Shown here in pieces: positions 1 to 64,000 of a stretch of 64,000 nucleotides of DNA (position 1 is its first letter; every line of letters begins with the position of its first letter). The translations under genes were made by a program, and so were the position numbers. The notes under the pieces are model-generated. The model was not told the origin of the DNA. It did no database searches and saw only the letters and a program-made list of their open reading frames with translations. The DNA is taken from positions 1,098,053 to 1,162,052 of the forward strand of contig JAHFKK010000001.1 in NCBI GenBank assembly GCA_023245335.1. Reading direction: 5' to 3'. This DNA comes from Candidatus Gottesmanbacteria bacterium (GTDB lineage Bacteria > Patescibacteriota > Microgenomatia > UBA10105 > UBA927).

Positions 1-51
1 TGATATACTGTTTGTGAACATAACGACATTATTATTCAAAAAATAAATCTT

Positions 52-654
52 ATGGATGATCAAAAACCCACAGCACCGACCACCGAAACTATCCCGTCGG
101 AACAACCGATGACCTCGCTGGATCCGTCCGTCTCCGGGCGCTGGTATGTAGTACACACGTATTCCGGCCACGAAAATAAAGTAGCCGCTAACCTCAAACA
201 GCGCATCGAAACACAAAAACTGACGCACAAAATTTTTGAAATCGTGGTACCGACCCGAAATGTCGTCAAGGTAGCACACGGTAAAAAGGAAGAAATCAAG
301 GAAAAAATTTTCCCCGGATACATCCTCGTCAAGATGATCCTCGATGATGACAGCTGGCTCGCCGTACGGACGACTCAGGGAGTTACTGCTTTCGTAGGTG
401 CAGGCAACAAACCCACGCCTATTTCTGACCGCGAAGTAGAGGCGATCCGCAAGTTTATGGCCATGGAAGCACCCAAATACAAAGCATCGTTCTCTGTCTC
501 AGAAGCCGTCAAGATCGTGGACGGACCGTTTGCCGACTTTTTGGGCTCGATCGAGTCTATCGATGAAGAAAAAGGCAAAGTCAAAGTTTTGGTTTCGATA
601 TTCGGACGGGAAACACCGGTTGAATTAGACTTTTTGCAGATCGCTAAACTGTAA
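52..654 (+). CDS. nusG: Transcription termination/antitermination factor NusG
   Basis: 200 aa. Residue-level similarity to E. coli NusG across NGN and KOW domains (RWYVV..SG.E, FPGY.LV.M, IVDGPFADF.G, VSIFGR.TPVELDF). ATG at 52 matches printed sequence. Confidence 0.95.
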   Translation: MDDQKPTAPTTETIPSEQPMTSLDPSVSGRWYVVHTYSGHENKVAANLKQRIETQKLTHKIFEIVVPTRNVVKVAHGKKEEIKEKIFPGYILVKMILDDDSWLAVRTTQGVTAFVGAGNKPTPISDREVEAIRKFMAMEAPKYKASFSVSEAVKIVDGPFADFLGSIESIDEEKGKVKVLVSIFGRETPVELDFLQIAKL

Positions 655-660
655 ACGTCC

Positions 661-1890
661 ATGATACATGTCCTCGCCCGCAGGATAACACGCGAAATTG
701 ATCATTACCGCGCCCTCCCCACCACAACGCGACTTCTCATCACCTCGTACTTCTACCGGAGTGCGGCCTACCCCCTCATCTCTACCTTCGCGAGCGCCTA
801 TATCTGGCAGGCGAATCATAATCTGACGCTTCTCGTCCTCTACCAAATCGCAGCAATGACACTCTTGCCGATAACCTTCGTGTGTAATAAATGGCTATTG
901 AAACATTTTCCGTTTCTTCATCTCTATGGCGCAGGCGTCATGTTCTCTGGGCTCAGCGCATTGCTGGTGGTATTTTTCCGATCAACGGCACCACTATCAT
1001 ATCTCGTGTATGGATCACTGTACGGTATAGGAAACGGCTTCTATTGGGCAAACAGAAACTATCTCACGCTTCGGCATACGACCGCGGAAATTCGCGGTAC
1101 GTTTACCGGCATAAATATAAGCCTTGCGACCGCAACATCCACCATTATCCCCCTTATCGCAGGTTGGTTTATCGTACTAACGGTAAATAGTCGTATATTC
1201 CCCACGTCCCAAATCGGATACGAATGCCTGGTTGGAGTGGCCTTTATCCTGTTGGTTCTCGCTGGGTGGATTATACGGAACGGATCGTTTGCGCAACCGG
1301 TCGTGGCAGAAACCTCTCGCCGCCCGTTTTCCGCGCTCTGGCAGAAAGCACGACTGCTTTCCATCGCCATAGGCCTGGTTGATGCACCGAGTTATATCCT
1401 CCCCACGGTCCTTATCCTCAAAGTGCTCGGGAACGAAGGTATATTGGGATCGGTGACGGGTGTCTTGTCGCTTATCACCGCCGGTGCGACGTACATCGTC
1501 GGGAGAGTACAACACCGATACCGGTTTCTTCCGACGTTTGTCCTGTTTCTCATCCTGTTTGTTATCGCGGGTGCCCCGCTTATGGCGTCAATTGCCGTCT
1601 GGTCCGTCGCGTGGTATCTCATACTCACGACACTTCTCAATAACCTCATTTGGACGGTAAATGAGCCGATTCTCATGGGTATGCAGGACGACGAAGCGCA
1701 CAATAATCACATAACCCATATGCGCCTCATCATAGATCGGGAAATATTCATTGATATGGGGCGGATACTGTGGTTTGTTATATTTTTACTTCTGGCGCTC
1801 AAAGACCAAACGCTTGCATTATCGGTAACAGGGACGTTAAGCGGAATTCTTGCCCTGATCTTTATCTTCCCGACCGTGCGTCAACACTAA
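661..1890 (+). CDS. Polytopic membrane protein, putative MFS-type transporter
   Basis: 409 aa, about 10-12 hydrophobic helices with Gly-rich helices (YGIGNGFYWANRNY). No diagnostic motif. Sits between nusG and rplK where no gene is normally found. Confidence 0.4.
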   Translation: MIHVLARRITREIDHYRALPTTTRLLITSYFYRSAAYPLISTFASAYIWQANHNLTLLVLYQIAAMTLLPITFVCNKWLLKHFPFLHLYGAGVMFSGLSALLVVFFRSTAPLSYLVYGSLYGIGNGFYWANRNYLTLRHTTAEIRGTFTGINISLATATSTIIPLIAGWFIVLTVNSRIFPTSQIGYECLVGVAFILLVLAGWIIRNGSFAQPVVAETSRRPFSALWQKARLLSIAIGLVDAPSYILPTVLILKVLGNEGILGSVTGVLSLITAGATYIVGRVQHRYRFLPTFVLFLILFVIAGAPLMASIAVWSVAWYLILTTLLNNLIWTVNEPILMGMQDDEAHNNHITHMRLIIDREIFIDMGRILWFVIFLLLALKDQTLALSVTGTLSGILALIFIFPTVRQH

Positions 1891-2171
1891 ATCGTCTTGC
1901 CTATCTCATCAAATAATTCTGCTATTCTTTCTTGGGCATCAACATCACGTAAAACTTGCTCACGGTATTTTGCCATAAGTGATCGCGCCCTCCGTCTATT
2001 TCCTTCAAATCGCGCAGCCGATACTCTATCAAATAGCTGATGTTCTTGTGATAGGCCCCTCTGTATAGATCGTATTTGCCAAGCCACCTCCGGATTGCTA
2101 TCCCGTATACTTGCTTGTTGCTTGTCTATGAACATATCCTCATTATACATCGGAGCTCACCAATAGGAATC

Positions 2172-3347
2172 TTATTGATTCGACTTGATGTAGACGTACA
2201 CGCCGAAGCCAACAGCGCTAAGGATGAGGATAAGAAGTATGATTCCAAAAGGATTCCCGCCGCCACCGCCGACAACCGTAAATTGCTCGGCAGCCTGGGC
2301 CTGTCCGTCAGGTTTGGTCGCGACAACCAAGAGATTTTTGGTACCGGGATTCAATTTTTTCGTGAACTGAAACGACCACTTACCGTTTTTGTCCGCATAG
2401 ACTTCTCCGCCGATACCATCCGGATAGACCGTAATCGTAATTTTGGAATCGGGCTCGGCCGTACCGCTTATCAAAGGAGTCTCATTGGTTTGATGCTTAC
2501 TATCGGTAAATCCGCCAACCGTGAGAAGAAGCGCGCGCAGCGCATTGCCTCCGGGACCGGGCGTCGGCGTCGCAAATAGAAATGATCCGCCGTTACCGTC
2601 ACACAGACACCCCGGCTTATCCGAACAGAGTTTGTTCCGACAGGCGCGAAGGGTCGCAAATATCGTAGTACACCCAAGTCCCAACTGGCAGTCAGAGTCG
2701 GTCACGCAGGATTTACCGCATACGTCGATGAGCGCAGGTATCGGCGTCGGAGTCGGCGTGATAGTCGGTATCGGCGTATTGGTGGGGTACGGATGATAAA
2801 TATACGGTGTTGACGTCGGCCGAGGTGTGCTGGTCGGGTACGGCGTACTTGTGGGATTCGGCGTATTGGTGGGAACCGGGGTATTAGTGGGAACCGGGGT
2901 ATTAGTAGCCCGCGGCGTCGGAGAGGGGCTCGGCGTCGGAGATGTAGGCGCTACACACGGACCCTCGTAGGTATGTCCAGCGCAAGCAGTCATGTCAGTC
3001 GTCCATTTGCCTCCGCCGGAGGGACAACACCAGGTATGCCCTCCGCACAGGCCCACCCGTCCGGTGGTGTCACATTGTTGTTGATCCCCATCCGGCTCGG
3101 CGGGACAATTCGTCACATTATTGATAACCCAAGCATAACCATTATTACATTGGTTACAATTGTCAAAACTACACTTACTCGCCTGCTGACGAAGCTCCGT
3201 GGGTCTCACAGCCGCGACTACCGAAAGGATGATACCGATAAAGAGAAGAACGAGAAAAATAAGCGTTTTCGGATCTGTCCAACGAAACACGCCCATCCGG
3301 GAAGAACGGGATACGCCGCGGGCTGAGCGCTTTTTAAACTTGGCCAT
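2172..3347 (-). CDS. Cell-surface protein: N-terminal signal anchor, Cys-rich modules, Pro/Thr-rich linker, Ig-like domain, C-terminal TM anchor
   Basis: 391 aa. N-terminal TM (LIFLVLLFIGIILSVVAAV); two Cys-rich segments; ~70-aa low-complexity linker (PTSPTPSPSPTP...NTPVPTNTP). C-terminal GGGGGNPFGIILLILILSAVGFGVYVYIKSNQ looks like a hydrophobic anchor plus basic tail. Confidence 0.5.
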   Translation of the reverse strand: MAKFKKRSARGVSRSSRMGVFRWTDPKTLIFLVLLFIGIILSVVAAVRPTELRQQASKCSFDNCNQCNNGYAWVINNVTNCPAEPDGDQQQCDTTGRVGLCGGHTWCCPSGGGKWTTDMTACAGHTYEGPCVAPTSPTPSPSPTPRATNTPVPTNTPVPTNTPNPTSTPYPTSTPRPTSTPYIYHPYPTNTPIPTITPTPTPIPALIDVCGKSCVTDSDCQLGLGCTTIFATLRACRNKLCSDKPGCLCDGNGGSFLFATPTPGPGGNALRALLLTVGGFTDSKHQTNETPLISGTAEPDSKITITVYPDGIGGEVYADKNGKWSFQFTKKLNPGTKNLLVVATKPDGQAQAAEQFTVVGGGGGNPFGIILLILILSAVGFGVYVYIKSNQ

Positions 3348-3627
3348 ATGACCTTCTCATCATCGCCAATTTTTGCTCTCAAATCAAGTGGGAGATACGC
3401 CGCTCTTGTTTCTCATCGTCAATTTTGCTATAGTACCCCTTACCACAGTTCGTCTGTGGGAGAAACGGGAAAGTTTCGAACGTAAAGTACTATTGCTTCA
3501 CAATAGCCTCTTCAGTTTGAACGAATCCCCGATTAAACAAAAAGTGAATAGAAAGTAGTGAGTAGTGTATAGAATGTACATCTTGTTTTTCTATATTACC
3601 GCTTAACTATTTGCTTAATTACTAACT

Positions 3628-4056
3628 ATGCCAGCAAGAAAAGTCAAAACATTACTTAAGTTAAACCTGAAGGCGGGCGAAGCAACAGCAGCGCCTCCCG
3701 TAGGACCGGCACTCGGCCAGCACGGACTCGCCATCATGGAATTCGTCAAAGCCTACAATGAACGCACGGCCAAACTCAAAGGCCAGACGATCCCGGCAGT
3801 CATTACCGTATACGATGACCGCACATTTACCTTTGTCACCAAACTTCCGCCTGTGGCGGCCATGATCAAAAAAATTCTGGCTTTGGAAAAAGGCGGCGGA
3901 AAAGCGGGCCGGGAATCCGTCGGGAAATTGACCAAAGACCAAGTGAATCAGATCGCCAAAGATAAATTAGCGGACCTCAACACAGACGATGTCGCCCAGG
4001 CGGCCAAAGTGATCGCCGGCACGGCACGGTCCATGGGGATCCAGGTAGAGAAATAA
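3628..4056 (+). CDS. rplK: 50S ribosomal protein L11
   Basis: 142 aa. Conserved L11 N-terminal block (KLQ..AG.A...PPVGPALGQ.G..IM.F.K.FN). Confidence 0.95.
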   Translation: MPARKVKTLLKLNLKAGEATAAPPVGPALGQHGLAIMEFVKAYNERTAKLKGQTIPAVITVYDDRTFTFVTKLPPVAAMIKKILALEKGGGKAGRESVGKLTKDQVNQIAKDKLADLNTDDVAQAAKVIAGTARSMGIQVEK

Positions 4057-4057
4057 T

Positions 4058-4918
4058 ATGGGTAAAATCAGACAGGTCACCTTAGGTGACGAGGAATCAG
4101 AAAAAGAAGCACGGCGAAAAGCCGAGGCTCGACGTCAAACCAAAGCCTCCAAAAAGGACAAGGTCGAAGGCGTCGGGCTCAAGGGCGGCGAACGCACGGT
4201 GTTGGTCGAAGGCACAGACATCAAGCCGGAATTCAAAAAACTTATCGATGAAGTGGAATCAGAAGACGGAACGGGTACCAAAAAAGTCGTTAAGAAGAAA
4301 AAAGAGACGAAAGTAAAAGTCCGGAGTAAACGATATCTTGAGGCGGCCGCTCAAGTCGACAAAAATAAGCTCTACAGCCTCAAAGATGCGGTCGGACTGG
4401 TGAAAAAAACGAGCTTAACCAAATTTGACGGCACCATAGAACTGCATGTGAGTCTCAATCCTCTGTCTTTGGGTGAAAAGAAAGATTTCCGTACCGGCGT
4501 ATCTCTCCCCCACGGGACCGGTAAAGAAGTGAAGGTAGTCATAGCGGACGAAAAAATCATCGAGGAAATTACCGCAGGCAAAATTAATTTCGACATATTA
4601 GTCGCGCACCCAAGCATGATGCCGAAGTTGGCTAAAGTTGCCCGCATACTGGGTCCCAAAGGCCTCATGCCCAACCCAAAGACCGGTACCGTGACCCCCG
4701 ACCCGGAAAAGCGTGCGAAGGAACTCTCAAGCGGCCAAGTAAACATCAAAACCGAGCCCGGCAACCCGCTTATACACATGCCCGTCGGTAAAGTCAGCTT
4801 TGAGGACAAAGATATTATCGATAACGTCAAGGCTGTGCTTGAGGCATTGGGCAGTAAAGTCGCCAAAGTCACGCTCTCTGCCACCATGGCCCCCGGGGTA
4901 AAAGTACAGCTCGGATAA
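4058..4918 (+). CDS. rplA: 50S ribosomal protein L1 with ~87-aa Lys/Glu-rich N-terminal extension
   Basis: 286 aa. L1 core aligns from about residue 88 (KRYLEAAAQVDKNKLYSL.. vs E. coli TKRMRVIREKVD..), with GPKGLMPNPK.GTVT and following motifs. Start 1 nt after rplK stop. Confidence 0.9.
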   Translation: MGKIRQVTLGDEESEKEARRKAEARRQTKASKKDKVEGVGLKGGERTVLVEGTDIKPEFKKLIDEVESEDGTGTKKVVKKKKETKVKVRSKRYLEAAAQVDKNKLYSLKDAVGLVKKTSLTKFDGTIELHVSLNPLSLGEKKDFRTGVSLPHGTGKEVKVVIADEKIIEEITAGKINFDILVAHPSMMPKLAKVARILGPKGLMPNPKTGTVTPDPEKRAKELSSGQVNIKTEPGNPLIHMPVGKVSFEDKDIIDNVKAVLEALGSKVAKVTLSATMAPGVKVQLG

Positions 4919-5157
4919 AAATATTTACACGTGTTATGAGCGAATCTAAGCCCTCAATTGGAGACGTAATCCGGATTGCCAAACGTGTTCAACAAATAGG
5001 TGAAGAGAATCCAACCGCGAACGTGAGCGTAGAACACCCGGACACGCGGGACGCTAACGAGCGGGCCATTGAAGTCGCACGAGAGAAGGGACGAATTCTG
5101 AAGGCGACGCGAAACCGTCGCCGTCTCGAAAGCCTGGCAAATCGAGGCTCGAAATAG

Positions 5158-5399
5158 AGCGACACGAATAAAAAATGCGGGCTTGTGTCAAAGAACGGTT
5201 TTCTGATATAATAATTTTATCCTAAAGACCGTAGGTTGAGCGTAGCGAAATCCTGAGCCTTGCGAAGGACCGCTATATTCAATAAATCCTACCGAGGGAA
5301 AATTAGTTAATAGTAAGTAGTGAATAGTAATTTTTCTGTTTACTCCTCACTACTCTCTATTTTCTAACTCTCCTCGCTTTAGGCGAGGTTTTTTGTTAT
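5158..5399 (+). promoter_or_regulatory. Putative L10 (rplJL) leader region with terminator-like hairpin immediately upstream of rplJ
   Basis: About 240-nt untranslated gap before rplJ. Hairpin CCTCGC-TTTA-GGCGAGG followed by a T-run at about 5372..5395. Position is analogous to known L10(L12)4-responsive leaders (established for E. coli and B. subtilis). Confidence 0.4.
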
Positions 5400-5927
5400 T
5401 TGGAGGTATATATGCCAACACAGAGGAAGATCGATACGGTAAATAATCTGACGGAAAAACTCGGCAAAGCGAAAGTCGTCGTTCTTGCCGACTACCGGGG
5501 CCTCAAACATAAACAGCTGGAGGAACTTCGAAAAACACTCAAAAAAGACCAGGGGGAATTCATTGTCGCCAAAAATAGGCTCGTCAAACGCGCACTCGGT
5601 GATAAAGCCGCAAGCGTCGAAACCTCCCTTTCCGAATCTACGGCTGTTCTTTTCGCGTATGCCGACGAAGTAGCACCTCTTAAAAACTTATTGAAGTTTT
5701 TCAAAACCGCGGGCTTGGGGAAAACTAAAGTCGGATTCATGGGGAGTACGGTCATGACCGAGGCAGACGTGACGAAACTCGCTTCCCTTCCGACACGGGA
5801 GATACTCCTAGGTAAGCTCGTGGCCCAATTAAACGCTCCGATTCAGGGATTACATCACGGATTACAGTGGAACATAAACAAACTGGTCTGGGTGCTTAGT
5901 TCTATAAAGGAGAAAAAGACAGCATAA
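5400..5927 (+). CDS. rplJ: 50S ribosomal protein L10
   Basis: 175 aa. L10 signature (VVLADYRGL..QL.ELRK.L......VAKN.L...AL). TTG start per ORF track; an ATG at 5412 is alternative. Confidence 0.9.
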   Translation: MEVYMPTQRKIDTVNNLTEKLGKAKVVVLADYRGLKHKQLEELRKTLKKDQGEFIVAKNRLVKRALGDKAASVETSLSESTAVLFAYADEVAPLKNLLKFFKTAGLGKTKVGFMGSTVMTEADVTKLASLPTREILLGKLVAQLNAPIQGLHHGLQWNINKLVWVLSSIKEKKTA

Positions 5928-5937
5928 TACATATCTT

Positions 5938-6012
5938 GCCCTCCTTCGCATAAAGCTACGGAGGGCCTAAGAAACGCTAGACTCATTAACATTCATTACG
6001 CGTTTCTAAGGG
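5938..6012 (+). promoter_or_regulatory. Two consecutive hairpins in rplL 5' UTR (GCCCTCC...GGAGGGC and CCTAAGAAACGC...GCGTTTCTAAGG), the second overlapping the RBS
   Basis: Read directly. First stem is 5938..5966. The second 12-bp stem, 5967..5978 with 6001..6012, includes part of AAGGGAGG just upstream of the rplL start. Confidence 0.35.
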
Positions 6013-6014
6013 AG

Positions 6015-6413
6015 GTGACACAAACAATGGCAAAATTATCGAAAAGCGAAATCATGTCAGCCGTCGAGGAAATGACCGTATTGGAGCTTGCTGACCTCGT
6101 CAAAGCATTAGAAGACAAGTTTGGTGTCACCGCAGCCCCCGTGGCTGTAGCTGGAGCCGCTCCAGCCGCCGCGGACAGTGGTGAACCCAAAGAGGAACAG
6201 ACAGTATGGAACGTCGTACTCGCAAACTCAGGTACGAATAAAATCGGAGTCATTAAGGCAGTCCGAGAAATCGTGCCCACGTTGGGACTCCAAGAAGCGA
6301 AGACTCTCGTTGAATCCGCTCCGAAAGATGTCGTGACAGGAGTGAACAAATCCGCAGCCGAAGAAGCCAAGAAAAAGCTTGAGGCCGCAGGAGCTAAGGT
6401 TGAGCTGAAGTAA
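6015..6413 (+). CDS. rplL: 50S ribosomal protein L7/L12
   Basis: 132 aa. N-terminal dimerisation helix, Ala/Pro hinge, C-terminal domain (GVIKAVRE...[32 protein letters not shown]). Printed numbering suggests the ORF may be 6016..6414; track coordinates are used. Confidence 0.9.
6373..6413 (+). repeat. Direct repeat copy 1 (last 13 codons of rplL plus stop)
   Basis: AAAAAGCTTGAGGCCGCAGGAGCTAAGGTTGAGCTGAAGTAA recurs perfectly about 148 bp downstream. Confidence 0.85.
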
Positions 6414-6436
6414 ATAAAAAAACTTGTGAAGAAGCT

Positions 6437-6510
6437 CCGTGGCAGTTTCCGAATCTTTGAGGAAATACTGCCACGGATCCTATACTAAACCGCCGCAAGG
6501 CGGTTTTAGT
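6437..6510 (+). terminator. Two stem-loops downstream of rplL; the second is GC-rich and T-flanked (AAACCGCC-GCAA-GGCGGTTTT)
   Basis: CCGTGGCAGT...ACTGCCACGG (10-bp stem, 18-nt loop) then AAACCGCCGCAAGGCGGTTTTAGTAT. An A-run upstream and a T-run downstream indicate a possible bidirectional terminator. Confidence 0.45.
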
Positions 6511-6520
6511 ATGGGACAAA

Positions 6521-6561
6521 AAAAGCTTGAGGCCGCAGGAGCTAAGGTTGAGCTGAAGTAA
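6521..6561 (+). repeat. Direct repeat copy 2 (non-coding duplicate of rplL 3' end)
   Basis: Identical 41-42 bp to 6373..6413; located after the rplL terminator hairpins. Confidence 0.85.
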
Positions 6562-6690
6562 CAGTCTTCCGTCATCCCGAGCGAAGTCGAGGGATCCCAT
6601 TGGGATTGCCACGTCACTTCGCTCCTCGCAATGACACTTACAAAAAATCCCGTCCGCCTCTGGCGGAGGGGATTTTTTGTAGCAGTTTGA
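6562..6690. repeat. Small imperfect palindromic intergenic element (GTCATCCCGAGCGAAGTCGAGGGATCC ... GGGATTGCCACGTCACTTCGCTCCTCGCAATGAC) followed by an A/T-flanked hairpin
   Basis: Imperfect inverted halves with a CGAGCGAAG(T)CGAGGGATC core. This resembles the short palindromic repeat units that often yield spurious small ORFs. A second hairpin, AAAATCCCGTCCGCC-TCTG-GCGGAGGGGATTTT, follows. Confidence 0.5.
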
Positions 6691-6723
6691 CAAGATTGAC
6701 ACTTTCCTGCCACACTTACCACA

Positions 6724-7389
6724 GTGAGCAAGTTTCTCTGGATCTTATTCCTCATGATTGTTCTCGCCGCCCTTAGCGTTATCGGTTATCTAGGGTATAC
6801 CTACAGTGCAAAGTACCTTAGTCCCCCGGCAGCAACGTCTTTTGTCTTCCCGACAAGGAATCCAACGACAATGCCCACCGGACCGCCCAAAAGCACACCA
6901 ACCACCGGACCGCCCAAAACCGTCACCGCCGGTCTTAATCATGCTAGCGGAAGCGCATTCCCCAAATACACCATCCAGGTACCTACAAGCTGGACCGTCG
7001 ATCACAAAAGTACGCCTTCACCTCCTACGGATACACTCACTATCACACAGACTGATTATCAGGTAAAAATTTTCCAGGGAGCTCTGGGTAAAGGCCTACC
7101 ATGCCTCTACCCCGGTGATCCTGATGTATCCGGCTTGAGCTCCCGGTTTACTTCCTATTTCCAGCTCAGCGGACAGGCTGGAATCACGTACCGAGGCGGG
7201 ATAGCAGTCGGAACCACGGGGACGGTAGCGACCCAAAAACTCTACAGCGTATGCATGAAAGACGCAAAAAGCAAATTATACGGCCAGCCCACCATGTTCG
7301 GACAGATTTCCTTAAGTACTCCAATTGCAATCGACACGAATATGCAAAATCAAATGGGTGCCATGATTTCCTCGCTGAAGACACCCTGA
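6724..7389 (+). CDS. Membrane-anchored secreted protein, paralog A (N-terminal TM, Pro/Thr linker, conserved C-terminal domain)
   Basis: 221 aa. TM (FLWILFLMIVLAALSVIGYLGY), PT-rich linker, then a domain shared with the next gene (TVTAGLNH..G..FP.YTI.VP..WTV.H......P.DTLT.T...YQ.KI.Q.A.G...CLYPGDPD). Confidence 0.5.
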   Translation: MSKFLWILFLMIVLAALSVIGYLGYTYSAKYLSPPAATSFVFPTRNPTTMPTGPPKSTPTTGPPKTVTAGLNHASGSAFPKYTIQVPTSWTVDHKSTPSPPTDTLTITQTDYQVKIFQGALGKGLPCLYPGDPDVSGLSSRFTSYFQLSGQAGITYRGGIAVGTTGTVATQKLYSVCMKDAKSKLYGQPTMFGQISLSTPIAIDTNMQNQMGAMISSLKTP

Positions 7390-7390
7390 T

Positions 7391-8080
7391 TTGACAAAAG
7401 AATCTGATGCTGTGACAATTCTTACAATGGATAAATTCTTTACGGCATTCGGGAAAATTATTCTTATTTTGCTCGTGGTCGGAGGCGTAGGATACGCGAC
7501 GTATACATATAGTAAAATCTCCGTTACCCAAACGCCGCAAACCAACCAGGGAGAAACTACTACTGTCCCGTCAACGAACCCGGTCATACCCACTCCTACG
7601 CCACAGCCATTACAGACTGTTACAGCGGGACTTAATCACTCAGGAGGCATCTCTTTCCCCGGCTATACGATATTAGTGCCCGCGGGATGGACGGTAAACC
7701 ACCAAGGCACATCCGGTGCTTCGCCTTCCGATACGCTCACGCTTACAAACAGCGGCTACCAGATAAAAATATATCAGGCGGCGACCGGCGGCGCGCCGTG
7801 TTTATATCCGGGTGATCCCGATCAGGAAGGCCCAAGCAGCCGATTCACATCGTTTATCGAATTCATGGGCTCCAACAATAACACGTTCCGTCGAAGTTCT
7901 TCATCTAATTCTACGGAGGCATCTACGGGATATACCTTATGTATGAAAGGCAACGGCAATACGACGTTTGGGCAACCGACCGGGTTCGGCCATATTTCCT
8001 ATACTGCGCCTTCCAATAATCCCGACGAATCGGTCCTTTCCCGAATGGACGTCATGATCGCTTCCTTACATGCACAATAG
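7391..8080 (+). CDS. Membrane-anchored secreted protein, paralog B (tandem duplicate of 6724..7389)
   Basis: 229 aa; same architecture and about 50% identity over the C-terminal domain to the upstream gene. Start 2 nt after its stop. Confidence 0.5.
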   Translation: MTKESDAVTILTMDKFFTAFGKIILILLVVGGVGYATYTYSKISVTQTPQTNQGETTTVPSTNPVIPTPTPQPLQTVTAGLNHSGGISFPGYTILVPAGWTVNHQGTSGASPSDTLTLTNSGYQIKIYQAATGGAPCLYPGDPDQEGPSSRFTSFIEFMGSNNNTFRRSSSSNSTEASTGYTLCMKGNGNTTFGQPTGFGHISYTAPSNNPDESVLSRMDVMIASLHAQ

Positions 8081-8097
8081 CAAATCGGCCGATAGAA

Positions 8098-8832
8098 TTA
8101 TTTCCACGACCCCAGCCACGTGAGTGTGGGAATCTGCAGGTGAACATCATTCATGAAAAGATTGCGGACCTTCGTGATCACTTCGGGATCGTATGCGGTA
8201 CCGCTCCCCTTCGCCACTTCCTCCATGGCTTCCTTAAGCGTAAATGACCGGTCGTGGTAGCTACGTGGTTCACACCGACTCACGACCTGATCTATGACCG
8301 CTGCCAGCCGAACGACGGGAGACAGCATATCGCCGATGAGGTGGTTGGGGTTACCGGTTCCGTCAAGCTTCTCGTGGTGCCGGGTGACTATCTCGTACAT
8401 GACATTCGGCAATGTCTCACCGGAAATATATTCGTAGCGCTTAAGAAGAGTGACGGCTGTCGTGACATGGTTCTGAAGCGCTGCAAGCTCGGGTGCCGTC
8501 AAATCGGTACGTTTCCGATGCCAGATAGTTGGGTCGGGTGATACTTCTGATTTTCCTATATCGTGAACCGCATATCCGAAAAGGATATCTTCTAACTTCA
8601 CATCTTTGGGGAGGTCGTTGGGATAATGTATATAGTAAAGAGCACTAATCGCGGCTTCGTCTTTTCCATGTTGAAACCAGCGTTCCCGACTATTATCCTG
8701 CAGTCCTCCATCATGGGACCAAATCGGTGCGCGAAGAAGATTGCCGACCCGCGTATCAATCCGGGCCATCATCGGAGCGATTGTGCGATCCCAATGATCC
8801 GGAGAAAAACCGATACGTTCTTTCGTCATCAT
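8098..8832 (-). CDS. HD-GYP-type metal-dependent phosphohydrolase domain protein
   Basis: 244 aa. HDIGK motif and HHEKLDGTGNP (HD-GYP signature HHExxDGxGYP with N for Y). Confidence 0.6.
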   Translation of the reverse strand: MMTKERIGFSPDHWDRTIAPMMARIDTRVGNLLRAPIWSHDGGLQDNSRERWFQHGKDEAAISALYYIHYPNDLPKDVKLEDILFGYAVHDIGKSEVSPDPTIWHRKRTDLTAPELAALQNHVTTAVTLLKRYEYISGETLPNVMYEIVTRHHEKLDGTGNPNHLIGDMLSPVVRLAAVIDQVVSRCEPRSYHDRSFTLKEAMEEVAKGSGTAYDPEVITKVRNLFMNDVHLQIPTLTWLGSWK

Positions 8833-9000
8833 GAATAATGCATTATATCAGAAAATATTCTCACCGCTTATTAGGACACGTCGTACATTTATTTCCCGCA
8901 TGAACAAATTATCCACTTTTTATATTTATACATTTCATTGTGCGACTCCCTATTGACAAGGTTTGATCGAGGATGTACGTTTATGATCACAAAAGATAAC

Positions 9001-9031
9001 GTCCCTCCCTCGCTTAAGCTACGGAGGGCAC
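9001..9031 (+). promoter_or_regulatory. Hairpin CCCTCC-CTCGCTTAAGCTAC-GGAGGG in 5' UTR; second copy of the rplL-upstream hairpin
   Basis: Near-identical stem and loop to 5938..5966 (loop TTCGCATAAAGCTAC vs CTCGCTTAAGCTAC). Confidence 0.35.
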
Positions 9032-9057
9032 AGTCCCAGCCCAAAGAAAGGAAGTAT

Positions 9058-9258
9058 ATGGCACTAGGTGATGAATGGCCCGATTTACTCACTGTCCGCG
9101 AGGTAGCAAAAATACTGCGGGTCTCCCCGCTTACGATCAAACGGTGGGGTAAACGCGGCAAGTTGCCCGCTATCCGCATCAACTCAAGAGGCGACAGACG
9201 GTACAAAAAAGAAGCAGTACTTTGGCTTCTGGGACAACAGCAAAAGGGGTCAGTTTAG
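9058..9258 (+). CDS. Small HTH DNA-binding protein (excisionase/MerR-like HTH_17 type)
   Basis: LTVREVAKILRVSPLTIKRWGKRGKLPAIRINSRGDRRY. Preferred start is ATG 9058 with upstream GGAAG RBS; the track ORF begins at 8938 and its N-terminal part covers a hairpin element. Confidence 0.5.
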   Translation: MALGDEWPDLLTVREVAKILRVSPLTIKRWGKRGKLPAIRINSRGDRRYKKEAVLWLLGQQQKGSV

Positions 9259-9297
9259 CCTTTCTGTACGGCCCGTAGTATAATAGTCATCCTAAAT

Positions 9298-9327
9298 AAA
9301 GCTCATGAGCAATCATGAGCTTTTTTC
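9298..9327. terminator. Rho-independent terminator hairpin (AAGCTCATGA-GCAA-TCATGAGCTT) with flanking A- and T-runs
   Basis: Perfect 10-bp stem, GCAA loop, TTTTTT downstream. Lies after the HTH gene. Confidence 0.6.
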
Positions 9328-9655
9328 TTTATGAAATCCTACGAAATACAAGAGGCAATGGGGAAACTAGCGGTAAATCAATATGTTCCGCTACGGTCTG
9401 TCTTTCCGGACAAAAAAGATTGGGCCCGTGGGAACGCGGTAATCCATCAGATGGAGTGCGCCGATAATGACGGGAAAATAAGTGGGAAAAACACCCGTCT
9501 CGTACACCGAAAATTCGGAGCCGGCCAATCCTGTATAGATTCAGACTGTCACTTCACACAAAGCGGATCAGAAGGCTGTGTATTACAAAATCCGGCGGTA
9601 CGACGCAAATTTCTCAGAGAAAGAATGAAAAACCAAGCGGAAACAAAAAGTGCGT

Positions 9656-10507
9656 CTATACCATCTCCCGAAGTACCCGAGCAGCCTCGGTCGGGTCAAC
9701 GACATTCACGTTTAGCCCCGTCCCCAATTCAAATCCCGCTCGATGGACAAAGCGCGGCGTGATACGGATAAACCAGTTCGTCCAGTGATAAATGTAATAG
9801 TTATAGACAAATACGCCCTGTTCGTGGACCGAATGAAGATATCCTTTCTCCTGAGCCGACCGGATGCGCTTGAGCGCATCCCGCAGAACATCTGCTAAAT
9901 CCGCAAGTTCACTATCCGGCACGCTTCCGAATTTACCACCGCCTTCTTGCTTGGGCGCTATCCACACCTCAAACGGCCATTGGGAAAAATCCGGACAGTA
10001 CGTGACAAAATAATTATTTTCCTTGACGACGTTGGCGACCGGTTCACGCTCGACTGCATCCAGATTGATCTGCTTAGGAATAACGACCAGCTGAGCATGC
10101 GGATGTTTGAGGCTCGCGCCAGCCGCAAATCCGTGATTACTGAATATAAGCACCTGCCCATCGTCTTCGTGCGCTCGATACCGGTCGCGGTAGGCAGTCA
10201 GGATGCGCGTCACCTGATCGCTCGGCAAGTCTTCTATGTCCCGACTGTCATCTGTACTGTGGATGATCACTTCATGGATATCGGTAATGGGATACAGGTT
10301 TGGTACGACTCGCACCTGCCAACCCGGCTTATCCTTCTCTCCCGGCCCAATACGGTAAATCTCCGGTGGAGTCTGGGATTCATTGCCTTCACAAAACGGG
10401 CACACTTTCACGGTGGGCTTCGGTGCACTTTGGTCCGGACGGGACTTCCGACCCGGTGCGATTATGACCCACCGCTCTGTTTTGATGTCCGGAACGTATT
10501 TGGCCAT
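9656..10507 (-). CDS. galT: Galactose-1-phosphate uridylyltransferase (GalT/HIT-like) family nucleotidyltransferase
   Basis: 283 aa. CPFCEGNE zinc/active-site motif and HPHAQ (HxHxQ) motif typical of the GalT family. Substrate specificity not inferable. Confidence 0.65.
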   Translation of the reverse strand: MAKYVPDIKTERWVIIAPGRKSRPDQSAPKPTVKVCPFCEGNESQTPPEIYRIGPGEKDKPGWQVRVVPNLYPITDIHEVIIHSTDDSRDIEDLPSDQVTRILTAYRDRYRAHEDDGQVLIFSNHGFAAGASLKHPHAQLVVIPKQINLDAVEREPVANVVKENNYFVTYCPDFSQWPFEVWIAPKQEGGGKFGSVPDSELADLADVLRDALKRIRSAQEKGYLHSVHEQGVFVYNYYIYHWTNWFIRITPRFVHRAGFELGTGLNVNVVDPTEAARVLREMV

Positions 10508-10553
10508 AGCTTTAGTATCACGTATCAGGTGTCAGGTATCAAGAAGAGGATAA

Positions 10554-11549
10554 TCAGGTTAAACGGCGAAACTTCTGAAGTAAGGCATTTACTTCTGTCT
10601 TTTTTTCTTCCGTCACCGGTACTTCCACAATCCCCTGTGTCACCGGACCGCAAGCCCACGCAGGAATCGAAGGCTGGCCATAATAAACCACAGATCCTAC
10701 CGGCGCTTCGGCAACTGCCGGAAGCGCGAGTAAATCCTCTTCACCGCTGACTTCCACAACGACCGACCTACCCGCATGAAACGCTTCCCGTATAGCCTCT
10801 ACCGCTTCATTGCTGATATACCCGGGCCCGCTTTTGACTTTCCGGATTGGCACTCCCATGTCCCTGAAGACCGGTTTGAGCAAAGCGTAGGCTTTCCGTT
10901 CTACCTTGTGATCGATGATCATGAGCCCCGGCACTACTGTTCCAGCATCCAAAATGGTTTTCGTGGTGAGGTCACCAACCGTGATAACGAATCGTTCCCT
11001 GTTCCTGATAAACGACTCATCCTGAAGTTCCGCAGTGCTCAATACCGTGCCCAAAGGCTGCGACAGCTCATCGCGCATGGAATCGGGCATGGTGAGTCTG
11101 CCCGTGACGTCCACTTCCCCACGGCGCACACGGCTTGAGGAAATCGCTTTGCCGTCTTCTGCTTTCTGAATCGGCACGACGATAAGAGTAAGCGGCTTAC
11201 ATCCCCCGCTCACTCGCATTCGATTGAGTTCCTCTCCCCGGCCCTTAGTTTCCTCCGACACGACAAGGCTATCTACCTCTTGGGACGAAGCAGCTGGCTC
11301 AAACGGATCATCAATGGAGACTATGGTCACCCGTTTCTGCCATTTCCTGGCCGCTATCCAGGCAGTAAGCGCCTTGAAACGGATGCTGTACGGCAACGCA
11401 TGACCTGACTTATATGCACGAACGTACGCGTCCGACGTCAATCCTATCATGACCCTGTCCCCAGCTTCAAAAGCCTTCAGGAGTATCGCCTCGTGCCCTG
11501 CGTGAATGCCGTCAAACGTGCCTGCAACGCAGACTACCTTATAACTCAT
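10554..11549 (-). CDS. Archaeal-type phosphopantetheine adenylyltransferase fused to DUF359-like putative GTP-dependent dephospho-CoA kinase
   Basis: 331 aa. N-terminal domain has VAGTFDGIHAGHEAILLKAFEAGDRVMIGLTSD (TFDxxHxGH nucleotidyltransferase; archaeal PPAT pattern). C-terminal domain has VITVGDLTTKTILDAGTVVPGLMIIDHKVERK, resembling archaeal DPCK (GDxxT...DxKxxR). Confidence 0.55.
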   Translation of the reverse strand: MSYKVVCVAGTFDGIHAGHEAILLKAFEAGDRVMIGLTSDAYVRAYKSGHALPYSIRFKALTAWIAARKWQKRVTIVSIDDPFEPAASSQEVDSLVVSEETKGRGEELNRMRVSGGCKPLTLIVVPIQKAEDGKAISSSRVRRGEVDVTGRLTMPDSMRDELSQPLGTVLSTAELQDESFIRNRERFVITVGDLTTKTILDAGTVVPGLMIIDHKVERKAYALLKPVFRDMGVPIRKVKSGPGYISNEAVEAIREAFHAGRSVVVEVSGEEDLLALPAVAEAPVGSVVYYGQPSIPAWACGPVTQGIVEVPVTEEKKTEVNALLQKFRRLT

Positions 11550-12381
11550 GGCTGTATTATATGTCGAAAATCATTGACAACGCCATTCCTCACGCCTAAT
11601 ATGTTCACTAAGCTCGTGAACTATTATGACTATCAGACTCCGGGAAAGACTCATACCCCTCACACAAAGCGACATAGAGTTACTAGAGGCAGGCGCCTGG
11701 GTCCATCCAAAATCCGAAACTGTTCGTGCTCGAGAGGGTGAAGTATCAGATCGAATTCCATTTGTCATACATCTCACGCCCGAGAATCGGCTTGAAAAGA
11801 TATTTAAGGAACGATGCGGATGCCAATACACGCTAGTACTCGGAGCGCCGCAGATTACCAAACATTGCGGAAGTGGAAGAGAATGTGCATTTTCCGCACA
11901 GGCAAAATCGAAGTAGATGAGATTACGTACGAACTATTGATACGCTCTAGCCCATAATTGACTCTCTTCAAAGTTAGTGATATAAATAACAATTGATTAT
12001 GCCAAAAGCCAACCTCATTGAGGGCGAATTCAAACAAAGGCATGCAAGACGGCCTGGCCTGGAAGGATGGAATAATCAAACGCCGCTTCAGCGCCTCGTA
12101 AGGAAAGATACTAATCATGGCAATGCTGGAAGCGGAGGATTTATTGGCGGCTTCATAGATTGGGAATATCTCGAACTATCTAAAGATCTTTTTCTTAAAA
12201 ATCTTCCACTTAATGTACGACAATTATTCCTTTCGGGCAAACTAACCCCATCTGAAATTCTTCGCGGCAAAACAGATAAAGGGGTATCTCTTGGCATACC
12301 CAATACGAACGAACCCCTTCATTTAGACCGATAAATCTCGTAAATTTTTTTTCATTTTGAACCTGTTATACTGTCTCTTAT

Positions 12382-13083
12382 ATGGATTCTCTTGCCCAAG
12401 TCCTCGACTTTGCTAATCACAATGCTAATGCAACCCCGGACGACATAAAAAAACTTGTTGCTGATGTCGTCAAATACGGATTCCACGCGGTCTTCGTCAA
12501 CCCTACCTATGTCACGCTCGCCAAAGAACTTGTGGCCGGCAAAGCACCGGTCGGTACGGTCGTCTCCTTTCCTCTCGGCGGCGACACCAAGGCGCTCAAA
12601 ATGGCAGCCGCCAATAACGCGGTGTCCCAGGGGGCGGATGAACTGGATGTGGTCCCGAACATCGGGCTCTACCTTGCGGGCGACACGAATGGATTCATGG
12701 GAGAAATGCAGGAAGTCGTCGAAAGCGCTCATATGACGGGTGCTCCTGTCATCGTCAAATTCATCCTGGATGCCGGATATTTTGATCACGAAAAAGACCC
12801 CAAAGGGAGTCTCATGCGGGCCGCGGAGATCATCCGGGCCGCGGGCGCTGACTTTGTGAAAATCGGCTCCGGTATGGGACCCCGGAATCCGACCTTAGAC
12901 GATCTTGCGGCGGTCAAAGAAGCAGTCGGCGGGACGATAAAGATAAAAGTTGCAGGCGGAGTCACGGACCGGAAAACGGCAGAAGCATTTATCGCGGCCG
13001 GCGCCAACCGCATCGGCACGTCGCACGCGATAGATATCATCAGCGGAACACTGTCTAAAAAAACTTCTGCTGCGGCGGAATGA
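12382..13083 (+). CDS. deoC: Deoxyribose-phosphate aldolase
   Basis: 233 aa. DeoC pattern: Schiff-base lysine context FVKIGSGMG, KVAGGV, N-terminal VNP. ATG at 12382 verified. Confidence 0.8.
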   Translation: MDSLAQVLDFANHNANATPDDIKKLVADVVKYGFHAVFVNPTYVTLAKELVAGKAPVGTVVSFPLGGDTKALKMAAANNAVSQGADELDVVPNIGLYLAGDTNGFMGEMQEVVESAHMTGAPVIVKFILDAGYFDHEKDPKGSLMRAAEIIRAAGADFVKIGSGMGPRNPTLDDLAAVKEAVGGTIKIKVAGGVTDRKTAEAFIAAGANRIGTSHAIDIISGTLSKKTSAAAE

Positions 13084-13718
13084 CTTACCGTTCGGGGTTT
13101 GAACGGGCTTCAACTTCTTGAGTGAAATATCCTATCTTTGGCAAACGAAGGCGCGGAAATAGTAGATACCATCGCTCGTTGTACGTTCGTGCGGCTTTGC
13201 GTATCATCGGCTCAATCGAGGAATCCTACGGTTTAGTTCGTCCGTCCCGATACATCCCGGCTTGCTGCATCACTCTCTCGCGATACATTGCTTCTTGCGG
13301 TTCTGGCTTGACACCTCGAGTTAAAAAGGGAATATTCATGGCTTAACTTCGCAACTTTCTCAACGTTCTTCCTGCCTCTGAGAACCAACGAATAAGAGCC
13401 GGCCGATGAGGCCGTCCTGACAGTATTTCCAGACGTGGCGTGAAGTGGGGTCCAACACCCGTAACATTAACTCCTGCGTCGGTACCCACTCGGCTTCTTA
13501 CAGGTTCTACTTTTATTTTCGTATACACACCACCTCTTCGTATGCCCCACAGTGCGCGTTTTTGATCCACGTCAGGAGGAATTTGTGCTATGAATGTCCG
13601 GGGCTGAGTTTCATTTTTATGTCCAAATAAGTTCATATTATGCCTCTACAAATGGAATAATACCCGATTTCATCGGCTAAACGCAAATTAATTAGATAAA
13701 ACTATATGAGAGGAACTG

Positions 13719-14357
13719 CTATATATTTTTCAAAGCTTCAATACATTGGGCGACGGAAGCCGGATCTTTGAAAATGAAGTTTGTGGCGACCAACCTGGTG
13801 GCACCGGCATCGATCATGGATTTGGCCGTCTGATCGGTAATTCCGCCAACGACTTCGATCGGCAAATCGGGATAATTCTGCCGCAGAAGCTTCACTTTCT
13901 CTACCGCTTCAGGTAAAAACGGCTGGCCCGGCTCCCCTGCTTCTGCGCTCAAAATGACGACGAAGTCCACTTCCTCTATGAATGGCTCTATTTGATCAAT
14001 TTCCGTCGTACCGTCTATCGCAAATCCCACTTCAACTTCTTCAAATTTCGCGAGCTCCAAAAACCTCCTAGGGTCATTGGATTCTACGTGCGCGATGAGC
14101 CGGTTAAACCCCGCATCAACTAAACCCTTGATGTATTTATCGGGACTCGCGACCATGAGGTGCCCTTCAAATGAGAGATTGGGATAGCTATCTTTCAAGG
14201 CTGATAATTGTGAGAAATCCGTTATAGTGACGCCTTCCACCATAGAGCCATCCAGTAGGTCCACATGGATCCATTTGGTATAGGGTGCGGCTAGCGCGAC
14301 CTTCTGGACAAACCCTGCCCAGTCTTTCTCAAAAATACCCGGTATGACGTCTATCAT
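13719..14357 (-). CDS. rpe: Ribulose-phosphate 3-epimerase
   Basis: Rpe signature blocks (HVDLLDGSMV, GHLMV, VVGGI). Start placed at internal Met MIDVIPG (14357); the ORF track extends to 14429, overlapping rpiB. Confidence 0.85.
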   Translation of the reverse strand: MIDVIPGIFEKDWAGFVQKVALAAPYTKWIHVDLLDGSMVEGVTITDFSQLSALKDSYPNLSFEGHLMVASPDKYIKGLVDAGFNRLIAHVESNDPRRFLELAKFEEVEVGFAIDGTTEIDQIEPFIEEVDFVVILSAEAGEPGQPFLPEAVEKVKLLRQNYPDLPIEVVGGITDQTAKSMIDAGATRLVATNFIFKDPASVAQCIEALKNI

Positions 14358-14367
14358 ATAAATTATT

Positions 14368-14814
14368 TTATTTCTCCCGTGCGGCAATTTTTGCCAATCG
14401 CCGTTTGAACCGCGGTTCATGAGCGGCAAACGGGGTTGTCAAAAATGCCTGTACCCACGTCTTCGCTTCTTTCAAATCCGTGTAATCCGAAGCAATCGCC
14501 AAAACATTTGCATTATCGTGTTTTCTGTTATGAACGACATCAGGTACTCCTATTGCCGTCACGCAGCGGATACCTCGCACTTTGTTCGCGGCGATCATGA
14601 CTCCTCCCGACGACCCGCATAAGACTATTCCATAACTTCCCGGATTAGCTGCCACATGATCTGCTACTGCAAAGCTCATATCCGGAAAATCATCATCTGG
14701 GACATACGAAAACGCACCGCAATCCTCAACGTCATATTTCTCCGACACTAACCACGCCTTAAGCTCTTCCTTCAGCGCAAAGCCCCGATGATCTCCTCCG
14801 ATATACAGTTTCAT
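14368..14814 (-). CDS. rpiB: Ribose-5-phosphate isomerase B
   Basis: 148 aa; alignable to E. coli RpiB (GGDHRGF.LK, LCGSSGGVMIAANK..GIR, HNRKHDNANVLA). Confidence 0.85.
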   Translation of the reverse strand: MKLYIGGDHRGFALKEELKAWLVSEKYDVEDCGAFSYVPDDDFPDMSFAVADHVAANPGSYGIVLCGSSGGVMIAANKVRGIRCVTAIGVPDVVHNRKHDNANVLAIASDYTDLKEAKTWVQAFLTTPFAAHEPRFKRRLAKIAAREK

Positions 14815-14832
14815 CTTCGTTATGATACTAGC

Positions 14833-15567
14833 CTACTTGGTGAGCGGACAATCTGTAAAGAGGGTAACGTCATTCATGTCGAGAATTATCCGGGCCGGTA
14901 CAACGTGAACCGGAATCGAGGGATCCATCGCACGTTGAAGCATGACGGTTTTTTCCTGCCCAGAGACGTACCAGATACTCGCGGTTATGAGACCCGCAAA
15001 CGGAACAGTGGTCGTCACCCGCAGGGGATACTGATTTTTGTCGCCTGCATCGTAACCTACCACCCAATGATCCGTATGGACAAACATTCGATCAAAGGCA
15101 AGAGGATCCTCCGCATACGGTATCATGCCGAATGTATGTCCGTCGGGCCCCATGCCCACCGTTGCGATGATTTTGCCGTCCGGAAACTGTATTTTCCACT
15201 TCCTAAGTTCATGCTCAAATTTCGCGGCAAGCTTGGTGGGTGTCTCGCCGGCTGACGCCGTGGTATTGATAGAACGGGCTCCCCGCCCTATCGCTTTTTT
15301 CATAACCGGATGCATAAGAACTTTGAGATAATTACTCGCCGCCGGATCAGAAGAACAGCGCTCGTCGAGGACCGTAAACGTCACACAGGAAGAAAATACG
15401 TTTGGACGTAATGAGTCCAAAATTTTTAGAGCTGAACCGCCAGAAAACAATAATAGAATTGGGCCGTCCGCGTCCTCTAAGACTCTGGATAATGTATTTC
15501 CTGCCTGTATTGCCGCTTTCGCAGCGTTTCCAGATGTAACCACTGTCACGGGAGAGATGTCTGTCAT
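14833..15567 (-). CDS. pgl: 6-phosphogluconolactonase
   Basis: 244 aa. LFSGGSA, VLDERC..DP and GMGPDGHT motifs of the 6PGL/NagB fold; context between gnd and rpiB. Confidence 0.75.
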   Translation of the reverse strand: MTDISPVTVVTSGNAAKAAIQAGNTLSRVLEDADGPILLLFSGGSALKILDSLRPNVFSSCVTFTVLDERCSSDPAASNYLKVLMHPVMKKAIGRGARSINTTASAGETPTKLAAKFEHELRKWKIQFPDGKIIATVGMGPDGHTFGMIPYAEDPLAFDRMFVHTDHWVVGYDAGDKNQYPLRVTTTVPFAGLITASIWYVSGQEKTVMLQRAMDPSIPVHVVPARIILDMNDVTLFTDCPLTK

Positions 15568-15579
15568 ACGCTTGTCCGG

Positions 15580-16497
15580 CTATTTTTGGGTAACCTTATG
15601 TCCGCCGAATGCATTCCGTATCGCGGCAAGAAGTTTAGCGGTAAACGATTGTTGGATAATTTGATCTGTCTGACTTCGGACACGATATGCAAGCGATGCC
15701 TCTATGATGGGCACCGGTACGTTTTCAACTTTGGCCTGTTCTACCGTCCAACGCGCCTCCCCAGTCTCGGCAACCTGACCCACGACGTCATCAAGTTTTT
15801 GGTCCCGGGACAAGACGTCATCGGCGCGATCCAAAAGAAATCCTGAAACTAAGGTCCCCTTTTGCCACAAGTTGGATACCGCGGCTAAATCAAATGTATA
15901 TGGTGCATGTTTCAAGACATCGAACCCTTCCGCCAACGATTGCATGATCCCGTACTCTATGCCGTTATGGACCATTTTGACGAAGTGACCAGCTCCCCCG
16001 GCCCCAAAATATGTGTGACCCCCGTTTGGCAATGCAAGCGTATCGAGCATGGGTTTAACTGCTTCGTATGCCAAACGGTCACCGCCGACCATAAGAGGAT
16101 ATCCCTGACGCTCGGCGACTATCCCTCCGGATACCCCGATCCCCAAAAACCGCACGCTTTTCGCCGCACATGCTTCTGCATGGCGGTCGGAATCACTGAA
16201 ACGGCTATTCGCCGCGTCTATAAGGATATCTTCAGAAGATAAAGCCGGAACAACCGCCCCAAACATTTCATTCGTGGCCGATCCAGCCGGCAACATAACC
16301 CACACGATGCGTGGCGAGGGTAACGCCGTAAGGAGCGCCGTCACTTCATTATGCGCCGTTATCGTTTTCTGCTTCGTCACTAAAGCTTCAGCAACCTCCG
16401 GCGTTCTGTTCCACACATGCACCGTGTGTCCGCCTGCCGCAAGCTTAGCCGCTATGCGTGATCCCATTTTCCCCAAGCCGATAACGCCGATCGTCAT
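15580..16497 (-). CDS. gnd: 6-phosphogluconate dehydrogenase, short (about 300 aa) decarboxylating form
   Basis: GVIGLGKMGSRIAAKL Rossmann N-terminus and 6PGDH-like C-terminal domain. Start taken at MTIGVIGLG (16497); track ORF extends to 16524. Confidence 0.8.
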   Translation of the reverse strand: MTIGVIGLGKMGSRIAAKLAAGGHTVHVWNRTPEVAEALVTKQKTITAHNEVTALLTALPSPRIVWVMLPAGSATNEMFGAVVPALSSEDILIDAANSRFSDSDRHAEACAAKSVRFLGIGVSGGIVAERQGYPLMVGGDRLAYEAVKPMLDTLALPNGGHTYFGAGGAGHFVKMVHNGIEYGIMQSLAEGFDVLKHAPYTFDLAAVSNLWQKGTLVSGFLLDRADDVLSRDQKLDDVVGQVAETGEARWTVEQAKVENVPVPIIEASLAYRVRSQTDQIIQQSFTAKLLAAIRNAFGGHKVTQK

Positions 16498-16539
16498 AGA
16501 AAAAGTGTAGTCGCTCACGCACATAGACGCAAGCGTACT

Positions 16540-18006
16540 TTACCTGTCGTGCAAGTACCAAGAACGTTCATCCGTACTCAAAAGCCCGTCTGATGCATTG
16601 GGCCCCATGGTATGTGCTTCATACGGGAAAAGCGGCGGCTGACGACTTGTCCAGCCTTCAAAAATTTGCGTGCTGAAACGCCAGCTTAGATTGACTTCAC
16701 GGGTATCTGCAAATAGCGTCTGGTCTCCCCGCAGTGCGTCCAATATGAGCCGTTCATATGCCGCTTTCCTGCTTCTTCCTGGTTTTTGCATCTCTTCCAT
16801 GGCAAGTGTCTCAAGATCGAGTCCTGCTCCCGGTTTTTTACCCATGAGACGAAGCCCCACGCCGTGATCCGGGGAAATCCGTATCGCGAGAACGTTGCGC
16901 ATAACTTGAGGTTCGGGGAAGAGACAGACTGGCCCGACACATACCGCCGGCTTTTTGTAATGAAGGGAAATTTCTGCGACCGAGTTCTCCATGGATTTAC
17001 CGGTCCGAAGATAAAACGGCACCCCGTGCCATCGCGGCGTATTGAGAGAAACCTTGAGAGCCACAAACGTTTCTGTCTGGCTGTCCCGCGCGACATTCGG
17101 TTCTGACGTATACCCTTTATATTGACCCCGTACAACATTGGTGGGGACATCGTTCACACCGATCGGATTAAGAGCCATGAGCGCCTGGATACGAGCTTCC
17201 CGCAAATGCATCGAATCGAAACTAACGGGCTGTTCCATGGCGACAAATGCGAGCATCTGCAACATATGATTTTGTACGACATCCCGGAGCGCCCCCACAC
17301 CATCATAGAACGCACCGCGCGATCCTACGCCGTCTTTTTCGAGGAGTTGGATCTGTACGTGATCGATAAACTCATTGTTCCATGTCGGTTCCACGATGCC
17401 GTTTGCAAACCGCAACGCAAGTATATTCTGTACGGTTTGTTTCCCCAAATAGTGATCGATCCTATAGATCTGTTCTTCTGCAAACAGCGACGACACGACA
17501 TTTTCTAGGTGTTCGCTGGTTGCCAAGTCCCGCCCGAACGGCTTTTCGATAAGAAGCCGCGCCTGAGATTGGGTCGGGCCCGTCCGTTTGCCGACGAGTG
17601 CAGCATCTTTGAGATTCGTCAGAATGGTTTCATAATGAACGGGAGGGACGGCAAGATAGAAATAGTGTGTTGATTTGCCGCCGCGCACGGCTTCCTGTTC
17701 CTTGAGTATAGATTTCACCCGCGTATAGAGCTCTGGGTCTTCAAACATCCCGCTTTCGTAGCGCGTATGACGCATGAGGCTATCCCAAATAGACGTGGTG
17801 AATGCAGAACCGACACTTTGTATAACGGCGTCTTTGACGAATTTCTCGTACGCGGTCTCATCCATCTTCCGCCTGCCGACACACACGATAAACGGCAAAT
17901 CAAGGAGCTGCCCTTCCGCGACAAGCCAATACAACGCGGGCCAGAGTTTGTGTTGGGCAAGATCCCCGGTCGCTCCGAAAAGCACGAACGAGTTATACAT
18001 GGACAT
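16540..18006 (-). CDS. zwf: Glucose-6-phosphate 1-dehydrogenase
   Basis: 488 aa. LFGATGDLA NADP site and RIDHYLGKQ G6PD active-site signature. Confidence 0.9.
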   Translation of the reverse strand: MSMYNSFVLFGATGDLAQHKLWPALYWLVAEGQLLDLPFIVCVGRRKMDETAYEKFVKDAVIQSVGSAFTTSIWDSLMRHTRYESGMFEDPELYTRVKSILKEQEAVRGGKSTHYFYLAVPPVHYETILTNLKDAALVGKRTGPTQSQARLLIEKPFGRDLATSEHLENVVSSLFAEEQIYRIDHYLGKQTVQNILALRFANGIVEPTWNNEFIDHVQIQLLEKDGVGSRGAFYDGVGALRDVVQNHMLQMLAFVAMEQPVSFDSMHLREARIQALMALNPIGVNDVPTNVVRGQYKGYTSEPNVARDSQTETFVALKVSLNTPRWHGVPFYLRTGKSMENSVAEISLHYKKPAVCVGPVCLFPEPQVMRNVLAIRISPDHGVGLRLMGKKPGAGLDLETLAMEEMQKPGRSRKAAYERLILDALRGDQTLFADTREVNLSWRFSTQIFEGWTSRQPPLFPYEAHTMGPNASDGLLSTDERSWYLHDR

Positions 18007-18059
18007 AGTATAGAGAATACAGACGGGAAGTGCCAGTAAAATGAGTATAGAAGACGCTA

Positions 18060-18398
18060 TTATCTCGCCCGCTGAAGATCTTCGGTCAGTTGCGCGTATT
18101 TATCGTCCATTGATTTAAACACTTCATCCGTCACCAACCCCCGGCCCCATGCGACGGCAAGGTGCGTGCGTACGACCGCAACCATTCCTATAGCATCAAG
18201 GAGTACCTGACGGCCAAACCGCCGATCTGCCCGGGACAGGCCATCAGCAATCTTCGAAGCGACTGCTGTTGCCGAAGCGATACAATCTTCGACTATTTCC
18301 TCATCTGTACTTCCCCGCAGCCCGTCAAACGTATCATGGACTTCCATAAGGACGACAAATGCGTCCTGCCAGAGTTTTTGATCATGAAAATTTTGCAT
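18060..18398 (-). CDS. Four-helix-bundle protein (TIGR02436 / 23S-rRNA IVS / Avd-like family)
   Basis: 112 aa. Pattern K.LWQ.A..L..EV, A.S...KIADG, F....LLDAIG...E..T.L.VA matches the four-helix-bundle family. No reverse transcriptase nearby. Confidence 0.5.
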   Translation of the reverse strand: MQNFHDQKLWQDAFVVLMEVHDTFDGLRGSTDEEIVEDCIASATAVASKIADGLSRADRRFGRQVLLDAIGMVAVVRTHLAVAWGRGLVTDEVFKSMDDKYAQLTEDLQRAR

Positions 18399-18463
18399 AT
18401 GGTACGTATAGTACCTTGTGAGGCCAGTCAGGTCAATGAAGAGAAGAATTTACTATAGGTTTA

Positions 18464-18515
18464 TACCAGTATTTACCAATCTTTATAAAGGTTTTTACAA
18501 GTATTTACAAATGGC
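18464..18515 (-). promoter_or_regulatory. Repeated motif TTTACAAGTATTTAC / TACCAGTATTTACCAAT upstream of 18060..18398; shared with the region upstream of the HTH-Cache regulator gene
   Basis: TTACAAGTATTTAC at 18496..18509 and GTATTTACCAAT at 18469..18480 recur at 42938..42977 in a similar position relative to a minus-strand start codon. Confidence 0.35.
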
Positions 18516-18526
18516 TTTAGCTTGTA

Positions 18527-18943
18527 TTAAGGCGCCGGAATGGCTTTTGTTGGTGCAACAGTAGCAGATGGTGTAGCGCTCCCCACATTGATAGTCCCGA
18601 AGTTAATAATTTTATTTGCTTGTTCATCATAAAGTATCGCAAGCCGTGCATTGGGATACAATATGACCCGGTCGTCTTTTTTGGCTTTTGCAAAAAACGG
18701 CTGACTTTTTATAAGATCAGGATTTTGGACTGTGGCGACGGTCGGCTGTTCACCAGTCGGTAAATCGATAAGCTTACCTACCTTGGCCAACAAATCTCTT
18801 ACTGCAATATTTGGATCGTTGGTACGGGCGACCAGTGTCTTATATTGAAAGTAATAATAGATCCCAGCAGTAGATCCGGCGACGGCAAGCAGTATGAGAA
18901 TGACGAAAGAAATAATGACCGCTTTTTTCTCCATATATTGCAA
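18527..18943 (-). CDS. Membrane-anchored protein of unknown function (paralog of N-terminal domain of 21045..21764)
   Basis: 138 aa. N-terminal TM; C-terminal block VGKLIDLPTGEQPTVATV...PFFAKAKKDDRVILY...AILY shared with 21045..21764. Confidence 0.5.
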   Translation of the reverse strand: MQYMEKKAVIISFVILILLAVAGSTAGIYYYFQYKTLVARTNDPNIAVRDLLAKVGKLIDLPTGEQPTVATVQNPDLIKSQPFFAKAKKDDRVILYPNARLAILYDEQANKIINFGTINVGSATPSATVAPTKAIPAP

Positions 18944-18981
18944 AGTAAATTTCTTAAAGTATGAGTATTATACACCGACTT

Positions 18982-19149
18982 CTAAAAAGCGGTATACAAA
19001 AAAGGAACCACCGGCGAACTTTGCGCTAAGACAAGCAACACGGCAACGACAATGAGTGTGACGACAAACGGGATCATCCACCACAAACGATTCTGCCAAA
19101 AGAAGGAAAGCAATTCTTTCACGGTAGAGGCTTGATGGATGACTTTCAT
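18982..19149 (-). CDS. Small membrane protein (~55 aa) translationally coupled to the carbamoyltransferase gene
   Basis: Not in the ORF track (under 60 aa). Manual translation gives MKVIHQASTVKELLSFFWQNRLWWMIPFVVTLIVVAVLLVLAQSSPVVPFLYTAF. Its ATG overlaps the carbamoyltransferase TGA (ATGA). Confidence 0.4.
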   Translation of the reverse strand: MKVIHQASTVKELLSFFWQNRLWWMIPFVVTLIVVAVLLVLAQSSPVVPFLYTAF

Positions 19150-20822
19150 AGCGTTATCTTGTCCTTAATAACATACTTCCCTAACACCAAAACGTCAATG
19201 CCGCTCCTCACAAATGTGCTGTAGGCGTCGGCGGGACTGTTGACGATGGGCTCGCCTTTCAGGTTAAATGAGGTATTGAGAAGTATCGGACGCTTGGTCT
19301 TTTTATAAAAAGCTTCAAGAAGCCTCCGGTATCGGCCGGGATACCCCCTACTCACCGTCTGTATGCGGGAAGTGCCGTCCACATGAACGACAGCTGCGGC
19401 GATGCGTTTGGCCAACCTGCTCGCTTGAAAGGTCCCGAGCATAAACGGTATAAGGTTGGACTCCGTGACGGTAAAATACCGTTTTGTCTGCTCTGCCAGT
19501 ATAACCGGAGCAAACGGCCGGAATTCTTCACGGAATTTGATTTTGGCGTTCACGATGTCTTTCATCTTCGATTCTTTGGGGTCCGCAAGTATCGTTCGGT
19601 GCCCGAGAGCCCGTGGCCCGAATTCTGCCCGTCCTTCAAACCAGCCGACCACACGCCCCGATATCAATGCATCCGTAACTGTCGAATATAACCGTGCATC
19701 CTTCATCGCTATATAGGGAATTTTTTTATCAACGAGAAATTGACGGATTGTCCTGTCGCTGTACTCCTTACCCCAAAATACATCCCGTAACGGCTGACGC
19801 TTCTCAGCACCCAACACATGATGATATGCGTATAACGCCGCCCCCGCTGCGGCACCGTCATCCCCGGCTGCCGGAAAAATAAACAGATGTTTAAAGGGGG
19901 TCCGTTTCGTTACCAAACCGTTGATGACGCTGTTTAAAGCGACTCCGCCACCATAAACAAGGTTAGTCTCCCCTGTCTCCCGGGCAATCACCGACATCAT
20001 GGTAAAAATGATTTCTTCGGTGACCTTTTGGATGCTCGCTGCCAAATCAAAACGATCGCACCCCACAAATTCCTTCAGAAACACGTCCGAACACATCCGT
20101 TCGGCACTTCTATGGAACAGAAAGTAATCAAGATTGAGACGAAGGGATCCATCAGAAAACTGGCGGAACGTTTTTTTGACTTTATTCACATATCTTGGCT
20201 TCCCGTATCCGGCCATTCCCATCACTTTGTATTCCCCGTCGTTTACTTCGAACCCAAGGAATGCGGTAAACGCTGAATAAAGCATGCCGACTGAATGCGG
20301 GAACCGCATTTCATACCTTGGGAAAAGACGATGTCCCCGGGCGGTTCCCCAGCTCCCGGTAGTCCACTCGCCGACAGCATCCAAAGTGAGATATGCGGCG
20401 TGAGAAAACGGACTCGGATAAAAACTCGCCGCGGCATGACTCGTGTGCTGGGGAACAAATAATACTTGTTCCGGCGCTATACCAAGCTCACTCACGATCG
20501 TTGATTTGATCCAGAGCTTCTCCGTAAGGCTGTTGCGCATGGATTCGACAAACCAGGAACGTGACTCAGGCGCGTACCGGAGACTGATGGTCAGATTACG
20601 TTCGAACTTCTGAAACGGTTTTTCATAGAACGCAACGTAGTCAAGCTCATTGGCCCTCATACCTGCTTCTTTCAGGCAATATGCGATAGCCTGTTTCGGG
20701 AACCCTGCGTCATGTTTTTTACGGCTGAACCGTTCTTCAGCGGAAGCGGCAATAAGCCTGCCATCTCGGATGATGACCGCTGCCGATTCGTGATAGTGAC
20801 TGGAAATACCCAGGATAGTCAT
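19146..20822 (-). CDS. Carbamoyltransferase, NodU/CmcH family
   Basis: 558 aa. N-terminal block MTILGISSHYHESAAVIIRDGRLIAASAEERFSRKKHDAGFPKQAIAYCL is highly characteristic of NodU/CmcH O-carbamoyltransferases. Confidence 0.8.
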   Translation of the reverse strand: MTILGISSHYHESAAVIIRDGRLIAASAEERFSRKKHDAGFPKQAIAYCLKEAGMRANELDYVAFYEKPFQKFERNLTISLRYAPESRSWFVESMRNSLTEKLWIKSTIVSELGIAPEQVLFVPQHTSHAAASFYPSPFSHAAYLTLDAVGEWTTGSWGTARGHRLFPRYEMRFPHSVGMLYSAFTAFLGFEVNDGEYKVMGMAGYGKPRYVNKVKKTFRQFSDGSLRLNLDYFLFHRSAERMCSDVFLKEFVGCDRFDLAASIQKVTEEIIFTMMSVIARETGETNLVYGGGVALNSVINGLVTKRTPFKHLFIFPAAGDDGAAAGAALYAYHHVLGAEKRQPLRDVFWGKEYSDRTIRQFLVDKKIPYIAMKDARLYSTVTDALISGRVVGWFEGRAEFGPRALGHRTILADPKESKMKDIVNAKIKFREEFRPFAPVILAEQTKRYFTVTESNLIPFMLGTFQASRLAKRIAAAVVHVDGTSRIQTVSRGYPGRYRRLLEAFYKKTKRPILLNTSFNLKGEPIVNSPADAYSTFVRSGIDVLVLGKYVIKDKITL

Positions 20823-20829
20823 ACTGGTT

Positions 20830-21033
20830 TCAAAACTGCTTTCTTAGATCGTCCAGTGTGTTAGCGCGGTAGGACCAGGAATGCCATTCTCCCGGCATGT
20901 GCTTCGTAACAACCCGGTACATGAAACCAAGCGGAACGACAAAAAGCCAATAGATAAAGGACAAAAGAATCGTCGTCTGCCAACGGGTAAGGACTCTGGC
21001 GATAGTCCGGAATAGCTCCATAGATATGCCCAA
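20830..21033 (-). CDS. Small membrane protein (67 aa) immediately upstream of the carbamoyltransferase
   Basis: One TM (TTILLSFIYWLFVVPLGF); 7-nt gap to the carbamoyltransferase start. Confidence 0.35.
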   Translation of the reverse strand: MGISMELFRTIARVLTRWQTTILLSFIYWLFVVPLGFMYRVVTKHMPGEWHSWSYRANTLDDLRKQF

Positions 21034-21044
21034 ACGGCAAAAAA

Positions 21045-21764
21045 TTATTTCTTATCCGCTCCGATTATAATGAGAAAATCCGCTGATGGGGTCGATTCCC
21101 CGGCAGGAAGCGGTGACAGGGTAACTCCCAGGCTCTGCGCCAGTTGCTGAGCAGCCTGCGCCTTATCGCCTTTGACATCAACCAGGAGTGTCGTCGTATA
21201 ATTTTTTCCTTTTGCATTATCCCGATCGGCAACCACGGCATTCGGGGTCTTCCCCTTGAGCTCGACTTCATACTTCTTTGTGAGTCCGACAACCGATGTG
21301 CCGTTCAGAAGAACAAAGGACGGCGTCTGCTGCGCAGCGGTCGTTGTGGGACCGACACTTATAGGACCCACATCAACGATTTTATGTTCGCCGGGCCGAT
21401 AGAGAATTGCTTTTTTGGCTTTGGTATAGATAAGCACACGATCTCCTTTTTTTGCGTTGGCGAAAAACGGATTAGCCTGCAACCGCGAAGCATCCGTCAC
21501 CGTCGCGACCGTCGGAGTCTCACCGGCCGGAAGAACGATAAGTTTACCGACTTCCGTGACGAGTTGCTGTGCATCGGTTTTCGCCGCATCAGCAAGAGAT
21601 GTGGGAGACGACTTGAGACGGTCAAGCTCTTTTTGAATCACGAAAAATCTATAGACACCGAAGCCGGTAAGAAAGACAACCACCACGCCGATAACAATGA
21701 ATACTACCCGTTGGGGCAACCGGAACGAAGAGGTCAAGTGCTCACCAGGACGATCGTCACTCAT
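21045..21764 (-). CDS. Membrane-anchored protein with N-terminal domain paralogous to 18527..18943 and C-terminal LytR_C-like domain
   Basis: Start set at MSDDRPG (21764) to avoid overlap with fcl. TM; shared block VGKLIVLPAGETPTVATV..PFFANAKKGDRVLIY. C-terminal SFVLLNGTSVVGLTKKYEVELKGK...LAQSLG resembles the LytR_C domain. Confidence 0.5.
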   Translation of the reverse strand: MSDDRPGEHLTSSFRLPQRVVFIVIGVVVVFLTGFGVYRFFVIQKELDRLKSSPTSLADAAKTDAQQLVTEVGKLIVLPAGETPTVATVTDASRLQANPFFANAKKGDRVLIYTKAKKAILYRPGEHKIVDVGPISVGPTTTAAQQTPSFVLLNGTSVVGLTKKYEVELKGKTPNAVVADRDNAKGKNYTTTLLVDVKGDKAQAAQQLAQSLGVTLSPLPAGESTPSADFLIIIGADKK

Positions 21765-21816
21765 ATGTACTGGTATATCACGGAACGGGCAATACTGACA
21801 AGCATATATCGCTTTG

Positions 21817-22767
21817 TTACGGATAGGTGGAAAGATACCAGGAAACCGTCCGGTTGAGGCCGGTGCGGAACTTGGTCCCGGCACGGAAACCGAATGCGGT
21901 AGATGCAAGTGAAGAGTCCAACAATCTCTTCGGCTGACCGTCCGGATGGCGACCGTCAAACCGTATGTCGCCCACGAATCCAACCAGCCGCGCAATCTCG
22001 CTGGCAAGCATCCGGATCGACAACTCGCTGCCGCTGCCGATATTTACAGGATCCGGCCTGTCATACTGTTGGGCGGCCAACATGATTGCACGGGCGGCGT
22101 CACCCACATACAGAAACTCCCGCGTCGCGAGCCCAGTTCCCCATAATACGACGGTTTTTGCCCTGCGTTTCTTCGCATCACGCATCTTCCGGATGAGCGA
22201 AGGAATGACATGCGCATACTGCGGGTGATATGAATCTCCGGGCCCGTAGAGATTCACCGGGATGAGATAGATAATCGGAAATCCGTACTGCTGCCGATAT
22301 GCGTGTGCCTGCACCAGGAGAGATTTTTTTGCTACCCCGTATGCGGCATTTGTTTCTTCGGGATACCCGTCCCAAAAATTCCGCTCCGAAAACGGAACCG
22401 GCGTATATTTGGGATAGGAACAAACGGTCCCTATGTGAACGAGTTTCCTGACACCGGCTCGATAGGCCGCCTGAGTTATATACATACCCATAAGGAGGTT
22501 ATCATCAAACAGTGTGGCGGGAAATTTTTCATTCCGTCCGATACCCCCGACTTCACCGGCCGCATGAATGACGATATCCGCTCCTACCACAGCCTTTTTG
22601 CATGCGCTAAGGGTCCGGAGGTCATACTCATCATGCGTCACCCGACGTAACGCACGCGGGCGGAGTTCGGTAAGGAGTGAAACGATGTGGGATCCGAGAA
22701 ATCCCGTTGCACCGGTCACGACGACCCGTTGTTTCCGCCAAAATGCAGGAGAAAATGTGCGTCGCAT
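21817..22767 (-). CDS. fcl: GDP-L-fucose synthase (GDP-4-keto-6-deoxymannose 3,5-epimerase/4-reductase)
   Basis: 316 aa; aligns along its length with E. coli Fcl (VTGATGFLGS, HAAGEVGGI..N...PA.F..DNLLM, CSYPK, YG.AKK, NLYGPGDSYHP...HVIPSLIRK, VLWGTG...REFLYV.D, FDG..PDGQPKRLLD). Confidence 0.85.
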   Translation of the reverse strand: MRRTFSPAFWRKQRVVVTGATGFLGSHIVSLLTELRPRALRRVTHDEYDLRTLSACKKAVVGADIVIHAAGEVGGIGRNEKFPATLFDDNLLMGMYITQAAYRAGVRKLVHIGTVCSYPKYTPVPFSERNFWDGYPEETNAAYGVAKKSLLVQAHAYRQQYGFPIIYLIPVNLYGPGDSYHPQYAHVIPSLIRKMRDAKKRRAKTVVLWGTGLATREFLYVGDAARAIMLAAQQYDRPDPVNIGSGSELSIRMLASEIARLVGFVGDIRFDGRHPDGQPKRLLDSSLASTAFGFRAGTKFRTGLNRTVSWYLSTYP

Positions 22768-22785
22768 AATCCAATGGGTATTGTA

Positions 22786-23553
22786 TCACGACCGGGTCGC
22801 GTCCCTTTTCCTGACACGAAAATCTTTCATCGCATGATATAGGACGACAAGAAGCTTCATGCCGTCGCGAAATCTCGATATTTTGGTGACTCCATAAACA
22901 CGCGCCCGATACACGACGGGTACCTCAACGATAGGCATACCCAGCTTGGCTGCTCCGAGAAGGAGGGTGAAGTCACCATACGGGTCATGGATGCGGAATT
23001 TTTTTGTCGCGTGCCATATGTTCTGATACTGCACGCGGGTCAGGGCCTTTGTTCCGCAAAGAGTATCCGTAATCCGTGAGCCGACCATAAGGGAAAATAT
23101 CCATGAAAACAGAATGTTCCCAGTATGGTTAAGGAGTCGCATCGCACCGGGCTCCTGGGGATAGATGAATCGCGATCCCATAACCAACGCGGACGGTTTT
23201 TTCACCAGTGCCGACACAACATGAACAATGACCGTAGGATCGACGGACATATCCGCGTCATAGATCACAAGCGCCTGTCCGCGTGCGCGCCGCATGCCAT
23301 AAGAAACGGCATCCCATTTTCCCCTGCCGGGTTGTTGCTTGTCATAGATACGCCAGGAACGGTGACGCCCTCCTCCCAATGTACGAATGGCACGACGGAT
23401 GGCTTCTCTGGTGCCGTCCGTAGAATGACCGTCGACAAAGATAAGCTCTCCCCGCAGGGGAATTTTGGAAACGGAGACAACGATACGGGAGACGGTCCCT
23501 GCTTCATCTTTGCAGGGAACTATAACACTCACATCTATAGCTCTCGTTGTCAT
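22786..23553 (-). CDS. Family 2 glycosyltransferase (dolichyl/polyprenyl-phosphate sugar synthase-like)
   Basis: 255 aa. VSVIVPCKDEAGTV, FVDGHSTDGT and YDADMS (DxD) motifs of the GT2/DPM1-like fold. Confidence 0.8.
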   Translation of the reverse strand: MTTRAIDVSVIVPCKDEAGTVSRIVVSVSKIPLRGELIFVDGHSTDGTREAIRRAIRTLGGGRHRSWRIYDKQQPGRGKWDAVSYGMRRARGQALVIYDADMSVDPTVIVHVVSALVKKPSALVMGSRFIYPQEPGAMRLLNHTGNILFSWIFSLMVGSRITDTLCGTKALTRVQYQNIWHATKKFRIHDPYGDFTLLLGAAKLGMPIVEVPVVYRARVYGVTKISRFRDGMKLLVVLYHAMKDFRVRKRDATRS

Positions 23554-23564
23554 TATATTTGTAA

Positions 23565-24581
23565 TTGATTATGATAAGTGAACGCAAACATCAGGCTGCA
23601 GACATGAAACAAACGCTTCTTATTGTACTCGGATTGTCCATAATCGCCAACATTATCGGCTTTACGTATATCAGCCTGAACGCACATCCGCCGGACGGAT
23701 ATCAATCCGGCTCGGCAGATCAATATCCGTTATTATCACCAAGGATATTTGCCGAAAAACAAAACGATATCCTCGTGAACTTCGTCAAACTGAGAGCTGA
23801 CATCGCCGCATATATCTCCGCAACTAATCTCAATACAGACTCGAAAAAATCCCCTTCATTCGGGATGTACTTTGAATATCTGCCATCCGGCATATCAATC
23901 GGCGTAGGAGAAAAAAATTCATATATTGCCGCGAGCCTTCTCAAGGTTCCGATCATCATGGGAGTATATAAGTATATAGCCAGTGGACACATACATGAAG
24001 ACGATGTCCTGACCATCAAAGACGAATTCCTCGACCCGTCATACGGCGATTTATGGAAAAAAGGCGCAGGGAGTACCATATCCGTCGCTGACGCCATCAA
24101 GCTCACGCTCATCAAATCGGATAACACCGCAAAGTCGGTCCTCTATGGTAATACCCCGCCGGAAACGCTCACTGACGTCTATCAGTATTTGGACATACCC
24201 TTTGAGCTGAACGGGAACGTCCCGGTAGTTTCACCCAAAAATTACTCCTCCATTCTCCGAAGCCTTTACCTGTCAAGTTACCTGACCCCTGAATATTCCA
24301 ACAAACTGCTCACATTGCTCACCCAATCTGATTTCAATGATAAATTAAGCGCCGGTATTCCGGATGCAGTAAAAGTCGCTCACAAAATCGGCGTACAGGA
24401 TGTAAACAATCCGAATGGCTCCATCTACACGGATTGCGGTATCGTCTACGTTCCGAAACGCCCGTATATCCTATGTCTCATGATGCGGGATACGGAAACA
24501 AACGCACAGACGCACATGAAATCGATCTCAAAAATAATCTATGACTACGTCACCAAAACAAATACGCCGTCCTCCAACTGA
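23565..24581 (+). CDS. Membrane-anchored class A beta-lactamase-like serine hydrolase fold protein
   Basis: 338 aa. N-terminal TM; AASLLK (S-x-x-K), KSDNTAKSVL (class A SDN box) and HKIG (KTG-like) in the expected order. Catalytic competence unknown. Confidence 0.5.
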   Translation: MIMISERKHQAADMKQTLLIVLGLSIIANIIGFTYISLNAHPPDGYQSGSADQYPLLSPRIFAEKQNDILVNFVKLRADIAAYISATNLNTDSKKSPSFGMYFEYLPSGISIGVGEKNSYIAASLLKVPIIMGVYKYIASGHIHEDDVLTIKDEFLDPSYGDLWKKGAGSTISVADAIKLTLIKSDNTAKSVLYGNTPPETLTDVYQYLDIPFELNGNVPVVSPKNYSSILRSLYLSSYLTPEYSNKLLTLLTQSDFNDKLSAGIPDAVKVAHKIGVQDVNNPNGSIYTDCGIVYVPKRPYILCLMMRDTETNAQTHMKSISKIIYDYVTKTNTPSSN

Positions 24582-26556
24582 TGTCCGGCTGTGGATCACC
24601 TGCGCCTTTGGTCTGTTGACCCTTCTTCTGTGCGCACGATATCTCCTGGGAAACACCATGTCACCGGACTCGTGGCTCCATATCGGAACGGGGCGATTTA
24701 TTCTGGAACACAAATATTTGCCGCATCATGGAGATATTTCGTACAAAATCACCGCGCCAATTTTTGAATGGGTTCCCGCAAGCTGGTTATCCGACGTCAT
24801 GCTCTACGTAAGCAGCGCAAAATTAACTGTCGGCGGGCCGCTCATCAGCATAACCATACTGCTCTTCACATTATGGCTCCTGTATATCGTGGGCGGGTTT
24901 CTGACCATTCCGAACGTGCTGAGGGTTGTATCTATCACGATCGCGGCAATCCTGACCCTGTCGTTTTGGAGACTGCACCCACTACTTTTTCTGGTACCGC
25001 TCACCGTCCTTCTGGAACTCGTATTCATCCGCTGGACACAAACCAAAATACACCGGCTCCTCTGGATTCTTCCTCTTATTACAGTCCTCTGGGCAAATAT
25101 AGGCGGAGGATTTTTATTTATTCCCCTGGGTATCATCATCGCGTATATAGCACACTATCTGTTGACTGAAAAATATAGTAAAAAGGAACGGATCGGTATC
25201 ATCACGCCCGCCGTTACAGGCGCGCTCGTGACCCTCATAAATCCAAGCGGTATACGGGTCTGGATCTACAACGTCACCGTCATCGGACTGTTAGACTCAC
25301 GAAAATGGTATTCGACCCTCACGGGAGCGCTTGAGGCCACCAATACGAGCATCATCAAAAACGCTCCTTCTACTATTCCGTTTGTTTTGGCCCTCGCGTA
25401 CCTCCTGGTGACGGTGTTCGCACTCGGATACGTTCTCGTATCGGACTGGAGAATTTCGTACCCGAAGGTACGTCCCGTCCTTCCTTTGGCCGTACTCCTT
25501 ATCCTACCCTTTCTCTGGATACGGTTTATTCCTATTGGACTCATACCGACATTGCCGCTTTTTATCGTGGTACTATCATTGCTTCTCCGTCGATTGAACG
25601 GCCCGGGGACTCGCTTCGCCGGGCTATTCGGCGTATCGACCGGCCTTCTCATACTCCTTGGCCTCCTATCTCTGCCCGCAGAACCTTCACAGTCTCCGCC
25701 GGTCCACCAGCTCGATATGATCGAGGCCTTTCAACTCCCCCGGACCGTACTTGTGAGCACTGATTTAGTCGGGTACTCCTACTACCGTCTCTATCCGGAT
25801 AAAGGTTTTATAGACGCACAGGACGACATGTTTGATGATAACGACACCCTCGCCATTTACTCGCAGTTTTCAACCGTTTCCGACACACAGGCAAAGCAAC
25901 TCCTCGCTGCGTATCCGAACATAAACGCCGTGATGCTATCGAAAGAAAATGATTACCTGACCGGATATTTCGACAAACAGCCGGACTGGGCGCTCGTCTA
26001 CCTGGACTACAACGGCCTGCTATTTGTGAGAAAATCTTTTGTTTCCGAATCGTTCCTCCGGGATCACGAATTGAGCGCTCTCGATCTCACGACCGACTTG
26101 GGTACTGACCCAAAACATATTCCCGATGCCATCATCCAACTTGAAAAATTCACAAAAACCTACCCCGACAGTACGCTTGCTATCGGTCAACTGGCGAGTC
26201 TCTATAGGGTCAGCGGCAGGCTTGATCAGGCGATCGGAACTATCAAACGTATTCCACAGGCCAAGTGGGATTTCGTCGTCAAGACGGAAATGGGCCGGAT
26301 TCTCGCGGCAAAAGGCGATTGCGCTGATGCGGAACGATTCTTCCTGGATGCTTTGGGCGATCGGAATGAGAAAAATGTCTCAAAAACCACACTGGATCTG
26401 GCGATACTCTATGCTGTGTGCCTCAAAGATAATGCAAAAGCACAACATTATTTCAAACGATATACTTCCTACCCTATCCCGCAGACGGAACGGGACCGCG
26501 CAACAGAGATCATGAAGCGGTATGTCATCAACCTGGAGCTTGATACCCCACCATGA
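24541..26556 (+). CDS. Large polytopic membrane protein (about 13 TM) with C-terminal TPR-like region
   Basis: 671 aa. Many hydrophobic helices through about residue 390; C-terminal soluble region with TPR-like helices. No DD/DE loop-1 motif seen. Confidence 0.45.
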   Translation: MTTSPKQIRRPPTDVRLWITCAFGLLTLLLCARYLLGNTMSPDSWLHIGTGRFILEHKYLPHHGDISYKITAPIFEWVPASWLSDVMLYVSSAKLTVGGPLISITILLFTLWLLYIVGGFLTIPNVLRVVSITIAAILTLSFWRLHPLLFLVPLTVLLELVFIRWTQTKIHRLLWILPLITVLWANIGGGFLFIPLGIIIAYIAHYLLTEKYSKKERIGIITPAVTGALVTLINPSGIRVWIYNVTVIGLLDSRKWYSTLTGALEATNTSIIKNAPSTIPFVLALAYLLVTVFALGYVLVSDWRISYPKVRPVLPLAVLLILPFLWIRFIPIGLIPTLPLFIVVLSLLLRRLNGPGTRFAGLFGVSTGLLILLGLLSLPAEPSQSPPVHQLDMIEAFQLPRTVLVSTDLVGYSYYRLYPDKGFIDAQDDMFDDNDTLAIYSQFSTVSDTQAKQLLAAYPNINAVMLSKENDYLTGYFDKQPDWALVYLDYNGLLFVRKSFVSESFLRDHELSALDLTTDLGTDPKHIPDAIIQLEKFTKTYPDSTLAIGQLASLYRVSGRLDQAIGTIKRIPQAKWDFVVKTEMGRILAAKGDCADAERFFLDALGDRNEKNVSKTTLDLAILYAVCLKDNAKAQHYFKRYTSYPIPQTERDRATEIMKRYVINLELDTPP

Positions 26557-28220
26557 ACAAAATTATTATCAGTGACCTAGCACCCTGGGTCGTCACCGCG
26601 GCGCTATGTATTGTCATGGGGTATCTCGTCACCTGCATACCGGCCTGTATACGCTCATGGACGAGACCTGGACGTCGCACGGCGCTATTCTTCTTATTGG
26701 TCTCAGTTTCCATAGCGGCGTTTGTACGATTTGCCTGGGTCCCGAATACGCGCCGGATTTATTTTGATGAAGACCGGTATCTCATGTATGCAGTATCATT
26801 TGCCAGAACGGGACAGGAGCTGGGAATACGGCTGGCAACACCGACCAAGGTCTTGCTCGGAGATCCGGACCCGGGAGCGCGCGTCACGGTGCCCACTCTC
26901 CATGCATGGATTATGCGTTTGTTCGGATATAATGACACGCCACTTTTTACCGCCGCCAAAGTAGCCAGCACCATACAGATCCTTCTTCTGTTTGCATTGT
27001 CGTTTCTCTTGTTTGGATCGCCCGTAGGGGCTATAGTCGCCGCCTGCATCTACGCGCTGCTACCGATCACTGCTTATTGGTCTGTAACGACCAATCTCGA
27101 CTCTTACTTCGTGTTTTTCGGCATGCTCGCGGCAATTGCAGCCCTCTGGTATGTGAAACGTCCATCGCTCGCCCGCAGCATATTCCTATGTGCCACGATA
27201 ACGCTATTATTATTTGTACGTATCGAGGGATTGGCATTCATACCGATCCTCGTCATAGCGATCGTCCTGCGCAGAAGGGAAATCCGAGCGCCACTCCTTC
27301 AACGGTCAGATATTTTCGCTATCGCATTTACTGCACTTTTATTAGGAATGCGGCTTTTTATTGCCCTTCCCTTATTTTCACAAACCTGGTGTTGCGCTGA
27401 AGCCACCCCTCTCGAGATATTCCAGATCGGATATGTTGCCCGGAATATCATTCCGAACATCCAAACCTTCGTGATGCAACCGGAATTTCCGGCTATACTC
27501 TCACTTCTTGCGTTCGTCACGCTGTTTCTGCCGTACGAGTGGACCAAAAAACGGCTGCCCTCGCTATCTGGATCGGCCCGCTGGATGCTTGTTTTGTGGA
27601 TTCTTTTTTACTTTGTCATCTACTCCTGTTATTACGCAGGACAATTTTATTCGTTTACGTTTTCGGGCTCCTATGGACGGTTTTTCCTCGTGCTCGTGCC
27701 TCCCATCGTACTTCTTGCCGCCTTCGGCCTGACACGCATAGGGAACGTATTTGTTACGGCAAACAATAAATCCAAAATACGGATGCTCGGTGTGGCGCTT
27801 ATCGTCGGTTTGACGCTCTATCCGACCATAATAAATTATCAAACTATGATCCGAATATCCCCGTGGGACGCGCTTGTTGATATGGGGCCGCGTATTTCCC
27901 GTACGCAGCTTACGCAAAATATCCTGCCGAACATTCCAAGATCCGCTATCCTCATCCATCCGTTAACCGCAGCGCCACTCATGGACGGACGGACCATTGT
28001 TGCCTACGAGGCTTTCCTGTCATCGCCACAGGCGCAATCCTATGTGAAACAAAAACTTAAAGAAGGTGTCCAGGTATATATCCTGCATACGAATACGTGC
28101 GATTCAACCCCGTACAAATGCGCGGGCCTTCGTGGGACGTTCACTTTCGTCCCTACTCCTCTTGGACAAGATACGACACAAACCATTGTCGGAATTGACC
28201 AAGTCAAGCTTGTCCATTAG
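26553..28220 (+). CDS. GT-C fold membrane glycosyltransferase, PMT/ArnT (GT39/GT83)-like
   Basis: 555 aa. Polytopic; YFDEDRYLMYAVSF after TM1 resembles the conserved loop-1 FDE motif of protein O-mannosyltransferases/ArnT. Start overlaps the upstream gene by 4 nt. Confidence 0.5.
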   Translation: MNKIIISDLAPWVVTAALCIVMGYLVTCIPACIRSWTRPGRRTALFFLLVSVSIAAFVRFAWVPNTRRIYFDEDRYLMYAVSFARTGQELGIRLATPTKVLLGDPDPGARVTVPTLHAWIMRLFGYNDTPLFTAAKVASTIQILLLFALSFLLFGSPVGAIVAACIYALLPITAYWSVTTNLDSYFVFFGMLAAIAALWYVKRPSLARSIFLCATITLLLFVRIEGLAFIPILVIAIVLRRREIRAPLLQRSDIFAIAFTALLLGMRLFIALPLFSQTWCCAEATPLEIFQIGYVARNIIPNIQTFVMQPEFPAILSLLAFVTLFLPYEWTKKRLPSLSGSARWMLVLWILFYFVIYSCYYAGQFYSFTFSGSYGRFFLVLVPPIVLLAAFGLTRIGNVFVTANNKSKIRMLGVALIVGLTLYPTIINYQTMIRISPWDALVDMGPRISRTQLTQNILPNIPRSAILIHPLTAAPLMDGRTIVAYEAFLSSPQAQSYVKQKLKEGVQVYILHTNTCDSTPYKCAGLRGTFTFVPTPLGQDTTQTIVGIDQVKLVH

Positions 28221-28226
28221 ACCCAT

Positions 28227-29987
28227 ATGTCATTTGCTCAATATCTCTTCAAACGTATCAATCAAAAATCCGTAGGGATGCTGATCGTCCTTTTGGTCGT
28301 CACGCTTTCGTATGTAAATACGTTTTCCAACGCATTCGTCTGGGATGACTTTGATACCATAGTCAACTGGCAGGCCACCCGGACGTGGGCAAGTATCCCT
28401 ACGATGCTTGCCGGCGCCACGCCACCGGGGCATCCCGGTAATTACCGGCCCGTACGCAATGTACTCTATGTCGTCTCCTATATGCTCTGGGGACAAAATC
28501 CCTGGGGCTATCATCTGCAGGCAATCATACTCGCCGTGCTTATGGCGCTTCTGGTGTATGTCATAACCGAAAAACTGGTTAAACGACCCTTTGCACCGCT
28601 TATCACGGCGCTTCTTTTCGGCGTGCATCCCATGCACGTCGAGGCATTCACCTGGATCACATCCAGTATGGACATGTTCGGCATCGTATTTGGCTTCGGC
28701 GCAGTCGCTGCATTCCTGTCCTGGCGCGACCGGCCAAGCCACTGGGGATGGTATGTCCTGACCTGGGTCCTGACGCTGTTGGCGGCTTTTTCTAACGAAA
28801 TCGCCCTTACCGTGCCCATGCTACTTACGGCCATTATTTTACTCATTCCCCGATACCGCGTCCGCCGGCCTGTTGTCACGATGACGCCTCTCTACATACC
28901 GCTTATCGTCAATGTATTTGTACGGGCAGCCCTTCTTCATATCGGTGCCCGCTACATCTATATAGGCAACAGCTTCTGGAAAACCATGCTCATCATGGGG
29001 AAAGCGCTGGTGCTATATCTGCGGCTTCTGGTATTTCCTGTGGGGCTCACTATCGACCATAGTCTGGGCGGCGGACTGACTTCGTGGGCCGTAGAACTCA
29101 CGAATCCGGGCTCCCGAGGCGAACACGCCGTCACGCTGCTTTCCGTATCGGACCCCATGGTTCTTCTCGCCTTAGCGACCTTACTCACCATCATCATCAT
29201 GTTTTTCGTATACCGGAAACGCAACCCCATTATATCGCTCGGTATCGCCTGGTTTGGGATCGGCATGCTTCCGGTATCGAACCTCATACCGACGGAAGCC
29301 ATGATGACCGAACGGTATGCATTGTTCGCTTCGTTTGGATTTTGTCTCATCGTGGGATACGTTTTGACCAAAACGGCAATTCTTACCAAAATACAGATGC
29401 GCTCGTCGCAATTACTGTGGGTGACGTTCATCCTGATCATCGGAAGCTTCAGCATACTCACCATCATGCGTAATGAGGACTGGGCGAACAATAAGACGCT
29501 TTTTGCATCCGCCGTTGCCCGTAATCCGGACGCCTACGTCTCGCGTCTCCAATTGGCAACCGTATATATAGGAGAAGGAAATATGCAGGCTGCATTGGAT
29601 CAATATCTCATTGTGAGTAAAATTATTCCTCAAGAACCGCAAGTAGATATATATATCGCTACGATGTACTCCGTAATGCAGAAATATCCGGAATCAGTCA
29701 TTTATTTCAACCGTGCACTCAAAAAGGATCCCTGGGACATCGAATCTTACTACCGATTGGGTAATATGATGAAGACACTGAAACGATACGACGAGGCGAT
29801 CGACGTCTACACCACGGGAATCAAATTAGCACCCAATCATATTGCCATGATCAATAACCTCGGAGTCGTCTACAGCATAGAGGGCAAATATGCACAAGCC
29901 CACGAGCTCTTTGAACGCGCCCTCACCATAAATCCGTCCTACGAAAGCGCCCGAGAGAATCTTCTGCATCTTAAAGAACGCAACTAG
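28227..29987 (+). CDS. TMTC-like GT-C membrane glycosyltransferase with C-terminal TPR repeats
   Basis: 586 aa. Loop-1 FVWDDFDTIVNW (DD motif), about 11 TM, then clear TPR repeats (AYVSRLQLATVYIGEGNMQAALDQY ... YRLGNMMKTLKRYDEAIDVYTTGIKLAPNHIAMINNLGVVY). Confidence 0.55.
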   Translation: MSFAQYLFKRINQKSVGMLIVLLVVTLSYVNTFSNAFVWDDFDTIVNWQATRTWASIPTMLAGATPPGHPGNYRPVRNVLYVVSYMLWGQNPWGYHLQAIILAVLMALLVYVITEKLVKRPFAPLITALLFGVHPMHVEAFTWITSSMDMFGIVFGFGAVAAFLSWRDRPSHWGWYVLTWVLTLLAAFSNEIALTVPMLLTAIILLIPRYRVRRPVVTMTPLYIPLIVNVFVRAALLHIGARYIYIGNSFWKTMLIMGKALVLYLRLLVFPVGLTIDHSLGGGLTSWAVELTNPGSRGEHAVTLLSVSDPMVLLALATLLTIIIMFFVYRKRNPIISLGIAWFGIGMLPVSNLIPTEAMMTERYALFASFGFCLIVGYVLTKTAILTKIQMRSSQLLWVTFILIIGSFSILTIMRNEDWANNKTLFASAVARNPDAYVSRLQLATVYIGEGNMQAALDQYLIVSKIIPQEPQVDIYIATMYSVMQKYPESVIYFNRALKKDPWDIESYYRLGNMMKTLKRYDEAIDVYTTGIKLAPNHIAMINNLGVVYSIEGKYAQAHELFERALTINPSYESARENLLHLKERN

Positions 29988-30039
29988 CGCGTAAAGTGTC
30001 TTGTATTCTGTCTCCTCATGCTGCATAATTTCACCCATC

Positions 30040-31332
30040 ATGAAATTCCCCGCTCACCCTATCACGCGTTGCAGAATATGCCACCATACGGGACTCCGGG
30101 AGATCCTCAGCCTGGGTAATCAGACGGTGTCAACATTTGTCGCTCCCGGCGAAACAGCTCCCGTTGCGCCGCTTACTCTCCTTCTGTGCGACCCCTCAAC
30201 CAGCGGCTGTGGACTCGTACAGCTCAAACACACCTCCCCGGCAAACTCGCTCTACCGGCACTACTGGTACAAATCCGGGGTAAACGCATCAATGAAGTCT
30301 GCTCTCCGGGATGTCGCGCAGTCCGCAGTCAAACGGCATCCGCTCCAAACCGGCGAAATTGTTCTGGATATCGGCGCGAACGACGGAACATTGCTCCGGG
30401 AATTCCGACGGAGAGACCTACGGAAAATAGCAGTGGAGCCAGCAATAAATCTTACGGGTGAACTTTCGCGTCACGCCGACACCGTCATCAACGATTTTTA
30501 TACCCACCGGGCATTTATCAAAGCTTCCAAAGGAAAAAAAGCCGCGATCATTACGACTGTAGCTATGTTTTATGACCTGGAAGACCCGAATTCTTTCGTT
30601 TCTGACCTACGTAAATCTATCGCTCGAAACGGACTTTGGGTTAATCAGATGGCTTCGCTATATGACATGGTCAAATACACAATGTTTGATAATGTATGTC
30701 ACGAACACATTGAATATTATTCGCTTGCGGCTCTAGAAAGACTACTTGCACGACACAAATTCATGGTCGTCGATCTAGAAATAAATGATGTCAACGGCGG
30801 CAGCATGCGCGTCTACGCAACGCCGGCGGCGTACGCGCACACCTATGTCACCCCCCAATCGACAATCCGTTTACGTCACTATAGAGCTTTGGAAAAAACA
30901 ATGCGCCTGGAAGACCCGCAAACCTATAGACAGTTCTCCCGCCGCGTGACCCGGTACAAACACCTCCTTCATACATTCATCGCGAAAGCCAAAACAAAAG
31001 GAAAAACCGTATGGGGGTATGGCGCATCTACGAAAGGAAACACGCTCCTGCAGTATTTTCAATTCAATGACCGCATACTCGCCGCTATTGCGGAACGCAA
31101 TCCTCTTAAATGGGGACGTGTTACCGCCGGCACCCGCATCCCCATCGTTTCGGAATCAGCCATGCGCAAAGCCAAACCGACGTATCTTCTCATCCTACCC
31201 TGGCATTTCCGCCCGGAATTTATACGACGGGAACAAGCATATCTACGAGGCGGCGGTACGATGATCTTCCCGCTTCCCCGGCTGTCACTCGTCACTATGA
31301 AACACGGGAAACTTCATACGACGTATCTCTAA
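30040..31332 (+). CDS. SAM-dependent sugar C-methyltransferase family protein (Zn-ribbon + MTase + C-methyltransferase C-terminal domain)
   Basis: N-terminal Cys4 (CRIC...CDPSTSGC), SAM motif I (VLDIGANDGTLL) and a C-terminal YGASTKGNTLLQYF block typical of NDP-hexose C-methyltransferases (TylC3-like). ATG 30040 preferred over track TTG 30001. Confidence 0.65.
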   Translation: MKFPAHPITRCRICHHTGLREILSLGNQTVSTFVAPGETAPVAPLTLLLCDPSTSGCGLVQLKHTSPANSLYRHYWYKSGVNASMKSALRDVAQSAVKRHPLQTGEIVLDIGANDGTLLREFRRRDLRKIAVEPAINLTGELSRHADTVINDFYTHRAFIKASKGKKAAIITTVAMFYDLEDPNSFVSDLRKSIARNGLWVNQMASLYDMVKYTMFDNVCHEHIEYYSLAALERLLARHKFMVVDLEINDVNGGSMRVYATPAAYAHTYVTPQSTIRLRHYRALEKTMRLEDPQTYRQFSRRVTRYKHLLHTFIAKAKTKGKTVWGYGASTKGNTLLQYFQFNDRILAAIAERNPLKWGRVTAGTRIPIVSESAMRKAKPTYLLILPWHFRPEFIRREQAYLRGGGTMIFPLPRLSLVTMKHGKLHTTYL

Positions 31333-31344
31333 GAATCCCGTCCG

Positions 31345-34300
31345 TTATGGCGTCGGACTCGGGGCTGAAGTCGGCGCCGGGCTTGGTGATATGGTCGGCG
31401 CAGGAGAAAGTGTCGGTGTATCTGTTGGCGCAGGAGTTATCGTATCAGTGATGACGGGAGTGGGCGTCACGGTGGGTTGTATCGAACCCGTCGGTACCGG
31501 TGACACTTGCACGCTACCGCCTAGAGGAATACTTGTCGGAGCTGGGACAGACGGGTTGACGGTCGGAGACGGGGTCGGCGCAACCGTCGACGAACCCGCA
31601 ACCGTGCCCGTCGCCTCCTCCTGACCGGAAGTGAATGTCTTCGCGCTGTCAACGGCAATAGCCGTCCAGGAGAACGTGAGGTCTACCGGTGTATCTTTAT
31701 CCAAAAGAATCATGAATCCCTGGGTCGATTGCCCCGTAACCGCCACGTGGACGTTACTCGTAAATACCGTGTTGACGACCGTCTGATGACATTCATCCAG
31801 CGTCGCATCGGGCGCACAAATACCGTCAGTCATATATTGATGATATTTGTCCGTGGAAAGCGCCGGTATGACGATGGTTGCGTTCACAATCGGCGTCTGG
31901 TCATACGCGGACTGGAACGTAATATCCACAAAGCGCTTTCCCTTTTCGATGACCGCATATCCTGCAGCATCCTGGTTGAATTTCACATTTCCGCGGAAGC
32001 TTACTTTGCCGGAATAAATGACGTCTTTCAAATATTCCACCACATCATGGAACCGTACATGCGCCAGAAATTCTACCTGACCTTTAAAGAGTGCTTGTCC
32101 CAGGGAGACCAGCATCTTATCGACGGTGATCCCCTGTCCGAAGTCAGCCAGTTTATCCAGAATTGATTGCTGTACTTGGGCCGTTTCCGTTGCCTGTCCC
32201 GCGAGAAGTCCTGAGTCTGTCGCGATGGTGAGTTCGCTCAACGCATCCGCGGTATGAGCGATCGTGACTTCGCGCGGTTGTTCCAAAAGTGCCGTATCCT
32301 GTTGGTCCCCGAGATAATAGCCGATATTCACGTTCACGAGGAGTTTCGTTTCATCCGCGGGGGCTGCCGGATCATATGCTTCGGCTGCAGTTCCCAATAT
32401 TTTCCCCGGCTTCGTCGCCTTCATCGCAACCCCGGCAACACCGGAAGATGTGATGGGATCACCGATTTTGATCGCTCCGCCGGTACCGTTTACGCGCGTC
32501 TCTACCCGTCCGCTCAATGCGACGGGCCAGGTCATCGAACTCGATGCGCCGATCGTGAGTCCGGGATCAGCAGAGGCGACGCCCAGGAGCTTACGGTCAT
32601 ACGGGATCGCTGACAGCGTCGCTTCGCCGGTCGTATCGGAAATTGCAAGCACTTGCCCGTCGGGTATATCCGCATCTGTGTTTACATAATAATGTTCTGC
32701 GACATCAGCACCCGCGATGGGATCGGGCCGAAGTGATGCAGCCGGCGTCTCTTGGGAACCTCCCTGCTGTACGAGCGGTGAAGCGCCGTTCTGAATCGGA
32801 TCATCCTGAACGAACGCAAACAAATCTACGTTTGCCGTCCACGGGAAACCGTTTGAAACGGCACCGCCCGCGGCACCTACCTGCGCTTGCCCGACGTTTA
32901 TGGCCGGCCCTAAGTTAAATGTAGGAATGGCATTGGCGTTGGTGGCATTACCACAATAGGTCATGCTGATGCCGTCGGACATATTGTTGTCGACAAAAAA
33001 CCGGATATCATTGGTTGCCCTCGCTTCTATCCTTAGAAGGGCAAACGCGTTAGTTTTGATATTTTGGCCGGCACATTGGACCACCTGGTTATTGGATGCC
33101 GTGCCCATACGGACGTTTCCTGCCCATTGCTGACCCAATCCCGTCGCATTGGCGGAATCACCGTTAAAGAACATAATGGCGCCGGAATTTGGCTGCGTCC
33201 AGGGAATCGTATACTGCCATCCCTGGGAATAATTGTTCGCACCGAAGTACATATTTTTGATGGAGGACATTGCGGTAAATCCGGGTGACGGCATGACTTT
33301 CCAGTACATCACCCATTTATTCGCGATATTGAGTATGGCCGCCGTTGCTGCCCCGGTACCACTACCCATATGTAACCGACACTCGCCGCCTTTGTAACCT
33401 GTATCGGTGAGACTCGTACCATTAGAGCTTGTTTGGGTATCCGGTGAAAGTTCCAAAAGCCCCATACTGCCATTCGTTAAAGCTGATCTTGCCTCGTTTC
33501 CAGTGCAGCCGATAGAACCGGAACTCAAACTTCCGAGTGTGAGCGTCCCGCCTTCATCAAATACCCAGCCATACTGATCACCGAACCTGCCGGTAGCGGT
33601 CTGATCTGCTGTTGCTTGCGCTACGTTTCTATTGAAATTGTCCATATAGAAACTTCCGTCGATGTTGATAAATCCGCCTGATTCCGTCACCCCGTATCCT
33701 TCTCCGGTGAAGTATTCTTTGAGTGACGCGAGTGTCGTGCCTGACGCACTTTGATAACTGAGTGCGCTGCCGTCGGCGAGTTGTATGACGGGTGCGGTAT
33801 TCGTGAATTGGATATCTCTGTCGTAACCTGTGCCAATTTTCAGCGCGACCTCTGTCGCGTTTGCCTGCCCGGTAACATTTCCTATGGATATTGCTTCCAG
33901 TGTTCGGCCCGCAGTATTGTCATTTGAAGTGAGGTTTACACGAAGTCCTGCGTTATCAACGGTAGAACTGCCGCCGTTTGCAAAATCTATCTGTAAACCG
34001 TCTACGCCTGCTGTCGCTGCACCCTGACTGGTACCGGTATTGAGGATATTCATCATATCCACAGTGGGTGCAGTAGAGGTTGCCATCGTAACCTGGAATT
34101 GTGTCCCGGTCGTATCCTGAAAAATGATACTGCCATTGGTTCCTGTCATAAGCACGGTTTGATCACCCGCAGATCCCGTCGTGTAGGCTTGTTGCAACGT
34201 CCCGCCCCCACCGCCGCCTGTTCCCGTAGCCCCGGTGGGACCGATAGGACCGGTAGTTCCCTGAAGTCCCGTCGGGCCGGTTGTACCTGTCGGGCCGGTC

Positions 34301-37300
34301 ACTGCCGCCCCGACGTCTCCCGTGCTTCCTGTTGCGCCGGTCGGGCCGTTGGTCTGACCAGTCGGACCAGTCGGACCAGTCGGACCGTTATTACCGGTTG
34401 TACCGGTTACTCCTGTCGGACCGTTTGCTCCGGCACCGCCATTACCTCCGGTTGCACCGGTTGAACCAGTGGGACCGGCATTACCAGTAACGCCTGTTGA
34501 ACCTGTAGGACCGGCATTACCGGTTGCGCCCGTACTTCCCGTTGGCCCGGAAGAACCTTGTGTTCCGGTAGATCCTGTGGAACCGGTTGGTCCGGATGAA
34601 CCTGCAGTCCCGTTAGCTCCGGTAGAACCCGTCGGCCCCGTAGGACCATTATTTCCTGTTGCTCCGGTCGAGCCAGTTGGTCCAGCATTTCCAGTAGTAC
34701 CGGTTGAGCCAGTGGGACCTGAAGTTCCTTGAGTTCCGGTCGCACCGGTTGAGCCGGTAGGACCACTTGACCCTTGAGCTCCTGTTGCTCCGGTAGAACC
34801 CGTCGGCCCCGTAGGACCATTATTTCCTGTTGCTCCGGTCGAGCCCGTTGATCCCGTTGGTCCGTTATTTCCGGTAGACCCGGTGGAACCAGTGGGACCG
34901 TTTGCGCCGTTTGCCCCAGCTCCGCCAGCGGTACCCGTAGCACCTGTTGAGCCGGTTGGACCGCTCGAACCCTGTGTACCTGTAGCCCCGGTCGACCCGG
35001 TGGAACCAGTGGGACCGTTGTTCCCGGTTACACCAGTTGAACCAGTGGGACCGGCATTGCCAGTTGTTCCTGTTGTCCCTGTCGGACCACCTGCGCCTTG
35101 TGTGCCTGTTGCACCCGTCGAGCCGGTGGGGCCGGAAGATCCTTGTGTCCCGGTCGCACCTGTTGAGCCGGTACTACCGCTCGGACCGTTGTTTCCCGTT
35201 GTTCCAGTTGAACCAGTCGGCCCATTATTTCCAGTAGATCCTGTTGAACCAGTTGGGCCGGAACCGCCACCCGCTCCGGTTGCACCGGTACTGCCTGTCG
35301 GTCCTGACGAACCTTGTATTCCCGTCGCACCAGTAGAACCAGTGCTTCCCGTGGGGCCGTTATTTCCTGTTATACCTGTGGATCCGGTCGGACCCGCGTT
35401 TCCTGTGGCTCCTGAGGAACCGGTCGGGCCGGAAGATCCTTGCGTCCCGGTTGCACCGGTAGAACCTGTGGGACCGGAAGATCCCTGTACACCAGTTGCT
35501 CCGGTAGAGCCTGTTGAACCCGTAGGACCATTGTTTCCTGTGGCACCCGTACTCCCGGTGGGGCCGGCGTTACCAGTGGAACCGGTGCTTCCCGTTGGGC
35601 CGGAAGATCCTTGTGTCCCGGTCGCACCCGTACTCCCGGTCGGACCAACATTTCCAGTTATTCCCGTACTTCCTGTCGGACCAACATTTCCTGTTGACCC
35701 AGTTGATCCAGTCGGTCCGGAACCACCAGCTGCTCCGGTAACACCAGTTGAGCCAGTAGGACCGGAAAATCCTTGCGTACCTGTAGCCCCGGTCGATCCG
35801 GTAGATCCTGTGGGACCGGCATTACCCGTGGATCCTGTTGAACCAGTCGGACCGGCATTACCCGTGGATCCTGTTGAACCAGTCGGACCGTTTGATCCTT
35901 GTGTTCCGGTTGAACCAGTACTACCAGTGGGCCCGGATGAGCCTTGAGTACCTGTTGCACCTGTCGATCCCGTATTACCCGTCGGACCAGCATTTCCTGT
36001 TGCACCCGTTGAACCGGTGGGGCCGTTATTTCCTGTTGACCCCGTACTCCCGGTCGGACCTGAGCTTCCGCCTGCACCTGTCGCACCTGTTGATCCGGTA
36101 GGCCCGGATGAGCCTTGAGTACCTGTTGCTCCGGTTGATCCTGTGCTACCAGTTGGTCCATTGTTTCCCGTTGTACCAGTTGACCCCGTGGGTCCATTGT
36201 TTCCCGTTGCTCCCGTACTTCCGGTTGGACCGGAACTTCCTCCCGTGCCGGTAGATCCTGTTGATCCCGTTGGGCCAGACGAACCTTGAGTTCCTGTTGC
36301 TCCTGTGGAACCGGTGGGGCCACCGTTACCTGTTGTTCCTGTTGATCCAGTCGGACCGTTGGATCCTTGTGTTCCCGTTGAACCGGTTGAGCCAGTCGGA
36401 CCACTTGACCCTTGGGCGCCCGTCGCACCGGTTGAGCCTGTGCTACCAGTTGGCCCGGCGTTTCCTGTGGCCCCTGTTGAACCCGTTGGGCCGGTCGGAC
36501 CATTGTTTCCTGTTGTTCCCGTAGAACCAGTCGGACCTGCATTTCCGGTCGTACCAGTTGATCCGGTGGGACCGCTTGAACCTTGAACTCCTGTCGTTCC
36601 AGTTGAACCCGTTGATCCAGTGGGCCCGTTATTTCCAGTTGAACCCGTACTTCCTGTAGGACCGGCATTACCGGTAGTACCTGTTGAACCCGTGGGACCA
36701 GATCCGCCACCAGCACCTGTCGCACCAGTTGATCCTGTAGGACCGGAAGAACCTTGGGTACCAGTTGCGCCCGTTGATCCCGTAGAACCTGTCGGGCCAT
36801 TTATTCCAGTAGTTCCAGTGGAACCGGTCGGTCCGTTATTGCCTGTTGTTCCTGTTGATCCAGTCGGACCGTTGGATCCTTGTGTTCCCGTTGACCCGGT
36901 ACTACCAGTCGGACCACTTGACCCTTGGGCGCCCGTCGCACCGGTTGAGCCGGTAGAACCTGTCGGGCCTACATTTCCAGTCGCTCCGGTTGACCCCGTG
37001 GGCCCATTATTTCCCGTTGCACCAGTTGATCCGGTGGGACCGGATGAACCTTGTGTTCCGGTAGCTCCTGTGGAACCGGTGGGACCCGATGAACCTTGTG
37101 TTCCTGTTGATCCTGTAGAACCGGTTGTACCGGTGGGACCATTGTTTCCTGTTGGTCCAGTTGAGCCAGTAGGACCGGCATTACCGGTAGAACCTGTGGA
37201 ACCCGTGGGGCCAGATCCGCCACCAGCACCTGTCGCACCCGTTGATCCCGTTGGGCCGGAAGATCCCTGTGTCCCTGTTGCACCCGTTGATCCCGTAGAA

Positions 37301-40300
37301 CCTGTGGGGCCTGCATTTCCTGTTGTCCCCGTAGAACCAGTCGGACCGGCGTTTCCCGTTGATCCCGTACTTCCGGTTGGACCGGAAGAACCTTGAGTTC
37401 CCGTTGACCCAGTACTACCCGTCGGACCACTTGACCCTTGGGCGCCCGTCGCTCCGGTTGATCCTGTAGAACCTGTGGGGCCTGCATTTCCTGTAGCTCC
37501 TGTTGATCCCGTTGGCCCATTATTTCCGGTAGCTCCGGTTGATCCGCTGGGACCATTTACCCCAGCTCCACCGGCTGTTCCGGTAGCTCCGGTTGATCCC
37601 GTTGGGCCAGACGAACCTTGCGTTCCTGTTGCACCCGTTGATCCCGTAGAACCTGTCGGGCCATTGTTTCCTGTTGACCCGGTGGAACCGGTCGGGCCAT
37701 TGTTTCCGGTTGCGCCCGTTACACCTGTTGGGCCACCTGCACCTTGTGTCCCTGTTACACCTGTGGAACCGGTGGGACCGGAAGATCCCTGTGTCCCTGT
37801 TGCACCGGTACTTCCGGTTGTACCGGTGGGACCATTGTTTCCCGTTACACCAGTAGACCCCGTGGGTCCATTGTTTCCTGTAGAACCTGTGGAACCAGTT
37901 GCTCCGTTTGCTCCGGCATTCCCGGCTGTTCCTGTCGCACCAGTTGATCCCGTTGGGCCAGACGAACCTTGCGTTCCTGTTGCACCCGTGGAACCGGTAC
38001 TTCCGGTGGGACCAACGTTTCCTGTTGTTCCAGTTGAACCAGTCGGACCATTGTTTCCAGTTGATCCCGTACTTCCGGTTGGACCGGAAGATCCTTGCGT
38101 CCCTGTTGCTCCTGTGGAACCGGTGGGACCCGATGAACCTTGCGTTCCTGTTGCACCCGTTGATCCCGTAGAACCTGTGGGGCCTGCATTTCCTGTTGTC
38201 CCTGTTGAGCCGGTAGGACCATTGTTGCCGGTTACTCCTGTGCTTCCCGTCGGACCATTGGATCCTTGTGTTCCCGTTGACCCGGTACTACCCGTCGGAC
38301 CACTTGACCCTTGGGCGCCCGTTGCACCTGTGGGACCAGCATTTCCTGTTGTTCCAGTTGAGCCGGTCGGACCATTGTTGCCAGTTGCGCCAGTACTTCC
38401 GGTTGGACCGGAAGATCCTTGCGTCCCTGTTGCTCCTGTGGAACCGGTGGGACCCGATGAACCTTGCGTTCCTGTTGCACCCGTGGAACCGGTTGGACCG
38501 ACGTTACCGGTTATTCCTGTTGATCCTGTCGGACCGTTATTACCTGTCGTTCCTGTAGATCCTGTCGGACCGGAAAAACCTTGAGCTCCTGTTGCTCCAG
38601 TTGATCCCGTTGATCCGGTCGGACCATTGTTTCCTGTTGAACCAGAACTTCCTGTAGGACCGGCATTACCGGTAGTACCTGTTGAACCCGTGGGGCCGGA
38701 TCCACCACCAGCACCTGTCGCGCCAGTTGAACCAGTAGGACCAGAAGATCCTTGGGTACCCGTTGCTCCTGTGGAACCAGTTGTTCCGGTCGGACCAGCG
38801 TTTCCGGTAGCTCCGGTAGAACCGGTCGGACCAGCGTTTCCAGTTGTTCCAGTTGAGCCTGTTGCTCCATTGGCTCCATTTGCGCCGGCAGTCCCGGCAG
38901 TTCCCGTAGCGCCGGTGGAACCGGTGGGACCAGATGAACCTTGAATTCCTGTTGATCCCGTACTTCCTGTCGGACCGTTTGTACCGGTAGTTCCAGTAGA
39001 ACCGGTCGGTCCTGCATTTCCGCTCGGGCCTGTTGCTCCCGTCGGGCCGGCTGCACCGGCTGCACCACCCTGTGATCCGGTCGGTCCTGTTGCCCCAGTA
39101 GGACCACCTTCGCCGGTAACCCCTGTTGATCCAGTACTTCCAGTCGCGCCCGTGGAACCACTCGTCCCTACTCCACCGGTTGCACCGGTGGAACCGGTCG
39201 GACCGCTTACTCCTTGAATACCTGTTGCTCCTGTAGAACCGGTTGGACCGGCATTGCCGGTAGATCCCGTACTACCAGTTGGACCTGAGGAACCTGCAGA
39301 TCCAGTTGCGCCACTTGACCCAGTCGGACCATTATTTCCTGTAGATCCGGTAGAACCGGTCGGACCCGCATTCCCTGTAGGCCCTGTCGATCCGGTTGGT
39401 CCATTCCCACCATTTGCACCTGTTGCACCTGTACTACCAGTTGGACCTGAGGAACCTGCAGATCCAGTTGCGCCACTTGACCCAGTCGGACCGGCGATAC
39501 CTGTTATACCTGTGGCTCCGGTAGGACCACTCGTCCCTATTCCACCGGTTGCACCGGTAGAACCGGTCGGACCGCCGATTCCGGTGGCGCCCGTAACACC
39601 GGTTGATCCTGTAGGTCCAACTATACCTGTCGCTCCTGTTGAACCGGTAGGTCCGTTTGACCCGCCTCCGCCACCCCCGCTACCGGTACCGGTAGCTCCG
39701 GTGGGACCTATGGGACCGAGTTCTCCGGTAGATCCCGCTGTCCCGACACCAGTTGCCCCGGTTGCCCCGTCTACACCAATAGTGCCGTTCGTTCCGTTCG
39801 TCCCATTAGAGCCATTTGCTCCCGCATCTCCTTTCTCTCCCTGGGGGCCACTGACTCCTGTAGCTCCTGTTGCGCCAGTTTCCCCAATACCTCCGAATGT
39901 GCCGCCGGAATAAAGCGTAGCGCTGCCGGTTTGCAATCCTGTGTTGTTCTGCTGTTGAGTCGTATTGAAGTTGTTGACTGTGGTAAATTGCGGGCTAAGT
40001 TGTTGTGTCGCGGTGGGTGAAGAAGTAACTGATGTAGAACCTATCCTAATGATACCTTGTGCATCAAAACGTTGCACGGTCAATCCAATTGTTGGCAAGT
40101 TTGGTGCCAATATCTGAGGTGATGATCCAAAAGAACCCGCATCTGTCGAAACTCCTAATACGCTCGTGTCGTTATTCGATACGACAACCATCTTGAGTGT
40201 TTCACGGCTTATGAGTGTTGAGACGGCATCCAGAGATTGTAAGGTCGGCTGAATAGAAAGCGACAGCATGGCGTTATTGGCACTTCTATCTCCCGTAATG

Positions 40301-40905
40301 CGGCTGTGTTGAATATCAGTTATAGCCGAAAAATTACTAATGAGTTTGTCGCCTGCTACCGTCGCATCTGTATAATGAACCGGAAGTATGGAACCATCCG
40401 GTAATGTTATACCGGCCACGAGATGCTCTAGAATCTTTGCCTGATTTCCTGCCCCTTGTTTTGAGATAAAAAGCGGTATCACACCGTTCGCATCTTCAGA
40501 CACGGTCCCGCTGTCGCCGTTTGCATACTGGAGAGTAATATCACCGATAAACTTGCCATTCTGAAGTAGTGCTTCATGAACAAACGCATACGAATAAGAG
40601 CCATCCGGTAGCTGGACAATAAGGAGAAGCGGTCCGTTCCAATCGCTTTTCATGAGAAGATCACTCGTAAGTTGTGGTATTTCCGGGGTCGTCGGCGGTT
40701 GGGGAGACGTAGTAGTCGTATTTTTCGCTACGTTCAAACCGCGGATGGCCGAATATGTGCCCCACGCCAAAGTTGTCAGAATAGCCCCAACGAGGAAAAT
40801 AAGAAAGTACTGGACAAACCCAGCCTCAGATTGTGCATGACGACTGTTAATATGTGCACTCCATACAGAATGACAAAATCCGCTTGAGGCGGATCTTTGG
40901 TGCAT
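31345..40905 (-). CDS. Giant (~3,190 aa) N-terminally anchored surface protein with ~1,900-residue Thr-rich collagen-like (G-X-Y) repeat region, ~950-aa C-terminal globular region and Pro/Thr/Ser-rich tail
   Basis: Single uninterrupted minus-strand ORF (track 31345..41091; start set at the Met just downstream of the upstream gene stop). N-terminal TM ([21 protein letters not shown]); ~300-aa N domain. Then continuous GXY triplets dominated by [13 protein letters not shown] / GTQGSSG units with no Pro at Y positions. A non-repetitive C-terminal region follows, ending [22 protein letters not shown]...[12 protein letters not shown]. Confidence 0.85.
34200..39900 (-). repeat. Collagen-like coding repeat array (about 5.7 kb of degenerate 9-nt/45-nt/171-nt periodic GGx-CCx-ACx units)
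   Basis: Visible as GGACC/GTTGGACC/CCGGT periodicity on the + strand. Protein-level superunit of about 57 aa ([57 protein letters not shown]). Generates long spurious ORFs in other frames and on the opposite strand. Confidence 0.9.
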
Positions 40906-40928
40906 AGCGGGACGCCATTTTTTGTCTT

Positions 40929-42890
40929 TCACGGCGATCCCCCTCCCACAACCTTTGGACGTACATACAAATAATAAAAAGCACTCGTACCAAGGGTAAG
41001 AACTACAAGTATTATGGCAAAGAGCGAAATGACCGAGGCTGTATTGATCATCACTACCGAACCAATCGGTATGCGCAAACTCAAACTCCAACCTAAATTG
41101 GGCACGATATTATACCCATCTACTCCCATGTGATCATTAAAAACTATGCTTTCGCTGGCATGAGGAGTCGTATCATTCAAATACAAACGCATTGGATCAT
41201 CCTTCGGAAGCTCTTTACCGACCATCGCCATATTGCTACTTATGACGTATTGCCCTTTACGATCAACTATCGTGAACCCTTCGCCTCTCGTTTGATCTGC
41301 TATCTGCTGCACCTCCAAATTAAGTTGATTTATGTCTATAGATCCAGCCAAAACGCCCACAAAATCATTTTTGGTGGAAATAAGCGGCACGGAGACCGTA
41401 ACTACTTGTCGGTGGGAGTTATCAGCAAGGGCCTCAAAAACACCGGATACGTATGGCTTTCTCGTATTCCGGGCAGCGATAAAATAATCACGGAATGATA
41501 AATTGGATTGATCAAACGTCCCATACGGGTACAAGGCGACTCCTTTTCCTTCCGCATCCAGTATGATGATACGGCGAAGATAAGAATGGCTTTCATACAG
41601 CACTTTTGCGTACTTATCGATTGTCGTAAAATCTTTCTTCCCCACGGCAACAACAAGGTCTTGATTTACAGCAGCCGTCGCAAGGACTGCCTGTGCCGTA
41701 TCAAATGCATCCTGCACGAGCCTTTGGGCAATGATCATTTTATTATGCAATTCGACCTGCTTTTGATTCCATAGCGTCTGCTGAAGTTCATACACCGCGA
41801 ATATGGAAGCGAGTATGACGACGCTCACTAAGCCCAAAAAGATATGAAGAATTGTTTTATCACGCCGCGAATCATGCCCACGGATCAACATAGACCATAA
41901 CGGCACAACGAGGCTGAAAAATCCCAAAACGACAAAGTACATAGCCCTGCTCCAATACTCCATGTTGGCGTACCAAAGGGCCGCCACGAAACAAAAACAC
42001 ATAGTTACCCAGGCGCCAATTCGAAACCATACGGAACCCGTCCGATAACCGCGCCAAAAAAGGAACAAATTGGTTCCCGCGACACCGGTGAGCAAGAGAG
42101 CCACTGCATAATTGGGAAGGGAAAATAAGCTGGTGAACATCTGCACATGCCCGACATTGGCGCCCAAAAATAACAGCGTCACTACACCTGTTAAAAGAAG
42201 GTCGAGATACAAAAGATAGGAAATAATACCGTCAACATCAAATATCGCGTTATATAAAACGACAATTCCCATGGTGCCGTATAGGATAGCGCCATCAAAA
42301 TCCTGAACATTTATAAAAGGCATCACGCTGCCAAACGCAAGAAGTGCAAGTAATCCAAAAAATACACTCCGCCACTTCCGCATTCCCTGAAATATGTTAA
42401 TCGTGACAATGCCGGCGCCTATGGCTATGAGGGCAACGCGTGCAGTAATAAGATATGCCGACAACGAGGCGTCACCTGCGGTGTTTGTTAGATTGAACAA
42501 AAACAAACTCGCCCCGGATACGATAGCGCCTAGTCCTACCAACCAATCAAAAATATTTGGTGCGGCTACCAGATTCCAGTCATGCTTTTTAGTCCATCGG
42601 GTAATATGAGAAATTAATGCTGATTGGGATATTTCATTGCCAGCAGACACAGGCGGGGTGCTTGGAGCAACTACGGTTTGGACTTTTCCTGCTGTTTCTA
42701 CCGGCCGCTTTGAGAGGTGTAATATACGAGCAAGTTCTTCTTCCGGGATACGGAATCTCCCCTTCCCCAAACGGACTCCTCTGATGCGCTTTTCTTTGAG
42801 GAACGCATAGATGCTATTGGTAGAATAGCCTAATATATCCGCGACTTCTTTGACAGTATAGTTCTTCGGCATGCTCGGGCAGCTTGTCAT
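40929..42890 (-). CDS. Membrane-bound one-component regulator: N-terminal HTH (excisionase/MerR-like) + polytopic TM region + extracytoplasmic Cache domain + C-terminal TM
   Basis: 653 aa. N-terminus [43 protein letters not shown] (HTH_17-like); about 8 TM helices; a Cache-type sensor block ([58 protein letters not shown]); a final TM. No kinase or other output domain. Confidence 0.6.
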
Positions 42891-42937
42891 ACTCCACCCA
42901 AACTTTGGAGTATTCGGATGCTCTAATTAACAAATTA

Positions 42938-42977
42938 TTACAAGTATTTACCTATCTATTTACAAGTCTTTACCAAT
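42938..42977 (-). promoter_or_regulatory. Tandem motif TTACAAGTATTTACC ... TTTACAAGTCTTTACCAAT upstream of the HTH-Cache gene (shared with 18464..18515)
   Basis: Two copies about 21 bp apart, 50-90 bp upstream of the minus-strand start at 42890. Confidence 0.35.
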
Positions 42978-43053
42978 TCTTATTATTAATTGTGAAACCC
43001 TATAAATACTATGCACTAAGATTTCACGGGTTGTCAAGTCTGCAATTAATCAT

Positions 43054-43145
43054 ATCGTAATCTTATCGTTATGCTGCATATTTACCGCATATACGTGCTA
43101 TATACTTAAGTACCAATAAATTGACGTTTGTGATAAGATTACGAT
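43054..43145. repeat. 14-bp perfect inverted repeat ATCGTAATCTTATC / GATAAGATTACGAT separated by 64 bp, upstream of 43162
   Basis: Read directly in the divergent intergenic region between the regulator gene and the Fic-like gene. Confidence 0.4.
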
Positions 43146-43161
43146 AAGAACTGCTTCACTT

Positions 43162-44103
43162 ATGATTTCTATTTCGTATACCATCACCCCGACTATCACT
43201 GACCATCTGATCGCTATAGACGCACACCGACGAACAATCCTGACAACGCCTCTTTCTCCTCGGAACGAACAACGGCTTCACTGGGATTCGATCATAGGGC
43301 ATATAACCGCTTCTCTCGCCCTCGCAAATACCACCATTCCGAAATCACAGATCGTCACTATACTCACGCACCCTTCCAAACACCCGACGGCCACAGAACA
43401 ATTAGTACTTTCCTATAAACGTGCACTGGACTGGCTGCATGAGGAGTGGTCCGCGAACCCAAAGACGATCACATTTCCGGTGGTCGAGACACTGGCTTCC
43501 ATCGCACTCCCGGCTCATTCTGCCCGCGCGGCTCTCCGAGATGATGAAGAAAATATCCGGCACTTACTGACCTATCTGCAGTCCCAATCAGACCATCCCA
43601 TCCTGGTCGCCGGTCTCGCACATGGTCAAATTGCCTCTTCCTCAAACCGCAATCTATCCAGTGGTCTCATTTGTCGGCTTACCACAGCGCTTATTCTTGC
43701 CAAATACGGGTACGATTGCCGTGGGATGCTTGCTATAGACCCGTTTTGGACCGAAAACCGCGAACGATATGATCGGGCACTCGAAAGCATTAACCGGCTC
43801 GGACAACTCACCGCGTGGCTTGAGTATTTTACGGGTGTCGCACAGGAAGCTTATGACGGTCTTGCCGAGGAAATATCCCATGCGGCCGCTCACCTACCCA
43901 TTTCAACCTGGCTACTCGCACCGAGGGAAGATCAAATCATGCATCGCCTGGATTCCCCGACCAGCCGCATTACCAACCGTGACGTCCAGCGCTCATTCCA
44001 TATCTCCCAGGTAACCGCCAGCCGTGTCCTTACCAGACTCGTTTCCTTGGGACTTTTGTTTGCGCATGGCAAAGGAAGAAGCGTATATTACACGAAAGCC
44101 TAG
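43162..44103 (+). CDS. Fic/DOC-fold-like protein with degenerate active-site motif and C-terminal winged-helix
   Basis: 313 aa. The region AHGQIASSSNRNLSSGLICRLTTALILAKYGYD resembles the Fic core (HPFxDGNGR..R......L...GY) but lacks the canonical motif. C-terminus RVLTRLVSLGLLFAHGKGRSVYY is winged-helix-like. Confidence 0.3.
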   Translation: MISISYTITPTITDHLIAIDAHRRTILTTPLSPRNEQRLHWDSIIGHITASLALANTTIPKSQIVTILTHPSKHPTATEQLVLSYKRALDWLHEEWSANPKTITFPVVETLASIALPAHSARAALRDDEENIRHLLTYLQSQSDHPILVAGLAHGQIASSSNRNLSSGLICRLTTALILAKYGYDCRGMLAIDPFWTENRERYDRALESINRLGQLTAWLEYFTGVAQEAYDGLAEEISHAAAHLPISTWLLAPREDQIMHRLDSPTSRITNRDVQRSFHISQVTASRVLTRLVSLGLLFAHGKGRSVYYTKA

Positions 44104-44124
44104 CGGGGAATCTGAACGGGTACA

Positions 44125-45549
44125 TCAAAAAAGCTTTCGGTATAAATTTATATATTCTTGTACCTGATGGCTCCACGAAAAGTCTTCCTTCATAGCATTT
44201 TTCATCATGGTCGAGAATTTACGAGGTTGTTTTGCATAAACACTTATCGCTTCCTGCATTTTCGTAACCAGCGCTGCAGTCGAATATGGACCAAATACAA
44301 ACCCGGTCAAACCATCTCGTACACTATCAGCTAACCCGCCTGTTTTCCGCACGAGAGGTAGCGTCCCGTAGCGCATCGCGATCATCTGCGTCAATCCGCA
44401 TGGCTCAAATTTACTTGGGACGAGCATAATGTCGCTCCCGGCGTAAATCCGCCGGGCCAGACGCTCATCGAAGGTGTTGACGTACGAAATATTTTCATGC
44501 ATCTCGGAAAGCTTCTGAAACTCCCCTACTAATTTCTTCTGCCCGGTACCCAAAAGTACGATCTGGTACGTTTCCGGCGGCAATGTTTTGACTGCACGCG
44601 CGATGAGATCAAGCCCTTTTTGCCTTGATTCAAAGCGCCCCACGAAGCCAAAAAGCGGCACGTTGACCTGCGGAAGACGTACGGCCGATTGCAACTGCTC
44701 TTTTATCTTCTGTTTGGCAGAAACAACGGTCGCATGGGTATACTGCACCGGTAGTGCCGCATCATCACTGGGACTCCAGAGATTCGTATCTATACCGTTT
44801 AAAATTCCGACAATCTTGTCACCCCTCCGATGAAATACTTCGCGTACGCGCTTGCCATGCATGCCTTTCATGATTTCCTGAGCGTACGTCGGTGATACTG
44901 TGGTCACCATATCGGCATATTCAAACCCTTCGGTAAGCAACCGCACCGCCCTTCCGAGAGGCGTCATGAAGGCATGAAAGAGTGTTTTGGGGAATCCGAG
45001 CTTCAGCGTGATACTGCTCCCCGCCTCCCCCTGATAGAGAAGGTTGTGAACAGTGAGTATAGTCCTGGTCGTTCGGGATTCTATGGTCTCCCGTTCGCGA
45101 TACCCGACTTTACTGGCCTCTCCGAGAAGTAATGGGACGAGAGCCGTATGCCAATCATTACAGTGGACTATGTCATACGGGCCGCCAAGAAGACCTGATG
45201 AATACAGGTATAACTGGGCGACCGCCTTCGCAAAAAACCCAAACCTTTCTACGATATCCGGACCATCATATTCGTGAAGGAGCGGATGCCGAAAAAGGTA
45301 TACCGGCACGTCTGTTCCGGGTAACCTCGTCTCAAAAATAAACATGAGCTCCCGTCTGCGGTCATAATCTATGGCCAGCTGGCCGATGCAACTCACAGAA
45401 TGCCCTTTGATGCTTTGGTAATACGGCATCGCGATTGCCACATGGATCCCGCGCTTCTCAAGGGCTACGGGCAAACTATAACTCACATCCGCAAGTCCCC
45501 CTCGTTTATACAGTCCGGCAACTTCGCTGGTGACAAATAATACCTTCAT
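44125..45549 (-). CDS. glgA: Glycogen/starch synthase-like GT5 glycosyltransferase
   Basis: 474 aa. N-terminus MKVLFVTSEVAGLYKRGGLADVSYSLPVALEKRGIHVAIAMPYY matches the GlgA K-x-G-G-L motif region. Confidence 0.7.
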   Translation of the reverse strand: MKVLFVTSEVAGLYKRGGLADVSYSLPVALEKRGIHVAIAMPYYQSIKGHSVSCIGQLAIDYDRRRELMFIFETRLPGTDVPVYLFRHPLLHEYDGPDIVERFGFFAKAVAQLYLYSSGLLGGPYDIVHCNDWHTALVPLLLGEASKVGYRERETIESRTTRTILTVHNLLYQGEAGSSITLKLGFPKTLFHAFMTPLGRAVRLLTEGFEYADMVTTVSPTYAQEIMKGMHGKRVREVFHRRGDKIVGILNGIDTNLWSPSDDAALPVQYTHATVVSAKQKIKEQLQSAVRLPQVNVPLFGFVGRFESRQKGLDLIARAVKTLPPETYQIVLLGTGQKKLVGEFQKLSEMHENISYVNTFDERLARRIYAGSDIMLVPSKFEPCGLTQMIAMRYGTLPLVRKTGGLADSVRDGLTGFVFGPYSTAALVTKMQEAISVYAKQPRKFSTMMKNAMKEDFSWSHQVQEYINLYRKLF

Positions 45550-45576
45550 ACTTCAATACATTAAATATTTAGAGTA

Positions 45577-46713
45577 TCAATCAATAACTTTATGATATAT
45601 CTTCTCATATCCCACAGCCATTTTGCTCAAAGAAAAATTTTTCTCGATATACTTCCTGCACGCAGACCTGTCTATCTCATCTATCCGATTAACAGCCTCT
45701 ATTAATCCTGCTATTCCTCGTTTTTTGATACGGTTATGAGTAGTATTGATACTCATATTGTCAGGTTCTACAATATATCCGTTCAAACCATCTCTTACTA
45801 TCTCAGAAACACTCCCTCTATCATATGCTATGACAGGTGTGCCGCACGCCATGGCCTCTATCATTACCAAACCGAATGGCTCTTCCCATTGGATTGGAAA
45901 AAGGAGTGCTTTCGCAGTCTGGTAATGGCCCACCAAATGCTCCTGTTTCACCACAGACTCCCATAACACCGTTTTGCCGTCGATAGAAGGTTTAATTTCT
46001 TTTTCAAAGTAATCGCGGCTCACTTTTTTGGCTTCATACTCCTGACCCACGATAAGAAGACGGATTTTGGTCGTGTGAGCAACAACTATTGCATCGGTAA
46101 ACCCCTTCTCCGGTACGATCCTACCGGTCATGAGAAGCGGGCGTTTACGCAAATTCATGGCTCCATCCGGCTGAAACAATGTGGTGTCAACCCCGTTTGG
46201 TACTACTCCGGCAAATGGAAACGGCACACCGGACTGCTGAGATTTGGATAACGACACCAAATGGATGTTCCCGAGCTCCATAACCTTCTCGAGCGACGGA
46301 AAACGTTCCGGCCGGATAGGATCATGAAATGTAATGATAACCGGAAATTTAGGCGGAAGCGCTGCAAGAGCCGGATAAAGCCGCTCTACCGGCTGATGGA
46401 TGTGGATACAATCAAGAGTACCTGCTTTTGCCTGTTTGATGACTTCACGGAACAACAGCAATTCCTGCGCTATCACAAACGATTTGTATGCCTCGGAATC
46501 AGTATATGTAGGCGCGACGAGCACAGTCGGCGAAATTCCCGCATGGACGAGCTTCGCATTTGTTTTACTTCCCTTCGCGGCAAAAAGCGTGACGTTATGT
46601 CCCATACCAACCAAACTGTTAGTGAGTTCTCTCACGAGTATCCATGGCGCCAGAATATTATTCTCTGTCGGCGGTACCGCGTGCGACGGTGATATATAAA
46701 GTCCTATACGCAT
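45577..46713 (-). CDS. GT4 family glycosyltransferase (paralog 1)
   Basis: 378 aa; C-terminal EPFGLVMIEAMACGTPVIAY..GSVSEIVRDGLNGYIV (GT4 E-x7-E motif region). Confidence 0.8.
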   Translation of the reverse strand: MRIGLYISPSHAVPPTENNILAPWILVRELTNSLVGMGHNVTLFAAKGSKTNAKLVHAGISPTVLVAPTYTDSEAYKSFVIAQELLLFREVIKQAKAGTLDCIHIHQPVERLYPALAALPPKFPVIITFHDPIRPERFPSLEKVMELGNIHLVSLSKSQQSGVPFPFAGVVPNGVDTTLFQPDGAMNLRKRPLLMTGRIVPEKGFTDAIVVAHTTKIRLLIVGQEYEAKKVSRDYFEKEIKPSIDGKTVLWESVVKQEHLVGHYQTAKALLFPIQWEEPFGLVMIEAMACGTPVIAYDRGSVSEIVRDGLNGYIVEPDNMSINTTHNRIKKRGIAGLIEAVNRIDEIDRSACRKYIEKNFSLSKMAVGYEKIYHKVID

Positions 46714-46864
46714 AGACTATTCAGGCGCGGAGAGGATACGAAATTTTCGCAAATCGCTTCCCGAGCTCTAGAACAATACAAATATCAAATGACTGGCAAT
46801 CAGCAAGACGAATAATTCCTGGGAAATCTCGCGGGCAGCGGAGTAAGAAAATTTCGCACCGACC

Positions 46865-47929
46865 TCAGCGCCATCGAGCATATCCTTCAACAATTTTTTG
46901 GTAGACCGCCTCGTAATCCAGAACCATTCTGTCTTTATGAAAGTATTTCTCGACGCGGGTACGGCAGGCCTTCCGGTCAATTTCACCTAGCCGTTTGACC
47001 CCCTGTACCAACCCATCTATCCCAGCGCGTGGCGCCAAAACGAAACCAGTAACACCATCCTCGACCACTTCAGGCACTGAACCCATATTGTAGCCGACAA
47101 CAGGAGTCCCGCACGCCATCGATTCAATCATGACCAGTCCAAACGGTTCATGCCAGGATATAGGATACAGGACCGCTTTTGCATTCCCATAGAGTGTCAT
47201 GAGCATAGGATGCGTCATCTCACCATGAAATACGATGTTCACGCCGTCTATCTTCGGTTTTACTTCTTTTTCAAAATACGGGACATCTATGGGATCAAGA
47301 GCCGCAGCCATCTGGAGCCGCATTCCAAGCTTCCGTGCGACTTCTATCGCCTCCACCGCTCCTTTTTTCGGGCTCATACGGCCAACCCAAAGTAAATAAT
47401 CCGCGGTAGGTTTTTCGACATACGGATATTCTTGTATGTCGAGGCTATTGTAGACCGTCGCCGGGTAATTGAGTCCCGGTAACGCTTGACGCTGATTATT
47501 GGAGATGGAAATGATGGGCAGGTCGGAAAATGCCCGAAGCGTCTCCCGTTTCTCTTCAGGAACTTCTCCCGGAAAAAACGACCCGTGCCACGTGAAGACG
47601 ACCGGCGTACCCAAATTCCTCGCACCAAAAAGACTCAAGTATTGTCCGTGACTGTGGATGATGTCAAATTCTTTGGCGCGGCGATAACATGCATCGTATT
47701 GAAGAAGCGGCTCCAATGTATCTGATTTTTTGAGTCCGCTGTTTCCGAGGGACGCCGGATACGTACTGACCAGCTTGGCTTTCGTAATACTGTCGCCTGC
47801 CGCAAACAGCGTGACGTCATGACCGCGGGCGACCAACCCTTCGGCAAGAAGTGATACTATTTTCTCCGTTCCGCCGTAGGCTTTCGGCGGCACCGGGAGA
47901 TATGGCGGGGCAAGTAGCGCGATGCGCAT
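46865..47929 (-). CDS. GT4 family glycosyltransferase (paralog 2)
   Basis: 354 aa; EPFGLVMIESMACGTPVVGY..GSVPEVVEDGVTGFVL. Confidence 0.8.
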   Translation of the reverse strand: MRIALLAPPYLPVPPKAYGGTEKIVSLLAEGLVARGHDVTLFAAGDSITKAKLVSTYPASLGNSGLKKSDTLEPLLQYDACYRRAKEFDIIHSHGQYLSLFGARNLGTPVVFTWHGSFFPGEVPEEKRETLRAFSDLPIISISNNQRQALPGLNYPATVYNSLDIQEYPYVEKPTADYLLWVGRMSPKKGAVEAIEVARKLGMRLQMAAALDPIDVPYFEKEVKPKIDGVNIVFHGEMTHPMLMTLYGNAKAVLYPISWHEPFGLVMIESMACGTPVVGYNMGSVPEVVEDGVTGFVLAPRAGIDGLVQGVKRLGEIDRKACRTRVEKYFHKDRMVLDYEAVYQKIVEGYARWR

Positions 47930-48027
47930 AGATACATCATACCACGATTATTTCTTCTGACATTCGTGGAATCCGTACAATCATTTGCCAATACCCCCCT
48001 CCTGGCAATATAATCCTCCCTAACCCT

Positions 48028-48453
48028 ATGCCGGAAGTTACGCCAAAGACATGCCTCATTATAGAAAACGAAAGCCACTACCGGCAGGATCTGGCATACG
48101 AACTCAGAAGGAACGGTTGGCGCGTATTGGGTCACGCCGACAGGATGCCGGATGCATTGGAGCTTGCCCGACAAGTCTCTAGAGGGACCTATGGACCTAT
48201 AGACGTCATATTCATGGATGGAAATTTGACAAAAGGAGATACATCAGGAAAAAACGGCTGGGAGCTCTCCGCGCTATTTGAGCAAAAAACACGCCATGGA
48301 ACCTTCATTCTTCCGTTCACACGAACACCGGAAAACGCTGCCTGGGCTGATTCTCCCGCAAACAAAGACCCGAAAGTTATCGTCAGACAGGCTGATGCAT
48401 TACTCCTGGGAGAACTCCCGACTCGGGACGTTTTTGATGTAATTAAGAAATAA
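48028..48453 (+). CDS. Stand-alone receiver (REC)-like domain protein
   Basis: 141 aa. CLIIENE (beta1 acidic cluster), IDVIFMDGNL (putative phospho-acceptor Asp), downstream Thr/Lys positions. Confidence 0.4.
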   Translation: MPEVTPKTCLIIENESHYRQDLAYELRRNGWRVLGHADRMPDALELARQVSRGTYGPIDVIFMDGNLTKGDTSGKNGWELSALFEQKTRHGTFILPFTRTPENAAWADSPANKDPKVIVRQADALLLGELPTRDVFDVIKK

Positions 48454-49156
48454 ATAATCCTATTTCATCCTTCCCGAAACCTTCCTACCATCGGATAAAC
48501 CGTCTCGCGGCTCTGCTCCATTGTCTCAAGGCCCGCTGTCTGAACTCACTATTTATTCGTTCTGACGCTTCAAATAGTACTTCATTCGCAGCGATGCCAT
48601 AGTCTGCCGAACGGCTCCGGTCGGCTACCTTTGTTGCCTGCTCAAGTCCTCGCACGATATTCGCTTTACCGCTTCTTCCGTGTAATCCTGATGCTTCGAT
48701 AAATGCAGGGACGTGTTCTTTGAGAAAATCAACCTGATCTCTATGAGCCTTTCCACGCGAAAAAGCCAATTGTGCACTCCACGCGTTCATTCTGGCAACA
48801 CTCGCAGATATAACCCAATCAGCGAGTTCGTCCGCCACACGGTGAGTGGCCTGAAATAAATCTATTGCTTCCAGAGATTTGCGTCTCATAGTTATCGCCA
48901 GAAAAAATGAATGACGTCTAACGTCCGTTGGTAACGGTTTGCACTTGACCGGTGTTCACGGGCAAATCTGCGTAACCGATCTGCAGCCTGGGGTCTCGTC
49001 TTTTGTGCCGCCAATACGGTAAATATCCTATCACGCTCGATCTCTTTTGCTTTGAGTGAAGTGAGCTTTTCTGTCGTACGTATGATCCATCTAGGCTTTG
49101 GAATACCGATACGCTCTAACATAAGAACGCTAGTATAGCGCAAACGGGGATTACCG

Positions 49157-50245
49157 TCACTGTATCGGGGACGAAGCATTCACGAGGGATTGTTCCAGGC
49201 TTTCTATCATCTTTTCTACCGTAAAGTTTTCTTCCACGTATTTCCGGCAGGCCGACCGGTCAATCTCACCAACGCGCTTGACGGCCATCGCAAGTCCCTC
49301 CACCCCCTGCGATTCATCCACGATGAATCCCGTCTTCCCTTCAACAACCACCTCCGGCACGGCGCCGTTCCCATAGGCCACGACGGGCGTACCGCTTGCC
49401 ATCGCCTCAATCATGACGAGTCCGAAGGGTTCGGGCCAAACGATCGGGAAAAGCAACGCATCGGCGTTTGCAAGTAATGCCGCTTTTTCACCTATCCCCA
49501 ATTCTCCTTCATGCACCACCATCTTGCCGTCAACGAGTGGCGCAATCTCCGCATCCCAATAGGCCTGATTGCCGATTTTTCCCGCCATGACAATCTTTTT
49601 ATTCACAGCTTTCGCAGCCAATATGCCGTCTTTCTGATTTTTATGCGGGGCGATACTGCCCATCATCAAGAGGTAACCCTTCGGCGTAGCGTTAAAGGGT
49701 AATTCCGACAAATCAGTCGCGTTATAGACCGTCCCTATGTAGTTAAGTCCATCAAATCCTTGTCTCTGGGCATTACTTATGGTAATCACAGCGGTATTAT
49801 GTGCCCGAAAAAATTCCGCAAGTTCAGTGAAAATCGGCAGATGCATGACCGTGGCATATGCGACACCGACTGCTTTTGCTGCCGGCACAAAAAGAGATTC
49901 GCCCGCCCGCATGTTATTCAGGATGACATCGTATTCCTTGCCATGCATAAGGATATATTCCTCAACTTGGGCAAGGTAAATCGATTCCTTACGCATCTTG
50001 CGGGAACCTTCGGTATATACGGTCGTTTCGTTCTTTTCGTTGACCGAGCCGACCACGGTATCTCCTCCGCCGATCTCTACTAGATGGTACGCGGGATCTT
50101 TCTTGGAGCCCTGAGCCGCAACCAGCGTCACTTCATGCCCCCGCTTGGCAAGTCCGGTGGCCTGCCACCAGGCAATGCGTTCCGTCCCTCCTTGCATCGG
50201 AGGCGGCACTGGGAGAGCGACGGAACCCAAAATAAGAATCTTCAT
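49157..50245 (-). CDS. GT4 family glycosyltransferase (paralog 3)
   Basis: 362 aa; EPFGLVMIEAMASGTPVVAYGNGAVPEVVVEGKTGFIV. Confidence 0.8.
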   Translation of the reverse strand: MKILILGSVALPVPPPMQGGTERIAWWQATGLAKRGHEVTLVAAQGSKKDPAYHLVEIGGGDTVVGSVNEKNETTVYTEGSRKMRKESIYLAQVEEYILMHGKEYDVILNNMRAGESLFVPAAKAVGVAYATVMHLPIFTELAEFFRAHNTAVITISNAQRQGFDGLNYIGTVYNATDLSELPFNATPKGYLLMMGSIAPHKNQKDGILAAKAVNKKIVMAGKIGNQAYWDAEIAPLVDGKMVVHEGELGIGEKAALLANADALLFPIVWPEPFGLVMIEAMASGTPVVAYGNGAVPEVVVEGKTGFIVDESQGVEGLAMAVKRVGEIDRSACRKYVEENFTVEKMIESLEQSLVNASSPIQ

Positions 50246-50581
50246 GACTATAGCCTACACTATCCGGGTGAAGAAATCATTTCGATCGCAGCTCGTCGTC
50301 GCGATTGACGAAAACGGAGGTTTATCCGTATAATTCACTTCTTATGCTGCAAAAATTGGAACAAATGGATGAAGGCTGGCAGCCTCCCGACGAACGAGAC
50401 AGAGAACTCTACTCGTTAACTCGGAAACGCTTTGGACTAGTACTCGAGGAATCTCGCTCCGACCCAAAAAGGTTGAGTTTATTTCAACGACTGACGGACG
50501 GGGCATCCGCCGAAGGCGGACCCGGGTATTGTGAGGTACTCGCCTCGGAGCTGTTCGAGAGACTGCTCGGTCACGTGAGAA

Positions 50582-51286
50582 CTATCGCACAGGAAACACT
50601 GTTGCAGCAATCGGGAGATGGTCGCTCCCGTCGGAGGGAATCACGCGGTAGTTTGAGACCGTAAGATCCCGTGTGGTAAATATATAATCCAGCCGGTCTT
50701 TCACGGCTCCCGGGTAGCAGGTCGGGCAGCCGTCAGGATACACACACCACGTGGGTTGATTCGCCGAATCGGCAAGCGTCAATGAGTCATTCATGATGCC
50801 TATGGTTTTACTCTCCGGCAATGCGTTAAAGTCTCCCATGATGATCGTGCGGTCTTTCGGGGTCTGCCGGACCAGGGAAAGCGCTTCTTCTTCCTGATGA
50901 ACGGATGCCGACTGATGGGTATGTGTGAGATGTGTACTGATGACGTGAAGTGTTTGGTTTCCAATACGGATATTTGCCAGTAATCCGACATGCCTTGGAT
51001 CAATCGAAAGTTCCAATACTTTCGACGTATCTATATCATAACGGCTCAAAATCGCTTCTCCCCAATCTACTGTTCGCCCTTCATGAGTGAAAGAAGTCAC
51101 CGGCGCGAACTCCCAATGGTATCCCAATTTTTTTGCTATAGTTTCTGCTGTGTTATTTTTTCCGCCCTGATCCTGAATCACTTCCTGAAACGCTATAATG
51201 TCAGGGTGTTCCTTGCGAAGGAGATCAACTATCTCGGGTAAATATTTCCCCATCCAGATATTCCAGGATAACAGACGAACATTCAT
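50582..51286 (-). CDS. Endonuclease/exonuclease/phosphatase (EEP) family protein
   Basis: 234 aa. LLSWNIW..., DIIAFQEV, C-terminal SDHLP motifs of the EEP fold. Confidence 0.7.
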   Translation of the reverse strand: MNVRLLSWNIWMGKYLPEIVDLLRKEHPDIIAFQEVIQDQGGKNNTAETIAKKLGYHWEFAPVTSFTHEGRTVDWGEAILSRYDIDTSKVLELSIDPRHVGLLANIRIGNQTLHVISTHLTHTHQSASVHQEEEALSLVRQTPKDRTIIMGDFNALPESKTIGIMNDSLTLADSANQPTWCVYPDGCPTCYPGAVKDRLDYIFTTRDLTVSNYRVIPSDGSDHLPIAATVFPVR

Positions 51287-51288
51287 AA

Positions 51289-52527
51289 CTACTTTCCGAT
51301 AGGTTTACCATTGGAAAAACTGACAGACCCATTCTGATTGAGATTCATGATGGCAGGGTTCGGTTTCTTCGCATATTTGTCATAGGTCCTCTCAAAGTGC
51401 GCGGCTATGGTTTCCCACGAAAATTTTTCCTCCACGGACTTCCGTGCATTCTGTCCCATTTTGATACGTATTGATTCATTATCTAATAGTTCGTTCACCA
51501 TCTCAACTATCTCCGAGCTATTCCTCGGACGGACAAAAAATCCGTTGAATCCCTCTTTCACCGCAAGCGGTATCCCACCTTTCCGGGTGACGACAACGGG
51601 GGTATTACATGCCATAGCTTCCAAAATTACTAATCCCAACGGTTCGTCCCATACGCTTGGCGCGACGAATACGTCGGCGCGTGAATAGTACGGCACCAAT
51701 TTTTTCACCCCGGCGCCCAAATGCCCCACCCAATGGACATTGGTTAATCCCATTTGTTTCGCCTTTTCTTGAAGTCGAGCCCGTTCCGGCCCGTCGCCTA
51801 AAATCACAACTTCTCCGTGTATCTTTCGGGCTGCCCCGATAAGATAATCCACGCCTTTATATTTGGTAATTTTTCCGGCAAATAACACAACAGGCTTCCC
51901 GTGAAGACCGAGCTCTTTATCGACAGCCTTATAGCCGGATTCGCTATAGACGAACTTGTGGATATTGACGCCTCCCGGTATCACGCGGCATTTCTCATGG
52001 AAATTTCCCTTAAAGATACGCAAAAACCACTCCCTCGTCCAGCCGGAATTCGGAAATATGCGCTTCGCACGCAACATAGCATCCGCTGTACGCTGATAAT
52101 AGCGTCTGTCCCTTTCAAGTGTCGGTAACTCTGAACCGTGGATCGTCACCACGTAGTTGATGTTATACATGTCTTTGATAAACGCCGCTACCCACGAGAG
52201 AGGAAATGCATGATGTACGTGGATAATATCCGGCTTAAACTCATCGACAGCCTTCATTGAAGCACGGAGGAACGCATCATACAGCTCCCAGATCTCCATA
52301 CTTTTGAGATCGGTGTAGAGTTTGCAGCCTGGCCATTCCGGGTGTCCGGTATAAGCGACGGGAAACGGCAGGGTGACGGGATATAGTTTGGCGTACTCAA
52401 TGGGACGGGTATCTGGAGCGAGGATAGCGACTTTGTGGTGTCTGCCCACTTCGGAGGCAAGATGCCGGGCATATGTACCGCTGCCGGAACCCCAAAATGG
52501 GAATGTCTGAAGGTATAGTATTCTCAT
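51289..52527 (-). CDS. GT4 family glycosyltransferase (paralog 4, more divergent)
   Basis: 412 aa; DEPLGLVILEAMACNTPVVVTRKGGIPLAVKEGFNGFFV. Confidence 0.8.
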   Translation of the reverse strand: MRILYLQTFPFWGSGSGTYARHLASEVGRHHKVAILAPDTRPIEYAKLYPVTLPFPVAYTGHPEWPGCKLYTDLKSMEIWELYDAFLRASMKAVDEFKPDIIHVHHAFPLSWVAAFIKDMYNINYVVTIHGSELPTLERDRRYYQRTADAMLRAKRIFPNSGWTREWFLRIFKGNFHEKCRVIPGGVNIHKFVYSESGYKAVDKELGLHGKPVVLFAGKITKYKGVDYLIGAARKIHGEVVILGDGPERARLQEKAKQMGLTNVHWVGHLGAGVKKLVPYYSRADVFVAPSVWDEPLGLVILEAMACNTPVVVTRKGGIPLAVKEGFNGFFVRPRNSSEIVEMVNELLDNESIRIKMGQNARKSVEEKFSWETIAAHFERTYDKYAKKPNPAIMNLNQNGSVSFSNGKPIGK

Positions 52528-53106
52528 GGGTTTCCCTGCGTTATGACTGGTATTATATCATGAATCCTAGGAAATTTGTCTGTAAGATATCCCGCTTGAC
52601 ATACTTCTTAGCCCGTAGTATCAATACAATCCTATATGACAAAGCCGGGTTTCTACGGAAAAAGTGGCCGAGGACTTTCGTCGAGGGAAATTTTGCATCT
52701 TCCTGAGAGCGAAGAAATTATACTCCATACTCATTTGGATGATAACGAATTTGCAGAAAAAATACGTCAGGCGCGTCACCACGACGGACTAATCCCTGTC
52801 GTCCAGGCCGTAAGATTTGGCAACTTATCGGTAACTTCAAACCTTATTGACGCCGCGGCACACCTGGGCCATGAATTTAATCGACCCGCCAGAAACTACA
52901 CTATTGCGCTGCGACCGGTCATAGGAGATCCGAATCAACGGTTACGCACAGGGAAAGAAGCAGGAGGCAAGCATAGGAGAAGGAAAAGATCATTGCCGTC
53001 TTGGTTAAAAAAGTGACATCCCCACCGTAAAACATCCAAACAGCGCCGTACATCAAAGAAAACTGATAATCTTGCACTTTTATCTCGGAACTGTTAGATT
53101 TCTCCC

Positions 53107-53700
53107 ATGTTTCAGGAAGTCCGAAGGTTTTTCCGTACTGCAGCAACCACGCTCGTCGTGGGCGGCATGCTCACGGGATCTGTCCCGATACGACATCCGT
53201 CTGAGGTTCCCGGATCTCACCAGGCCAGCATCCCTCCCCGGGCGGAATTGGCTCTTCCGCCTGTCCCAACCCGTCTACGCCCCACCCGCACACCTATCCC
53301 AGCAGCAACTGATTATTACCAGGATGCGGTCTATATTTCCCTTCGGCTATGCAAGGGCATGCACCTTGACGGGATATGTCAGGAAGACGAACCGGGGATA
53401 ATCGGGGCTGGGATTACTATCTACCAAAATCCGCCAGGCATCCAAACGGTTAATCATGCAGCAGAAATTACCCGACAATCTGATGATTCAGGTCGGGTGT
53501 TGCTTTCGTATTTAGCCCGTCCCGGCGAGCTCTTGCATCTCAACTATCCTCCGCTTATAAAAGAATTAGGAAAAAACGGCTCGGAAAGTAAATATTGTGC
53601 AGGAAATCTATATACTCATCAAAATACACATACGTACAAATCATTCGACTTGGAATATAGCTCTGACTATTGCGACGTAAAACCTGGAAATGGCTCGTAA
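53107..53700 (+). CDS. Hypothetical secreted protein (possible Tat-like signal RRFFRTAATTLVVGGML)
   Basis: 197 aa; N-terminal RR motif followed by a hydrophobic stretch and Pro-rich segment. No similarity recognised. Confidence 0.3.
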   Translation: MFQEVRRFFRTAATTLVVGGMLTGSVPIRHPSEVPGSHQASIPPRAELALPPVPTRLRPTRTPIPAATDYYQDAVYISLRLCKGMHLDGICQEDEPGIIGAGITIYQNPPGIQTVNHAAEITRQSDDSGRVLLSYLARPGELLHLNYPPLIKELGKNGSESKYCAGNLYTHQNTHTYKSFDLEYSSDYCDVKPGNGS

Positions 53701-54040
53701 GGACGGGCCGTATATATGACCTATACTATGCTTTCTGAGCATCCTCGAAGGGCGGACAGCCGCCGTATCGGTTTTTAAGCCTGACGCATCCTCCACATCG
53801 TCTGTCCGGCGGATGGAAATTTATGCGAATAAACCCGATTGCGCCACGACTAACACAAGCTACACGATCCACCTGAACAAGCTGCTGAAGCGTGCTCCAT
53901 GGAACTTGCGATGTAATTCCCGCCGAAAATTCTGAGATTGGGATGTCTGATTGCGGAATGCGCTTCTGGTCATGCAAAAATGTTAAAGCTTCCCGCACGT
54001 TAGTGCCATATCCCATAGATAGTATTCCTTAAGAGACGTA

Positions 54041-54886
54041 TTATATACCAACTTTCTCACGGATCAATAAGACCACAAACGTTATAAGCGCCAGTTGTCT
54101 TTTCCACCTCCATGGCTCCTGAAGTAGTCTCCATGCCCACTCAAACCCTATCGATCTAATAAATACTGGTGCACGTTTGAGTCTATCGGCAATTATTTCA
54201 AACGAGCCACCGACCGCCATAAGCACCAAAGGTTTATGATAATCGCGCTTTTCCATCTCGCGTATAAGCTCGTTTATGTACGCTTCCTGCTTCGGTGCAC
54301 CCAAACCGACGAATATCAAACTTGCTTTCGTGCGTTGGATACGATCTGCTGTGTGGAGAATGGCAGCTTTATCCATCGTGATACCGTGAGGAAAGTAAGA
54401 TATATGAGGGCCATCCTCTCCCCATCCTACCAGCTTCGTATACTTAGAACGTAAGCGCTCATAAGCTTTGACTGCTAATCCGTCAAAACCCCCTATAAGT
54501 CCTATTGTATCGCCCCAATTCGCGGCGTAGCCTATCAGATCTTCCATAAATTCAACACCGGGAATCCTCTCTTGTATCAGTGCGTGATTATCCATATCCG
54601 GTCGCCTGCCCAAAAATTGACTTGCCCATACTAGGCCAATGCCATCCGGGAGCGCCACATCGGCCTGATTAAGAATAGTCGCAAACCACTGGTGCGACTG
54701 GGCGTAGACGATTTGTTCGGGATTCGGGGTAAAAATAATGAACGGTTTCGATACTCGTTGCACATTCCGCGAGATGGATTTAGACGTGTTACCTAAATAC
54801 TTTTGAATTTCTTCTAGGATCTTTTTTTTAGTATCGGACGTTATAGATATTTTCAGTATTTTTCCCGCAGATAGACTCATAGTCAA
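54041..54886 (-). CDS. WecB/TagA/CpsF family (GT26) glycosyltransferase
   Basis: 281 aa; ADVALPDGIGLVWASQFLG block typical of the N-acetylmannosaminyltransferase family. Confidence 0.75.
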   Translation of the reverse strand: MTMSLSAGKILKISITSDTKKKILEEIQKYLGNTSKSISRNVQRVSKPFIIFTPNPEQIVYAQSHQWFATILNQADVALPDGIGLVWASQFLGRRPDMDNHALIQERIPGVEFMEDLIGYAANWGDTIGLIGGFDGLAVKAYERLRSKYTKLVGWGEDGPHISYFPHGITMDKAAILHTADRIQRTKASLIFVGLGAPKQEAYINELIREMEKRDYHKPLVLMAVGGSFEIIADRLKRAPVFIRSIGFEWAWRLLQEPWRWKRQLALITFVVLLIREKVGI

Positions 54887-55117
54887 TATAAAAATCTATA
54901 AAAAATATCCTATTAACGTGTTTTCTTTCTTTATTGAGTACAAAAAATAGTAGCTGAATATAGAATCAGTCACAAAGTTAGCTTCACTTGCGGGAAAAAT
55001 GTTATGAGCCATATACATATTCCGTGATTTTACTCAAATATTTTTTATTATCCCAAAATAAATATTTTCTATAAGATATATAACTTAAAATATTTCTTTT
55101 GCGATTTAAGTTCCTTG

Positions 55118-56212
55118 CTATTTTTTACTGACACTTCGCTTATAGAGCTCTATATTTTCTATCGCGACGCCGGTCCCCCGCACGACGCAAAGTAGCGGCT
55201 CGTCAGCAATGTGTGCGGGCACGCCGGTCAATTGAGTTACCAACTTATCGAGATTACGCAGTAAGCTCGTCCCTCCCGCCATGACAATCCCTTTATCAAT
55301 GATGTCCGCGGCCAGCTCGGGCGGCGTCTCTTCAAGCACATGCTTAATGGCACCGATGATATGATATAAAACCGGAGTTATCGCGTCTGTAAGCTCTGAT
55401 CGAGTCAATGTAACGATACGCGGCAGTCCGGTCACCGCATCCCGGCCTCGGATTTCCATAGATTGGGCTGGCATTGGTGATTCCGGGTTCAGACCGACAG
55501 GCTGTTCTTTCGTTTTTTGCTGTCTTTCCGTAAACGATGAGCTATGTACTTTCGGATCGTTTCCTAATGCATCCGCAATAGTTATTTTGATTGTCTCCGC
55601 CATCCGTTCACCGATAATGAGATTGTAATTTTTTTTGACAAAATTTGTGATGGCTTCGTCAATCTTGTTCCCGGCAACCCGCGCGCTTTTGTGCACAACG
55701 ACACCGCCAAGAGAAATGACTGCGGCCTCAGTCGATCCACCGCCAATATCGACAATCATGTGCCCTGATGCTTGGGCTATAGGGATTTTCGCTCCAATTG
55801 CTGCGGCAAGAGGCTCTTCGATAAGATAAGCGACCTTTGCTCCGGCCGAAAGCGTCGCGTCGATGACAGCCCGCCGCTCGACCTGAGAAGCTCCGGTAGG
55901 TACGCAAATCATGACTTCCGGTTTAAATATTCGGTTCCGCCCTACTGCCCTATCTATGAAATAGCGAAGCATCGCCTCAGTGATCCGATAATCGGCGATG
56001 ACGCCATCCCGCATCGGACGGCTCGCCGTGATGTTGCCGGGAGTACGACCAAGCATTTCCTTCGCCTCATTTCCCACAGCGACGACCCGCCCGTCATCTA
56101 CCGTGACGGCAACGACGGTAGGCTCATTGAGGACTACCCCGCTGCCTGCAAGCCACACAACGCTATTGGCAGTTCCTAAATCGATTCCTAATCGTTTGGT
56201 AAGTCCGAACAT
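55118..56212 (-). CDS. mreB: Rod-shape-determining protein MreB (with about 35-aa insertion)
   Basis: 364 aa. GIDLGTANSVV, actin-fold phosphate motifs, DIGGGSTE. Extra segment ALGNDPKVHSSSFTERQQKTKEQPVGLNPESPMPAQSM relative to typical MreB. Confidence 0.85.
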   Translation of the reverse strand: MFGLTKRLGIDLGTANSVVWLAGSGVVLNEPTVVAVTVDDGRVVAVGNEAKEMLGRTPGNITASRPMRDGVIADYRITEAMLRYFIDRAVGRNRIFKPEVMICVPTGASQVERRAVIDATLSAGAKVAYLIEEPLAAAIGAKIPIAQASGHMIVDIGGGSTEAAVISLGGVVVHKSARVAGNKIDEAITNFVKKNYNLIIGERMAETIKITIADALGNDPKVHSSSFTERQQKTKEQPVGLNPESPMPAQSMEIRGRDAVTGLPRIVTLTRSELTDAITPVLYHIIGAIKHVLEETPPELAADIIDKGIVMAGGTSLLRNLDKLVTQLTGVPAHIADEPLLCVVRGTGVAIENIELYKRSVSKK

Positions 56213-56357
56213 AAAAAAAAGATAAACGTGGATTGCGCGGAAGCGGCTACCTACTTCTTCGTCACTTGAGCAGTGCGGCGGCGGCCGGGCACGCGCGACA
56301 TTTCCATTAGCATTTTAACACAGTTCACGCTATAATACTCTCAACTCCGAGATCACT

Positions 56358-57635
56358 ATGTTTTCAAGTTTCCGATCATTTCTGATATCTTTCGTTACAT
56401 TTATTATCATATTTGGAACGGCTGCCGCGATAATCGCCTATGGCCGCGGCTACCGGTTTAATTTCGGAAACCATGTTTTAAACTCCACCGGGCTTGTCGT
56501 CATTCAATCAGATCCGTCAGGCGCACAGATCATCGTTGACGGTACAGTGAAAACCGCCACTCAAGCCACCCTCACCCTCACTCCAGGCTGGTACGACATA
56601 ACGGTCGCAAAAGAAGGATTTCAGGCATGGAAAAAGCGTGTAAAAGTACAAGGAGAGGTCGTCAATAAAATCGACGCGCTGCTTTTGCCGGCAAATCCCA
56701 GTCTCAATGCGCTCACCATAAGCGGCGTCATATCACCTACGCTTTCTCCGGACGGCAGTAAATTAGCCTATGTGGTGCCCGATCAGCCACAAGCGACCAT
56801 ATCCGGTACGTTAAGCCCCGCGACCCCGGGCATTTGGGTTTTGGATCTGGTCGATAAACCCTTGGGCTTAAACCGTGATGCCCGACAGATTGCCCAATCA
56901 AACGGTGTAGACTTCACCAAGGCGACACTCGCTTGGTCTCCCGACAGTAAACAAGTTTTAACCACGGATTTAAATGGTCTTTCCTATCTTATGGATACGG
57001 ACAAACTCAACGCTCCATTTAATACTGTCAATATCAAAACAGTTCAAACCGCTTGGCAAACGATCAAAGAATTACAAACAAAAGAACAACTCAACACTAT
57101 CCCTCGAGTGTTTACAGATATGGCATCTGCCTCAGCTTCTATCATCAGACTTTCTCCGGATGAAACAAAAATTCTTTACGCGGCGACGGCGAGTGCATCA
57201 CTTCCACAAATTATCACACCCCCGCTTATCGGCACAAACCCCACCGAAGAATCTCGGACGATAAAATCGGGAAACATATACGTCTATGACGTCAAGGAAG
57301 ACCGTAATTATCTCGTGGTTATGCCGTCCATGTTGCCCGCTTCCCCCACGCCTACCCCCAGCCGCATCAAAAAACTACCCGCGACAGCAGCGATCCCCCT
57401 CGATATAGGCTCGATTTTGCATTGGCTACCCACCTCACGACATCTCGTACTGGTCCTGAAAGACCGGGTGGAAATCATGGATTACGACGGCACCAATACC
57501 CGTACCGCCTATGCAGGACCATTTTGGGATAGCTTTGCAGTCCCGTGGGCATCGGGAGGCAAACTCGTCATACTCACGAACCTCAACTCTTCAGCTTCAG
57601 CGGTAAACAATCTGTATGTGGTAAATTTGCACTGA
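56358..57635 (+). CDS. Membrane-anchored PEGA-domain + TolB-like beta-propeller repeat protein
   Basis: 425 aa. N-terminal TM; PEGA-like block (VVIQSDPSGAQIIVDGTVKTAT..TLTPGWYDITVAKEGFQAW); repeated SPDGSKLAYV / WSPDSKQVL / LSPDETKILYAA units. Confidence 0.5.
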   Translation: MFSSFRSFLISFVTFIIIFGTAAAIIAYGRGYRFNFGNHVLNSTGLVVIQSDPSGAQIIVDGTVKTATQATLTLTPGWYDITVAKEGFQAWKKRVKVQGEVVNKIDALLLPANPSLNALTISGVISPTLSPDGSKLAYVVPDQPQATISGTLSPATPGIWVLDLVDKPLGLNRDARQIAQSNGVDFTKATLAWSPDSKQVLTTDLNGLSYLMDTDKLNAPFNTVNIKTVQTAWQTIKELQTKEQLNTIPRVFTDMASASASIIRLSPDETKILYAATASASLPQIITPPLIGTNPTEESRTIKSGNIYVYDVKEDRNYLVVMPSMLPASPTPTPSRIKKLPATAAIPLDIGSILHWLPTSRHLVLVLKDRVEIMDYDGTNTRTAYAGPFWDSFAVPWASGGKLVILTNLNSSASAVNNLYVVNLH

Positions 57636-57926
57636 TGGAAAAAAACTTTCAACCCACTCTTGACCCTACGACATTATACGATCTTCAACCCGGTGAAGAG
57701 CTTTATACCACAGCTGACATTCTCACAATACATAGAAAAAAATCTGAAAACGGCCCGGGGACGCCACAAAACTCAACGGGTGTAGTCGCAAGGATGAGAC
57801 TGACAGAAAAGTATTCTTCTATTCGTGTGGTACCTCAAAGAAACTTGTTTACCGGCGAAGTGGTCAACAATTCTCATCAAATCATCGTCATCCGTACATC
57901 ATCGCAGCCACGCTGACAACGCATTG

Positions 57927-57998
57927 TGCCCCTAGAAGGAATCGAACCCTCATCTCACCCTTAGGACGGGTTTGCTCTATCCATTGAGCTATAGAGGC
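57927..57998 (-). tRNA. tRNA-Arg (anticodon CCT)
   Basis: Reverse complement folds as a cloverleaf: acceptor GCCTCTA/TAGGGGC, D-loop AATGGATA, anticodon loop xTCCTAA, T-arm GAGGG-TTCGATT-CCTTC. CCA not encoded. Ends about +/-1 nt. Confidence 0.7.
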
Positions 57999-58151
57999 GT
58001 ATGTCTATTATACCATCGTCAACCTCACGGTTGACGTACGTAAGGTTCAGCGGGATACTCTAATTATGTATTCTACTCATCAAAAGGGCTTGTATGGCGG
58101 ATTAGCATTCGCCCTGCGGTTAATTGAAAAAACTACACGGTCCTTCACCCC

Positions 58152-58397
58152 ATGAATCCTAATTCCTGTTATGACTTGGCTATAGAGAAGGATGGTGTTT
58201 TTCAAAGAATCCAGGTAAAATACCTTACATCACGTAAAGGAGTATTACGAATTGAGCTTAAACGTCCAAAACGCAGGACTCTTCCATATCGTGATCGGGG
58301 TATTGATGCGATTGGGATATACGAGTCATCACAAAAAAATATTATCTCATTCCGCTCACATCGATACATACAGTCACCGACTTTTGGTTACGGTTAG
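58152..58397 (+). CDS. Small ORF with PD-(D/E)xK nuclease-like motif (possibly degenerate), located between two tRNA genes
   Basis: 81 aa. YDLAIEKDGVFQRIQVKY resembles the DLxAxDxdGxxxxIExK core of RecB/NucS/Hjc-type nucleases, but with Q at the Glu position. Confidence 0.25.
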   Translation: MNPNSCYDLAIEKDGVFQRIQVKYLTSRKGVLRIELKRPKRRTLPYRDRGIDAIGIYESSQKNIISFRSHRYIQSPTFGYG

Positions 58398-58456
58398 ATA
58401 ACCCGAAGAATAGTCAGCGGACAGGAATTCATTTCGCAAAAGAGTTTGAAATATAG

Positions 58457-58529
58457 CGGGGTGTGGCTCAGTTGGTAGAGCGCTTCGTTCGGGACGAAGA
58501 GGTCGTGAGTTCAAGTCTCACCACCCCGA
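58457..58529 (+). tRNA. tRNA-Pro (anticodon CGG)
   Basis: CGGGGTG acceptor pairing with CACCCCG, D-arm GCTC-AGTTGGTA-GAGC, anticodon stem-loop CTTCG-TTCGGGA-CGAAG, T-arm GTGAG-TTCAAGT-CTCAC, discriminator A. CCA not encoded. Confidence 0.8.
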
Positions 58530-59131
58530 CTCGCTAATTTTGGAAAGGCTCTCTTTGTGATATACTCTGCCTCAATATGGTGGCTCACCTACAAGCAATC
58601 GAGTTAGAACCGACTAATCTGCAAAAAATTGAGGCGCTTGCCGCGCGTCAGGCAGTTGAAAGGTATGGCGTCGGAAGCGCCTATGATAATTTAAGACATC
58701 GGCAGGAAAGACTTCGGGCGCTACTTAAGAACCCCAAAAGAGCACTTCATGCGTGGAACGCATTACCTGATCCCGCCTTCGGGAAGAAAGTCGGGTAACG
58801 GCAAGGGTATTGTACCGTGAGGTATAATACATGTATGGCAACGACAGCACAGATTAGTGTCAGAACTGAATTTGGACCGAGTATCCGGATTACTTTGCCC
58901 TTTCAGGATCAACAAAACATAGTGCGGGGAGCTATGGCAAGTCTTACGCACACGCTTCCGGATCTAGATGAACGAACAATCCTGAATACTCCTTGGCCGA
59001 ATTTCACAAGGCTGCGAAAAAACGCTATTCGAAGGGATTTAACCGCATTTGCCAGAGATAACGCTGAATTCTTGCCTGACGCGTAATCCCCTTCTCGCAA
59101 ATTTCTTCAAAATGCGGTATACTACCCTCTA

Positions 59132-59782
59132 ATGAAGTTATCGTTTTCCTCACGTAACCAGCCCGAAGTACCGCTCCAACCGGACGTAGTTTTGGCTTCA
59201 CAATCCATTGGCCGACGGTCACTTCTCGAAAAGCTGGGCCTTCGATTCCGTGTCGCAGTTACCCGACTGGAAGAAGACAAAATTGTCGACGCTAACCCTA
59301 TCAAAACCATACAAAAACGCGCATCAGCCAAATCACAGGAAGTCATCAACAACCCCCGCATCTACATGATCCCGGAGGATCGTGATGTTGTCCTCATCGC
59401 CGCAGACAGCGAGGCCATAGTCGGCAAAAAGAGCTACGGCAAAGCGGTAGATCGGGACGATGCCACACGTATCCTCAAAGACCTCATGGGTAAAACCCAC
59501 ACGTTCACGACGGCAGTCGTCATCACCCACCTGGCGATGGGCAAAGTGAAAAAAACCTGGACAAAAACAGTAACAACAAAAGTTACACTACGCAAACTGT
59601 CCGGTCCGGAATTAGAAAGTTATGTCACGCATTACGACTTCTCCCGCTTCGCGGCAGGATACGCACTCAACGAAACTCCATGGGACTTGGTAACCAAAAT
59701 TGACGGCAGCTACACCAACGTCATCGGATTACCATTCGAAGTCCTCCTCCCTATCCTCCGGACGCTCAACATAATCGCGTAA
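59132..59782 (+). CDS. maf: Maf-like nucleoside triphosphate pyrophosphatase
   Basis: 216 aa; N-terminal VVLASQSIGRRSLLEKLGLRF (Maf ILAS.SPRR..LL) and overall Maf length and pattern. Confidence 0.75.
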   Translation: MKLSFSSRNQPEVPLQPDVVLASQSIGRRSLLEKLGLRFRVAVTRLEEDKIVDANPIKTIQKRASAKSQEVINNPRIYMIPEDRDVVLIAADSEAIVGKKSYGKAVDRDDATRILKDLMGKTHTFTTAVVITHLAMGKVKKTWTKTVTTKVTLRKLSGPELESYVTHYDFSRFAAGYALNETPWDLVTKIDGSYTNVIGLPFEVLLPILRTLNIIA

Positions 59783-60079
59783 TTCAGCCTGATTTGACAA
59801 GCCGATAGTATTTTTCGTATCATGAGCGCCTTATGACTGAATTCTGCCCATCCTGCAAAGCAGCTGATTCCTGTAAACTCTACGCACGGAACTCAAATAC
59901 AGAAGCCGACCTACAAGCAAGAATTGATCGGTTTCAGACTGCACTGGGCAAACGATTTAACAAACCAGACTTTTCTCATATACAGTCATCTATCGAAGCG
60001 ACAACGGCGAGCATCGAGGAAGCGAGGGGCCGGCACGCGACCGAAATAAAAGGATTCAGATGCTATAGACCCTAATCTT

Positions 60080-60409
60080 ATGAGAGAATCCAACCGGCGC
60101 TTAAGCGGAATAATAGTATCCGGAAGACAGCTTCTTCCGGAGGCACGGCCGTACGAGGTTATTCCCGGTAGTGATCTTACGACAATCGTAGGTTTTCAGG
60201 CGTTACGAAGAGGGTGGGATCGGGTAAGTGAAGCTGCCGCACTTAAAAGGGCCGCAAATAAACGGGGGATCGAGTTTACTGAAATAACAAAAGAAGGCCA
60301 TGTGATTGCGGTCAAGGCAAAAGTGCCTCAGGAACAATTACAGAATATATTGGATAGCATGAATCAACAGGGATTTACGAGAGGAAAAACGCCCGCGAAA
60401 AAAAAGTAA
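60080..60409 (+). CDS. Hypothetical protein
   Basis: 109 aa; no recognisable motif; Lys-rich C-terminus. Confidence 0.25.
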   Translation: MRESNRRLSGIIVSGRQLLPEARPYEVIPGSDLTTIVGFQALRRGWDRVSEAAALKRAANKRGIEFTEITKEGHVIAVKAKVPQEQLQNILDSMNQQGFTRGKTPAKKK

Positions 60410-60453
60410 ATCGCACATCGTACGTTCGCTCGTGCGAGTGTTACAATATCTCC

Positions 60454-61320
60454 ATGGATTCATTCCTAGACCGTATAGACCGCTCACCCATACTTGCCCA
60501 GTTCATCCCGCTTACCCTCACGGTAGTCGTCATGGCGGTACTCATCGCCATTCTGCATGGCTCACTTCTTCTCTTTAATACGCTACCCGTCTCTCAACGG
60601 ATTGTCATGAATTTACGCTGGTATGACATAGTGATCGGTGCCACTATTTATCTCAAAACAAGTATCGACTTTGCCATATTTATGGGCCGTATGATGGCCG
60701 CAAACCCGGGCTGGCGCAACCGCGTGGCGATCGAAATCGGCACGGCCGCGGGGAACGCAATCGGCACTATCGCGATTATCGGCTTATGGGTGCTCCTGAA
60801 AGACATCAGCATTCTCCTTGCGCTCATGGTATTTATCGCTTCACTGGTTTTATTTGAGCTGGCGCACAGTTCTCTCGAACATTTCGTCAGCTGGCAGGCA
60901 GAAGGAGGCATCAAGCGCATGGCATTCTTGGGCCTCCACAATCTCCTGGATGGGGTGAAGAAGCTTATTGACCCCATACTGGTCCGCGTCATGCCGGATT
61001 TGGGTGCGAAAATGCGTGGCCGCGCGGATCTTCCCTGGGCGGGGCTCCTCAGCTTTGCTGTCACCGTACCGTTTATCCTGGGACTCGATGATTTTGCCGG
61101 CTACGTGCCGCTTTTTAATGTCGTCAACGTCTATGGATTTGCGGTCGGCGTTATAGGGGCACATACACTACTCAACATTGCTCTTTTTCTCTCCCCGGCC
61201 CGCACGATACGGGCAGTCCAAAATGAAGTTGTTTCTTTCTTAGGCGCTCTTGCGTTTATCGGGCTTGGAGTTTATGGATTGATAGAGACGGGGAAGATAC
61301 TCATACAACTTGTTCGGTAG
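60454..61320 (+). CDS. Polytopic membrane protein of unknown function
   Basis: 288 aa; about 7-8 hydrophobic helices. Confidence 0.45.
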   Translation: MDSFLDRIDRSPILAQFIPLTLTVVVMAVLIAILHGSLLLFNTLPVSQRIVMNLRWYDIVIGATIYLKTSIDFAIFMGRMMAANPGWRNRVAIEIGTAAGNAIGTIAIIGLWVLLKDISILLALMVFIASLVLFELAHSSLEHFVSWQAEGGIKRMAFLGLHNLLDGVKKLIDPILVRVMPDLGAKMRGRADLPWAGLLSFAVTVPFILGLDDFAGYVPLFNVVNVYGFAVGVIGAHTLLNIALFLSPARTIRAVQNEVVSFLGALAFIGLGVYGLIETGKILIQLVR

Positions 61321-61326
61321 AAAATA

Positions 61327-61665
61327 TTAGAGCCCGCGAACCTTTATACCTTGTTTCCCCCACGCTTTCTGAATGTCTTTTGTTCGCTTATCCAGTTCAT
61401 CTGCTTTTCTCAATAATGCTGTTGACGCTTCGCTTGACCGTGCAAACAGCGACCGCCGGGCAAAACTATTCGCGCTATTTCGAAGTCTGAGTACGACTTC
61501 AATCTGAGAAGCAACTTCCCGTAAGTCTTCTTTGTGTATTACTGTTACCACAACTCTCCTGTCATAACGGCCGCCTTTAGTTCGGATAACGAATGGCTCT
61601 TGGACCCTAGGTCTCCATAACCAGTCATGCGTAGGCTGTATATCTCCGGTTGGTTCCACTTTCAT
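61327..61665 (-). CDS. Hypothetical protein
   Basis: 112 aa; first of four co-oriented small ORFs (61327..62947) without recognisable motifs. Confidence 0.3.
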   Translation of the reverse strand: MKVEPTGDIQPTHDWLWRPRVQEPFVIRTKGGRYDRRVVVTVIHKEDLREVASQIEVVLRLRNSANSFARRSLFARSSEASTALLRKADELDKRTKDIQKAWGKQGIKVRGL

Positions 61666-61709
61666 AAGATGTGTATCCTAATAAATTATCCCAAAAAAAG
61701 CAACTCCCG

Positions 61710-62060
61710 TTACCAATCCTCGAATACACCGCCGCCGAGATACTGATCCACTCGAAATGCCCGAATAGTAAGTTGCTGTATGGCCGAACCAAGCCGCTTC
61801 CGATACGGATCCGCTTCAGAAAGGCTATGGTATAAAGCCTGTTTTTCCCGAATTAGTTTTTCCAGCTTGCCAAGCGTCTGAGCGAGGGGGTTATCCGTTC
61901 TGAATCGGATACGGCCCGGCTCTCTTCGAGCGCTCCTGCCTCCGCGGCCTTTTTCATTTGGGATTACTAACTCCACATGGGGAGAAGGTCTGGGCGGTCT
62001 GATAGGCCTGCCAGGCGTAAATGCACGACCTTTAAATTCGGGAGTTGGCGGTACTGACAT
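61710..62060 (-). CDS. Hypothetical protein
   Basis: 116 aa; Arg/Pro-rich N-terminus. Confidence 0.3.
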   Translation of the reverse strand: MSVPPTPEFKGRAFTPGRPIRPPRPSPHVELVIPNEKGRGGRSARREPGRIRFRTDNPLAQTLGKLEKLIREKQALYHSLSEADPYRKRLGSAIQQLTIRAFRVDQYLGGGVFEDW

Positions 62061-62108
62061 AATGCCGTATTGTACCGGAATCAGGCTGGGACACGCAAAT
62101 ACATAGAC

Positions 62109-62438
62109 TCAGACTGCTAACGGCAAATCGTCGTTTTGAACCCTAAATTGCCGCAGAAATGCTTTTGTACGTGCATATTGAATTTCATACGGAGCCCTTC
62201 GGGTGCCATATCTTGCCGAGGATAGTTCCTGTAATATATCCCGAAACTGCATGAATTGGTCATACGGCAGACTCAAATGCCACATCCGTACACCACGCGC
62301 GCTCGTTTCACCCACCGTGGTTACAAGCCGACCAACTTCATTTATTTCAAACGTACCGTATTGGATGAACTCTATGCGGGGACGATGACGGAATAAATAG
62401 TGCGGGCGTACAACTCTATTTTCAGCCAGGATGGCCAT
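62109..62438 (-). CDS. Hypothetical protein
   Basis: 109 aa. Confidence 0.3.
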   Translation of the reverse strand: MAILAENRVVRPHYLFRHRPRIEFIQYGTFEINEVGRLVTTVGETSARGVRMWHLSLPYDQFMQFRDILQELSSARYGTRRAPYEIQYARTKAFLRQFRVQNDDLPLAV

Positions 62439-62590
62439 ACGTTACCCGAAATATATACCTAAACACCTCGAGTTTGCAACTTTTTCGAAAAAAACGTTGT
62501 CAAACCAATGCAAATACGTTAATACTCGCAACAATTCCGATTGTGAAGGGTATATCGCGATGTCGCCGTCAAATCAAATTCCGTGACGGA

Positions 62591-62947
62591 TTAATAGACT
62601 AAATCTCGTATAGAGCCTGGCTCGATACCGTGTTTACCCACGACAATTCCCTTACGAAACAGGTGCCAGCGCGTGATGAGAGCGGCATCGCGCAGATATT
62701 GCGCTTTCATTTTCGAGGAACGCTGCGCTCTTCGTTCCAACTGAAGCACCCGCACAATATCCGGCAAATTCGTCTGGATATCCTCGGCTGTGCCGCCTCG
62801 TACTCTGGTAGGAAGGTGGAAATGCCCGTTTCCGTCACGGAGAGATATTTGTACGGTGTGGCGGCGGGAAAGCCAACCTTTTATCCCCGGTTCTTTTGTA
62901 ACCGGACTGCACGCAAATTCCGCTGTTGGTCCATTCTGGCCCATCAT
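62591..62947 (-). CDS. Hypothetical protein
   Basis: 118 aa. Confidence 0.3.
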   Translation of the reverse strand: MMGQNGPTAEFACSPVTKEPGIKGWLSRRHTVQISLRDGNGHFHLPTRVRGGTAEDIQTNLPDIVRVLQLERRAQRSSKMKAQYLRDAALITRWHLFRKGIVVGKHGIEPGSIRDLVY

Positions 62948-63279
62948 GCTGACCGCATCCTACCGTTTCAGCCTCAAAATTGCAACCTATGCGCATGGCA
63001 CGACGACGGTTTGACTTTACCCTGCTACGGATCTATAGTGCGGCTGAAACTATGAGCGTTATCCACGAAGTCGCTCAGAGAAACGTAGATGAAAATCCCG
63101 TCTATACAGTACAGGATGTGTTACAACGCGGCCGGATACTTGCGTATCCTCACCAAACCGGACCGTTTGTAGTGGGTGATGGATATGTCGGCGACAGATT
63201 CGTAGCACCGATAGAGACCACAATCTCAGTGGAGGGCCACATTGACACCATAGAAGACCTGACCCCCTGACCGACAAGA

Positions 63280-63696
63280 TCAATAGAGATCCTGAGGCGC
63301 GAAAAGCAACCCTATCTCTTTTTGCGCCGCCTCGGCGGAATCGGAACGGTGAACGACGTTATGAGGCTTGTCGACGCCGTAGTCTCGACGGATGGTACCG
63401 GGCTTCGCTTCAGCCGGATCCGTAGGACCGCATATATCAAAGACTTTTTGAATCGCTCCCTCGCCGGTAAGAACCATGGCAACCACAGGGGTCGACATCA
63501 TTTGTTTGGAAAGCTCTGGGAAAAACGGTTTGTCTTTGTGATGGGCATACCACACATCAAGGATGTGCTGAGTCAGTTGGACCAGCTTTAATGCGGTAAG
63601 AGATAGTCCTGCGCGTTCAAACCGATCGATAATCTGACCGACGACGTGCTTTTCCATCCCATCGGGTTTAATAAGAACGACTGTTTTTTCTATCAT
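63280..63696 (-). CDS. ndk: Nucleoside diphosphate kinase
   Basis: 138 aa; VLIKPDG, NVVHRSDS (NxxHxSD active-site His) and overall NDK pattern. Confidence 0.9.
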   Translation of the reverse strand: MIEKTVVLIKPDGMEKHVVGQIIDRFERAGLSLTALKLVQLTQHILDVWYAHHKDKPFFPELSKQMMSTPVVAMVLTGEGAIQKVFDICGPTDPAEAKPGTIRRDYGVDKPHNVVHRSDSAEAAQKEIGLLFAPQDLY

Positions 63697-63932
63697 ATTT
63701 TCTCCTTTTTATGCCAATGAAACATCATACCCAATCTCGGAATTGTCTCTATGCTTTCCTCTCCGAATTTTTGTCGGAGTCTTTGCGTCGTAGCAGTTAC
63801 AGAAACCTCTGTAACACCAAGTAATACCGCTAACTCTCCCCTATTCCAACGCCTGTCAGCTATAAGCTTAAGAAGCTCATGTTCCCCCTCCGTAACACGC
63901 ACGCCCATATATGTTTGTTGATTTTTAGTCAT
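63693..63932 (-). CDS. Small putative HTH DNA-binding protein
   Basis: 79 aa; LLKLIADRRWNRGELAVLLGVTEVSVTATTQRLRQKF is HTH-like. Overlaps the ndk start by 4 nt. Confidence 0.3.
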   Translation of the reverse strand: MTKNQQTYMGVRVTEGEHELLKLIADRRWNRGELAVLLGVTEVSVTATTQRLRQKFGEESIETIPRLGMMFHWHKKEKI

Positions 63933-64000
63933 TTTGCGAAGGGTTTTAAGTATATCAGGTTTGAGTATGAAAAAAAATATCTTGAATCTTCCCCTCTCGC

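Follow-up and report, generated by a model that had tools for sequence, protein, structure and literature searches.

Why does the same small hairpin stand in front of two genes, rplL and an HTH gene, about 3 kb apart in a Candidatus Gottesmanbacteria (CPR) genome? The window, the whole 64-kb stretch of DNA analysed here and part of a 1.218 Mb contig, contains exactly two sites of the form CCCTCC-N14/15-GGAGGG, at 5939-5965 and 9003-9028, both on the + strand. The first-pass annotation had read the pair either as a shared cis-acting RNA operator or protein-binding hairpin, or as a short mobile hairpin rather than chance. The features concerned are:

5412..5927, + strand: rplJ (L10; Pfam Ribosomal_L10), upstream of copy A
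5938..5966, + strand: copy A, G-CCCTCC-TTC-GC-ATAAA-GC-TAC-GGAGGG-C, in the rplJ-rplL spacer, ending 61 nt 5' of the rplL ATG (6027)
5966..6011, + strand: hairpin P2 (CCUAAGAAACGC...GCGUUUCUAAGG; minimum free energy fold), abutting the rplL Shine-Dalgarno sequence GGGAGG (6010-6015); a neighbour of the repeat and not part of it
6027..6413, + strand: rplL (L7/L12; Pfam Ribosomal_L12 and L12_N), downstream of copy A
8953..8981, + strand: promoter-like element of the HTH gene, TTGACA (8953-8958)-17-TACGTT (8976-8981), recognised by sequence consensus only and conserved in more than 20 relatives
9003..9028, + strand: copy B, CCCTCC-CTC-GC-TTAA-GC-TAC-GGAGGG, in the 5' UTR of the HTH gene, ending 30 nt 5' of the ATG at 9058
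9058..9258, + strand: HTH gene of 66 aa, HTH_17/MerR-type (excisionase-family) by Pfam; the same 66-aa product is called on the related contig L001, and cluster members have 62-67 aa

Two copies of one hairpin in the window

The two hairpins share the 14-mer AAGCTACGGAGGGC, which occurs nowhere else in the window, and their resemblance is real: shuffled sequences gave a mean of 0.06 matches to CCCTCC-N8-24-GGAGGG. Folded alone, copy A is predicted to form a stem-loop of -15.8 kcal/mol with 7 bp (including G5938-C5966) and copy B one of -13.5 kcal/mol, and the reverse-strand hairpin is more stable than that of the window strand (-19.0 versus -15.8 kcal/mol). The stem of copy B has 6 bp, and the GT...AC extension implied by the span first given requires a bulged C. 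Three further assemblies of this strain carry copy A unchanged.

Several familiar classes of element do not describe these sites. The 3' flanks (CCTAAG and CACAGT in the window, YANGC in the wider family described below) lack the U tract that an intrinsic terminator would require, and a terminator scan lists neither copy. The window copies, 3 kb apart, form no regular CRISPR array, and clusters elsewhere are irregular. The unit is a single hairpin without the terminal inverted repeats of a parent insertion sequence that would mark a MITE. Neither the window copies nor the flank profiles of the family show a duplicated flank, and no clean empty-site junction defining a transposition mechanism was found.

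The corresponding sites in relatives

The HTH gene starts at the ATG at 9058 and not at 8938, as the gene call on L001, the lengths of cluster members and the alignment of relatives agree, and copy B therefore lies within the 5' UTR, upstream of the start as the first-pass annotation had proposed. It would be situated about 13-40 nt downstream of the transcription start predicted from the promoter-like element, and hence inside the transcript. Five relatives (L001, L135, L130, L132 and L149) encode an HTH protein that is 92-100% identical and lack the hairpin in the 5' UTR; in L001 the protein is 100% identical. The UTR in the window is 25-32 nt longer than in these five, exactly at copy B, which by this alignment is a lineage-specific net gain of 25-32 nt.

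Copy A is missing from the rplJ-rplL spacer in 36 of 36 other relatives examined and is, on this comparison, likewise lineage-specific. In relatives the slot is either empty or filled by other repeats, a short GC hairpin or a different, long hairpin (P1). P1 lies at exactly the place of copy A in six relatives, with compensatory changes in 12 of its 21 pairs, the short GC hairpin is found there in L142, and P2 follows in all relatives that have either. P2 itself shows compensatory changes in 7 of 15 pairs (eight relatives), such that the second stem reported after copy A is genuine; its supposed sequestration of the Shine-Dalgarno sequence is not, since the stem abuts that sequence and overlaps at most its first two G residues. 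We considered P1 as a member of the same family carrying a loop insert and rejected this, because its interior is fully paired and the TNCGC...GCTWC motif is missing in five of the six sequences.

These arrangements raise the question of whether copy A was co-opted as a structural part of the rplL leader, taking over in this strain from an ancestral P1. The leader would then require a stable hairpin directly before P2, and this hairpin might, for instance, stabilise the rplL portion of the rplJL transcript or promote its processing and thereby raise L12 output. Copy A may have been co-opted in this manner because it fills a slot that holds a covariation-supported P1 in six relatives and a GC hairpin in L142, each followed by P2, and because it has the same basal GCCCTCC...GGGC stem as the P1 of L137. 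Against this, the spacers of the equally close L126, L135, L134 and L147 contain no P1, P2 or any other hairpin, so a spacer hairpin is dispensable, and co-option of copy A leaves copy B unexplained. We regard it as rather unlikely. The check for conservation in relatives that the first-pass annotation had suggested thus places the hairpin at neither orthologous site.

A hairpin family in many phyla

The window copies belong to a family with the consensus 5'-YCCNCC-TNC-GC-YNAR-GC-TWC-GGNGGR-(CARGC)-3', a unit of 26-32 nt in which a 6-bp stem leads through a 3x3 internal loop to a short inner GC stem capped by a tetraloop. A scan with a pattern of 20 specified bases and one genome per species finds it at at least 120 loci in at least 12 phyla, where about three are expected, with several genomes contributing at least two to three contigs each among the matches listed. 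The phyla include Patescibacteria, Verrucomicrobiota, Planctomycetota, Bacteroidota, Nitrospirota, Pseudomonadota, Desulfobacterota, Omnitrophota, Acidobacteriota, Chloroflexota and Actinomycetota. Within the window itself, a relaxed search for the family reveals no third copy.

The outer stem and the apical Y-R pair covary and the inner TNCGC...GCTWC is conserved. When the interior was used as the anchor and CCCTCC/GGAGGG stems were left out, the flanking hexamers were Watson-Crick complementary at 6/6 positions in 27 of 243 cases and at 5/6 in 21 of 243; a shifted control gave none and two, respectively. At least 16 different stems are present in the family, and the common apical loops are CAAG (50), TAAA (26), TGAA (15) and CGAG (10), with one non-pairing exception. 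The flanks are unrelated (135 distinct pairs), with nothing conserved beyond positions -1 and +1 to +5; 75% of copies have a purine at -1, and 97% have a pyrimidine at +1. Copies are both intergenic and in frame within genes. In L093 they form tandem EPSLTEATEG repeats, L036 has a coding copy, and in L001, L127, L131, L144 and L153 a copy lies in the hinge codons of rplL. A crude open reading frame analysis showed no orientation bias relative to protein genes, with gene calls being unreliable in GC-rich loci.

The same architecture is found in the REP elements of Escherichia coli. To our knowledge, none of preQ1-I, K-turn, loop-E, CsrA, ops/RfaH, KOPS or 16S anti-Shine-Dalgarno mimicry fits the conserved positions or contexts of the family. 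Rfam searches of the window and of hairpin arrays, at gathering thresholds and at E<=10, yielded nothing relevant, which also settles in the negative the Rfam scan proposed with the first-pass annotation. Full-text literature searches for DNA and peptide strings returned unrelated primer matches or nothing, searches by concept retrieved REP papers, none describing this family, and a BLAST comparison of the consensus with 72,556 plasmids turned up only partial matches at chance level.

The family and the relatives together allow the remaining readings of the two window copies to be weighed. Chance resemblance of two unrelated GC-rich hairpins, for which only the small copy number in the window speaks, is already refuted and retains a negligible probability: none of 100 shuffles reached two matches, stem, loop and 3' interior are common to both copies, and the recurrence of the family in other genomes far exceeds expectation. 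A translational operator or protein-binding site in RNA that couples rplL and HTH expression would account for two sense-strand copies in 5' UTRs at 30-61 nt from start codons, and for the conserved P2 next to the Shine-Dalgarno sequence after copy A. However, comparison with relatives has already largely refuted this part of the first-pass annotation: nearly or wholly identical HTH proteins are encoded behind UTRs without the hairpin, the 36 rplJ-rplL spacers lack it, it recurs in unrelated contexts, including coding regions, throughout these phyla, it has no Rfam match, and it touches neither Shine-Dalgarno sequence. Copy A does share with L10_leader (RF00557) a place in the rplJL operon, here beside the conserved structure P2, but L10_leader is found upstream of rplJ in relatives and not at the copy A locus, and the hairpin differs from ribosomal-protein leaders in not being conserved at an orthologous position. 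We consider such an operator very improbable.

A double-stranded DNA operator is suggested by the dyad CCCTCC-N14-GGAGGG just downstream of the conserved HTH promoter, at which a regulator binding as a dimer, perhaps the adjacent HTH_17/MerR-type protein, would regulate its own gene and control rplL. Relatives, however, keep promoter and gene without the dyad, and HTH genes are not enriched near copies elsewhere. Arm spacing in the family varies from 14 to at least 18 nt, the arms covary freely and the asymmetric interior is conserved, so that a folded strand fits and a dimer site does not; we assign this operator scarcely any probability. The explanation that we favour, and think likely, is that each window hairpin is a solo copy of an interspersed, REP-like hairpin repeat with a wide distribution. 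The repeat is probably mobile, and here the alternative offered by the first-pass annotation is supported by the large interspersed family, unrelated flanks, insertion polymorphism and in-gene copies. Counting against this explanation are the small number of copies in 64 kb, the missing target-site duplication and the lack of an orientation bias relative to protein genes. Any effect of the two copies on rplL and HTH expression is best read as incidental.

Known repeats, tRNA ends and a GIY-YIG nuclease

Rickettsia palindromic elements are longer, at about 100-150 bp, and confined to Rickettsia, whereas the hairpin unit is found in many phyla. They are described as selfish DNA in protein-coding genes (PMC3733652), and the likeness lies in palindromic repeats that are inserted in frame and do not destroy the protein, as here in L093, in L036 and, in five relatives, at the rplL hinge. 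REP/REPIN elements, which are mobilised by RAYT (Y1 HUH) transposases and of which some super-families carry a GTAG or CGTC tag (Di Nocera et al. 2013, PMC3733652), are closer in form. Like these, the hairpins are imperfect palindromes of 20-40 nt that are interspersed among unrelated flanks, mostly intergenic and sometimes in frame within genes, with compensatory stem changes and G-U pairs, and with dimers or arrays. In one hairpin lineage there is also a Y1_Tnp gene, IS200-like and of 160 aa, 48 nt behind a GIY-YIG gene, although the match is below the NCBIfam cut-off. The differences are that the family flanks carry no unpaired terminal GTAG or CGTC tag (the only GTAG is internal to the hairpin and on the reverse strand), that none of the 28 described REP families matches the hairpin interior, and that the sequences of the families reported for Opitutus terrae are not those of the hairpin. 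Some REP families are species- or genus-specific and others are common to distant species (PMC3733652), whereas the hairpin interior is conserved across all of the phyla counted above, and the recurrent neighbour gene recognised here encodes a GIY-YIG nuclease and not a RAYT.

Immediately behind tRNA and tmRNA genes, family members are enriched about 50-fold. Of 158 members, 23 lie no more than 300 nt downstream of a tRNA or tmRNA 3' end, 17 in the opposite and six in the same orientation, and those in the same orientation begin at the CCA. All ten independently fetched GIY-YIG loci (drawn from L223, L233, L243, L245, L247, L248, L249, L251, L252 and L253-256) show one order: a tRNA or tmRNA (or a ...CCA end), family hairpins, then the GIY-YIG open reading frame, with which the upstream hairpins are co-directional. 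The 80-aa protein keeps its catalytic residues and is 60-75% identical across phyla. At L253 a 3' piece of tRNA-Ala accompanies the unit of hairpin and GIY-YIG gene, which is what co-conversion of flanks would predict.

Starting from the hairpins, a GIY-YIG gene lies within 450 nt in 8 of 120 hairpin-anchored loci among the matches listed. Neither the window nor about 0.5 Mb of sequence from Gottesmanbacteria-like relatives contains a gene of the hairpin-linked type, and the distant GIY-YIG near a hairpin in L036, the one CPR case, may be a coincidental neighbour. Clustering of neighbouring open reading frames of at least 110 aa, a minimum above the length of the 80-aa gene, produced no enriched family (the largest cluster covers 9 of 138 loci). 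Scans of viral contigs for the GIY-YIG gene gave no locus and then one, so the system is not phage-borne. Phage T4 SegB is a free-standing GIY-YIG homing endonuclease next to tRNA genes (PMC2330249). The likeness is a small stand-alone GIY-YIG gene in or behind tRNA genes, while SegB, a phage protein, has an additional DNA-binding region and the hairpin-linked protein is a catalytic domain only, chromosomal, almost absent from viral contigs and always after hairpin repeats. The association of GIY-YIG genes with hairpins cannot yet be separated from a common association with tRNA and tmRNA ends.

A plausible scenario is that insertion or gene conversion spreads the repeat, which would itself be non-autonomous, and that a conserved enzyme acting in trans probably recognises it in the form of a folded single strand. 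The GIY-YIG nuclease would be the best candidate for this partner. The biologically read strand may be CCCUCC-GUA-GC-CUUG-GC-GAA-GGAGGG, with two G.A mismatches and a CUUG-type loop, in which case the rplL and HTH mRNAs would carry the window copies in the opposite orientation. Each copy would add a stable stem-loop of -13 to -16 kcal/mol to a 5' UTR, and any effect on mRNA stability, processing or translation would be generic and not that of a dedicated operator. It is possible, and we put it forward tentatively, that an undescribed system spanning these phyla, selfish or domesticated, has the hairpin as its cis element and, as its protein partner, the stand-alone GIY-YIG nuclease lodged right after the tRNA or tmRNA CCA, the solo copies having been dispersed by the enzyme. 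Such a system would explain the conservation of the interior across phyla and, if true, would parallel the REP/RAYT relationship with a GIY-YIG nuclease in place of the RAYT.

The look-alike hairpins in two CPR 5' UTRs are a warning for annotation, as they would be repeat copies and not the signal of a regulon. A 27-nt hairpin with an interior conserved from Patescibacteria to Proteobacteria is unusual, since REP families are usually not conserved so widely. Its tight linkage both to the 3' ends of tRNA and tmRNA genes and to a very small, highly conserved GIY-YIG protein points to a testable pair of repeat and enzyme, which could explain many spurious open reading frames of the 'SFAKATEG / SYGGQA / KLRRA' type in environmental genomes, as well as insertions in proteins such as that in the L12 hinge.

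Two copies of a widespread hairpin repeat

In this part of the window the gene order is rplK-rplA-(small ORF)-rplJ-rplL; next come two paralogous genes for membrane-anchored proteins, then an HD-domain gene on the minus strand and the HTH_17/MerR gene, which encodes 66 aa. The pattern CCCTCC-N8-24-GGAGGG has only two matches in the 64 kb, on the plus strand in each case (5939-5965, 9003-9028), against a chance expectation of 0.06 matches; two were reached in 0/100 shuffles, and a 14-mer, AAGCTACGGAGGGC, is common to both. The look-alike hairpins reported in the first-pass annotation are thus real, and each folds alone into the expected stem-loop (-15.8 kcal/mol for copy A and -13.5 for copy B). 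A relaxed family scan of the window found no third copy. Both are stray copies of a widespread hairpin repeat, gained in two UTRs that collect many different hairpins in this clade.

Features of the region (window coordinates)
5938-5966 (+), copy A, hairpin in the rplJ-rplL spacer
5966-6011, hairpin P2, after copy A and abutting the rplL Shine-Dalgarno (SD)
6372-6413 and 6520-6561, 3' end of rplL with its stop codon, duplicated perfectly as a 42-nt direct repeat
6414-6519, 106-nt insert between the duplicates, with two hairpins
6575-6645, another widespread palindromic repeat downstream of rplL, gtcatcccgagcgaagtcgagggatc...cgctcctcgcaatgac, translating as ...VIARSE...
6724-7389 and 7391-8080, adjacent paralogous genes for ~225-aa N-terminally anchored proteins, between rplL and the HTH gene
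8909-8917, 8953-8981, 9036-9044 and 9058-9258, features of the HTH gene and its upstream region
9003-9028 (+), copy B, hairpin in the 5' UTR of the HTH gene

A scan of one genome per species (596 Gb) with CCCTCCNNCGCN{4,6}GCTACGGAGGG, which has 20 specified bases, gave at least 120 loci where about 3 chance matches were expected. Among the matches listed are Patescibacteria, Verrucomicrobiota and other PVC groups, Planctomycetota, Bacteroidota, Nitrospirota, Alpha- and Betaproteobacteria, Desulfobacterota, Omnitrophota, Acidobacteriota, Chloroflexota and Actinomycetota; only 18 matches fall in viral contigs, and plasmids of cultured bacteria yielded nothing above chance. The flanks of the copies are unrelated, with bias only at -1 (purine, 75%), +1 (pyrimidine, 97%) and weakly at +2 to +5 (ANGC).

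The stem was assessed non-circularly by anchoring on the interior T.CGC-N3-8-GCT[AT]C alone and excluding CCCTCC/GGAGGG stems. Among 243 such matches the flanking hexamers are Watson-Crick paired at 6/6 positions in 27 and at 5/6 in 21 (0 and 2 in a shifted control), with at least 16 different stems (e.g. CCCGCC, TCCGCC, TCTGCC, CCATCC, CCAGCC, ATCAAC, AGAGCC). The apical tetraloops are mainly CAAG (50), TAAA (26), TGAA (15) and CGAG (10), and since all but one can pair, the first and last loop bases covary. Across the family, covariation is thus present in stem and loop alike, and the family is [6-bp variable stem]-TNC-GC-[YNAR or longer]-GC-TWC-[stem']. The opposite strand has GWA/GNA with two G.A mismatches in its 3x3 internal loop and CUUG/UUUA/UUCA/CUCG in its apical loop, and it folds more stably (-19.0 vs -15.8 kcal/mol). 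Among known RNA motifs is the CUUG tetraloop with its internal C-G pair.

By crude ORF calls ~60% of copies are intergenic and ~37% lie inside ORFs, long ones included, and the copies show no preferred orientation with respect to protein genes. Locus L093 carries coding copies as tandem EPSLTEATEG repeats, and a gene of L036 ends in one (...PSSAKATEGKEEKK). In five relatives of the window the codons for the rplL hinge, PAVA(L/S)AQAG, contain a copy (L001 21-46; also L127, L131, L144, L153); its orientation puts the G.A version into the mRNA, and its loop pair covaries even though this changes an amino acid. Two copies in L125 (2239-2305 and 3611-3677) have equal left and right flanks and interiors inverted relative to each other, which suggests either that the loop flipped or that the repeat inserted into one and the same target irrespective of orientation.

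The rplL and HTH leaders

The first-pass annotation had offered a cis-acting element shared by rplL and the HTH gene, or a mobile hairpin, in preference to chance. We compared the rplJ-rplL spacer in 37 metagenomic loci, 36 of them with a credible rplL ATG start, and none of those read has the copy A hairpin. Six relatives carry a long hairpin, P1, with 12/21 compensatory pairs and a conserved apical loop UAUUC (L137 5870-5940; also L128, L136, L144, L129, L145), one has a short GC hairpin, and in others the spacer is minimal or holds different repeats. P2 is kept in eight sequences with 7/15 pairs compensatory; the second stem said to sequester the rplL SD is thus genuine, but overlaps the SD by at most two G residues. 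In relatives Rfam recognizes the L10 leader, a known family, upstream of rplJ, and the Rfam search proposed for the hairpin returned no match to it, to P1 or to P2. From sequence comparison, P1 followed by P2 is apparently an undescribed structured element of the rplJ-rplL spacer in a Gottesmanbacteria subclade; the window keeps P2 only.

Copy B would be coding if its ORF began at 8938, as the first-pass annotation considered. The start codon of the HTH gene is instead ATG 9058, as indicated by the gene caller on the relative L001 (66-aa product), by cluster members of 62-67 aa and by similarity among relatives that begins at this codon, and a conserved promoter-like element, TTGACA-17-TAC(T/G)GT, lies upstream; copy B thus belongs to the 5' UTR. 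L001 encodes an identical HTH protein and has no hairpin, the distance from 'gataa' to the ATG being 33 nt versus 58 nt in the window, and L135, L130, L132 and L149 (92-97% identical) also lack copy B. The window has a net 25-32 nt extra relative to these relatives, GATAACG[TCCCTCC...GGAGGGCACAG]TCCCAGCCCA, while unrelated hairpins occupy this UTR in others.

A shared operator does not fit these data, as the hairpin is missing from five relatives' HTH UTR and all rplJ-rplL spacers read. A secondary reading, offered as a possibility, is that copy A replaces P1 in an rplL leader. The mobile hairpin is favored over chance by the number of loci, the unrelated flanks and the polymorphism of the window copies among relatives; family membership, structure and insertion polymorphism are direct observations for these hairpins.

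Among other features, we note that the HTH_17/MerR protein is 87-100% identical in relatives, whereas L12 is only 65-88% identical, and that its gene usually directly follows rplL. A DnaA-box-like TTATCCAC(A/T) lies upstream of the gene, and CCUGCYCA directly before its SD is conserved. The two ~225-aa paralogues have no Pfam match and are missing in L001, where the HTH gene directly follows rplL. L001 also lacks the 106-nt insert; judged by its sequence, the rplL-end duplication resembles a small insertion in which the gene end was either duplicated or brought along. The gtcatcccgagcgaagtcgagggatc...cgctcctcgcaatgac type of repeat recurs in L001 (305-375) and in the rplJ-rplL spacers of L132 and L138.

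Linkage to RNA genes and a GIY-YIG gene

At the 120 loci listed, ARAGORN places 23/158 family members downstream of a tRNA or tmRNA 3' end at a distance of up to 300 nt, where about 0.2-0.4% would be expected, an enrichment of about 30- to 75-fold. In 17 of the 23 the G.A version is in the tRNA-sense strand; the six in opposite orientation begin at or overlap CCA (CCATCC, CCAGCC). Three units of 61 nt stand in tandem behind a tRNA-Arg gene in L029 (7380-7625), every unit combining the final 20 nt of the tRNA with a family hairpin.

Reading of these regions revealed a small GIY-YIG ORF directly beyond the hairpins. By tblastn it is present in 8/120 hairpin loci among the matches listed, always within 450 nt of a hairpin and downstream of it in 7/8. 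The ~80-aa protein has 872 homologues (E<=1e-5), is 60-75% identical across phyla and retains the GIY-YIG catalytic residues. Loci fetched by the protein alone (L223, L233, L243, L245, L247, L248, L249, L251, L252, L253-256) show the same order in 10/10 independent proteins:

1, tmRNA, tRNA-Pro or tRNA-Ala gene, or RNA-like end ...CCA
2, forward hairpin starting at CCA
3, at least one reverse hairpin
4, GIY-YIG ORF, in the direction of the RNA gene

In L253 the hairpin/GIY-YIG unit has another setting, and of tRNA-Ala just the 3' part accompanies it. In one lineage an IS200-like Y1_Tnp gene (160 aa) lies 48 nt after the GIY-YIG gene in at least three genomic contexts (L233 2316-3085; L234, L235, L237, L241), and the pair is accompanied there by its hairpins and by ~280 nt of RNA-like sequence upstream. 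No GIY-YIG gene of this family lies within the 64-kb window; the linkage to tRNA/tmRNA and GIY-YIG genes is observed directly at loci elsewhere.

Relation to known elements

REPs are short palindromes whose stems vary in a compensatory way and which occur in arrays and, in frame, inside genes (PMC3733652, Di Nocera et al.), and the family behaves alike. It differs in lacking the terminal GTAG/CGTC tag that defines REPs, in sequence from the Opitutus terrae REPs listed there, and in that the neighbor recurring at the loci read is the GIY-YIG gene rather than a RAYT. A full-text search of a literature library found no paper with the family consensus strings. Phage T4 SegB, a free-standing nuclease of the GIY-YIG type encoded within a cluster of tRNA genes (PMC2330249), is a precedent for such a nuclease at tRNA genes. 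A plausible scenario is that the repeat is mobile through a trans-acting enzyme, for which the GIY-YIG nuclease would be the best candidate, and that the effect of copies A and B on the rplL and HTH mRNAs would be merely structural.

Follow-up and report, generated by a model that had tools for sequence, protein, structure and literature searches.

The gene encoding ribosomal protein L7/L12 (rplL) is followed, in the window analyzed here (the whole stretch of 64,000 nt from a Candidatus Gottesmanbacteria bacterium), by an exact second copy of its own 3' end, and the two copies bracket two non-coding hairpins. A homologous module was found in at least 10 other species of Gottesmanbacteria/Microgenomates, always directly after rplL (first hairpin as probe, 170 loci). 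We tentatively suggest that a small, non-autonomous and horizontally spreading hairpin cassette lodges in the rplL terminus, regenerating the gene end. The displaced copy, as judged from codon comparisons between relatives, evolves like coding DNA even though it is not an ORF. Hereafter, c1 is the copy at the rplL end and c2 the displaced downstream copy, hp1 and hp2 are the two hairpins, WIN is the window locus, and labels such as L004 or L164 denote the related loci compared. The features of the window locus are listed in Table 1.

Table 1. Features of the rplL 3' region in the window
Feature	Position	Strand	Remarks
rplL (ribosomal protein L7/L12)	6027..6413	+	128 aa, stop TAA; Pfam PF16320 (Ribosomal_L12_N) and PF00542 (Ribosomal_L12)
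Copy 1 (c1), functional last 13 rplL codons and TAA	6372..6413	+	Exact 42-nt repeat
Spacer, 22 nt	6414..6435	+	Ends in purine-rich GAAGAAGC (6428-6435)
Hairpin hp1	6436..6477	+	11-bp stem, 20-nt loop; arms 6436-6446/6467-6477; -24.4 kcal/mol, z = -7.0
Hairpin hp2	6478..6516	+	Arms 6478-6489/6505-6516; -26.2 kcal/mol, z = -7.1
Copy 2 (c2), displaced duplicate of the 13 terminal codons and stop, not an ORF	6520..6561	+	Exact 42-nt repeat; codon-like evolution across species
MITE-like inverted-repeat element GTCATCCCGAGCGAAG...CGCAATGAC	6571..6635	.	65 nt, GTCAT...ATGAC; -27.8 kcal/mol, z = -3.4 (6562-6640)
Bidirectional intrinsic terminator	6639..6681	.	A6-stem-loop-T6; -31.8 kcal/mol, z = -8.4
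Conserved downstream gene, membrane-anchored protein	6724..7389	+	No Pfam match; original flank marker

The direct repeat (6372-6413 = 6520-6561, spacing 148) is exact, and a repeat of 42 nt was obtained in 0 of 100 shuffled sequences, so the duplicated rplL 3' end bracketing hairpins described in the earlier note is real; the last 13 codons and stop do recur exactly, but over 42 nt rather than the 41 given there. Neither a third copy of the repeat nor a second copy of hp1 or hp2 was found in the 64-kb window. The remaining local repeats of the window all lie within one repetitive gene of 3248 aa. The repeat is longer than common k-mer sizes, and assembly might in principle have generated it, either through a loop induced by the repeat or by concatenating strain variants: an independent Logan assembly (SRR14366791), 100% identical over 5339-6413, has a contig ending exactly at the end of c1, and the contigs of L095 and L105 break inside the module. 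Nevertheless, an assembly artefact is highly improbable, since the hp2-c2 junction requires spanning reads, the identical L12 protein encoded in SRR14366791 is also encoded on a 1.218-Mb NCBI/ENA contig, and the same architecture, with diverged and non-collapsible copies, is present in more than 15 assemblies produced by different assemblers (SPAdes, MEGAHIT, IDBA, Logan and long-read MAGs).

The 106 nt between c1 and c2 fold as two adjacent hairpins (-50.8 kcal/mol, z = -8.3), confirming the two strong stem-loops proposed previously. The sequence GAAGAAGC at the end of the spacer mimics the rplL codons immediately 5' of c1; the spacer is about 50% diverged between WIN and its closest relative, L164, and in each genome GAAGAAGC or GAGGAAGC matches the genome's own gene. 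The distance from the rplL stop to hp1 is 17-23 nt in all module species. The hp2 hairpin has an outer stem (TCC...GGA) and an inner stem (GCCGC-AAG-GCGG) followed by TTTT, and this terminator-like match (6492-6504) is weaker than that at 6639-6681; hp1 has no T-run. Between WIN and L164, 6467-6518 differs at a single position, as against only 63% identity at synonymous sites. The hp1 stem showed changes on both sides in 5 of 9 pairs, with 89% of cells paired, a result equaled by none of 500 shuffles; by these comparisons, the structure of hp1 is conserved, and compensatory changes maintain it. Rfam searches yielded only sub-threshold noise in the window, including 6414-6690, and in the inserts of 11 relatives. 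The structured RNA product envisaged earlier corresponds to no Rfam family, but hp1 does have this conserved structure.

A search of the 170 related loci (1.1 Mb of sequence) with an nhmmer profile of hp1 gave matches in 11 species, directly after rplL, with the exception of one weak hp1-like match in L018, some 200 nt further downstream. The C-terminal L12 codons and stop were repeated 90-220 nt after rplL in WIN and 16 relatives (L018, L021, L026, L076 with two copies, L082, L086, L090, L091, L101, L109, L011, L004, L096, L110, L164 and L166), and further species carried other hairpin types, shorter gene-end copies and, in some cases, arrays. This is not a general property of gene ends, a possibility rejected because rplL alone shows such a copy: in a set of 3342 stop-to-stop ORFs with 80 codons or more, the last five amino acids and stop were repeated within 400 nt only for rplL, the exceptions being two spurious frames, one within the repetitive 31-41 kb gene. 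The right boundary of the repeat is always the stop codon, and the left boundary depends on the hairpin type (12, 18, 21-24, 42-47 or 64 nt). The Gly codon of c1 is GGG in 6 of 10 module-bearing species and in 7 of 56 others, counts that are uncorrected for phylogeny.

The 148-bp segment of the window would, on the reading we favor, be the local member of a family of two-hairpin non-coding cassettes of about 80-130 nt that reside specifically in the rplL terminus in Gottesmanbacteria/Microgenomates. The cassette would sit within the last 14 codons, and c2 would be the former or another gene end, pushed downstream; rplL stays intact, since the hairpins come only after a complete end (c1). One clean pair of empty and filled sites was found between species: at the empty site of L170 (rplL 90% identical), the gene reads TAA|CCGAGGTT...terminator, and the filled site of L004 reads TAA|93-nt insert|18-nt copy|CCGAGGTT. 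A different insert occupies this position in L005. At the window locus, the corresponding empty-site allele would be rplL joined straight to CAGTCTTCC. Later hairpins may land in or behind a displaced end and give rise to arrays: L076 and L166 contain arrays, and L101 has a hairpin inside c2, with L011 a deletion derivative of L101. In both L101 and L011, minus-strand nhmmer matches correspond to an inverted hp1-like element.

The similarity of hp1 disagrees with host relatedness in our comparisons. It is 92% identical between L018 and L090 and between L018 and L086 (hosts 65-69%), and 85% identical between L021 and L101 (hosts 62%), but only 66% identical between the sister hosts L018 and L021 (hosts 78%). 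The cassette family may therefore, as far as these identities indicate, move between species. Against this, the sisters WIN and L164 share the module subtype, and their spacers have diverged about as much as neutral sites, which suggests vertical inheritance of this module, yet c2 is intact in L164. Also at odds with a spreading cassette, the array in the P0012 organism does not vary across 12 contigs from at least six samples; all 12 of these contigs were filled, and the look-up, which would have retrieved an empty allele, yielded none. The comparison of regions downstream of rplL also disposes of the proposal that the window records a recent unique insertion, since homologous modules are present in L164 and at least nine further species, an outcome that had been named beforehand as weakening this idea. 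In L164 (L12 90% identical), which has the same hairpins, c1 and c2 differ at 9 synonymous codons and 1 nonsynonymous codon. It is because of this strong divergence that we read the perfect identity of the window copies as local and recent; it is, on these comparisons, due to recent homogenization or very recent acquisition, and gene conversion or transfer from a conspecific would account for it.

The topology of the module would be that of the attL/attR duplication left by elements integrating at 3' ends, in miniature and without a recombinase of its own. The repeat runs 42 nt to the TAA in the window, and likewise ends at the gene stop in at least 15 relatives. Integration into a gene terminus, as put forward earlier, is thus upheld to the extent that the repeat regenerates the terminus and ends exactly at the stop codon, but not as a recent unique event. 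The starts of c1 and c2 have no clear identical core in common. The insert consists of 106 non-coding nt. For the 114 ORFs downstream of rplL in the relatives, the 25 commonest Pfam families, a list that may overlook single integrases, included neither Phage_integrase nor resolvase, and the only mobility genes in it were those of IS200-like Y1 transposases (PF01797, 2 members). By a motif search, Y1 transposase genes are located in L026, L107 and L130, whereas the window has none. We know of no means by which a cassette of about 150 bp moves between species; movement might rely on a recombinase or transposase supplied in trans, or on transformation and recombination with the rplL and c2 arms.

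A similar target is known in streptococci, in which elements integrate at the rplL 3' end and the repeat ends exactly at the stop codon (PMC4701971). CIMEs are decayed elements that keep attL and attR, and they accrete in tandem (PMC4701971, PMC5704250). The module resembles these ICEs, IMEs and CIMEs in its target gene and gene end, in leaving the gene intact, in having direct repeats that correspond to the gene 3' end up to the stop, and in accretion at the copy containing the gene end. It differs from them in consisting of about 100 nt of hairpins, with no integrase, cargo or detectable autonomous parent, in the strong synonymous divergence that the repeats often display, without a clear core, and in its CPR hosts. 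It might be a CIME-like scar of a large element with its attB in rplL (prophage, ICE or IME), deleted internally to the att-proximal arms, particularly as rplL 3' ends are known attB sites, CIMEs retain both att ends, and in L109 another gene-end copy, accompanied by about 90 nt of flank, recurs 3.1 kb downstream and brackets three genes. We consider such an origin improbable. An insert of similar size with two hairpins and compensatory stem changes is present in 11 species, and this uniformity argues against remnants, because independent deletions would leave heterogeneous scars. Moreover, a full-length element with an integrase was present at the site in no locus, and IMG/VR scans revealed no candidate phage with an rplL end or hp1, only two chance matches.

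As c2 copies had been found by protein similarity, the comparison set was redefined with hp1 as the sole criterion, which controls for this detection bias. In the hp1-defined set, c1 and c2 differed at 53 synonymous and 6 nonsynonymous codons (p about 1e-21 against a neutral c2), with a nonsynonymous share near 70% expected, and the differences were distributed 10/3/55 by codon position. Variation between species followed the same kind of pattern in c2 (4/3/14) and c1 (3/1/13). Third positions were saturated in L090 and L166, with no amino-acid changes, and third-position identity between the copies of L090 was 0.21. In the sequences compared, Lys and Glu codons had only A or G at the third position and Ala, Gly, Val and Leu codons had all four bases; the stop codon was always retained, and c2 began with a near-invariant AAAAAGAAA right after the hairpin. 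The loci L011 and L101 share hairpin B, and the distal parts of c2 showed six differences, all synonymous. These changes, together with the intact c2 of L164, point to c2 being constrained where it now lies and not to its being a young fossil. Under the cassette reading, the coding-like pattern would stem from each displaced end having recently been a real gene end; the youngest case, L004, in which the only difference between the copies is of nonsynonymous type, looks neutral, as this reading would have it.

Duplication in place, whether by slippage, by template switching at the terminator hairpins or as a long target-site duplication, followed by neutral decay and occasional conversion, would leave c2 without function or gene-end history. 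The identical copies of the window and the single difference in L004, with lineage-specific synonymous states common to both copies, fit this explanation, as does the patchy conversion visible between the copies in L086 and L096, and IS1634, with direct repeats that range from 17 bp to several hundred bp, may serve as a precedent. Direct repeats of variable length are reportedly attributed to this element by Vilei and colleagues in 1999. However, for the hp1-type module, the age of a duplication or conversion does not alter the proportion of nonsynonymous-type to synonymous-type differences, which is 6:53 as against the nonsynonymous share near 70% expected; the saturated third positions of L090 and L166 point the same way, and the disagreement between hp1 and host is left unexplained. 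We therefore regard in-place duplication as very unlikely overall, and for the module type of the window it appears to be largely refuted already by the codon-position statistics, on which simple replication slippage with neutral decay, one of the origins considered in the earlier note, was rejected. That an untranslatable-looking 42-nt segment follows the genetic code over a long evolutionary time is the harder fact, and it is not explained by the usual models, whether of duplication, of gene conversion or of integration.

A small independent ORF ending in c2 was rejected: there was no consistent in-frame start across species, with none in L021, L096, L011, L109 and L004, and the frame through the hairpins was inconsistent. 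Readthrough or frameshifting from rplL into c2 was discarded because the c1-c2 spacings (93-221 nt) cover all residues modulo 3 and in-frame stops occur. An antisense ORF underlying the 3-nt periodicity was dismissed: the antisense frame that shares its third positions with c2 stays open for just 11 codons in L109 and for 20 in L096, and its conservation does not extend past c2.

A further reading treats the module as a cis-acting element that belongs to the rplL 3' region and is inherited vertically, with ribosomes decoding c2 by programmed recoding. Having passed the rplL stop, they would arrive at c2 with no start codon to guide them, by hopping, by shunting over the hairpins or by post-termination sliding and resumption. 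The genetic-code signature of c2, its retained stop and the likeness of its position pattern to that of c1 are what decoding would produce, and the constraint lasts in the apparently orthologous modules of WIN and L164 and of L011 and L101. The strong conservation of hp1 and hp2 beside a saturated spacer, the constant distance from the stop to hp1, the near-invariant opening of c2 and the fixation of the array across samples are also consistent with it, and a flow of information at the DNA level strong enough to do the same should homogenize the copies, contrary to the third-position identity in L090. On the other side, in-frame starts are absent from the five loci named above and the frame relative to rplL varies, hp1 is too distant from the stop to be in the terminating ribosome, c2 is interrupted by a hairpin in L101, and the young copy of L004 carries a nonsynonymous-type change. 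A hop from the last Lys codon would yield a duplicated L12 tail and leave the conservation of Gly-Ala in short copies unexplained. To our knowledge, there is no bacterial chromosomal precedent for such decoding. Overall, a cis-acting element of this kind seems unlikely, and the narrower proposition that c2 is an expressed startless coding segment, reached past the rplL stop across two conserved hairpins, is, on sequence grounds, somewhat more doubtful still.

The closest parallels to such decoding are the programmed bypassing of T4 gene 60 and the byp elements of Magnusiomyces mitochondria, in which hairpin-rich gaps also separate coding-like segments. A stop codon is likewise found at the potential take-off site, and Lys codons are found at the potential take-off and landing sites: rplL ends with a Lys codon and the stop, and c2 opens with Lys codons in the 14-codon type. 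In contrast to these systems, the ORF upstream needs no completion, the gap measures 100-180 nt, the hairpin lies away from the take-off codon, and short copies do not open with a matching landing codon. In gene 60, the gap belongs to a mobile element (bioRxiv 10.1101/2022.08.31.505936).

With regard to the cassette reading, other systems offer partial parallels. Phage 21 and e14 supply an alternative 3' end to icd in Escherichia coli that differs mostly at synonymous sites, and the original end persists downstream. The cassette would similarly bring a gene end and leave the old one as a downstream pseudo-end, but phage 21 and e14 are kb-scale prophages with integrases, and we know of no cross-species conservation of the displaced icd end. 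REP/REPIN-RAYT systems and MITEs are likewise short non-coding hairpins near gene ends or terminators, in both orientations, and the Y1 transposase genes near rplL in L026, which carry the motif MPNHFHLL, we take to be RAYT-like. Unlike REPs and MITEs, hp1 and hp2 are not dispersed, being found in the 1.1 Mb only after rplL, apart from the weak L018 match. REP and MITE insertions have a short target-site duplication of fixed length or none and regenerate no gene end of 12-64 nt, which is the length duplicated here, always ending at the stop. The template repeat of a diversity-generating retroelement is also an untranslated copy of a gene 3' end with coding-like conservation; the copy here is of 42 nt and the gene is rplL, and a template of this type was rejected because the window copies are identical and the mismatches of L090 involve all bases rather than being adenine-specific; no reverse transcriptase was noticed. 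A tmRNA or tRNA-like element was likewise rejected, ARAGORN finding only tRNA-Arg and tRNA-Pro at 57.9-58.5 kb. In TIGR arrays, a stem encloses two 14-nt boxC-spacer-boxD intervals and a tas gene is adjacent (bioRxiv 10.64898/2026.09.09.750476). The hp1 loop of 20 nt and the shorter hp2 loop are too small for two such intervals, so a TIGR stem-loop array was discarded, and no tas-like gene was identified by inspection.

Downstream of c2, the imperfect palindrome of about 130 bp reported in the earlier note does exist, but it is not a single element: it comprises the 65-nt inverted-repeat element and a separate terminator. The former is, on its distribution, a dispersed MITE-like element separate from the hp1/hp2 module. 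Further copies, for which a search had been proposed, are lacking in the 64-kb window, where only one was found, but homologues are intergenic elsewhere in L009, L003, L092, L089, L020, L004, L027, L124, L166, L095 and L013, so this element displays the dispersed hairpin copies of MITEs and REPs in at least 10 related loci. It is not present at this site in L164. The suspicion that small palindromic elements are involved at the site was supported. The segment 6639-6681 has the G+C-rich stem-loop and T-run of an intrinsic terminator, and the same type, AAAAAATCCC...GGGATTTTTT, follows rplL in relatives. Homologues of the gene at 6724..7389 (MDKFFS...) are found 3' of rplL in L164, L019, L023 and L021. 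No ORF of the size of rpoB was detected in the window; the loss of rplL-rpoB adjacency had been said to coincide with the duplication, but the two are unrelated, because relatives with and without the module share the same downstream gene.

If c2 were decoded, this would yield either an L7/L12 isoform whose C-terminal tail is duplicated or the C-terminal peptide on its own. The module would then be a conserved bacterial instance, on the chromosome, of programmed bypassing or of decoding within a 3'-UTR, and the ribosomal stalk protein would be involved in a new mechanism of recoding. If the cassette reading is correct, the rplL terminus would be a safe landing site for miniature recombinase-less cassettes in CPR bacteria, and hairpin cassettes that regenerate a gene end would be a previously undescribed class. 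The stacked displaced ends would then constitute a small fossil record of past gene termini, and they would conveniently mark horizontal exchange among organisms that are not amenable to culture.

The rplL 3'-end duplication around hairpins described in the earlier note is real: the exact repeat comprises 42 nt (the last 13 codons of rplL plus TAA) at a spacing of 148, and the 106 nt between copies 1 and 2 fold into two adjoining hairpins, hp1 and hp2. Shuffled sequence contained no repeat of this kind, and the 42 nt occur just twice in the 64 kb. The fold energy of the 106-nt insert was -50.8 kcal/mol, versus -22 for shuffles (z = -8.3). A protein identical to the L7/L12 ribosomal protein (L12) encoded here is recorded on a 1.218-Mb NCBI/ENA contig, and an independent Logan contig (L001) is identical to the window until the end of copy 1, where it terminates exactly. 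Two related contigs, L095 and L105, also end inside the hp1 module (spacer, hp1, hp2 and copy 2) just 3' of rplL. The module is a recurrent assembly breakpoint (L095, L105 and L001), so its frequency is probably underestimated. That the second copy is itself an assembly artefact is one of the less likely explanations.

Features of the window and of related rplL loci (L-numbers), with the loci bearing gene-end copies
Sequence	Feature	Position (strand)
Window	nusG	52-654
Window	MFS transporter and Ig-domain genes	661-3347
Window	rplA	4058-4918
Window	L10-leader match	5204-5403 (+)
Window	rplL, last gene of the run rplK, rplA, rplJ, rplL	6027-6413
Window	Copy 1	6372-6413
Window	hp1	6436-6477
Window	hp2, adjacent to hp1	6478-6516
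Window	Copy 2	6520-6561
Window	GTCAT...ATGAC inverted-repeat element, 65 nt, 3' of copy 2	6571-6635
Window	Bidirectional terminator	6639-6681
Window	Repetitive 3248-aa ORF	31345-41091 (-)
L018	Second hp1-like hairpin	2023-2058
L095	Contig end in hp1 module	1190-1262
L105	Contig end in hp1 module	5844-5882
L109	Third rplL-end copy with downstream sequence	3767-3880
L082	Hammerhead matches	2227-2296 (-), 3598-3668 (-)
L082	ORF between hammerhead matches	2476-3219 (-)
L166	Array	1890-2230
L026	Y1 transposase genes	~1025, 3229-4041
L107	Y1 transposase gene	2657-3343
L130	Y1 transposase gene	~2562
Window, L018, L021, L086, L090, L096, L101, L164, L166	14-codon copy behind hp1 and hp2	
L011, L076, L082, L109	6-7-codon copies behind other hairpins	
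L004, L091, L026	5- and 21-codon copies	
L166	4-codon units GAGCTCAAATAA, repeated behind small hairpins	

The window begins with nusG, an MFS transporter gene, an Ig-domain protein gene on the minus strand, rplK, rplA, rplJ and rplL; with the MFS and Ig-domain genes between nusG and rplK, the usual secE-nusG-rplKAJL cluster is broken up at this point too. The Pfam L1 domain matched the 286-aa rplA product in two stretches (best, residues 160-277), so this protein seems to have a sizeable extra segment. The Rfam ribosomal protein L10 leader gave a sub-threshold match 5' of rplJ (40.2 bits, gathering score 44), and the similar matches in L090 and L018 suggest a divergent CPR version of this leader. 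The window contains no rpoB-sized ORF. The earlier note pointed out that the duplication coincides with lost rplL-rpoB adjacency, but relatives share one downstream gene whether or not they carry the module, and the absence of rpoB characterises the clade as a whole. The palindromic mini-element noted after copy 2 is indeed an inverted-repeat element, but it is separate from the module, as is the terminator beyond it. It is single-copy in the window, is lacking at this site in L164 and has homologues at various intergenic positions in at least 10 related loci; it thus behaves as a dispersed MITE-like family.

Scanning GTDB genomes and JGI metagenomes with L12 yielded 160 related loci, the best matches being from Gottesmanbacteria and Microgenomates (CPR). 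In many of these loci, the C-terminal codons of L12 and a stop recur 90-220 nt 3' of the gene, behind hairpin-rich sequence. The feature is not an insertion unique to this genome; it is older and more widespread than the earlier note assumed. The right boundary of the gene-end copy is always the stop codon, and the left boundary alone varies. Among 3342 stop-to-stop ORFs from the window and the loci fetched by then, rplL alone showed gene-end repetition; the two other matches were frames judged spurious, of which one falls within the repetitive gene at 31-41 kb. This gene encodes units with repeat periods in multiples of 9 nt (36, 162, 171, 324 and 351 nt), harbours all other local direct repeats of the window and, being GGNCCN-rich when its units are read on the plus strand, specifies a protein that looks collagen-like or Gly-X-Y rich. 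The Gly codon located seven codons before the rplL stop was GGG in 6/10 module-bearing versus 7/56 other species, counts that ignore phylogeny, and GGA, GGC or GGT in displaced copies. In L109, a third copy (GTVELK*) with about 90 nt of the sequence downstream of copy 2 lies 3.1 kb downstream; the three genes thereby enclosed are on the minus strand, and one is HEXXH metalloprotease-like, a pattern resembling a larger insertion at this site. The two sub-threshold type III hammerhead ribozyme matches of L082 (33 and 32 bits, gathering score 48.5) are about 1.3 kb apart.

The hairpins are linked to rplL and conserved in structure. A profile of hp1 searched with nhmmer matched directly 3' of rplL in 11 species; over the remainder of the 1.1 Mb, to which the rest of the window belonged, it gave nothing but one weak match in L018. 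The second hp1-like hairpin of L018 (GTGACAGT...GAGTCCTCGAG...ACTGTCAC) lies beyond the terminator, some 200 nt 3' of rplL, and has no adjoining gene-end copy. On the opposite strand, the profile matched the hairpin interrupting copy 2 in L101 and L011. Both sides had changed in 5/9 pairs of the hp1 stem, with 89% of cells paired, a level reached by 0/500 shuffles (slid controls, 23-55%). The hairpins matched no Rfam family.

In the closest relative, L164 (Logan SRR22387960), L12 is 90% identical to that of the window, and rplL is 84% identical in nucleotides (63% at third codon positions). The module is the same (22-nt spacer, hp1, hp2, copy 2), with a single-position difference over window positions 6467-6518, about 35-50% divergence in the spacer and hp1 loop, and an unalignable flank beyond copy 2. 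Copies 1 and 2 of L164 differ by nine synonymous and one nonsynonymous codon changes, and the arrangement therefore predates the window's genome; the perfect identity of the window's copies reflects either gene conversion that homogenised them recently or very recent acquisition from a conspecific.

Since ascertainment through copy 2 itself was to be avoided, the codon test set was defined through hp1 alone (nine species with sequence, eight in the codon counts). Copy 2 was intact in 9/9. Differences between copies 1 and 2 were distributed 10/3/55 over codon positions, with 53 synonymous and 6 nonsynonymous codon differences; a neutral copy 2 with a constrained copy 1 would yield about 70% nonsynonymous (p about 1e-21), and this ratio test is independent of the time since duplication or conversion. 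Purely local duplication followed by neutral decay is accordingly placed among the less likely readings. Variable sites between species numbered 4/3/14 by codon position in copy 2, versus 3/1/13 in copy 1. In the sequences compared, Lys and Glu codons had only A or G in third position and four-fold codons had all four bases; the stop codon was kept in every case. Third positions of the two copies are just 21% identical in L090, with identical encoded peptides, and 11/14 differ in L166, with no amino-acid change. Copy 2 was rejected as an ORF: an in-frame start is lacking in five loci, loci differ in the frame that runs through the hairpins, and the rplL-to-copy-2 spacing covers all three frames. 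Antisense coding in a frame whose third positions coincide was also excluded as the cause of the 3-nt periodicity. Copy 2 is thus a non-ORF segment with genetic-code-like constraint, an unexplained property.

In favour of mobility, L170 represents an empty site (TAA followed by CCGAGGTT...terminator). L004, with an rplL 90% identical to that of L170, carries a 93-nt insert and an 18-nt duplicate ahead of the same flank, and L005 has a different insert at this position. A hairpin is nested inside copy 2 in L101, L011 is a deletion derivative, and tandem accretion is seen in L076 and L166. The similarity of hp1 is at odds with host relatedness: it is 92% identical between hosts that are 65-69% identical, and 85% between L021 and L101 (hosts, 62%), whereas the sister hosts L018 and L021, 78% identical, share just 66% identity in hp1. 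Clustering by rplL similarity interleaved module-bearing and module-free species. Other findings argue against easy mobility. The array of one species was identical across 12 contigs, which came from at least 6 samples, and no empty allele was found by a protein-identity look-up that was able to retrieve one. The L166 array (hp1-hp2, 14-codon copy, two hairpins, GAGCTCAAATAA, two hairpins, GAGCTCAAATAA) recurs in L167-L169 and L173-L178, with one SNP, in one sample (10 aligned contigs, at least 6 independent samples); two further SNP-bearing contigs differ inside rplL only, and gene callers place a spurious 85-aa ORF across this array. Also against easy mobility, no integrase was present among the frequent Pfam families listed for 114 neighbouring ORFs, and IMG/VR contained neither an rplL-end attP nor hp1; the scar of a large element is likewise a less likely reading. 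IS200-like Y1 transposases (PF01797, Y1_Tnp) accounted for 2 of the 114 scanned ORFs. Such genes with the motif MPNHFHLL, taken to be RAYT-like, lie near rplL in L026, L107 and L130, flanking in L026 the rplL region that bears the 21-codon copy; the motif search placed none in the window.

Topologically, the arrangement matches integration into a gene terminus: the duplicated stretch is precisely the 3' end of rplL, which itself is left intact. In streptococci, rplL is a documented integration target, with direct repeats of 12-54 bp, and decayed elements accrete there in tandem (PMC4701971, PMC5704250). On the basis of this topology and this precedent, we tentatively rank first a miniature non-autonomous hairpin cassette resident in the rplL terminus and spreading horizontally, although we would give it somewhat less than an even chance. 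Each copy would recently have been a real gene end, which would account for the synonymous-only divergence. However, the apparently orthologous modules of the window and L164, and of L011 and L101, strain this reading: copy 2 is intact despite long divergence, which suggests that selection may act on it in place. Information flow at the DNA level imposing such selection would homogenise the copies, so the main alternative, which we consider unlikely, is that ribosomes decode copy 2 by an unconventional route. As for the hairpin cassette ranked first, gene-end-regenerating insertion at rplL is of a known kind, and its miniature form is undescribed.

Follow-up and report, generated by a model that had tools for sequence, protein, structure and literature searches.

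A core of three genes, encoding a beta-lactamase-like protein (Bla-like) and two GT-C-fold membrane proteins (M1 and M2), is strictly linked to the gene for a giant fibre in a small-genome, uncultured CPR-type bacterium (Microgenomates-type, Gottesmanbacteria-related) and its relatives. In 15 loci with no exceptions, the gene carrying the C-terminal module of the fibre and M2 stand tail to tail, and M1 and then the bla-like gene come next; a locus was judged only if its contig extends far enough (M1 and the bla-like gene likewise). Given the recurrence of this pairing in 15 related genomes, we believe that the most likely role of the gene set is extracellular decoration of the fibre with sugars. 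Specifically, we place moderate confidence in a dedicated extracytoplasmic O-glycosylation system that would draw on lipid-linked sugar donors, with the fibre as its presumed acceptor. An initial annotation of the DNA analysed here, a stretch of 64,000 nucleotides that we call the window, had proposed fibre glycosylation but had not singled out this core.

All open reading frames of that annotation are present at the positions it reported, with probable true starts at 23604 for the bla-like gene, 21767 for the LytR_C gene and 40905 for the fibre gene. The bla-like frame had been listed from 23565, and ortholog alignments begin at its Met14 (23604). The gene set does not lie upstream of the fibre operon, as had been described. 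Rather, the genes for Bla-like (23604..24581), M1 (24541..26556), M2 (26553..28220), a third GT-C protein called M3 (28227..29987) and, last, a sugar C-methyltransferase homolog (CMT, 30040..31332) occupy the forward strand and converge on the fibre gene (31345..40905, reverse strand), with 12 nt between the two stop codons. Overlaps of 41 nt between the bla-like and M1 frames and of 4 nt between M1 and M2 indicate that these genes form one operon. Divergent from it on the reverse strand are genes for a GT2 protein (22786..23553) and an Fcl/GMER-like SDR (21817..22767). A cluster of four GT4 genes, a GT5 gene and a WecG-TagA gene is also found within the window, 3 kb past the fibre gene.

Two of the three large polytopic proteins had been called PMT/TMTC-type transferases. 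The GT-C identity stands, and it applies to all three, each of which matches PMT/TMTC-type or other GT-C families. Wzy or O-antigen ligase identity is ruled out for M1, M2 and M3 by GT-C profile and structure matches. The claim that two of them combine loop-1 FDE/DD motifs with TPR domains is correct for M3, which has WDD and a C-terminal TPR, and incorrect for M2, whose YFDEDRY motif comes with a periplasmic domain at the C-terminus but without a TPR. M1 (671 aa, assigned by fold) carries a single conserved Asp (DSWxH). Its approximately 11 TM helices are followed by a periplasmic alpha/beta domain, at approximately residues 390-510, and then by a degenerate TPR tail. It belongs to a very large GT-C family, which forms approximately 29,000 clusters at 50% identity and from which the members sampled gave no match to any Pfam or NCBIfam model. 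We consider this family, in which a periplasmic domain and a TPR-like tail accompany the GT-C fold, to be new. M2 (555 aa) is of the PMT_2 type (PF13231, 28.2 bits against a cutoff of 26.1), matches neither the GT39 PMT model nor a MIR domain in Pfam, and is related to the M3 family at 95% probability (hhalign). M3 (586 aa) was assigned by its fold and its TMTC-type motifs (DD, YRP and ERxxY), and gave no match to DUF1736 in Pfam; it is found in six loci, three of which have an extra M3 paralog. In M1 the loop-1 motif DS(W/Y)xH is invariant across 15 orthologs, and in M2 (Y/F)DEDRYL is invariant across 14. These invariant acidic residues argue that both predicted transferases are truly active, and the positive-inside rule places their loop 1 on the outer side of the cell.

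Co-occurrence with fibre genes in relatives holds in 15 of 15 informative loci. In each, M2 adjoins the fibre 3′ end, or accessory genes alone lie between the two, and the convergent order with a gap of tens of bases is kept. Searches with M3 orthologs met the fibre gene in all four distinct loci whose contigs continue beyond the operon, a fibre-module search of species-representative genomes recovered M2-M1 in all seven loci extending past the 3′ end, and an M1 search in metagenomes found the fibre linkage in three of three; L018 and L019 are two further linked loci. Linkage spans 32-64% protein identity, and several loci have different flanks; the genomes in which the loci lie are all uncultured and form one related group. 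The bla-like gene opens the core operon in every locus that reaches far enough, and is duplicated in L015/L016. GT2 is frequent without being universal, and M3, the fcl-like gene, CMT and a carbamoyltransferase are lineage-specific extras.

Translation of the fibre gene from the Met at 40905 gives approximately 3,186 aa, consisting of an N-terminal TM anchor, a Thr/Pro linker, approximately 1,890 aa of GXY repeats, a C-terminal module of approximately 900 aa and a tail of approximately 110 aa. The collagen stalk comprises 631 triplets, with Ser at 33% of X positions and Thr at 65% of Y positions. The tail is Pro/Thr/Ser-rich (57% P+S+T), and tails of this kind are found in most complete fibre C-termini. 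Together, the tail and the approximately 410 Y-position Thr residues would offer plausible acceptor sites. The non-collagen parts have no covering family in Pfam or PHROG. Linkage to collagen-like genes, as had been suggested, holds for the fibre genes as such, although the conserved partner is the C-terminal module (36-64% identity across the 15 loci) with its Pro/Thr-rich tail and not the GXY stalk. Six loci, about half, have Ser/Thr/Gly-rich, non-collagen stalks. The fibre of L019 terminates in a Peptidase_M23 domain, and the L012 homolog has no Pro/Thr-rich tail.

The sugar-supply and sugar-tailoring genes are more variable. The GT2 protein (255 aa, soluble; PF00535, 3.2e-19) is DPM1-like, as had been proposed. 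Its best NCBIfam matches are of the AglJ/Dol-P-hexose type (AglJ 99 bits, Dol-P-hexose transferase 35 and PpgS 25, all under their cutoffs), its best PDB match is the Pyrococcus Dol-P-Man synthase 5MLZ (1.8e-4), and we regard it as a candidate polyprenyl-phosphate-sugar synthase that feeds donors to the GT-Cs. It occurs in the window, L001-L003, L005, L007 and L015/16, and L010 and L018 have no adjacent copy; thus, donor supply is not encoded in every locus. The protein annotated as GDP-L-fucose synthase does have an SDR/GMER-like fold (Pfam Epimerase, 1.2e-52) and aligns end to end with solved GDP-fucose synthases (7LL6, 2.5e-60; E. coli 1BSV, 3.4e-52), but its NCBIfam score of 266 bits falls below the equivalog cutoff of 500. 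Equivalents of Cys109, Tyr136 and Lys140 are retained, and the His179 position is G or R in the fcl-like proteins here and N in 7LL6, the best solved homolog. CMT is indeed TylC3-like (Methyltransf_13, 23 and 14), with full-length matches to the D-mycarose 3-C-methyltransferase 4RV9 (3.5e-50) and to TcaB9 (1e-36), and is a homolog of NDP-sugar 3-C-methyltransferases of the TylC3/TcaB9/MtmC type. The genes read as deoxyhexose and C-methylation functions, fcl-like and CMT, are, like M3, dispensable accessories that are missing from many loci. The fcl-like gene is confined to the window, L001, L002 and L015/16; CMT occurs in the window, L002, L005, L007 and a cluster in L004, and is absent elsewhere. 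L018 has none of the three, though it shares the operon-side flanks and upstream regulator gene of the window. A NodU/CmcH-type carbamoyltransferase (19146..20822, reverse strand; Carbam_trans_N/C, 6e-70 and 1.9e-63) is inserted in the window and missing from the same position of the syntenic L002. It has a homolog inside a TPR-GT-C/CMT/GT2 cluster in L004 (a Daviesbacteria genome), and is a possible glycan-tailoring accessory. We found neither GDP-mannose 4,6-dehydratase (gmd) nor any other 4,6-dehydratase in the 64-kb window. It also has no further SDR and lacks a flippase (GtrA-like) gene, and genes for rhamnose or anthrose-type biosynthesis were not seen in it.

The established donors of GT-C transferases are lipid-phosphate-linked sugars. 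Under the glycosylation proposal, GT2 would move a sugar from a nucleotide sugar to polyprenyl phosphate at the inner membrane face, and a flippase would turn the lipid-linked sugar across the membrane. M2 and M1, which are always present and translationally coupled, would then transfer it to Ser/Thr residues of the exported fibre, with TMTC-like M3 joining in some lineages. The likeliest acceptor should be the Pro/Thr-rich C-terminal tail together with other Ser/Thr-rich parts, among them Thr at Y positions in fibres that have a collagen stalk. The attached sugar might be fucose or another sugar, and the fcl-like protein, CMT and carbamoyltransferase might tailor it into a 6-deoxy, C-methylated and/or carbamoylated form. 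The PBP/beta-lactamase-fold protein might act in processing or wall attachment.

Several known systems resemble this arrangement. Actinobacterial Ppm1 and Pmt (GT39) likewise pair a GT2 polyprenyl-P-sugar synthase with a PMT-superfamily GT-C to modify exported Pro/Thr-rich regions, although M2 matches PMT_2 and not the GT39 model, and here there are three distinct GT-Cs and gene linkage to one substrate. In the case of BclA, which had been offered as the analogy, soluble enzymes carry out glycosylation inside the mother cell. The comparison is apt for the substrate, a collagen-like, GXT-rich cell-surface fibre, and fails for the machinery, since here we find membrane GT-Cs with a lipid-sugar synthase. 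The conserved link here resides in the C-terminal module. The collagen region of Bacillus BclA bears dense O-linked deoxyhexose chains with caps such as anthrose or cereose (PMC10050317). The streptococcal Pgf (PgfS-PgfM1-PgfE-PgfM2) and GtrB/PgtC2 systems combine a GT-A/GT2 polyprenyl-P-sugar synthase with one or two polytopic GT-Cs and a sugar epimerase, are encoded beside the adhesins that they modify, and glycosylate Ser/Thr-rich regions extracellularly (PMC12041528, PMC5856776). Their GT-Cs are YfhO-domain proteins, whereas profile searches gave no YfhO match in this locus, whose GT-Cs are PMT_2-type, TMTC-like with TPR, or from the model-less family; the strictly linked PBP-fold protein, the C-methyltransferase and the carbamoyltransferase are further differences, as is a single giant fibre as the presumed substrate. 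Eukaryotic TMTC1-4 (GT105; PMC7801869) are, and TMEM260 is reported to be (PMC10214176), TPR-bearing, protein-specific O-mannosyltransferases whose TPR presumably picks the protein substrate. M3 shares their GT-C fold of approximately 11 TM helices and extracytoplasmic C-terminal TPR, and M1 also ends in a TPR-like region; in contrast, M3 has Asn in place of the Lys of the TMTC phosphate-binding motif KE(T/Q)xxT and is dispensable. Because the proteins here are bacterial, unlike TMTC/TMEM260, the donor would be a polyprenyl-P-sugar.

Alternatively, the fibre might not be the acceptor. The GT-Cs might instead modify an envelope glycopolymer or lipid (a secondary wall polymer or lipoglycan) that anchors the fibre or that the fibre traverses, such that linkage reflects a shared envelope-assembly pathway. 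ArnT and the arabinosyltransferases AftA and AftB are among the structural matches, wall-associated folds (LytR_C and PBP) travel with the locus, and the GT4/WecG cluster is nearby. We nevertheless consider this unlikely, given that the top structural matches of M1 (Pmt4, STT3B, AglB and PglB) all modify proteins, that TPR-bearing GT-Cs of known function act on proteins (PMC7801869), and that linkage is specific to the fibre 3′ end and outlasts changes of flank. Furthermore, no tie connects the cluster with the module, its first gene (GT5, conserved in L017) being the only one checkable in a relative. Even if the fibre is the acceptor, M1 might resemble an oligosaccharyltransferase, taking an oligosaccharide already assembled on a polyprenyl-diphosphate carrier and transferring it en bloc, with M2 and M3 then adding single sugars; cytoplasmic GTs such as those of the GT4/WecG cluster in the window would build the oligosaccharide. 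The matches to STT3B, AglB and PglB span 420-465 residues, extending past the TM core, a periplasmic alpha/beta domain follows the TM region, and the broad M1 family conserves in this domain a WGGYLxY...VFIDGR motif that resembles WWDYG by eye. We nonetheless assign this version only a slight chance.

The strict conservation of the Bla-like protein is not accounted for by glycosylation. The beta-lactamase fold and membrane anchoring previously reported are borne out, the fold being that of class A (Beta-lactamase2, PF13354, 5.8e-33; one N-terminal TM helix), although the score against the NCBIfam class A model (64.5 bits) is under the cutoff of 200. SxxK, SDN and KxG are retained in 10 of 10 orthologs and the Glu166 position does not appear to be conserved, judged by alignment to a TEM-1 reference sequence. 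Acylation motifs kept without the deacylating Glu166 are expected of a transferase or PBP and not of a beta-lactamase. Thus, bla-M1-M2 might be a fibre assembly or anchoring machine, in which the serine enzyme cross-links or processes the fibre (for example, joins it to peptidoglycan or trims its tail) and the GT-C-fold proteins either serve as scaffolds in the membrane or supply one priming sugar that attachment requires. The bla-like gene is conserved as strictly as M1 and M2 and is translationally coupled to M1, and the translated fibre C-terminus has no sortase signal. However, the catalytic-loop acidic residues are invariant in both GT-Cs, the Glu166 argument depends on that alignment, and we know of no precedent for class-A beta-lactamase-fold proteins that anchor surface proteins, and so we find this proposal quite improbable. 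Finally, the adjacency might reflect gene order inherited within a narrow clade, with no functional coupling, as the shared origin of all loci and the flanking genes common to the window, L002 and L018 would permit. This is extremely unlikely, because linkage still holds where protein identity is 32-45% and where flanks and accessory genes vary, the tens-of-bases convergent spacing is kept in all 15 loci, and stalks are swapped between collagen and non-collagen with neighbours unchanged.

Additional genes accompany the fibre. Directly upstream of it is a gene for an HTH_17 and dCache membrane protein (40929..42890, reverse strand), orthologs of which precede the fibre in L017 (39% identity) and L018 (35%), and the L021 fibre carries two HTH_17-like segments fused to its N-terminus; this protein is a candidate regulator with conserved synteny. 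A TM-anchored LytR_C-domain protein (21045..21767, reverse strand; PF13399, 5.2e-05), encoded downstream of the fcl-like gene and a frequent companion of the locus, has orthologs that flank the module in L001, L002, L005, L018 and L021, and a paralog of its N-terminal half is encoded at 18527-18943.

The genetic linkage between a giant collagen-like surface protein, hereafter the fibre (31345-40905, minus strand), and a set of membrane enzymes is solid. The plus strand beside the fibre gene carries a tightly packed operon in which neighbouring genes overlap or are separated by gaps of no more than 52 nt. It encodes a membrane-anchored class-A beta-lactamase/PBP-fold protein (bla-like, 23565-24581 (23604-24581)), three polytopic membrane proteins (M1, 24541-26556; M2, 26553-28220; M3, 28227-29987) and a sugar C-methyltransferase (CMT, 30040-31332). 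The bla-like and M1 genes overlap by 41 nt, and those for M1 and M2 by 4 nt. A second unit, divergent from this operon on the minus strand, contains genes for a GT2 glycosyltransferase, an Fcl-like reductase and a LytR_C-domain protein, with a carbamoyltransferase gene farther out. The ORFs named in the initial annotation are all present at the coordinates it gave. However, it has the orientation wrong in placing the glycosylation genes directly upstream of the fibre operon, because the operon from bla to CMT is convergent with the fibre gene, with 12 nt between the two stop codons.

This arrangement is not peculiar to the window, as is evident from related loci (L001-L023) reached from several starting points. 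When M3 orthologs were used as the point of entry, the order GT2 / bla-M1-M2-M3(-CMT) recurred at 40-50% identity, and the next convergent gene, wherever the contig continues, encodes the conserved C-terminal module of the window fibre (43-64% identity over 600-1,090 residues). The reciprocal search with this module in species-representative genomes, where two contigs end too early, placed convergent M2 and M1 genes directly downstream in every locus that extends past the fibre 3' end, with a bla-like gene following M2-M1 wherever the contig continues (L008, L009, L010, L012, L014, L015 and L016). Starting from M1 in metagenomes, we recovered bla-M1-M2 in four of four more loci and the fibre module in all three that are long enough. 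A word-indexed homolog search with the module returned only 8 proteins; the two loci from the last homolog search (L018 and L019) likewise carry the fibre module beside M2. In total, the module and M2 are adjacent in 15 loci, five more are uninformative because their contigs end too early, and there are no exceptions.

The linkage is more than frozen synteny, since the genes flanking these loci differ (redoxin/Cache genes, DUF2207, LytR_C/rpe and others). The bla-like, M1 and M2 genes form a core that is present in every locus reaching them, and the remaining genes are accessory. About half of the loci have a GT2 gene, six have M3 (with a second paralog in three), five an Fcl-like gene and four CMT. 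Some loci carry extras of their own, such as a methyltransferase-GT2 fusion and a second GT2 in L005, and an additional PMT_2 gene in L007. In one metagenomic locus (L021), a B12-binding/radical-SAM-type gene with a CxxxCxxC motif (13816-15246) is located between M2 and the fibre gene. Locus L018 shares LytR_C, 23S-IVP protein, rpe, deoC and DUF359 genes with the window on the operon side and an HTH/Cache gene upstream of the fibre. This locus encodes a collagen-type fibre, yet has only bla-M1-M2.

The relatives are uncultured bacteria with small genomes, one of which is named Candidatus Gottesmanbacteria, and a paralog cluster is found in Candidatus Daviesbacteria. Several of the metagenome-assembled genomes (among L008, L009 and L011-L017) are titled 'uncultured Gammaproteobacteria/Pseudomonadales bacterium'. 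Given their gene content and the relatives named as Gottesmanbacteria and Daviesbacteria, these labels look wrong, and the genomes appear to belong to the CPR/Microgenomates. The Daviesbacteria cluster (L004) has at least seven M3-like TPR-GT-C paralogs together with a C-methyltransferase, GT2s, methyltransferases and a carbamoyltransferase. No fibre gene is present within 10 kb of this cluster, and therefore M3-type enzymes are not exclusive to fibre loci.

The fibre of the window has an N-terminal TM anchor followed by 631 GXY triplets, in which Thr occupies 65% of Y positions and Ser 33% of X positions. The triplets are followed by a non-collagen C-terminal region of ~900 residues and a tail of ~110 residues that is 57% Pro, Ser and Thr. 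A collagen-like stalk is shared by seven loci (the window, L002/L017, L007, L010, L018, L021 and L023), whereas six others (L003, L005, L012, L014, L015 and L016) have a non-collagen stalk of Ser/Thr/Gly-rich repeats. What stays constant is the C-terminal module, accompanied in most complete C-termini, although not in L012, by a Pro/Thr/Ser-rich tail. The expected co-conservation with giant GXY-repeat genes is thus borne out for the fibre module, present in 15 of 15 informative loci, but not for the collagen stalk, which is absent from six. The proposal that the glycan decorates the collagen stalk fares similarly. It is possible wherever such a stalk exists, but with a variable stalk and a constant C-terminal module the pattern of conservation does not point there. 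The collagen stalk can be exchanged for another type, and the enzymes are probably not tied to it.

The non-collagen N- and C-terminal regions of the fibre match no Pfam or PHROG family; matches to phage tail-fibre PHROGs were confined to the collagen part. By eye, the last ~150 globular residues before the Pro/Thr tail (within 31345-32300) resemble an H-type lectin, in a pattern that runs from a 19-residue segment through GFMILLDK to FSWTAIAV; no Pfam match was obtained for this pattern at E<=0.1. In another locus (L019, 18-2735, protein P0240), the homolog of the C-terminal module terminates in a lytic endopeptidase domain (Peptidase_M23) that replaces the Pro/Thr tail, which hints that the distal end of such fibres can carry cell-wall-degrading activity.

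The initial annotation recognized two of the three polytopic proteins as PMT/TMTC-type transferases with TPR domains. The GT-C type holds, but it extends to all three proteins, and M2 has no TPR. We base the wider assignment on the fold of M1, the PMT_2 match of M2, the motifs of M3 and the alignment of the M2 and M3 profiles. M2 scores 28.2 bits against Pfam PMT_2 (PF13231), above the gathering threshold of 26.1, and its orthologs in L003 and L005 are annotated as PMT_2 too. Its first external loop reads YFDEDRY, and 14 orthologs keep the loop-1 Asp-Glu catalytic motif (Y/F)DEDRYL without variation. Neither the PMT core (PF02366) nor a luminal MIR domain was detected in M2 by Pfam at E<=0.01, and a single-sequence search of M2 against PDB sequences returned nothing useful. 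By its domain content, M2 is not a GT39 protein O-mannosyltransferase proper. The family profiles of M2 and M3 align at 95% probability (hhalign).

M3 has a GT-C TM domain followed by strong C-terminal TPR repeats. Its family-conserved residues (D40-D41, Y73-R-P75, H134-P135, E139 and ERY at 362-364) can be compared with the seven motifs described for TMTC enzymes, M1 to M7: DD, SHKSYRP, RxD, KE(T/Q)xxT, DW, PxxP and ERxxY (PMC7801869). The DD, YRP and ERY of M3 correspond to the DD, (SHKS)YRP and ERxxY motifs of that series (PMC7801869). At the position of KE(T/Q)xxT, M3 has NEIALT, with Asn in place of Lys, and no clear DW or PxxP could be recognized. Pfam TMTC_DUF1736 does not match M3 (E<=0.01), and does not rank among the 25 most frequent family matches of 40 members of the M3 family. 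Comparison of the single M3 sequence with PDB sequences gave TPR matches only; TPR proteins also dominate the Foldseek matches of the M3 model to the PDB, making them uninformative on the TM domain. The profile comparison suggested for M2 and M3 has a divided outcome: M2 passes the PMT_2 threshold and M3 carries TMTC motifs in part, but M2 has no PMT-core or MIR match and M3 no TMTC_DUF1736 match.

In M1, the GT-C fold is accompanied by an alpha/beta domain on the periplasmic side and by a tail of degenerate TPR. Its polytopic TM core can be superimposed on solved GT-C enzymes. Its loop-1 motif, DS(W/Y)xH, is invariant across 15 orthologs, as is Asp43 across 46 sequences sampled from the broad family. 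The loop-1 motifs of M1 and M2 are predicted to lie outside the membrane, judging from positively charged N-termini and loops and the positive-inside rule. Neither Pfam nor NCBIfam gave a TM-domain match for M1 or for 7-9 of its relatives, and a PDB search with the M1 sequence gave marginal TPR matches (E at least 0.06) but no GT-C chain. A profile of the broad family (A4) had no match in the PDB. With hhalign giving a probability of only 36% for M1 against M3, the GT-C status of M1 rests on fold and not on sequence. A word-indexed search with M1 returned only 15 relatives. The broad family comprises 29,137 representative clusters at 50% identity (E<=1e-3), or 5,345 at E<=1e-30. Most members are ~500 aa long, and some have canonical TPRs. 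Conserved motifs (proteins P0089-P0236) include DxDxxxH, HEWL, HWLxRPH, WVNLHGGF and a periplasmic WGGYLxY..VFIDGRxDxYG; searches of Pfam, NCBIfam and PDB sequences matched none of the members sampled.

Sugar supply and tailoring can be considered from the accessory genes. The GT2 protein (22786-23553, minus strand; 255 aa, no TM segments; PF00535, 3.2e-19) is a candidate polyprenyl-phosphate-sugar synthase. Its best NCBIfam relatives are AglJ / Dol-P-hexose synthases (AglJ, 99 bits against a cutoff of 325), and its best PDB relative is the Pyrococcus Dol-P-Man synthase 5MLZ (1.8e-4). The Fcl-like protein (21817-22767, minus strand) is an SDR of the GMER type (Pfam Epimerase, 1.2e-52). It scores 266.5 bits against the NCBIfam GDP-L-fucose synthase equivalog, below the cutoff of 500, and its similarity to solved GDP-fucose synthases spans the full length (7LL6, 2.5e-60; E. 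coli 1BSV, 3.4e-52). Relative to what we take to be the E. coli reference, the catalytic Cys, Tyr and Lys are aligned, and the position of His179 is Gly or Arg. As an argument against true 3,5-epimerase activity this substitution is weakened, since 7LL6, the best solved 'GDP-L-fucose synthase', itself carries Asn there. Neither a partner GDP-mannose 4,6-dehydratase nor any second SDR is encoded within the 64-kb window.

CMT was proposed to be a TylC3-like sugar C-methyltransferase, and this identification is confirmed by its three diagnostic domains (PF08421, the Zn-ribbon N-domain, which has four Cys; PF13489, the SAM domain; PF08484, the C-domain) and by full-length matches to D-mycarose 3-C-methyltransferase (4RV9, 3.5e-50) and TcaB9 (1e-36). 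The NodU/CmcH-type carbamoyltransferase gene (19146-20822) is an insertion compared with the syntenic relative L002, and among fibre loci it is found in the window only; a homolog is present in L004 (3038-4795).

We infer the biochemistry of fibre glycosylation by analogy with known systems, of which actinobacterial Ppm1/Pmt is one model. GT2 would make a polyprenyl-phosphate sugar, a flippase would move the lipid-linked sugar across the membrane, and M1 and M2, joined by M3 where present, would add sugars onto Ser/Thr of the exported fibre. In some lineages, the Fcl-like reductase, the 3-C-methyltransferase and the carbamoyltransferase might tailor the nucleotide sugar, a route that would need a 4,6-dehydratase of the kind absent from the window. 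In the streptococcal Pgf and GtrB/PgtC2 systems, the polyprenyl-phosphate sugar is the product of a GT-A enzyme, and GT-C enzymes then pass it on to Ser/Thr-rich regions in surface proteins whose genes lie close by (PMC12041528). The logic of the gene set is the same here, with GT2, an SDR and GT-Cs beside the substrate gene. However, the Pgf GT-Cs belong to the YfhO family, whereas M1-M3 have no YfhO Pfam match. PMT/TMTC-type systems are also matched in logic, but M2 is without the PMT core model or MIR and M3 has some but not all TMTC motifs. The parallel with BclA (PMC10050317) is limited to the substrate.

The bla-like protein has a single N-terminal TM helix and a Beta-lactamase2 match (5.8e-33), and scores 64.5 bits against the NCBIfam class A beta-lactamase model, below the cutoff of 200. 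Its linkage to the fibre is as strict as that of the GT-C enzymes, and it is duplicated in L015/L016. The SxxK, SDN and KxG motifs are kept in 10 orthologs, and what we take to be the position of the omega-loop Glu166 is not conserved. This combination suggests an acyl-transfer or PBP-like role, which glycosylation does not explain. A bolder scheme, to which we assign little credence, is that M1, M2 and the PBP-fold protein are a new three-part machine that both glycosylates the giant fibre and fixes it covalently to the cell wall without sortase. In this scheme a very large unannotated GT-C family (~29,000 clusters at 50% identity) would gain, in the long-form M1, its first member with a nameable substrate, and the fibre tip, with its varied 'business ends' (collagen stalk, beta-rich stalk or M23 lytic peptidase), would serve host-cell contact by these episymbionts.

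Returning to the proposed fibre-dedicated extracytoplasmic O-glycosylation locus, we note that CPR bacteria, most of them uncultured, live attached to other cells and have surface structures about which almost nothing is known. In the literature we found no relevant work on collagen-like fibres, or on the glycosylation of such fibres, in CPR/Patescibacteria. Strict pairing with dedicated glycosylation enzymes suggests that the giant fibre is a key surface organelle and carries heavy modification. The pairing also names a candidate protein substrate for three GT-Cs, one of them from a very large family without annotation. The logic of a lipid-sugar synthase and GT-C beside an adhesin gene, so far shown in streptococci, would thereby extend to enzymes of the TMTC/PMT type and to a lineage only very distantly related.

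Several other features are present around the locus. Past the fibre gene (44125-54886) there are one GT5-like and four GT4 glycosyltransferase genes, an endonuclease/exonuclease/phosphatase-family gene and a WecG/TagA-family transferase gene. The first gene of this cluster is kept in the relative L017, and the cluster may represent a wall-polymer or lipid-linked oligosaccharide pathway. On the other flank (13719-18398) is an oxidative pentose-phosphate block (rpe, 6-phosphogluconolactonase-like, gnd-like and zwf) with a gene for a 23S-rRNA-intervening-sequence protein; rpe and the latter gene are syntenic in L002 and L018. A 138-aa ORF (18527-18943) and the N-terminal half of the LytR_C-domain protein (21045-21767) are paralogous (37% identity), and this gene pair recurs in L002, L018 and L021. 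Directly upstream of the fibre gene, an HTH_17 + TM + dCache protein (40929-42890) is kept in relatives (L017, 2259-4178; L018, 1948-3846). The collagen fibre protein of L021 (15256-20700) itself carries, fused at its N-terminus, two HTH_17-like segments and a TM helix.
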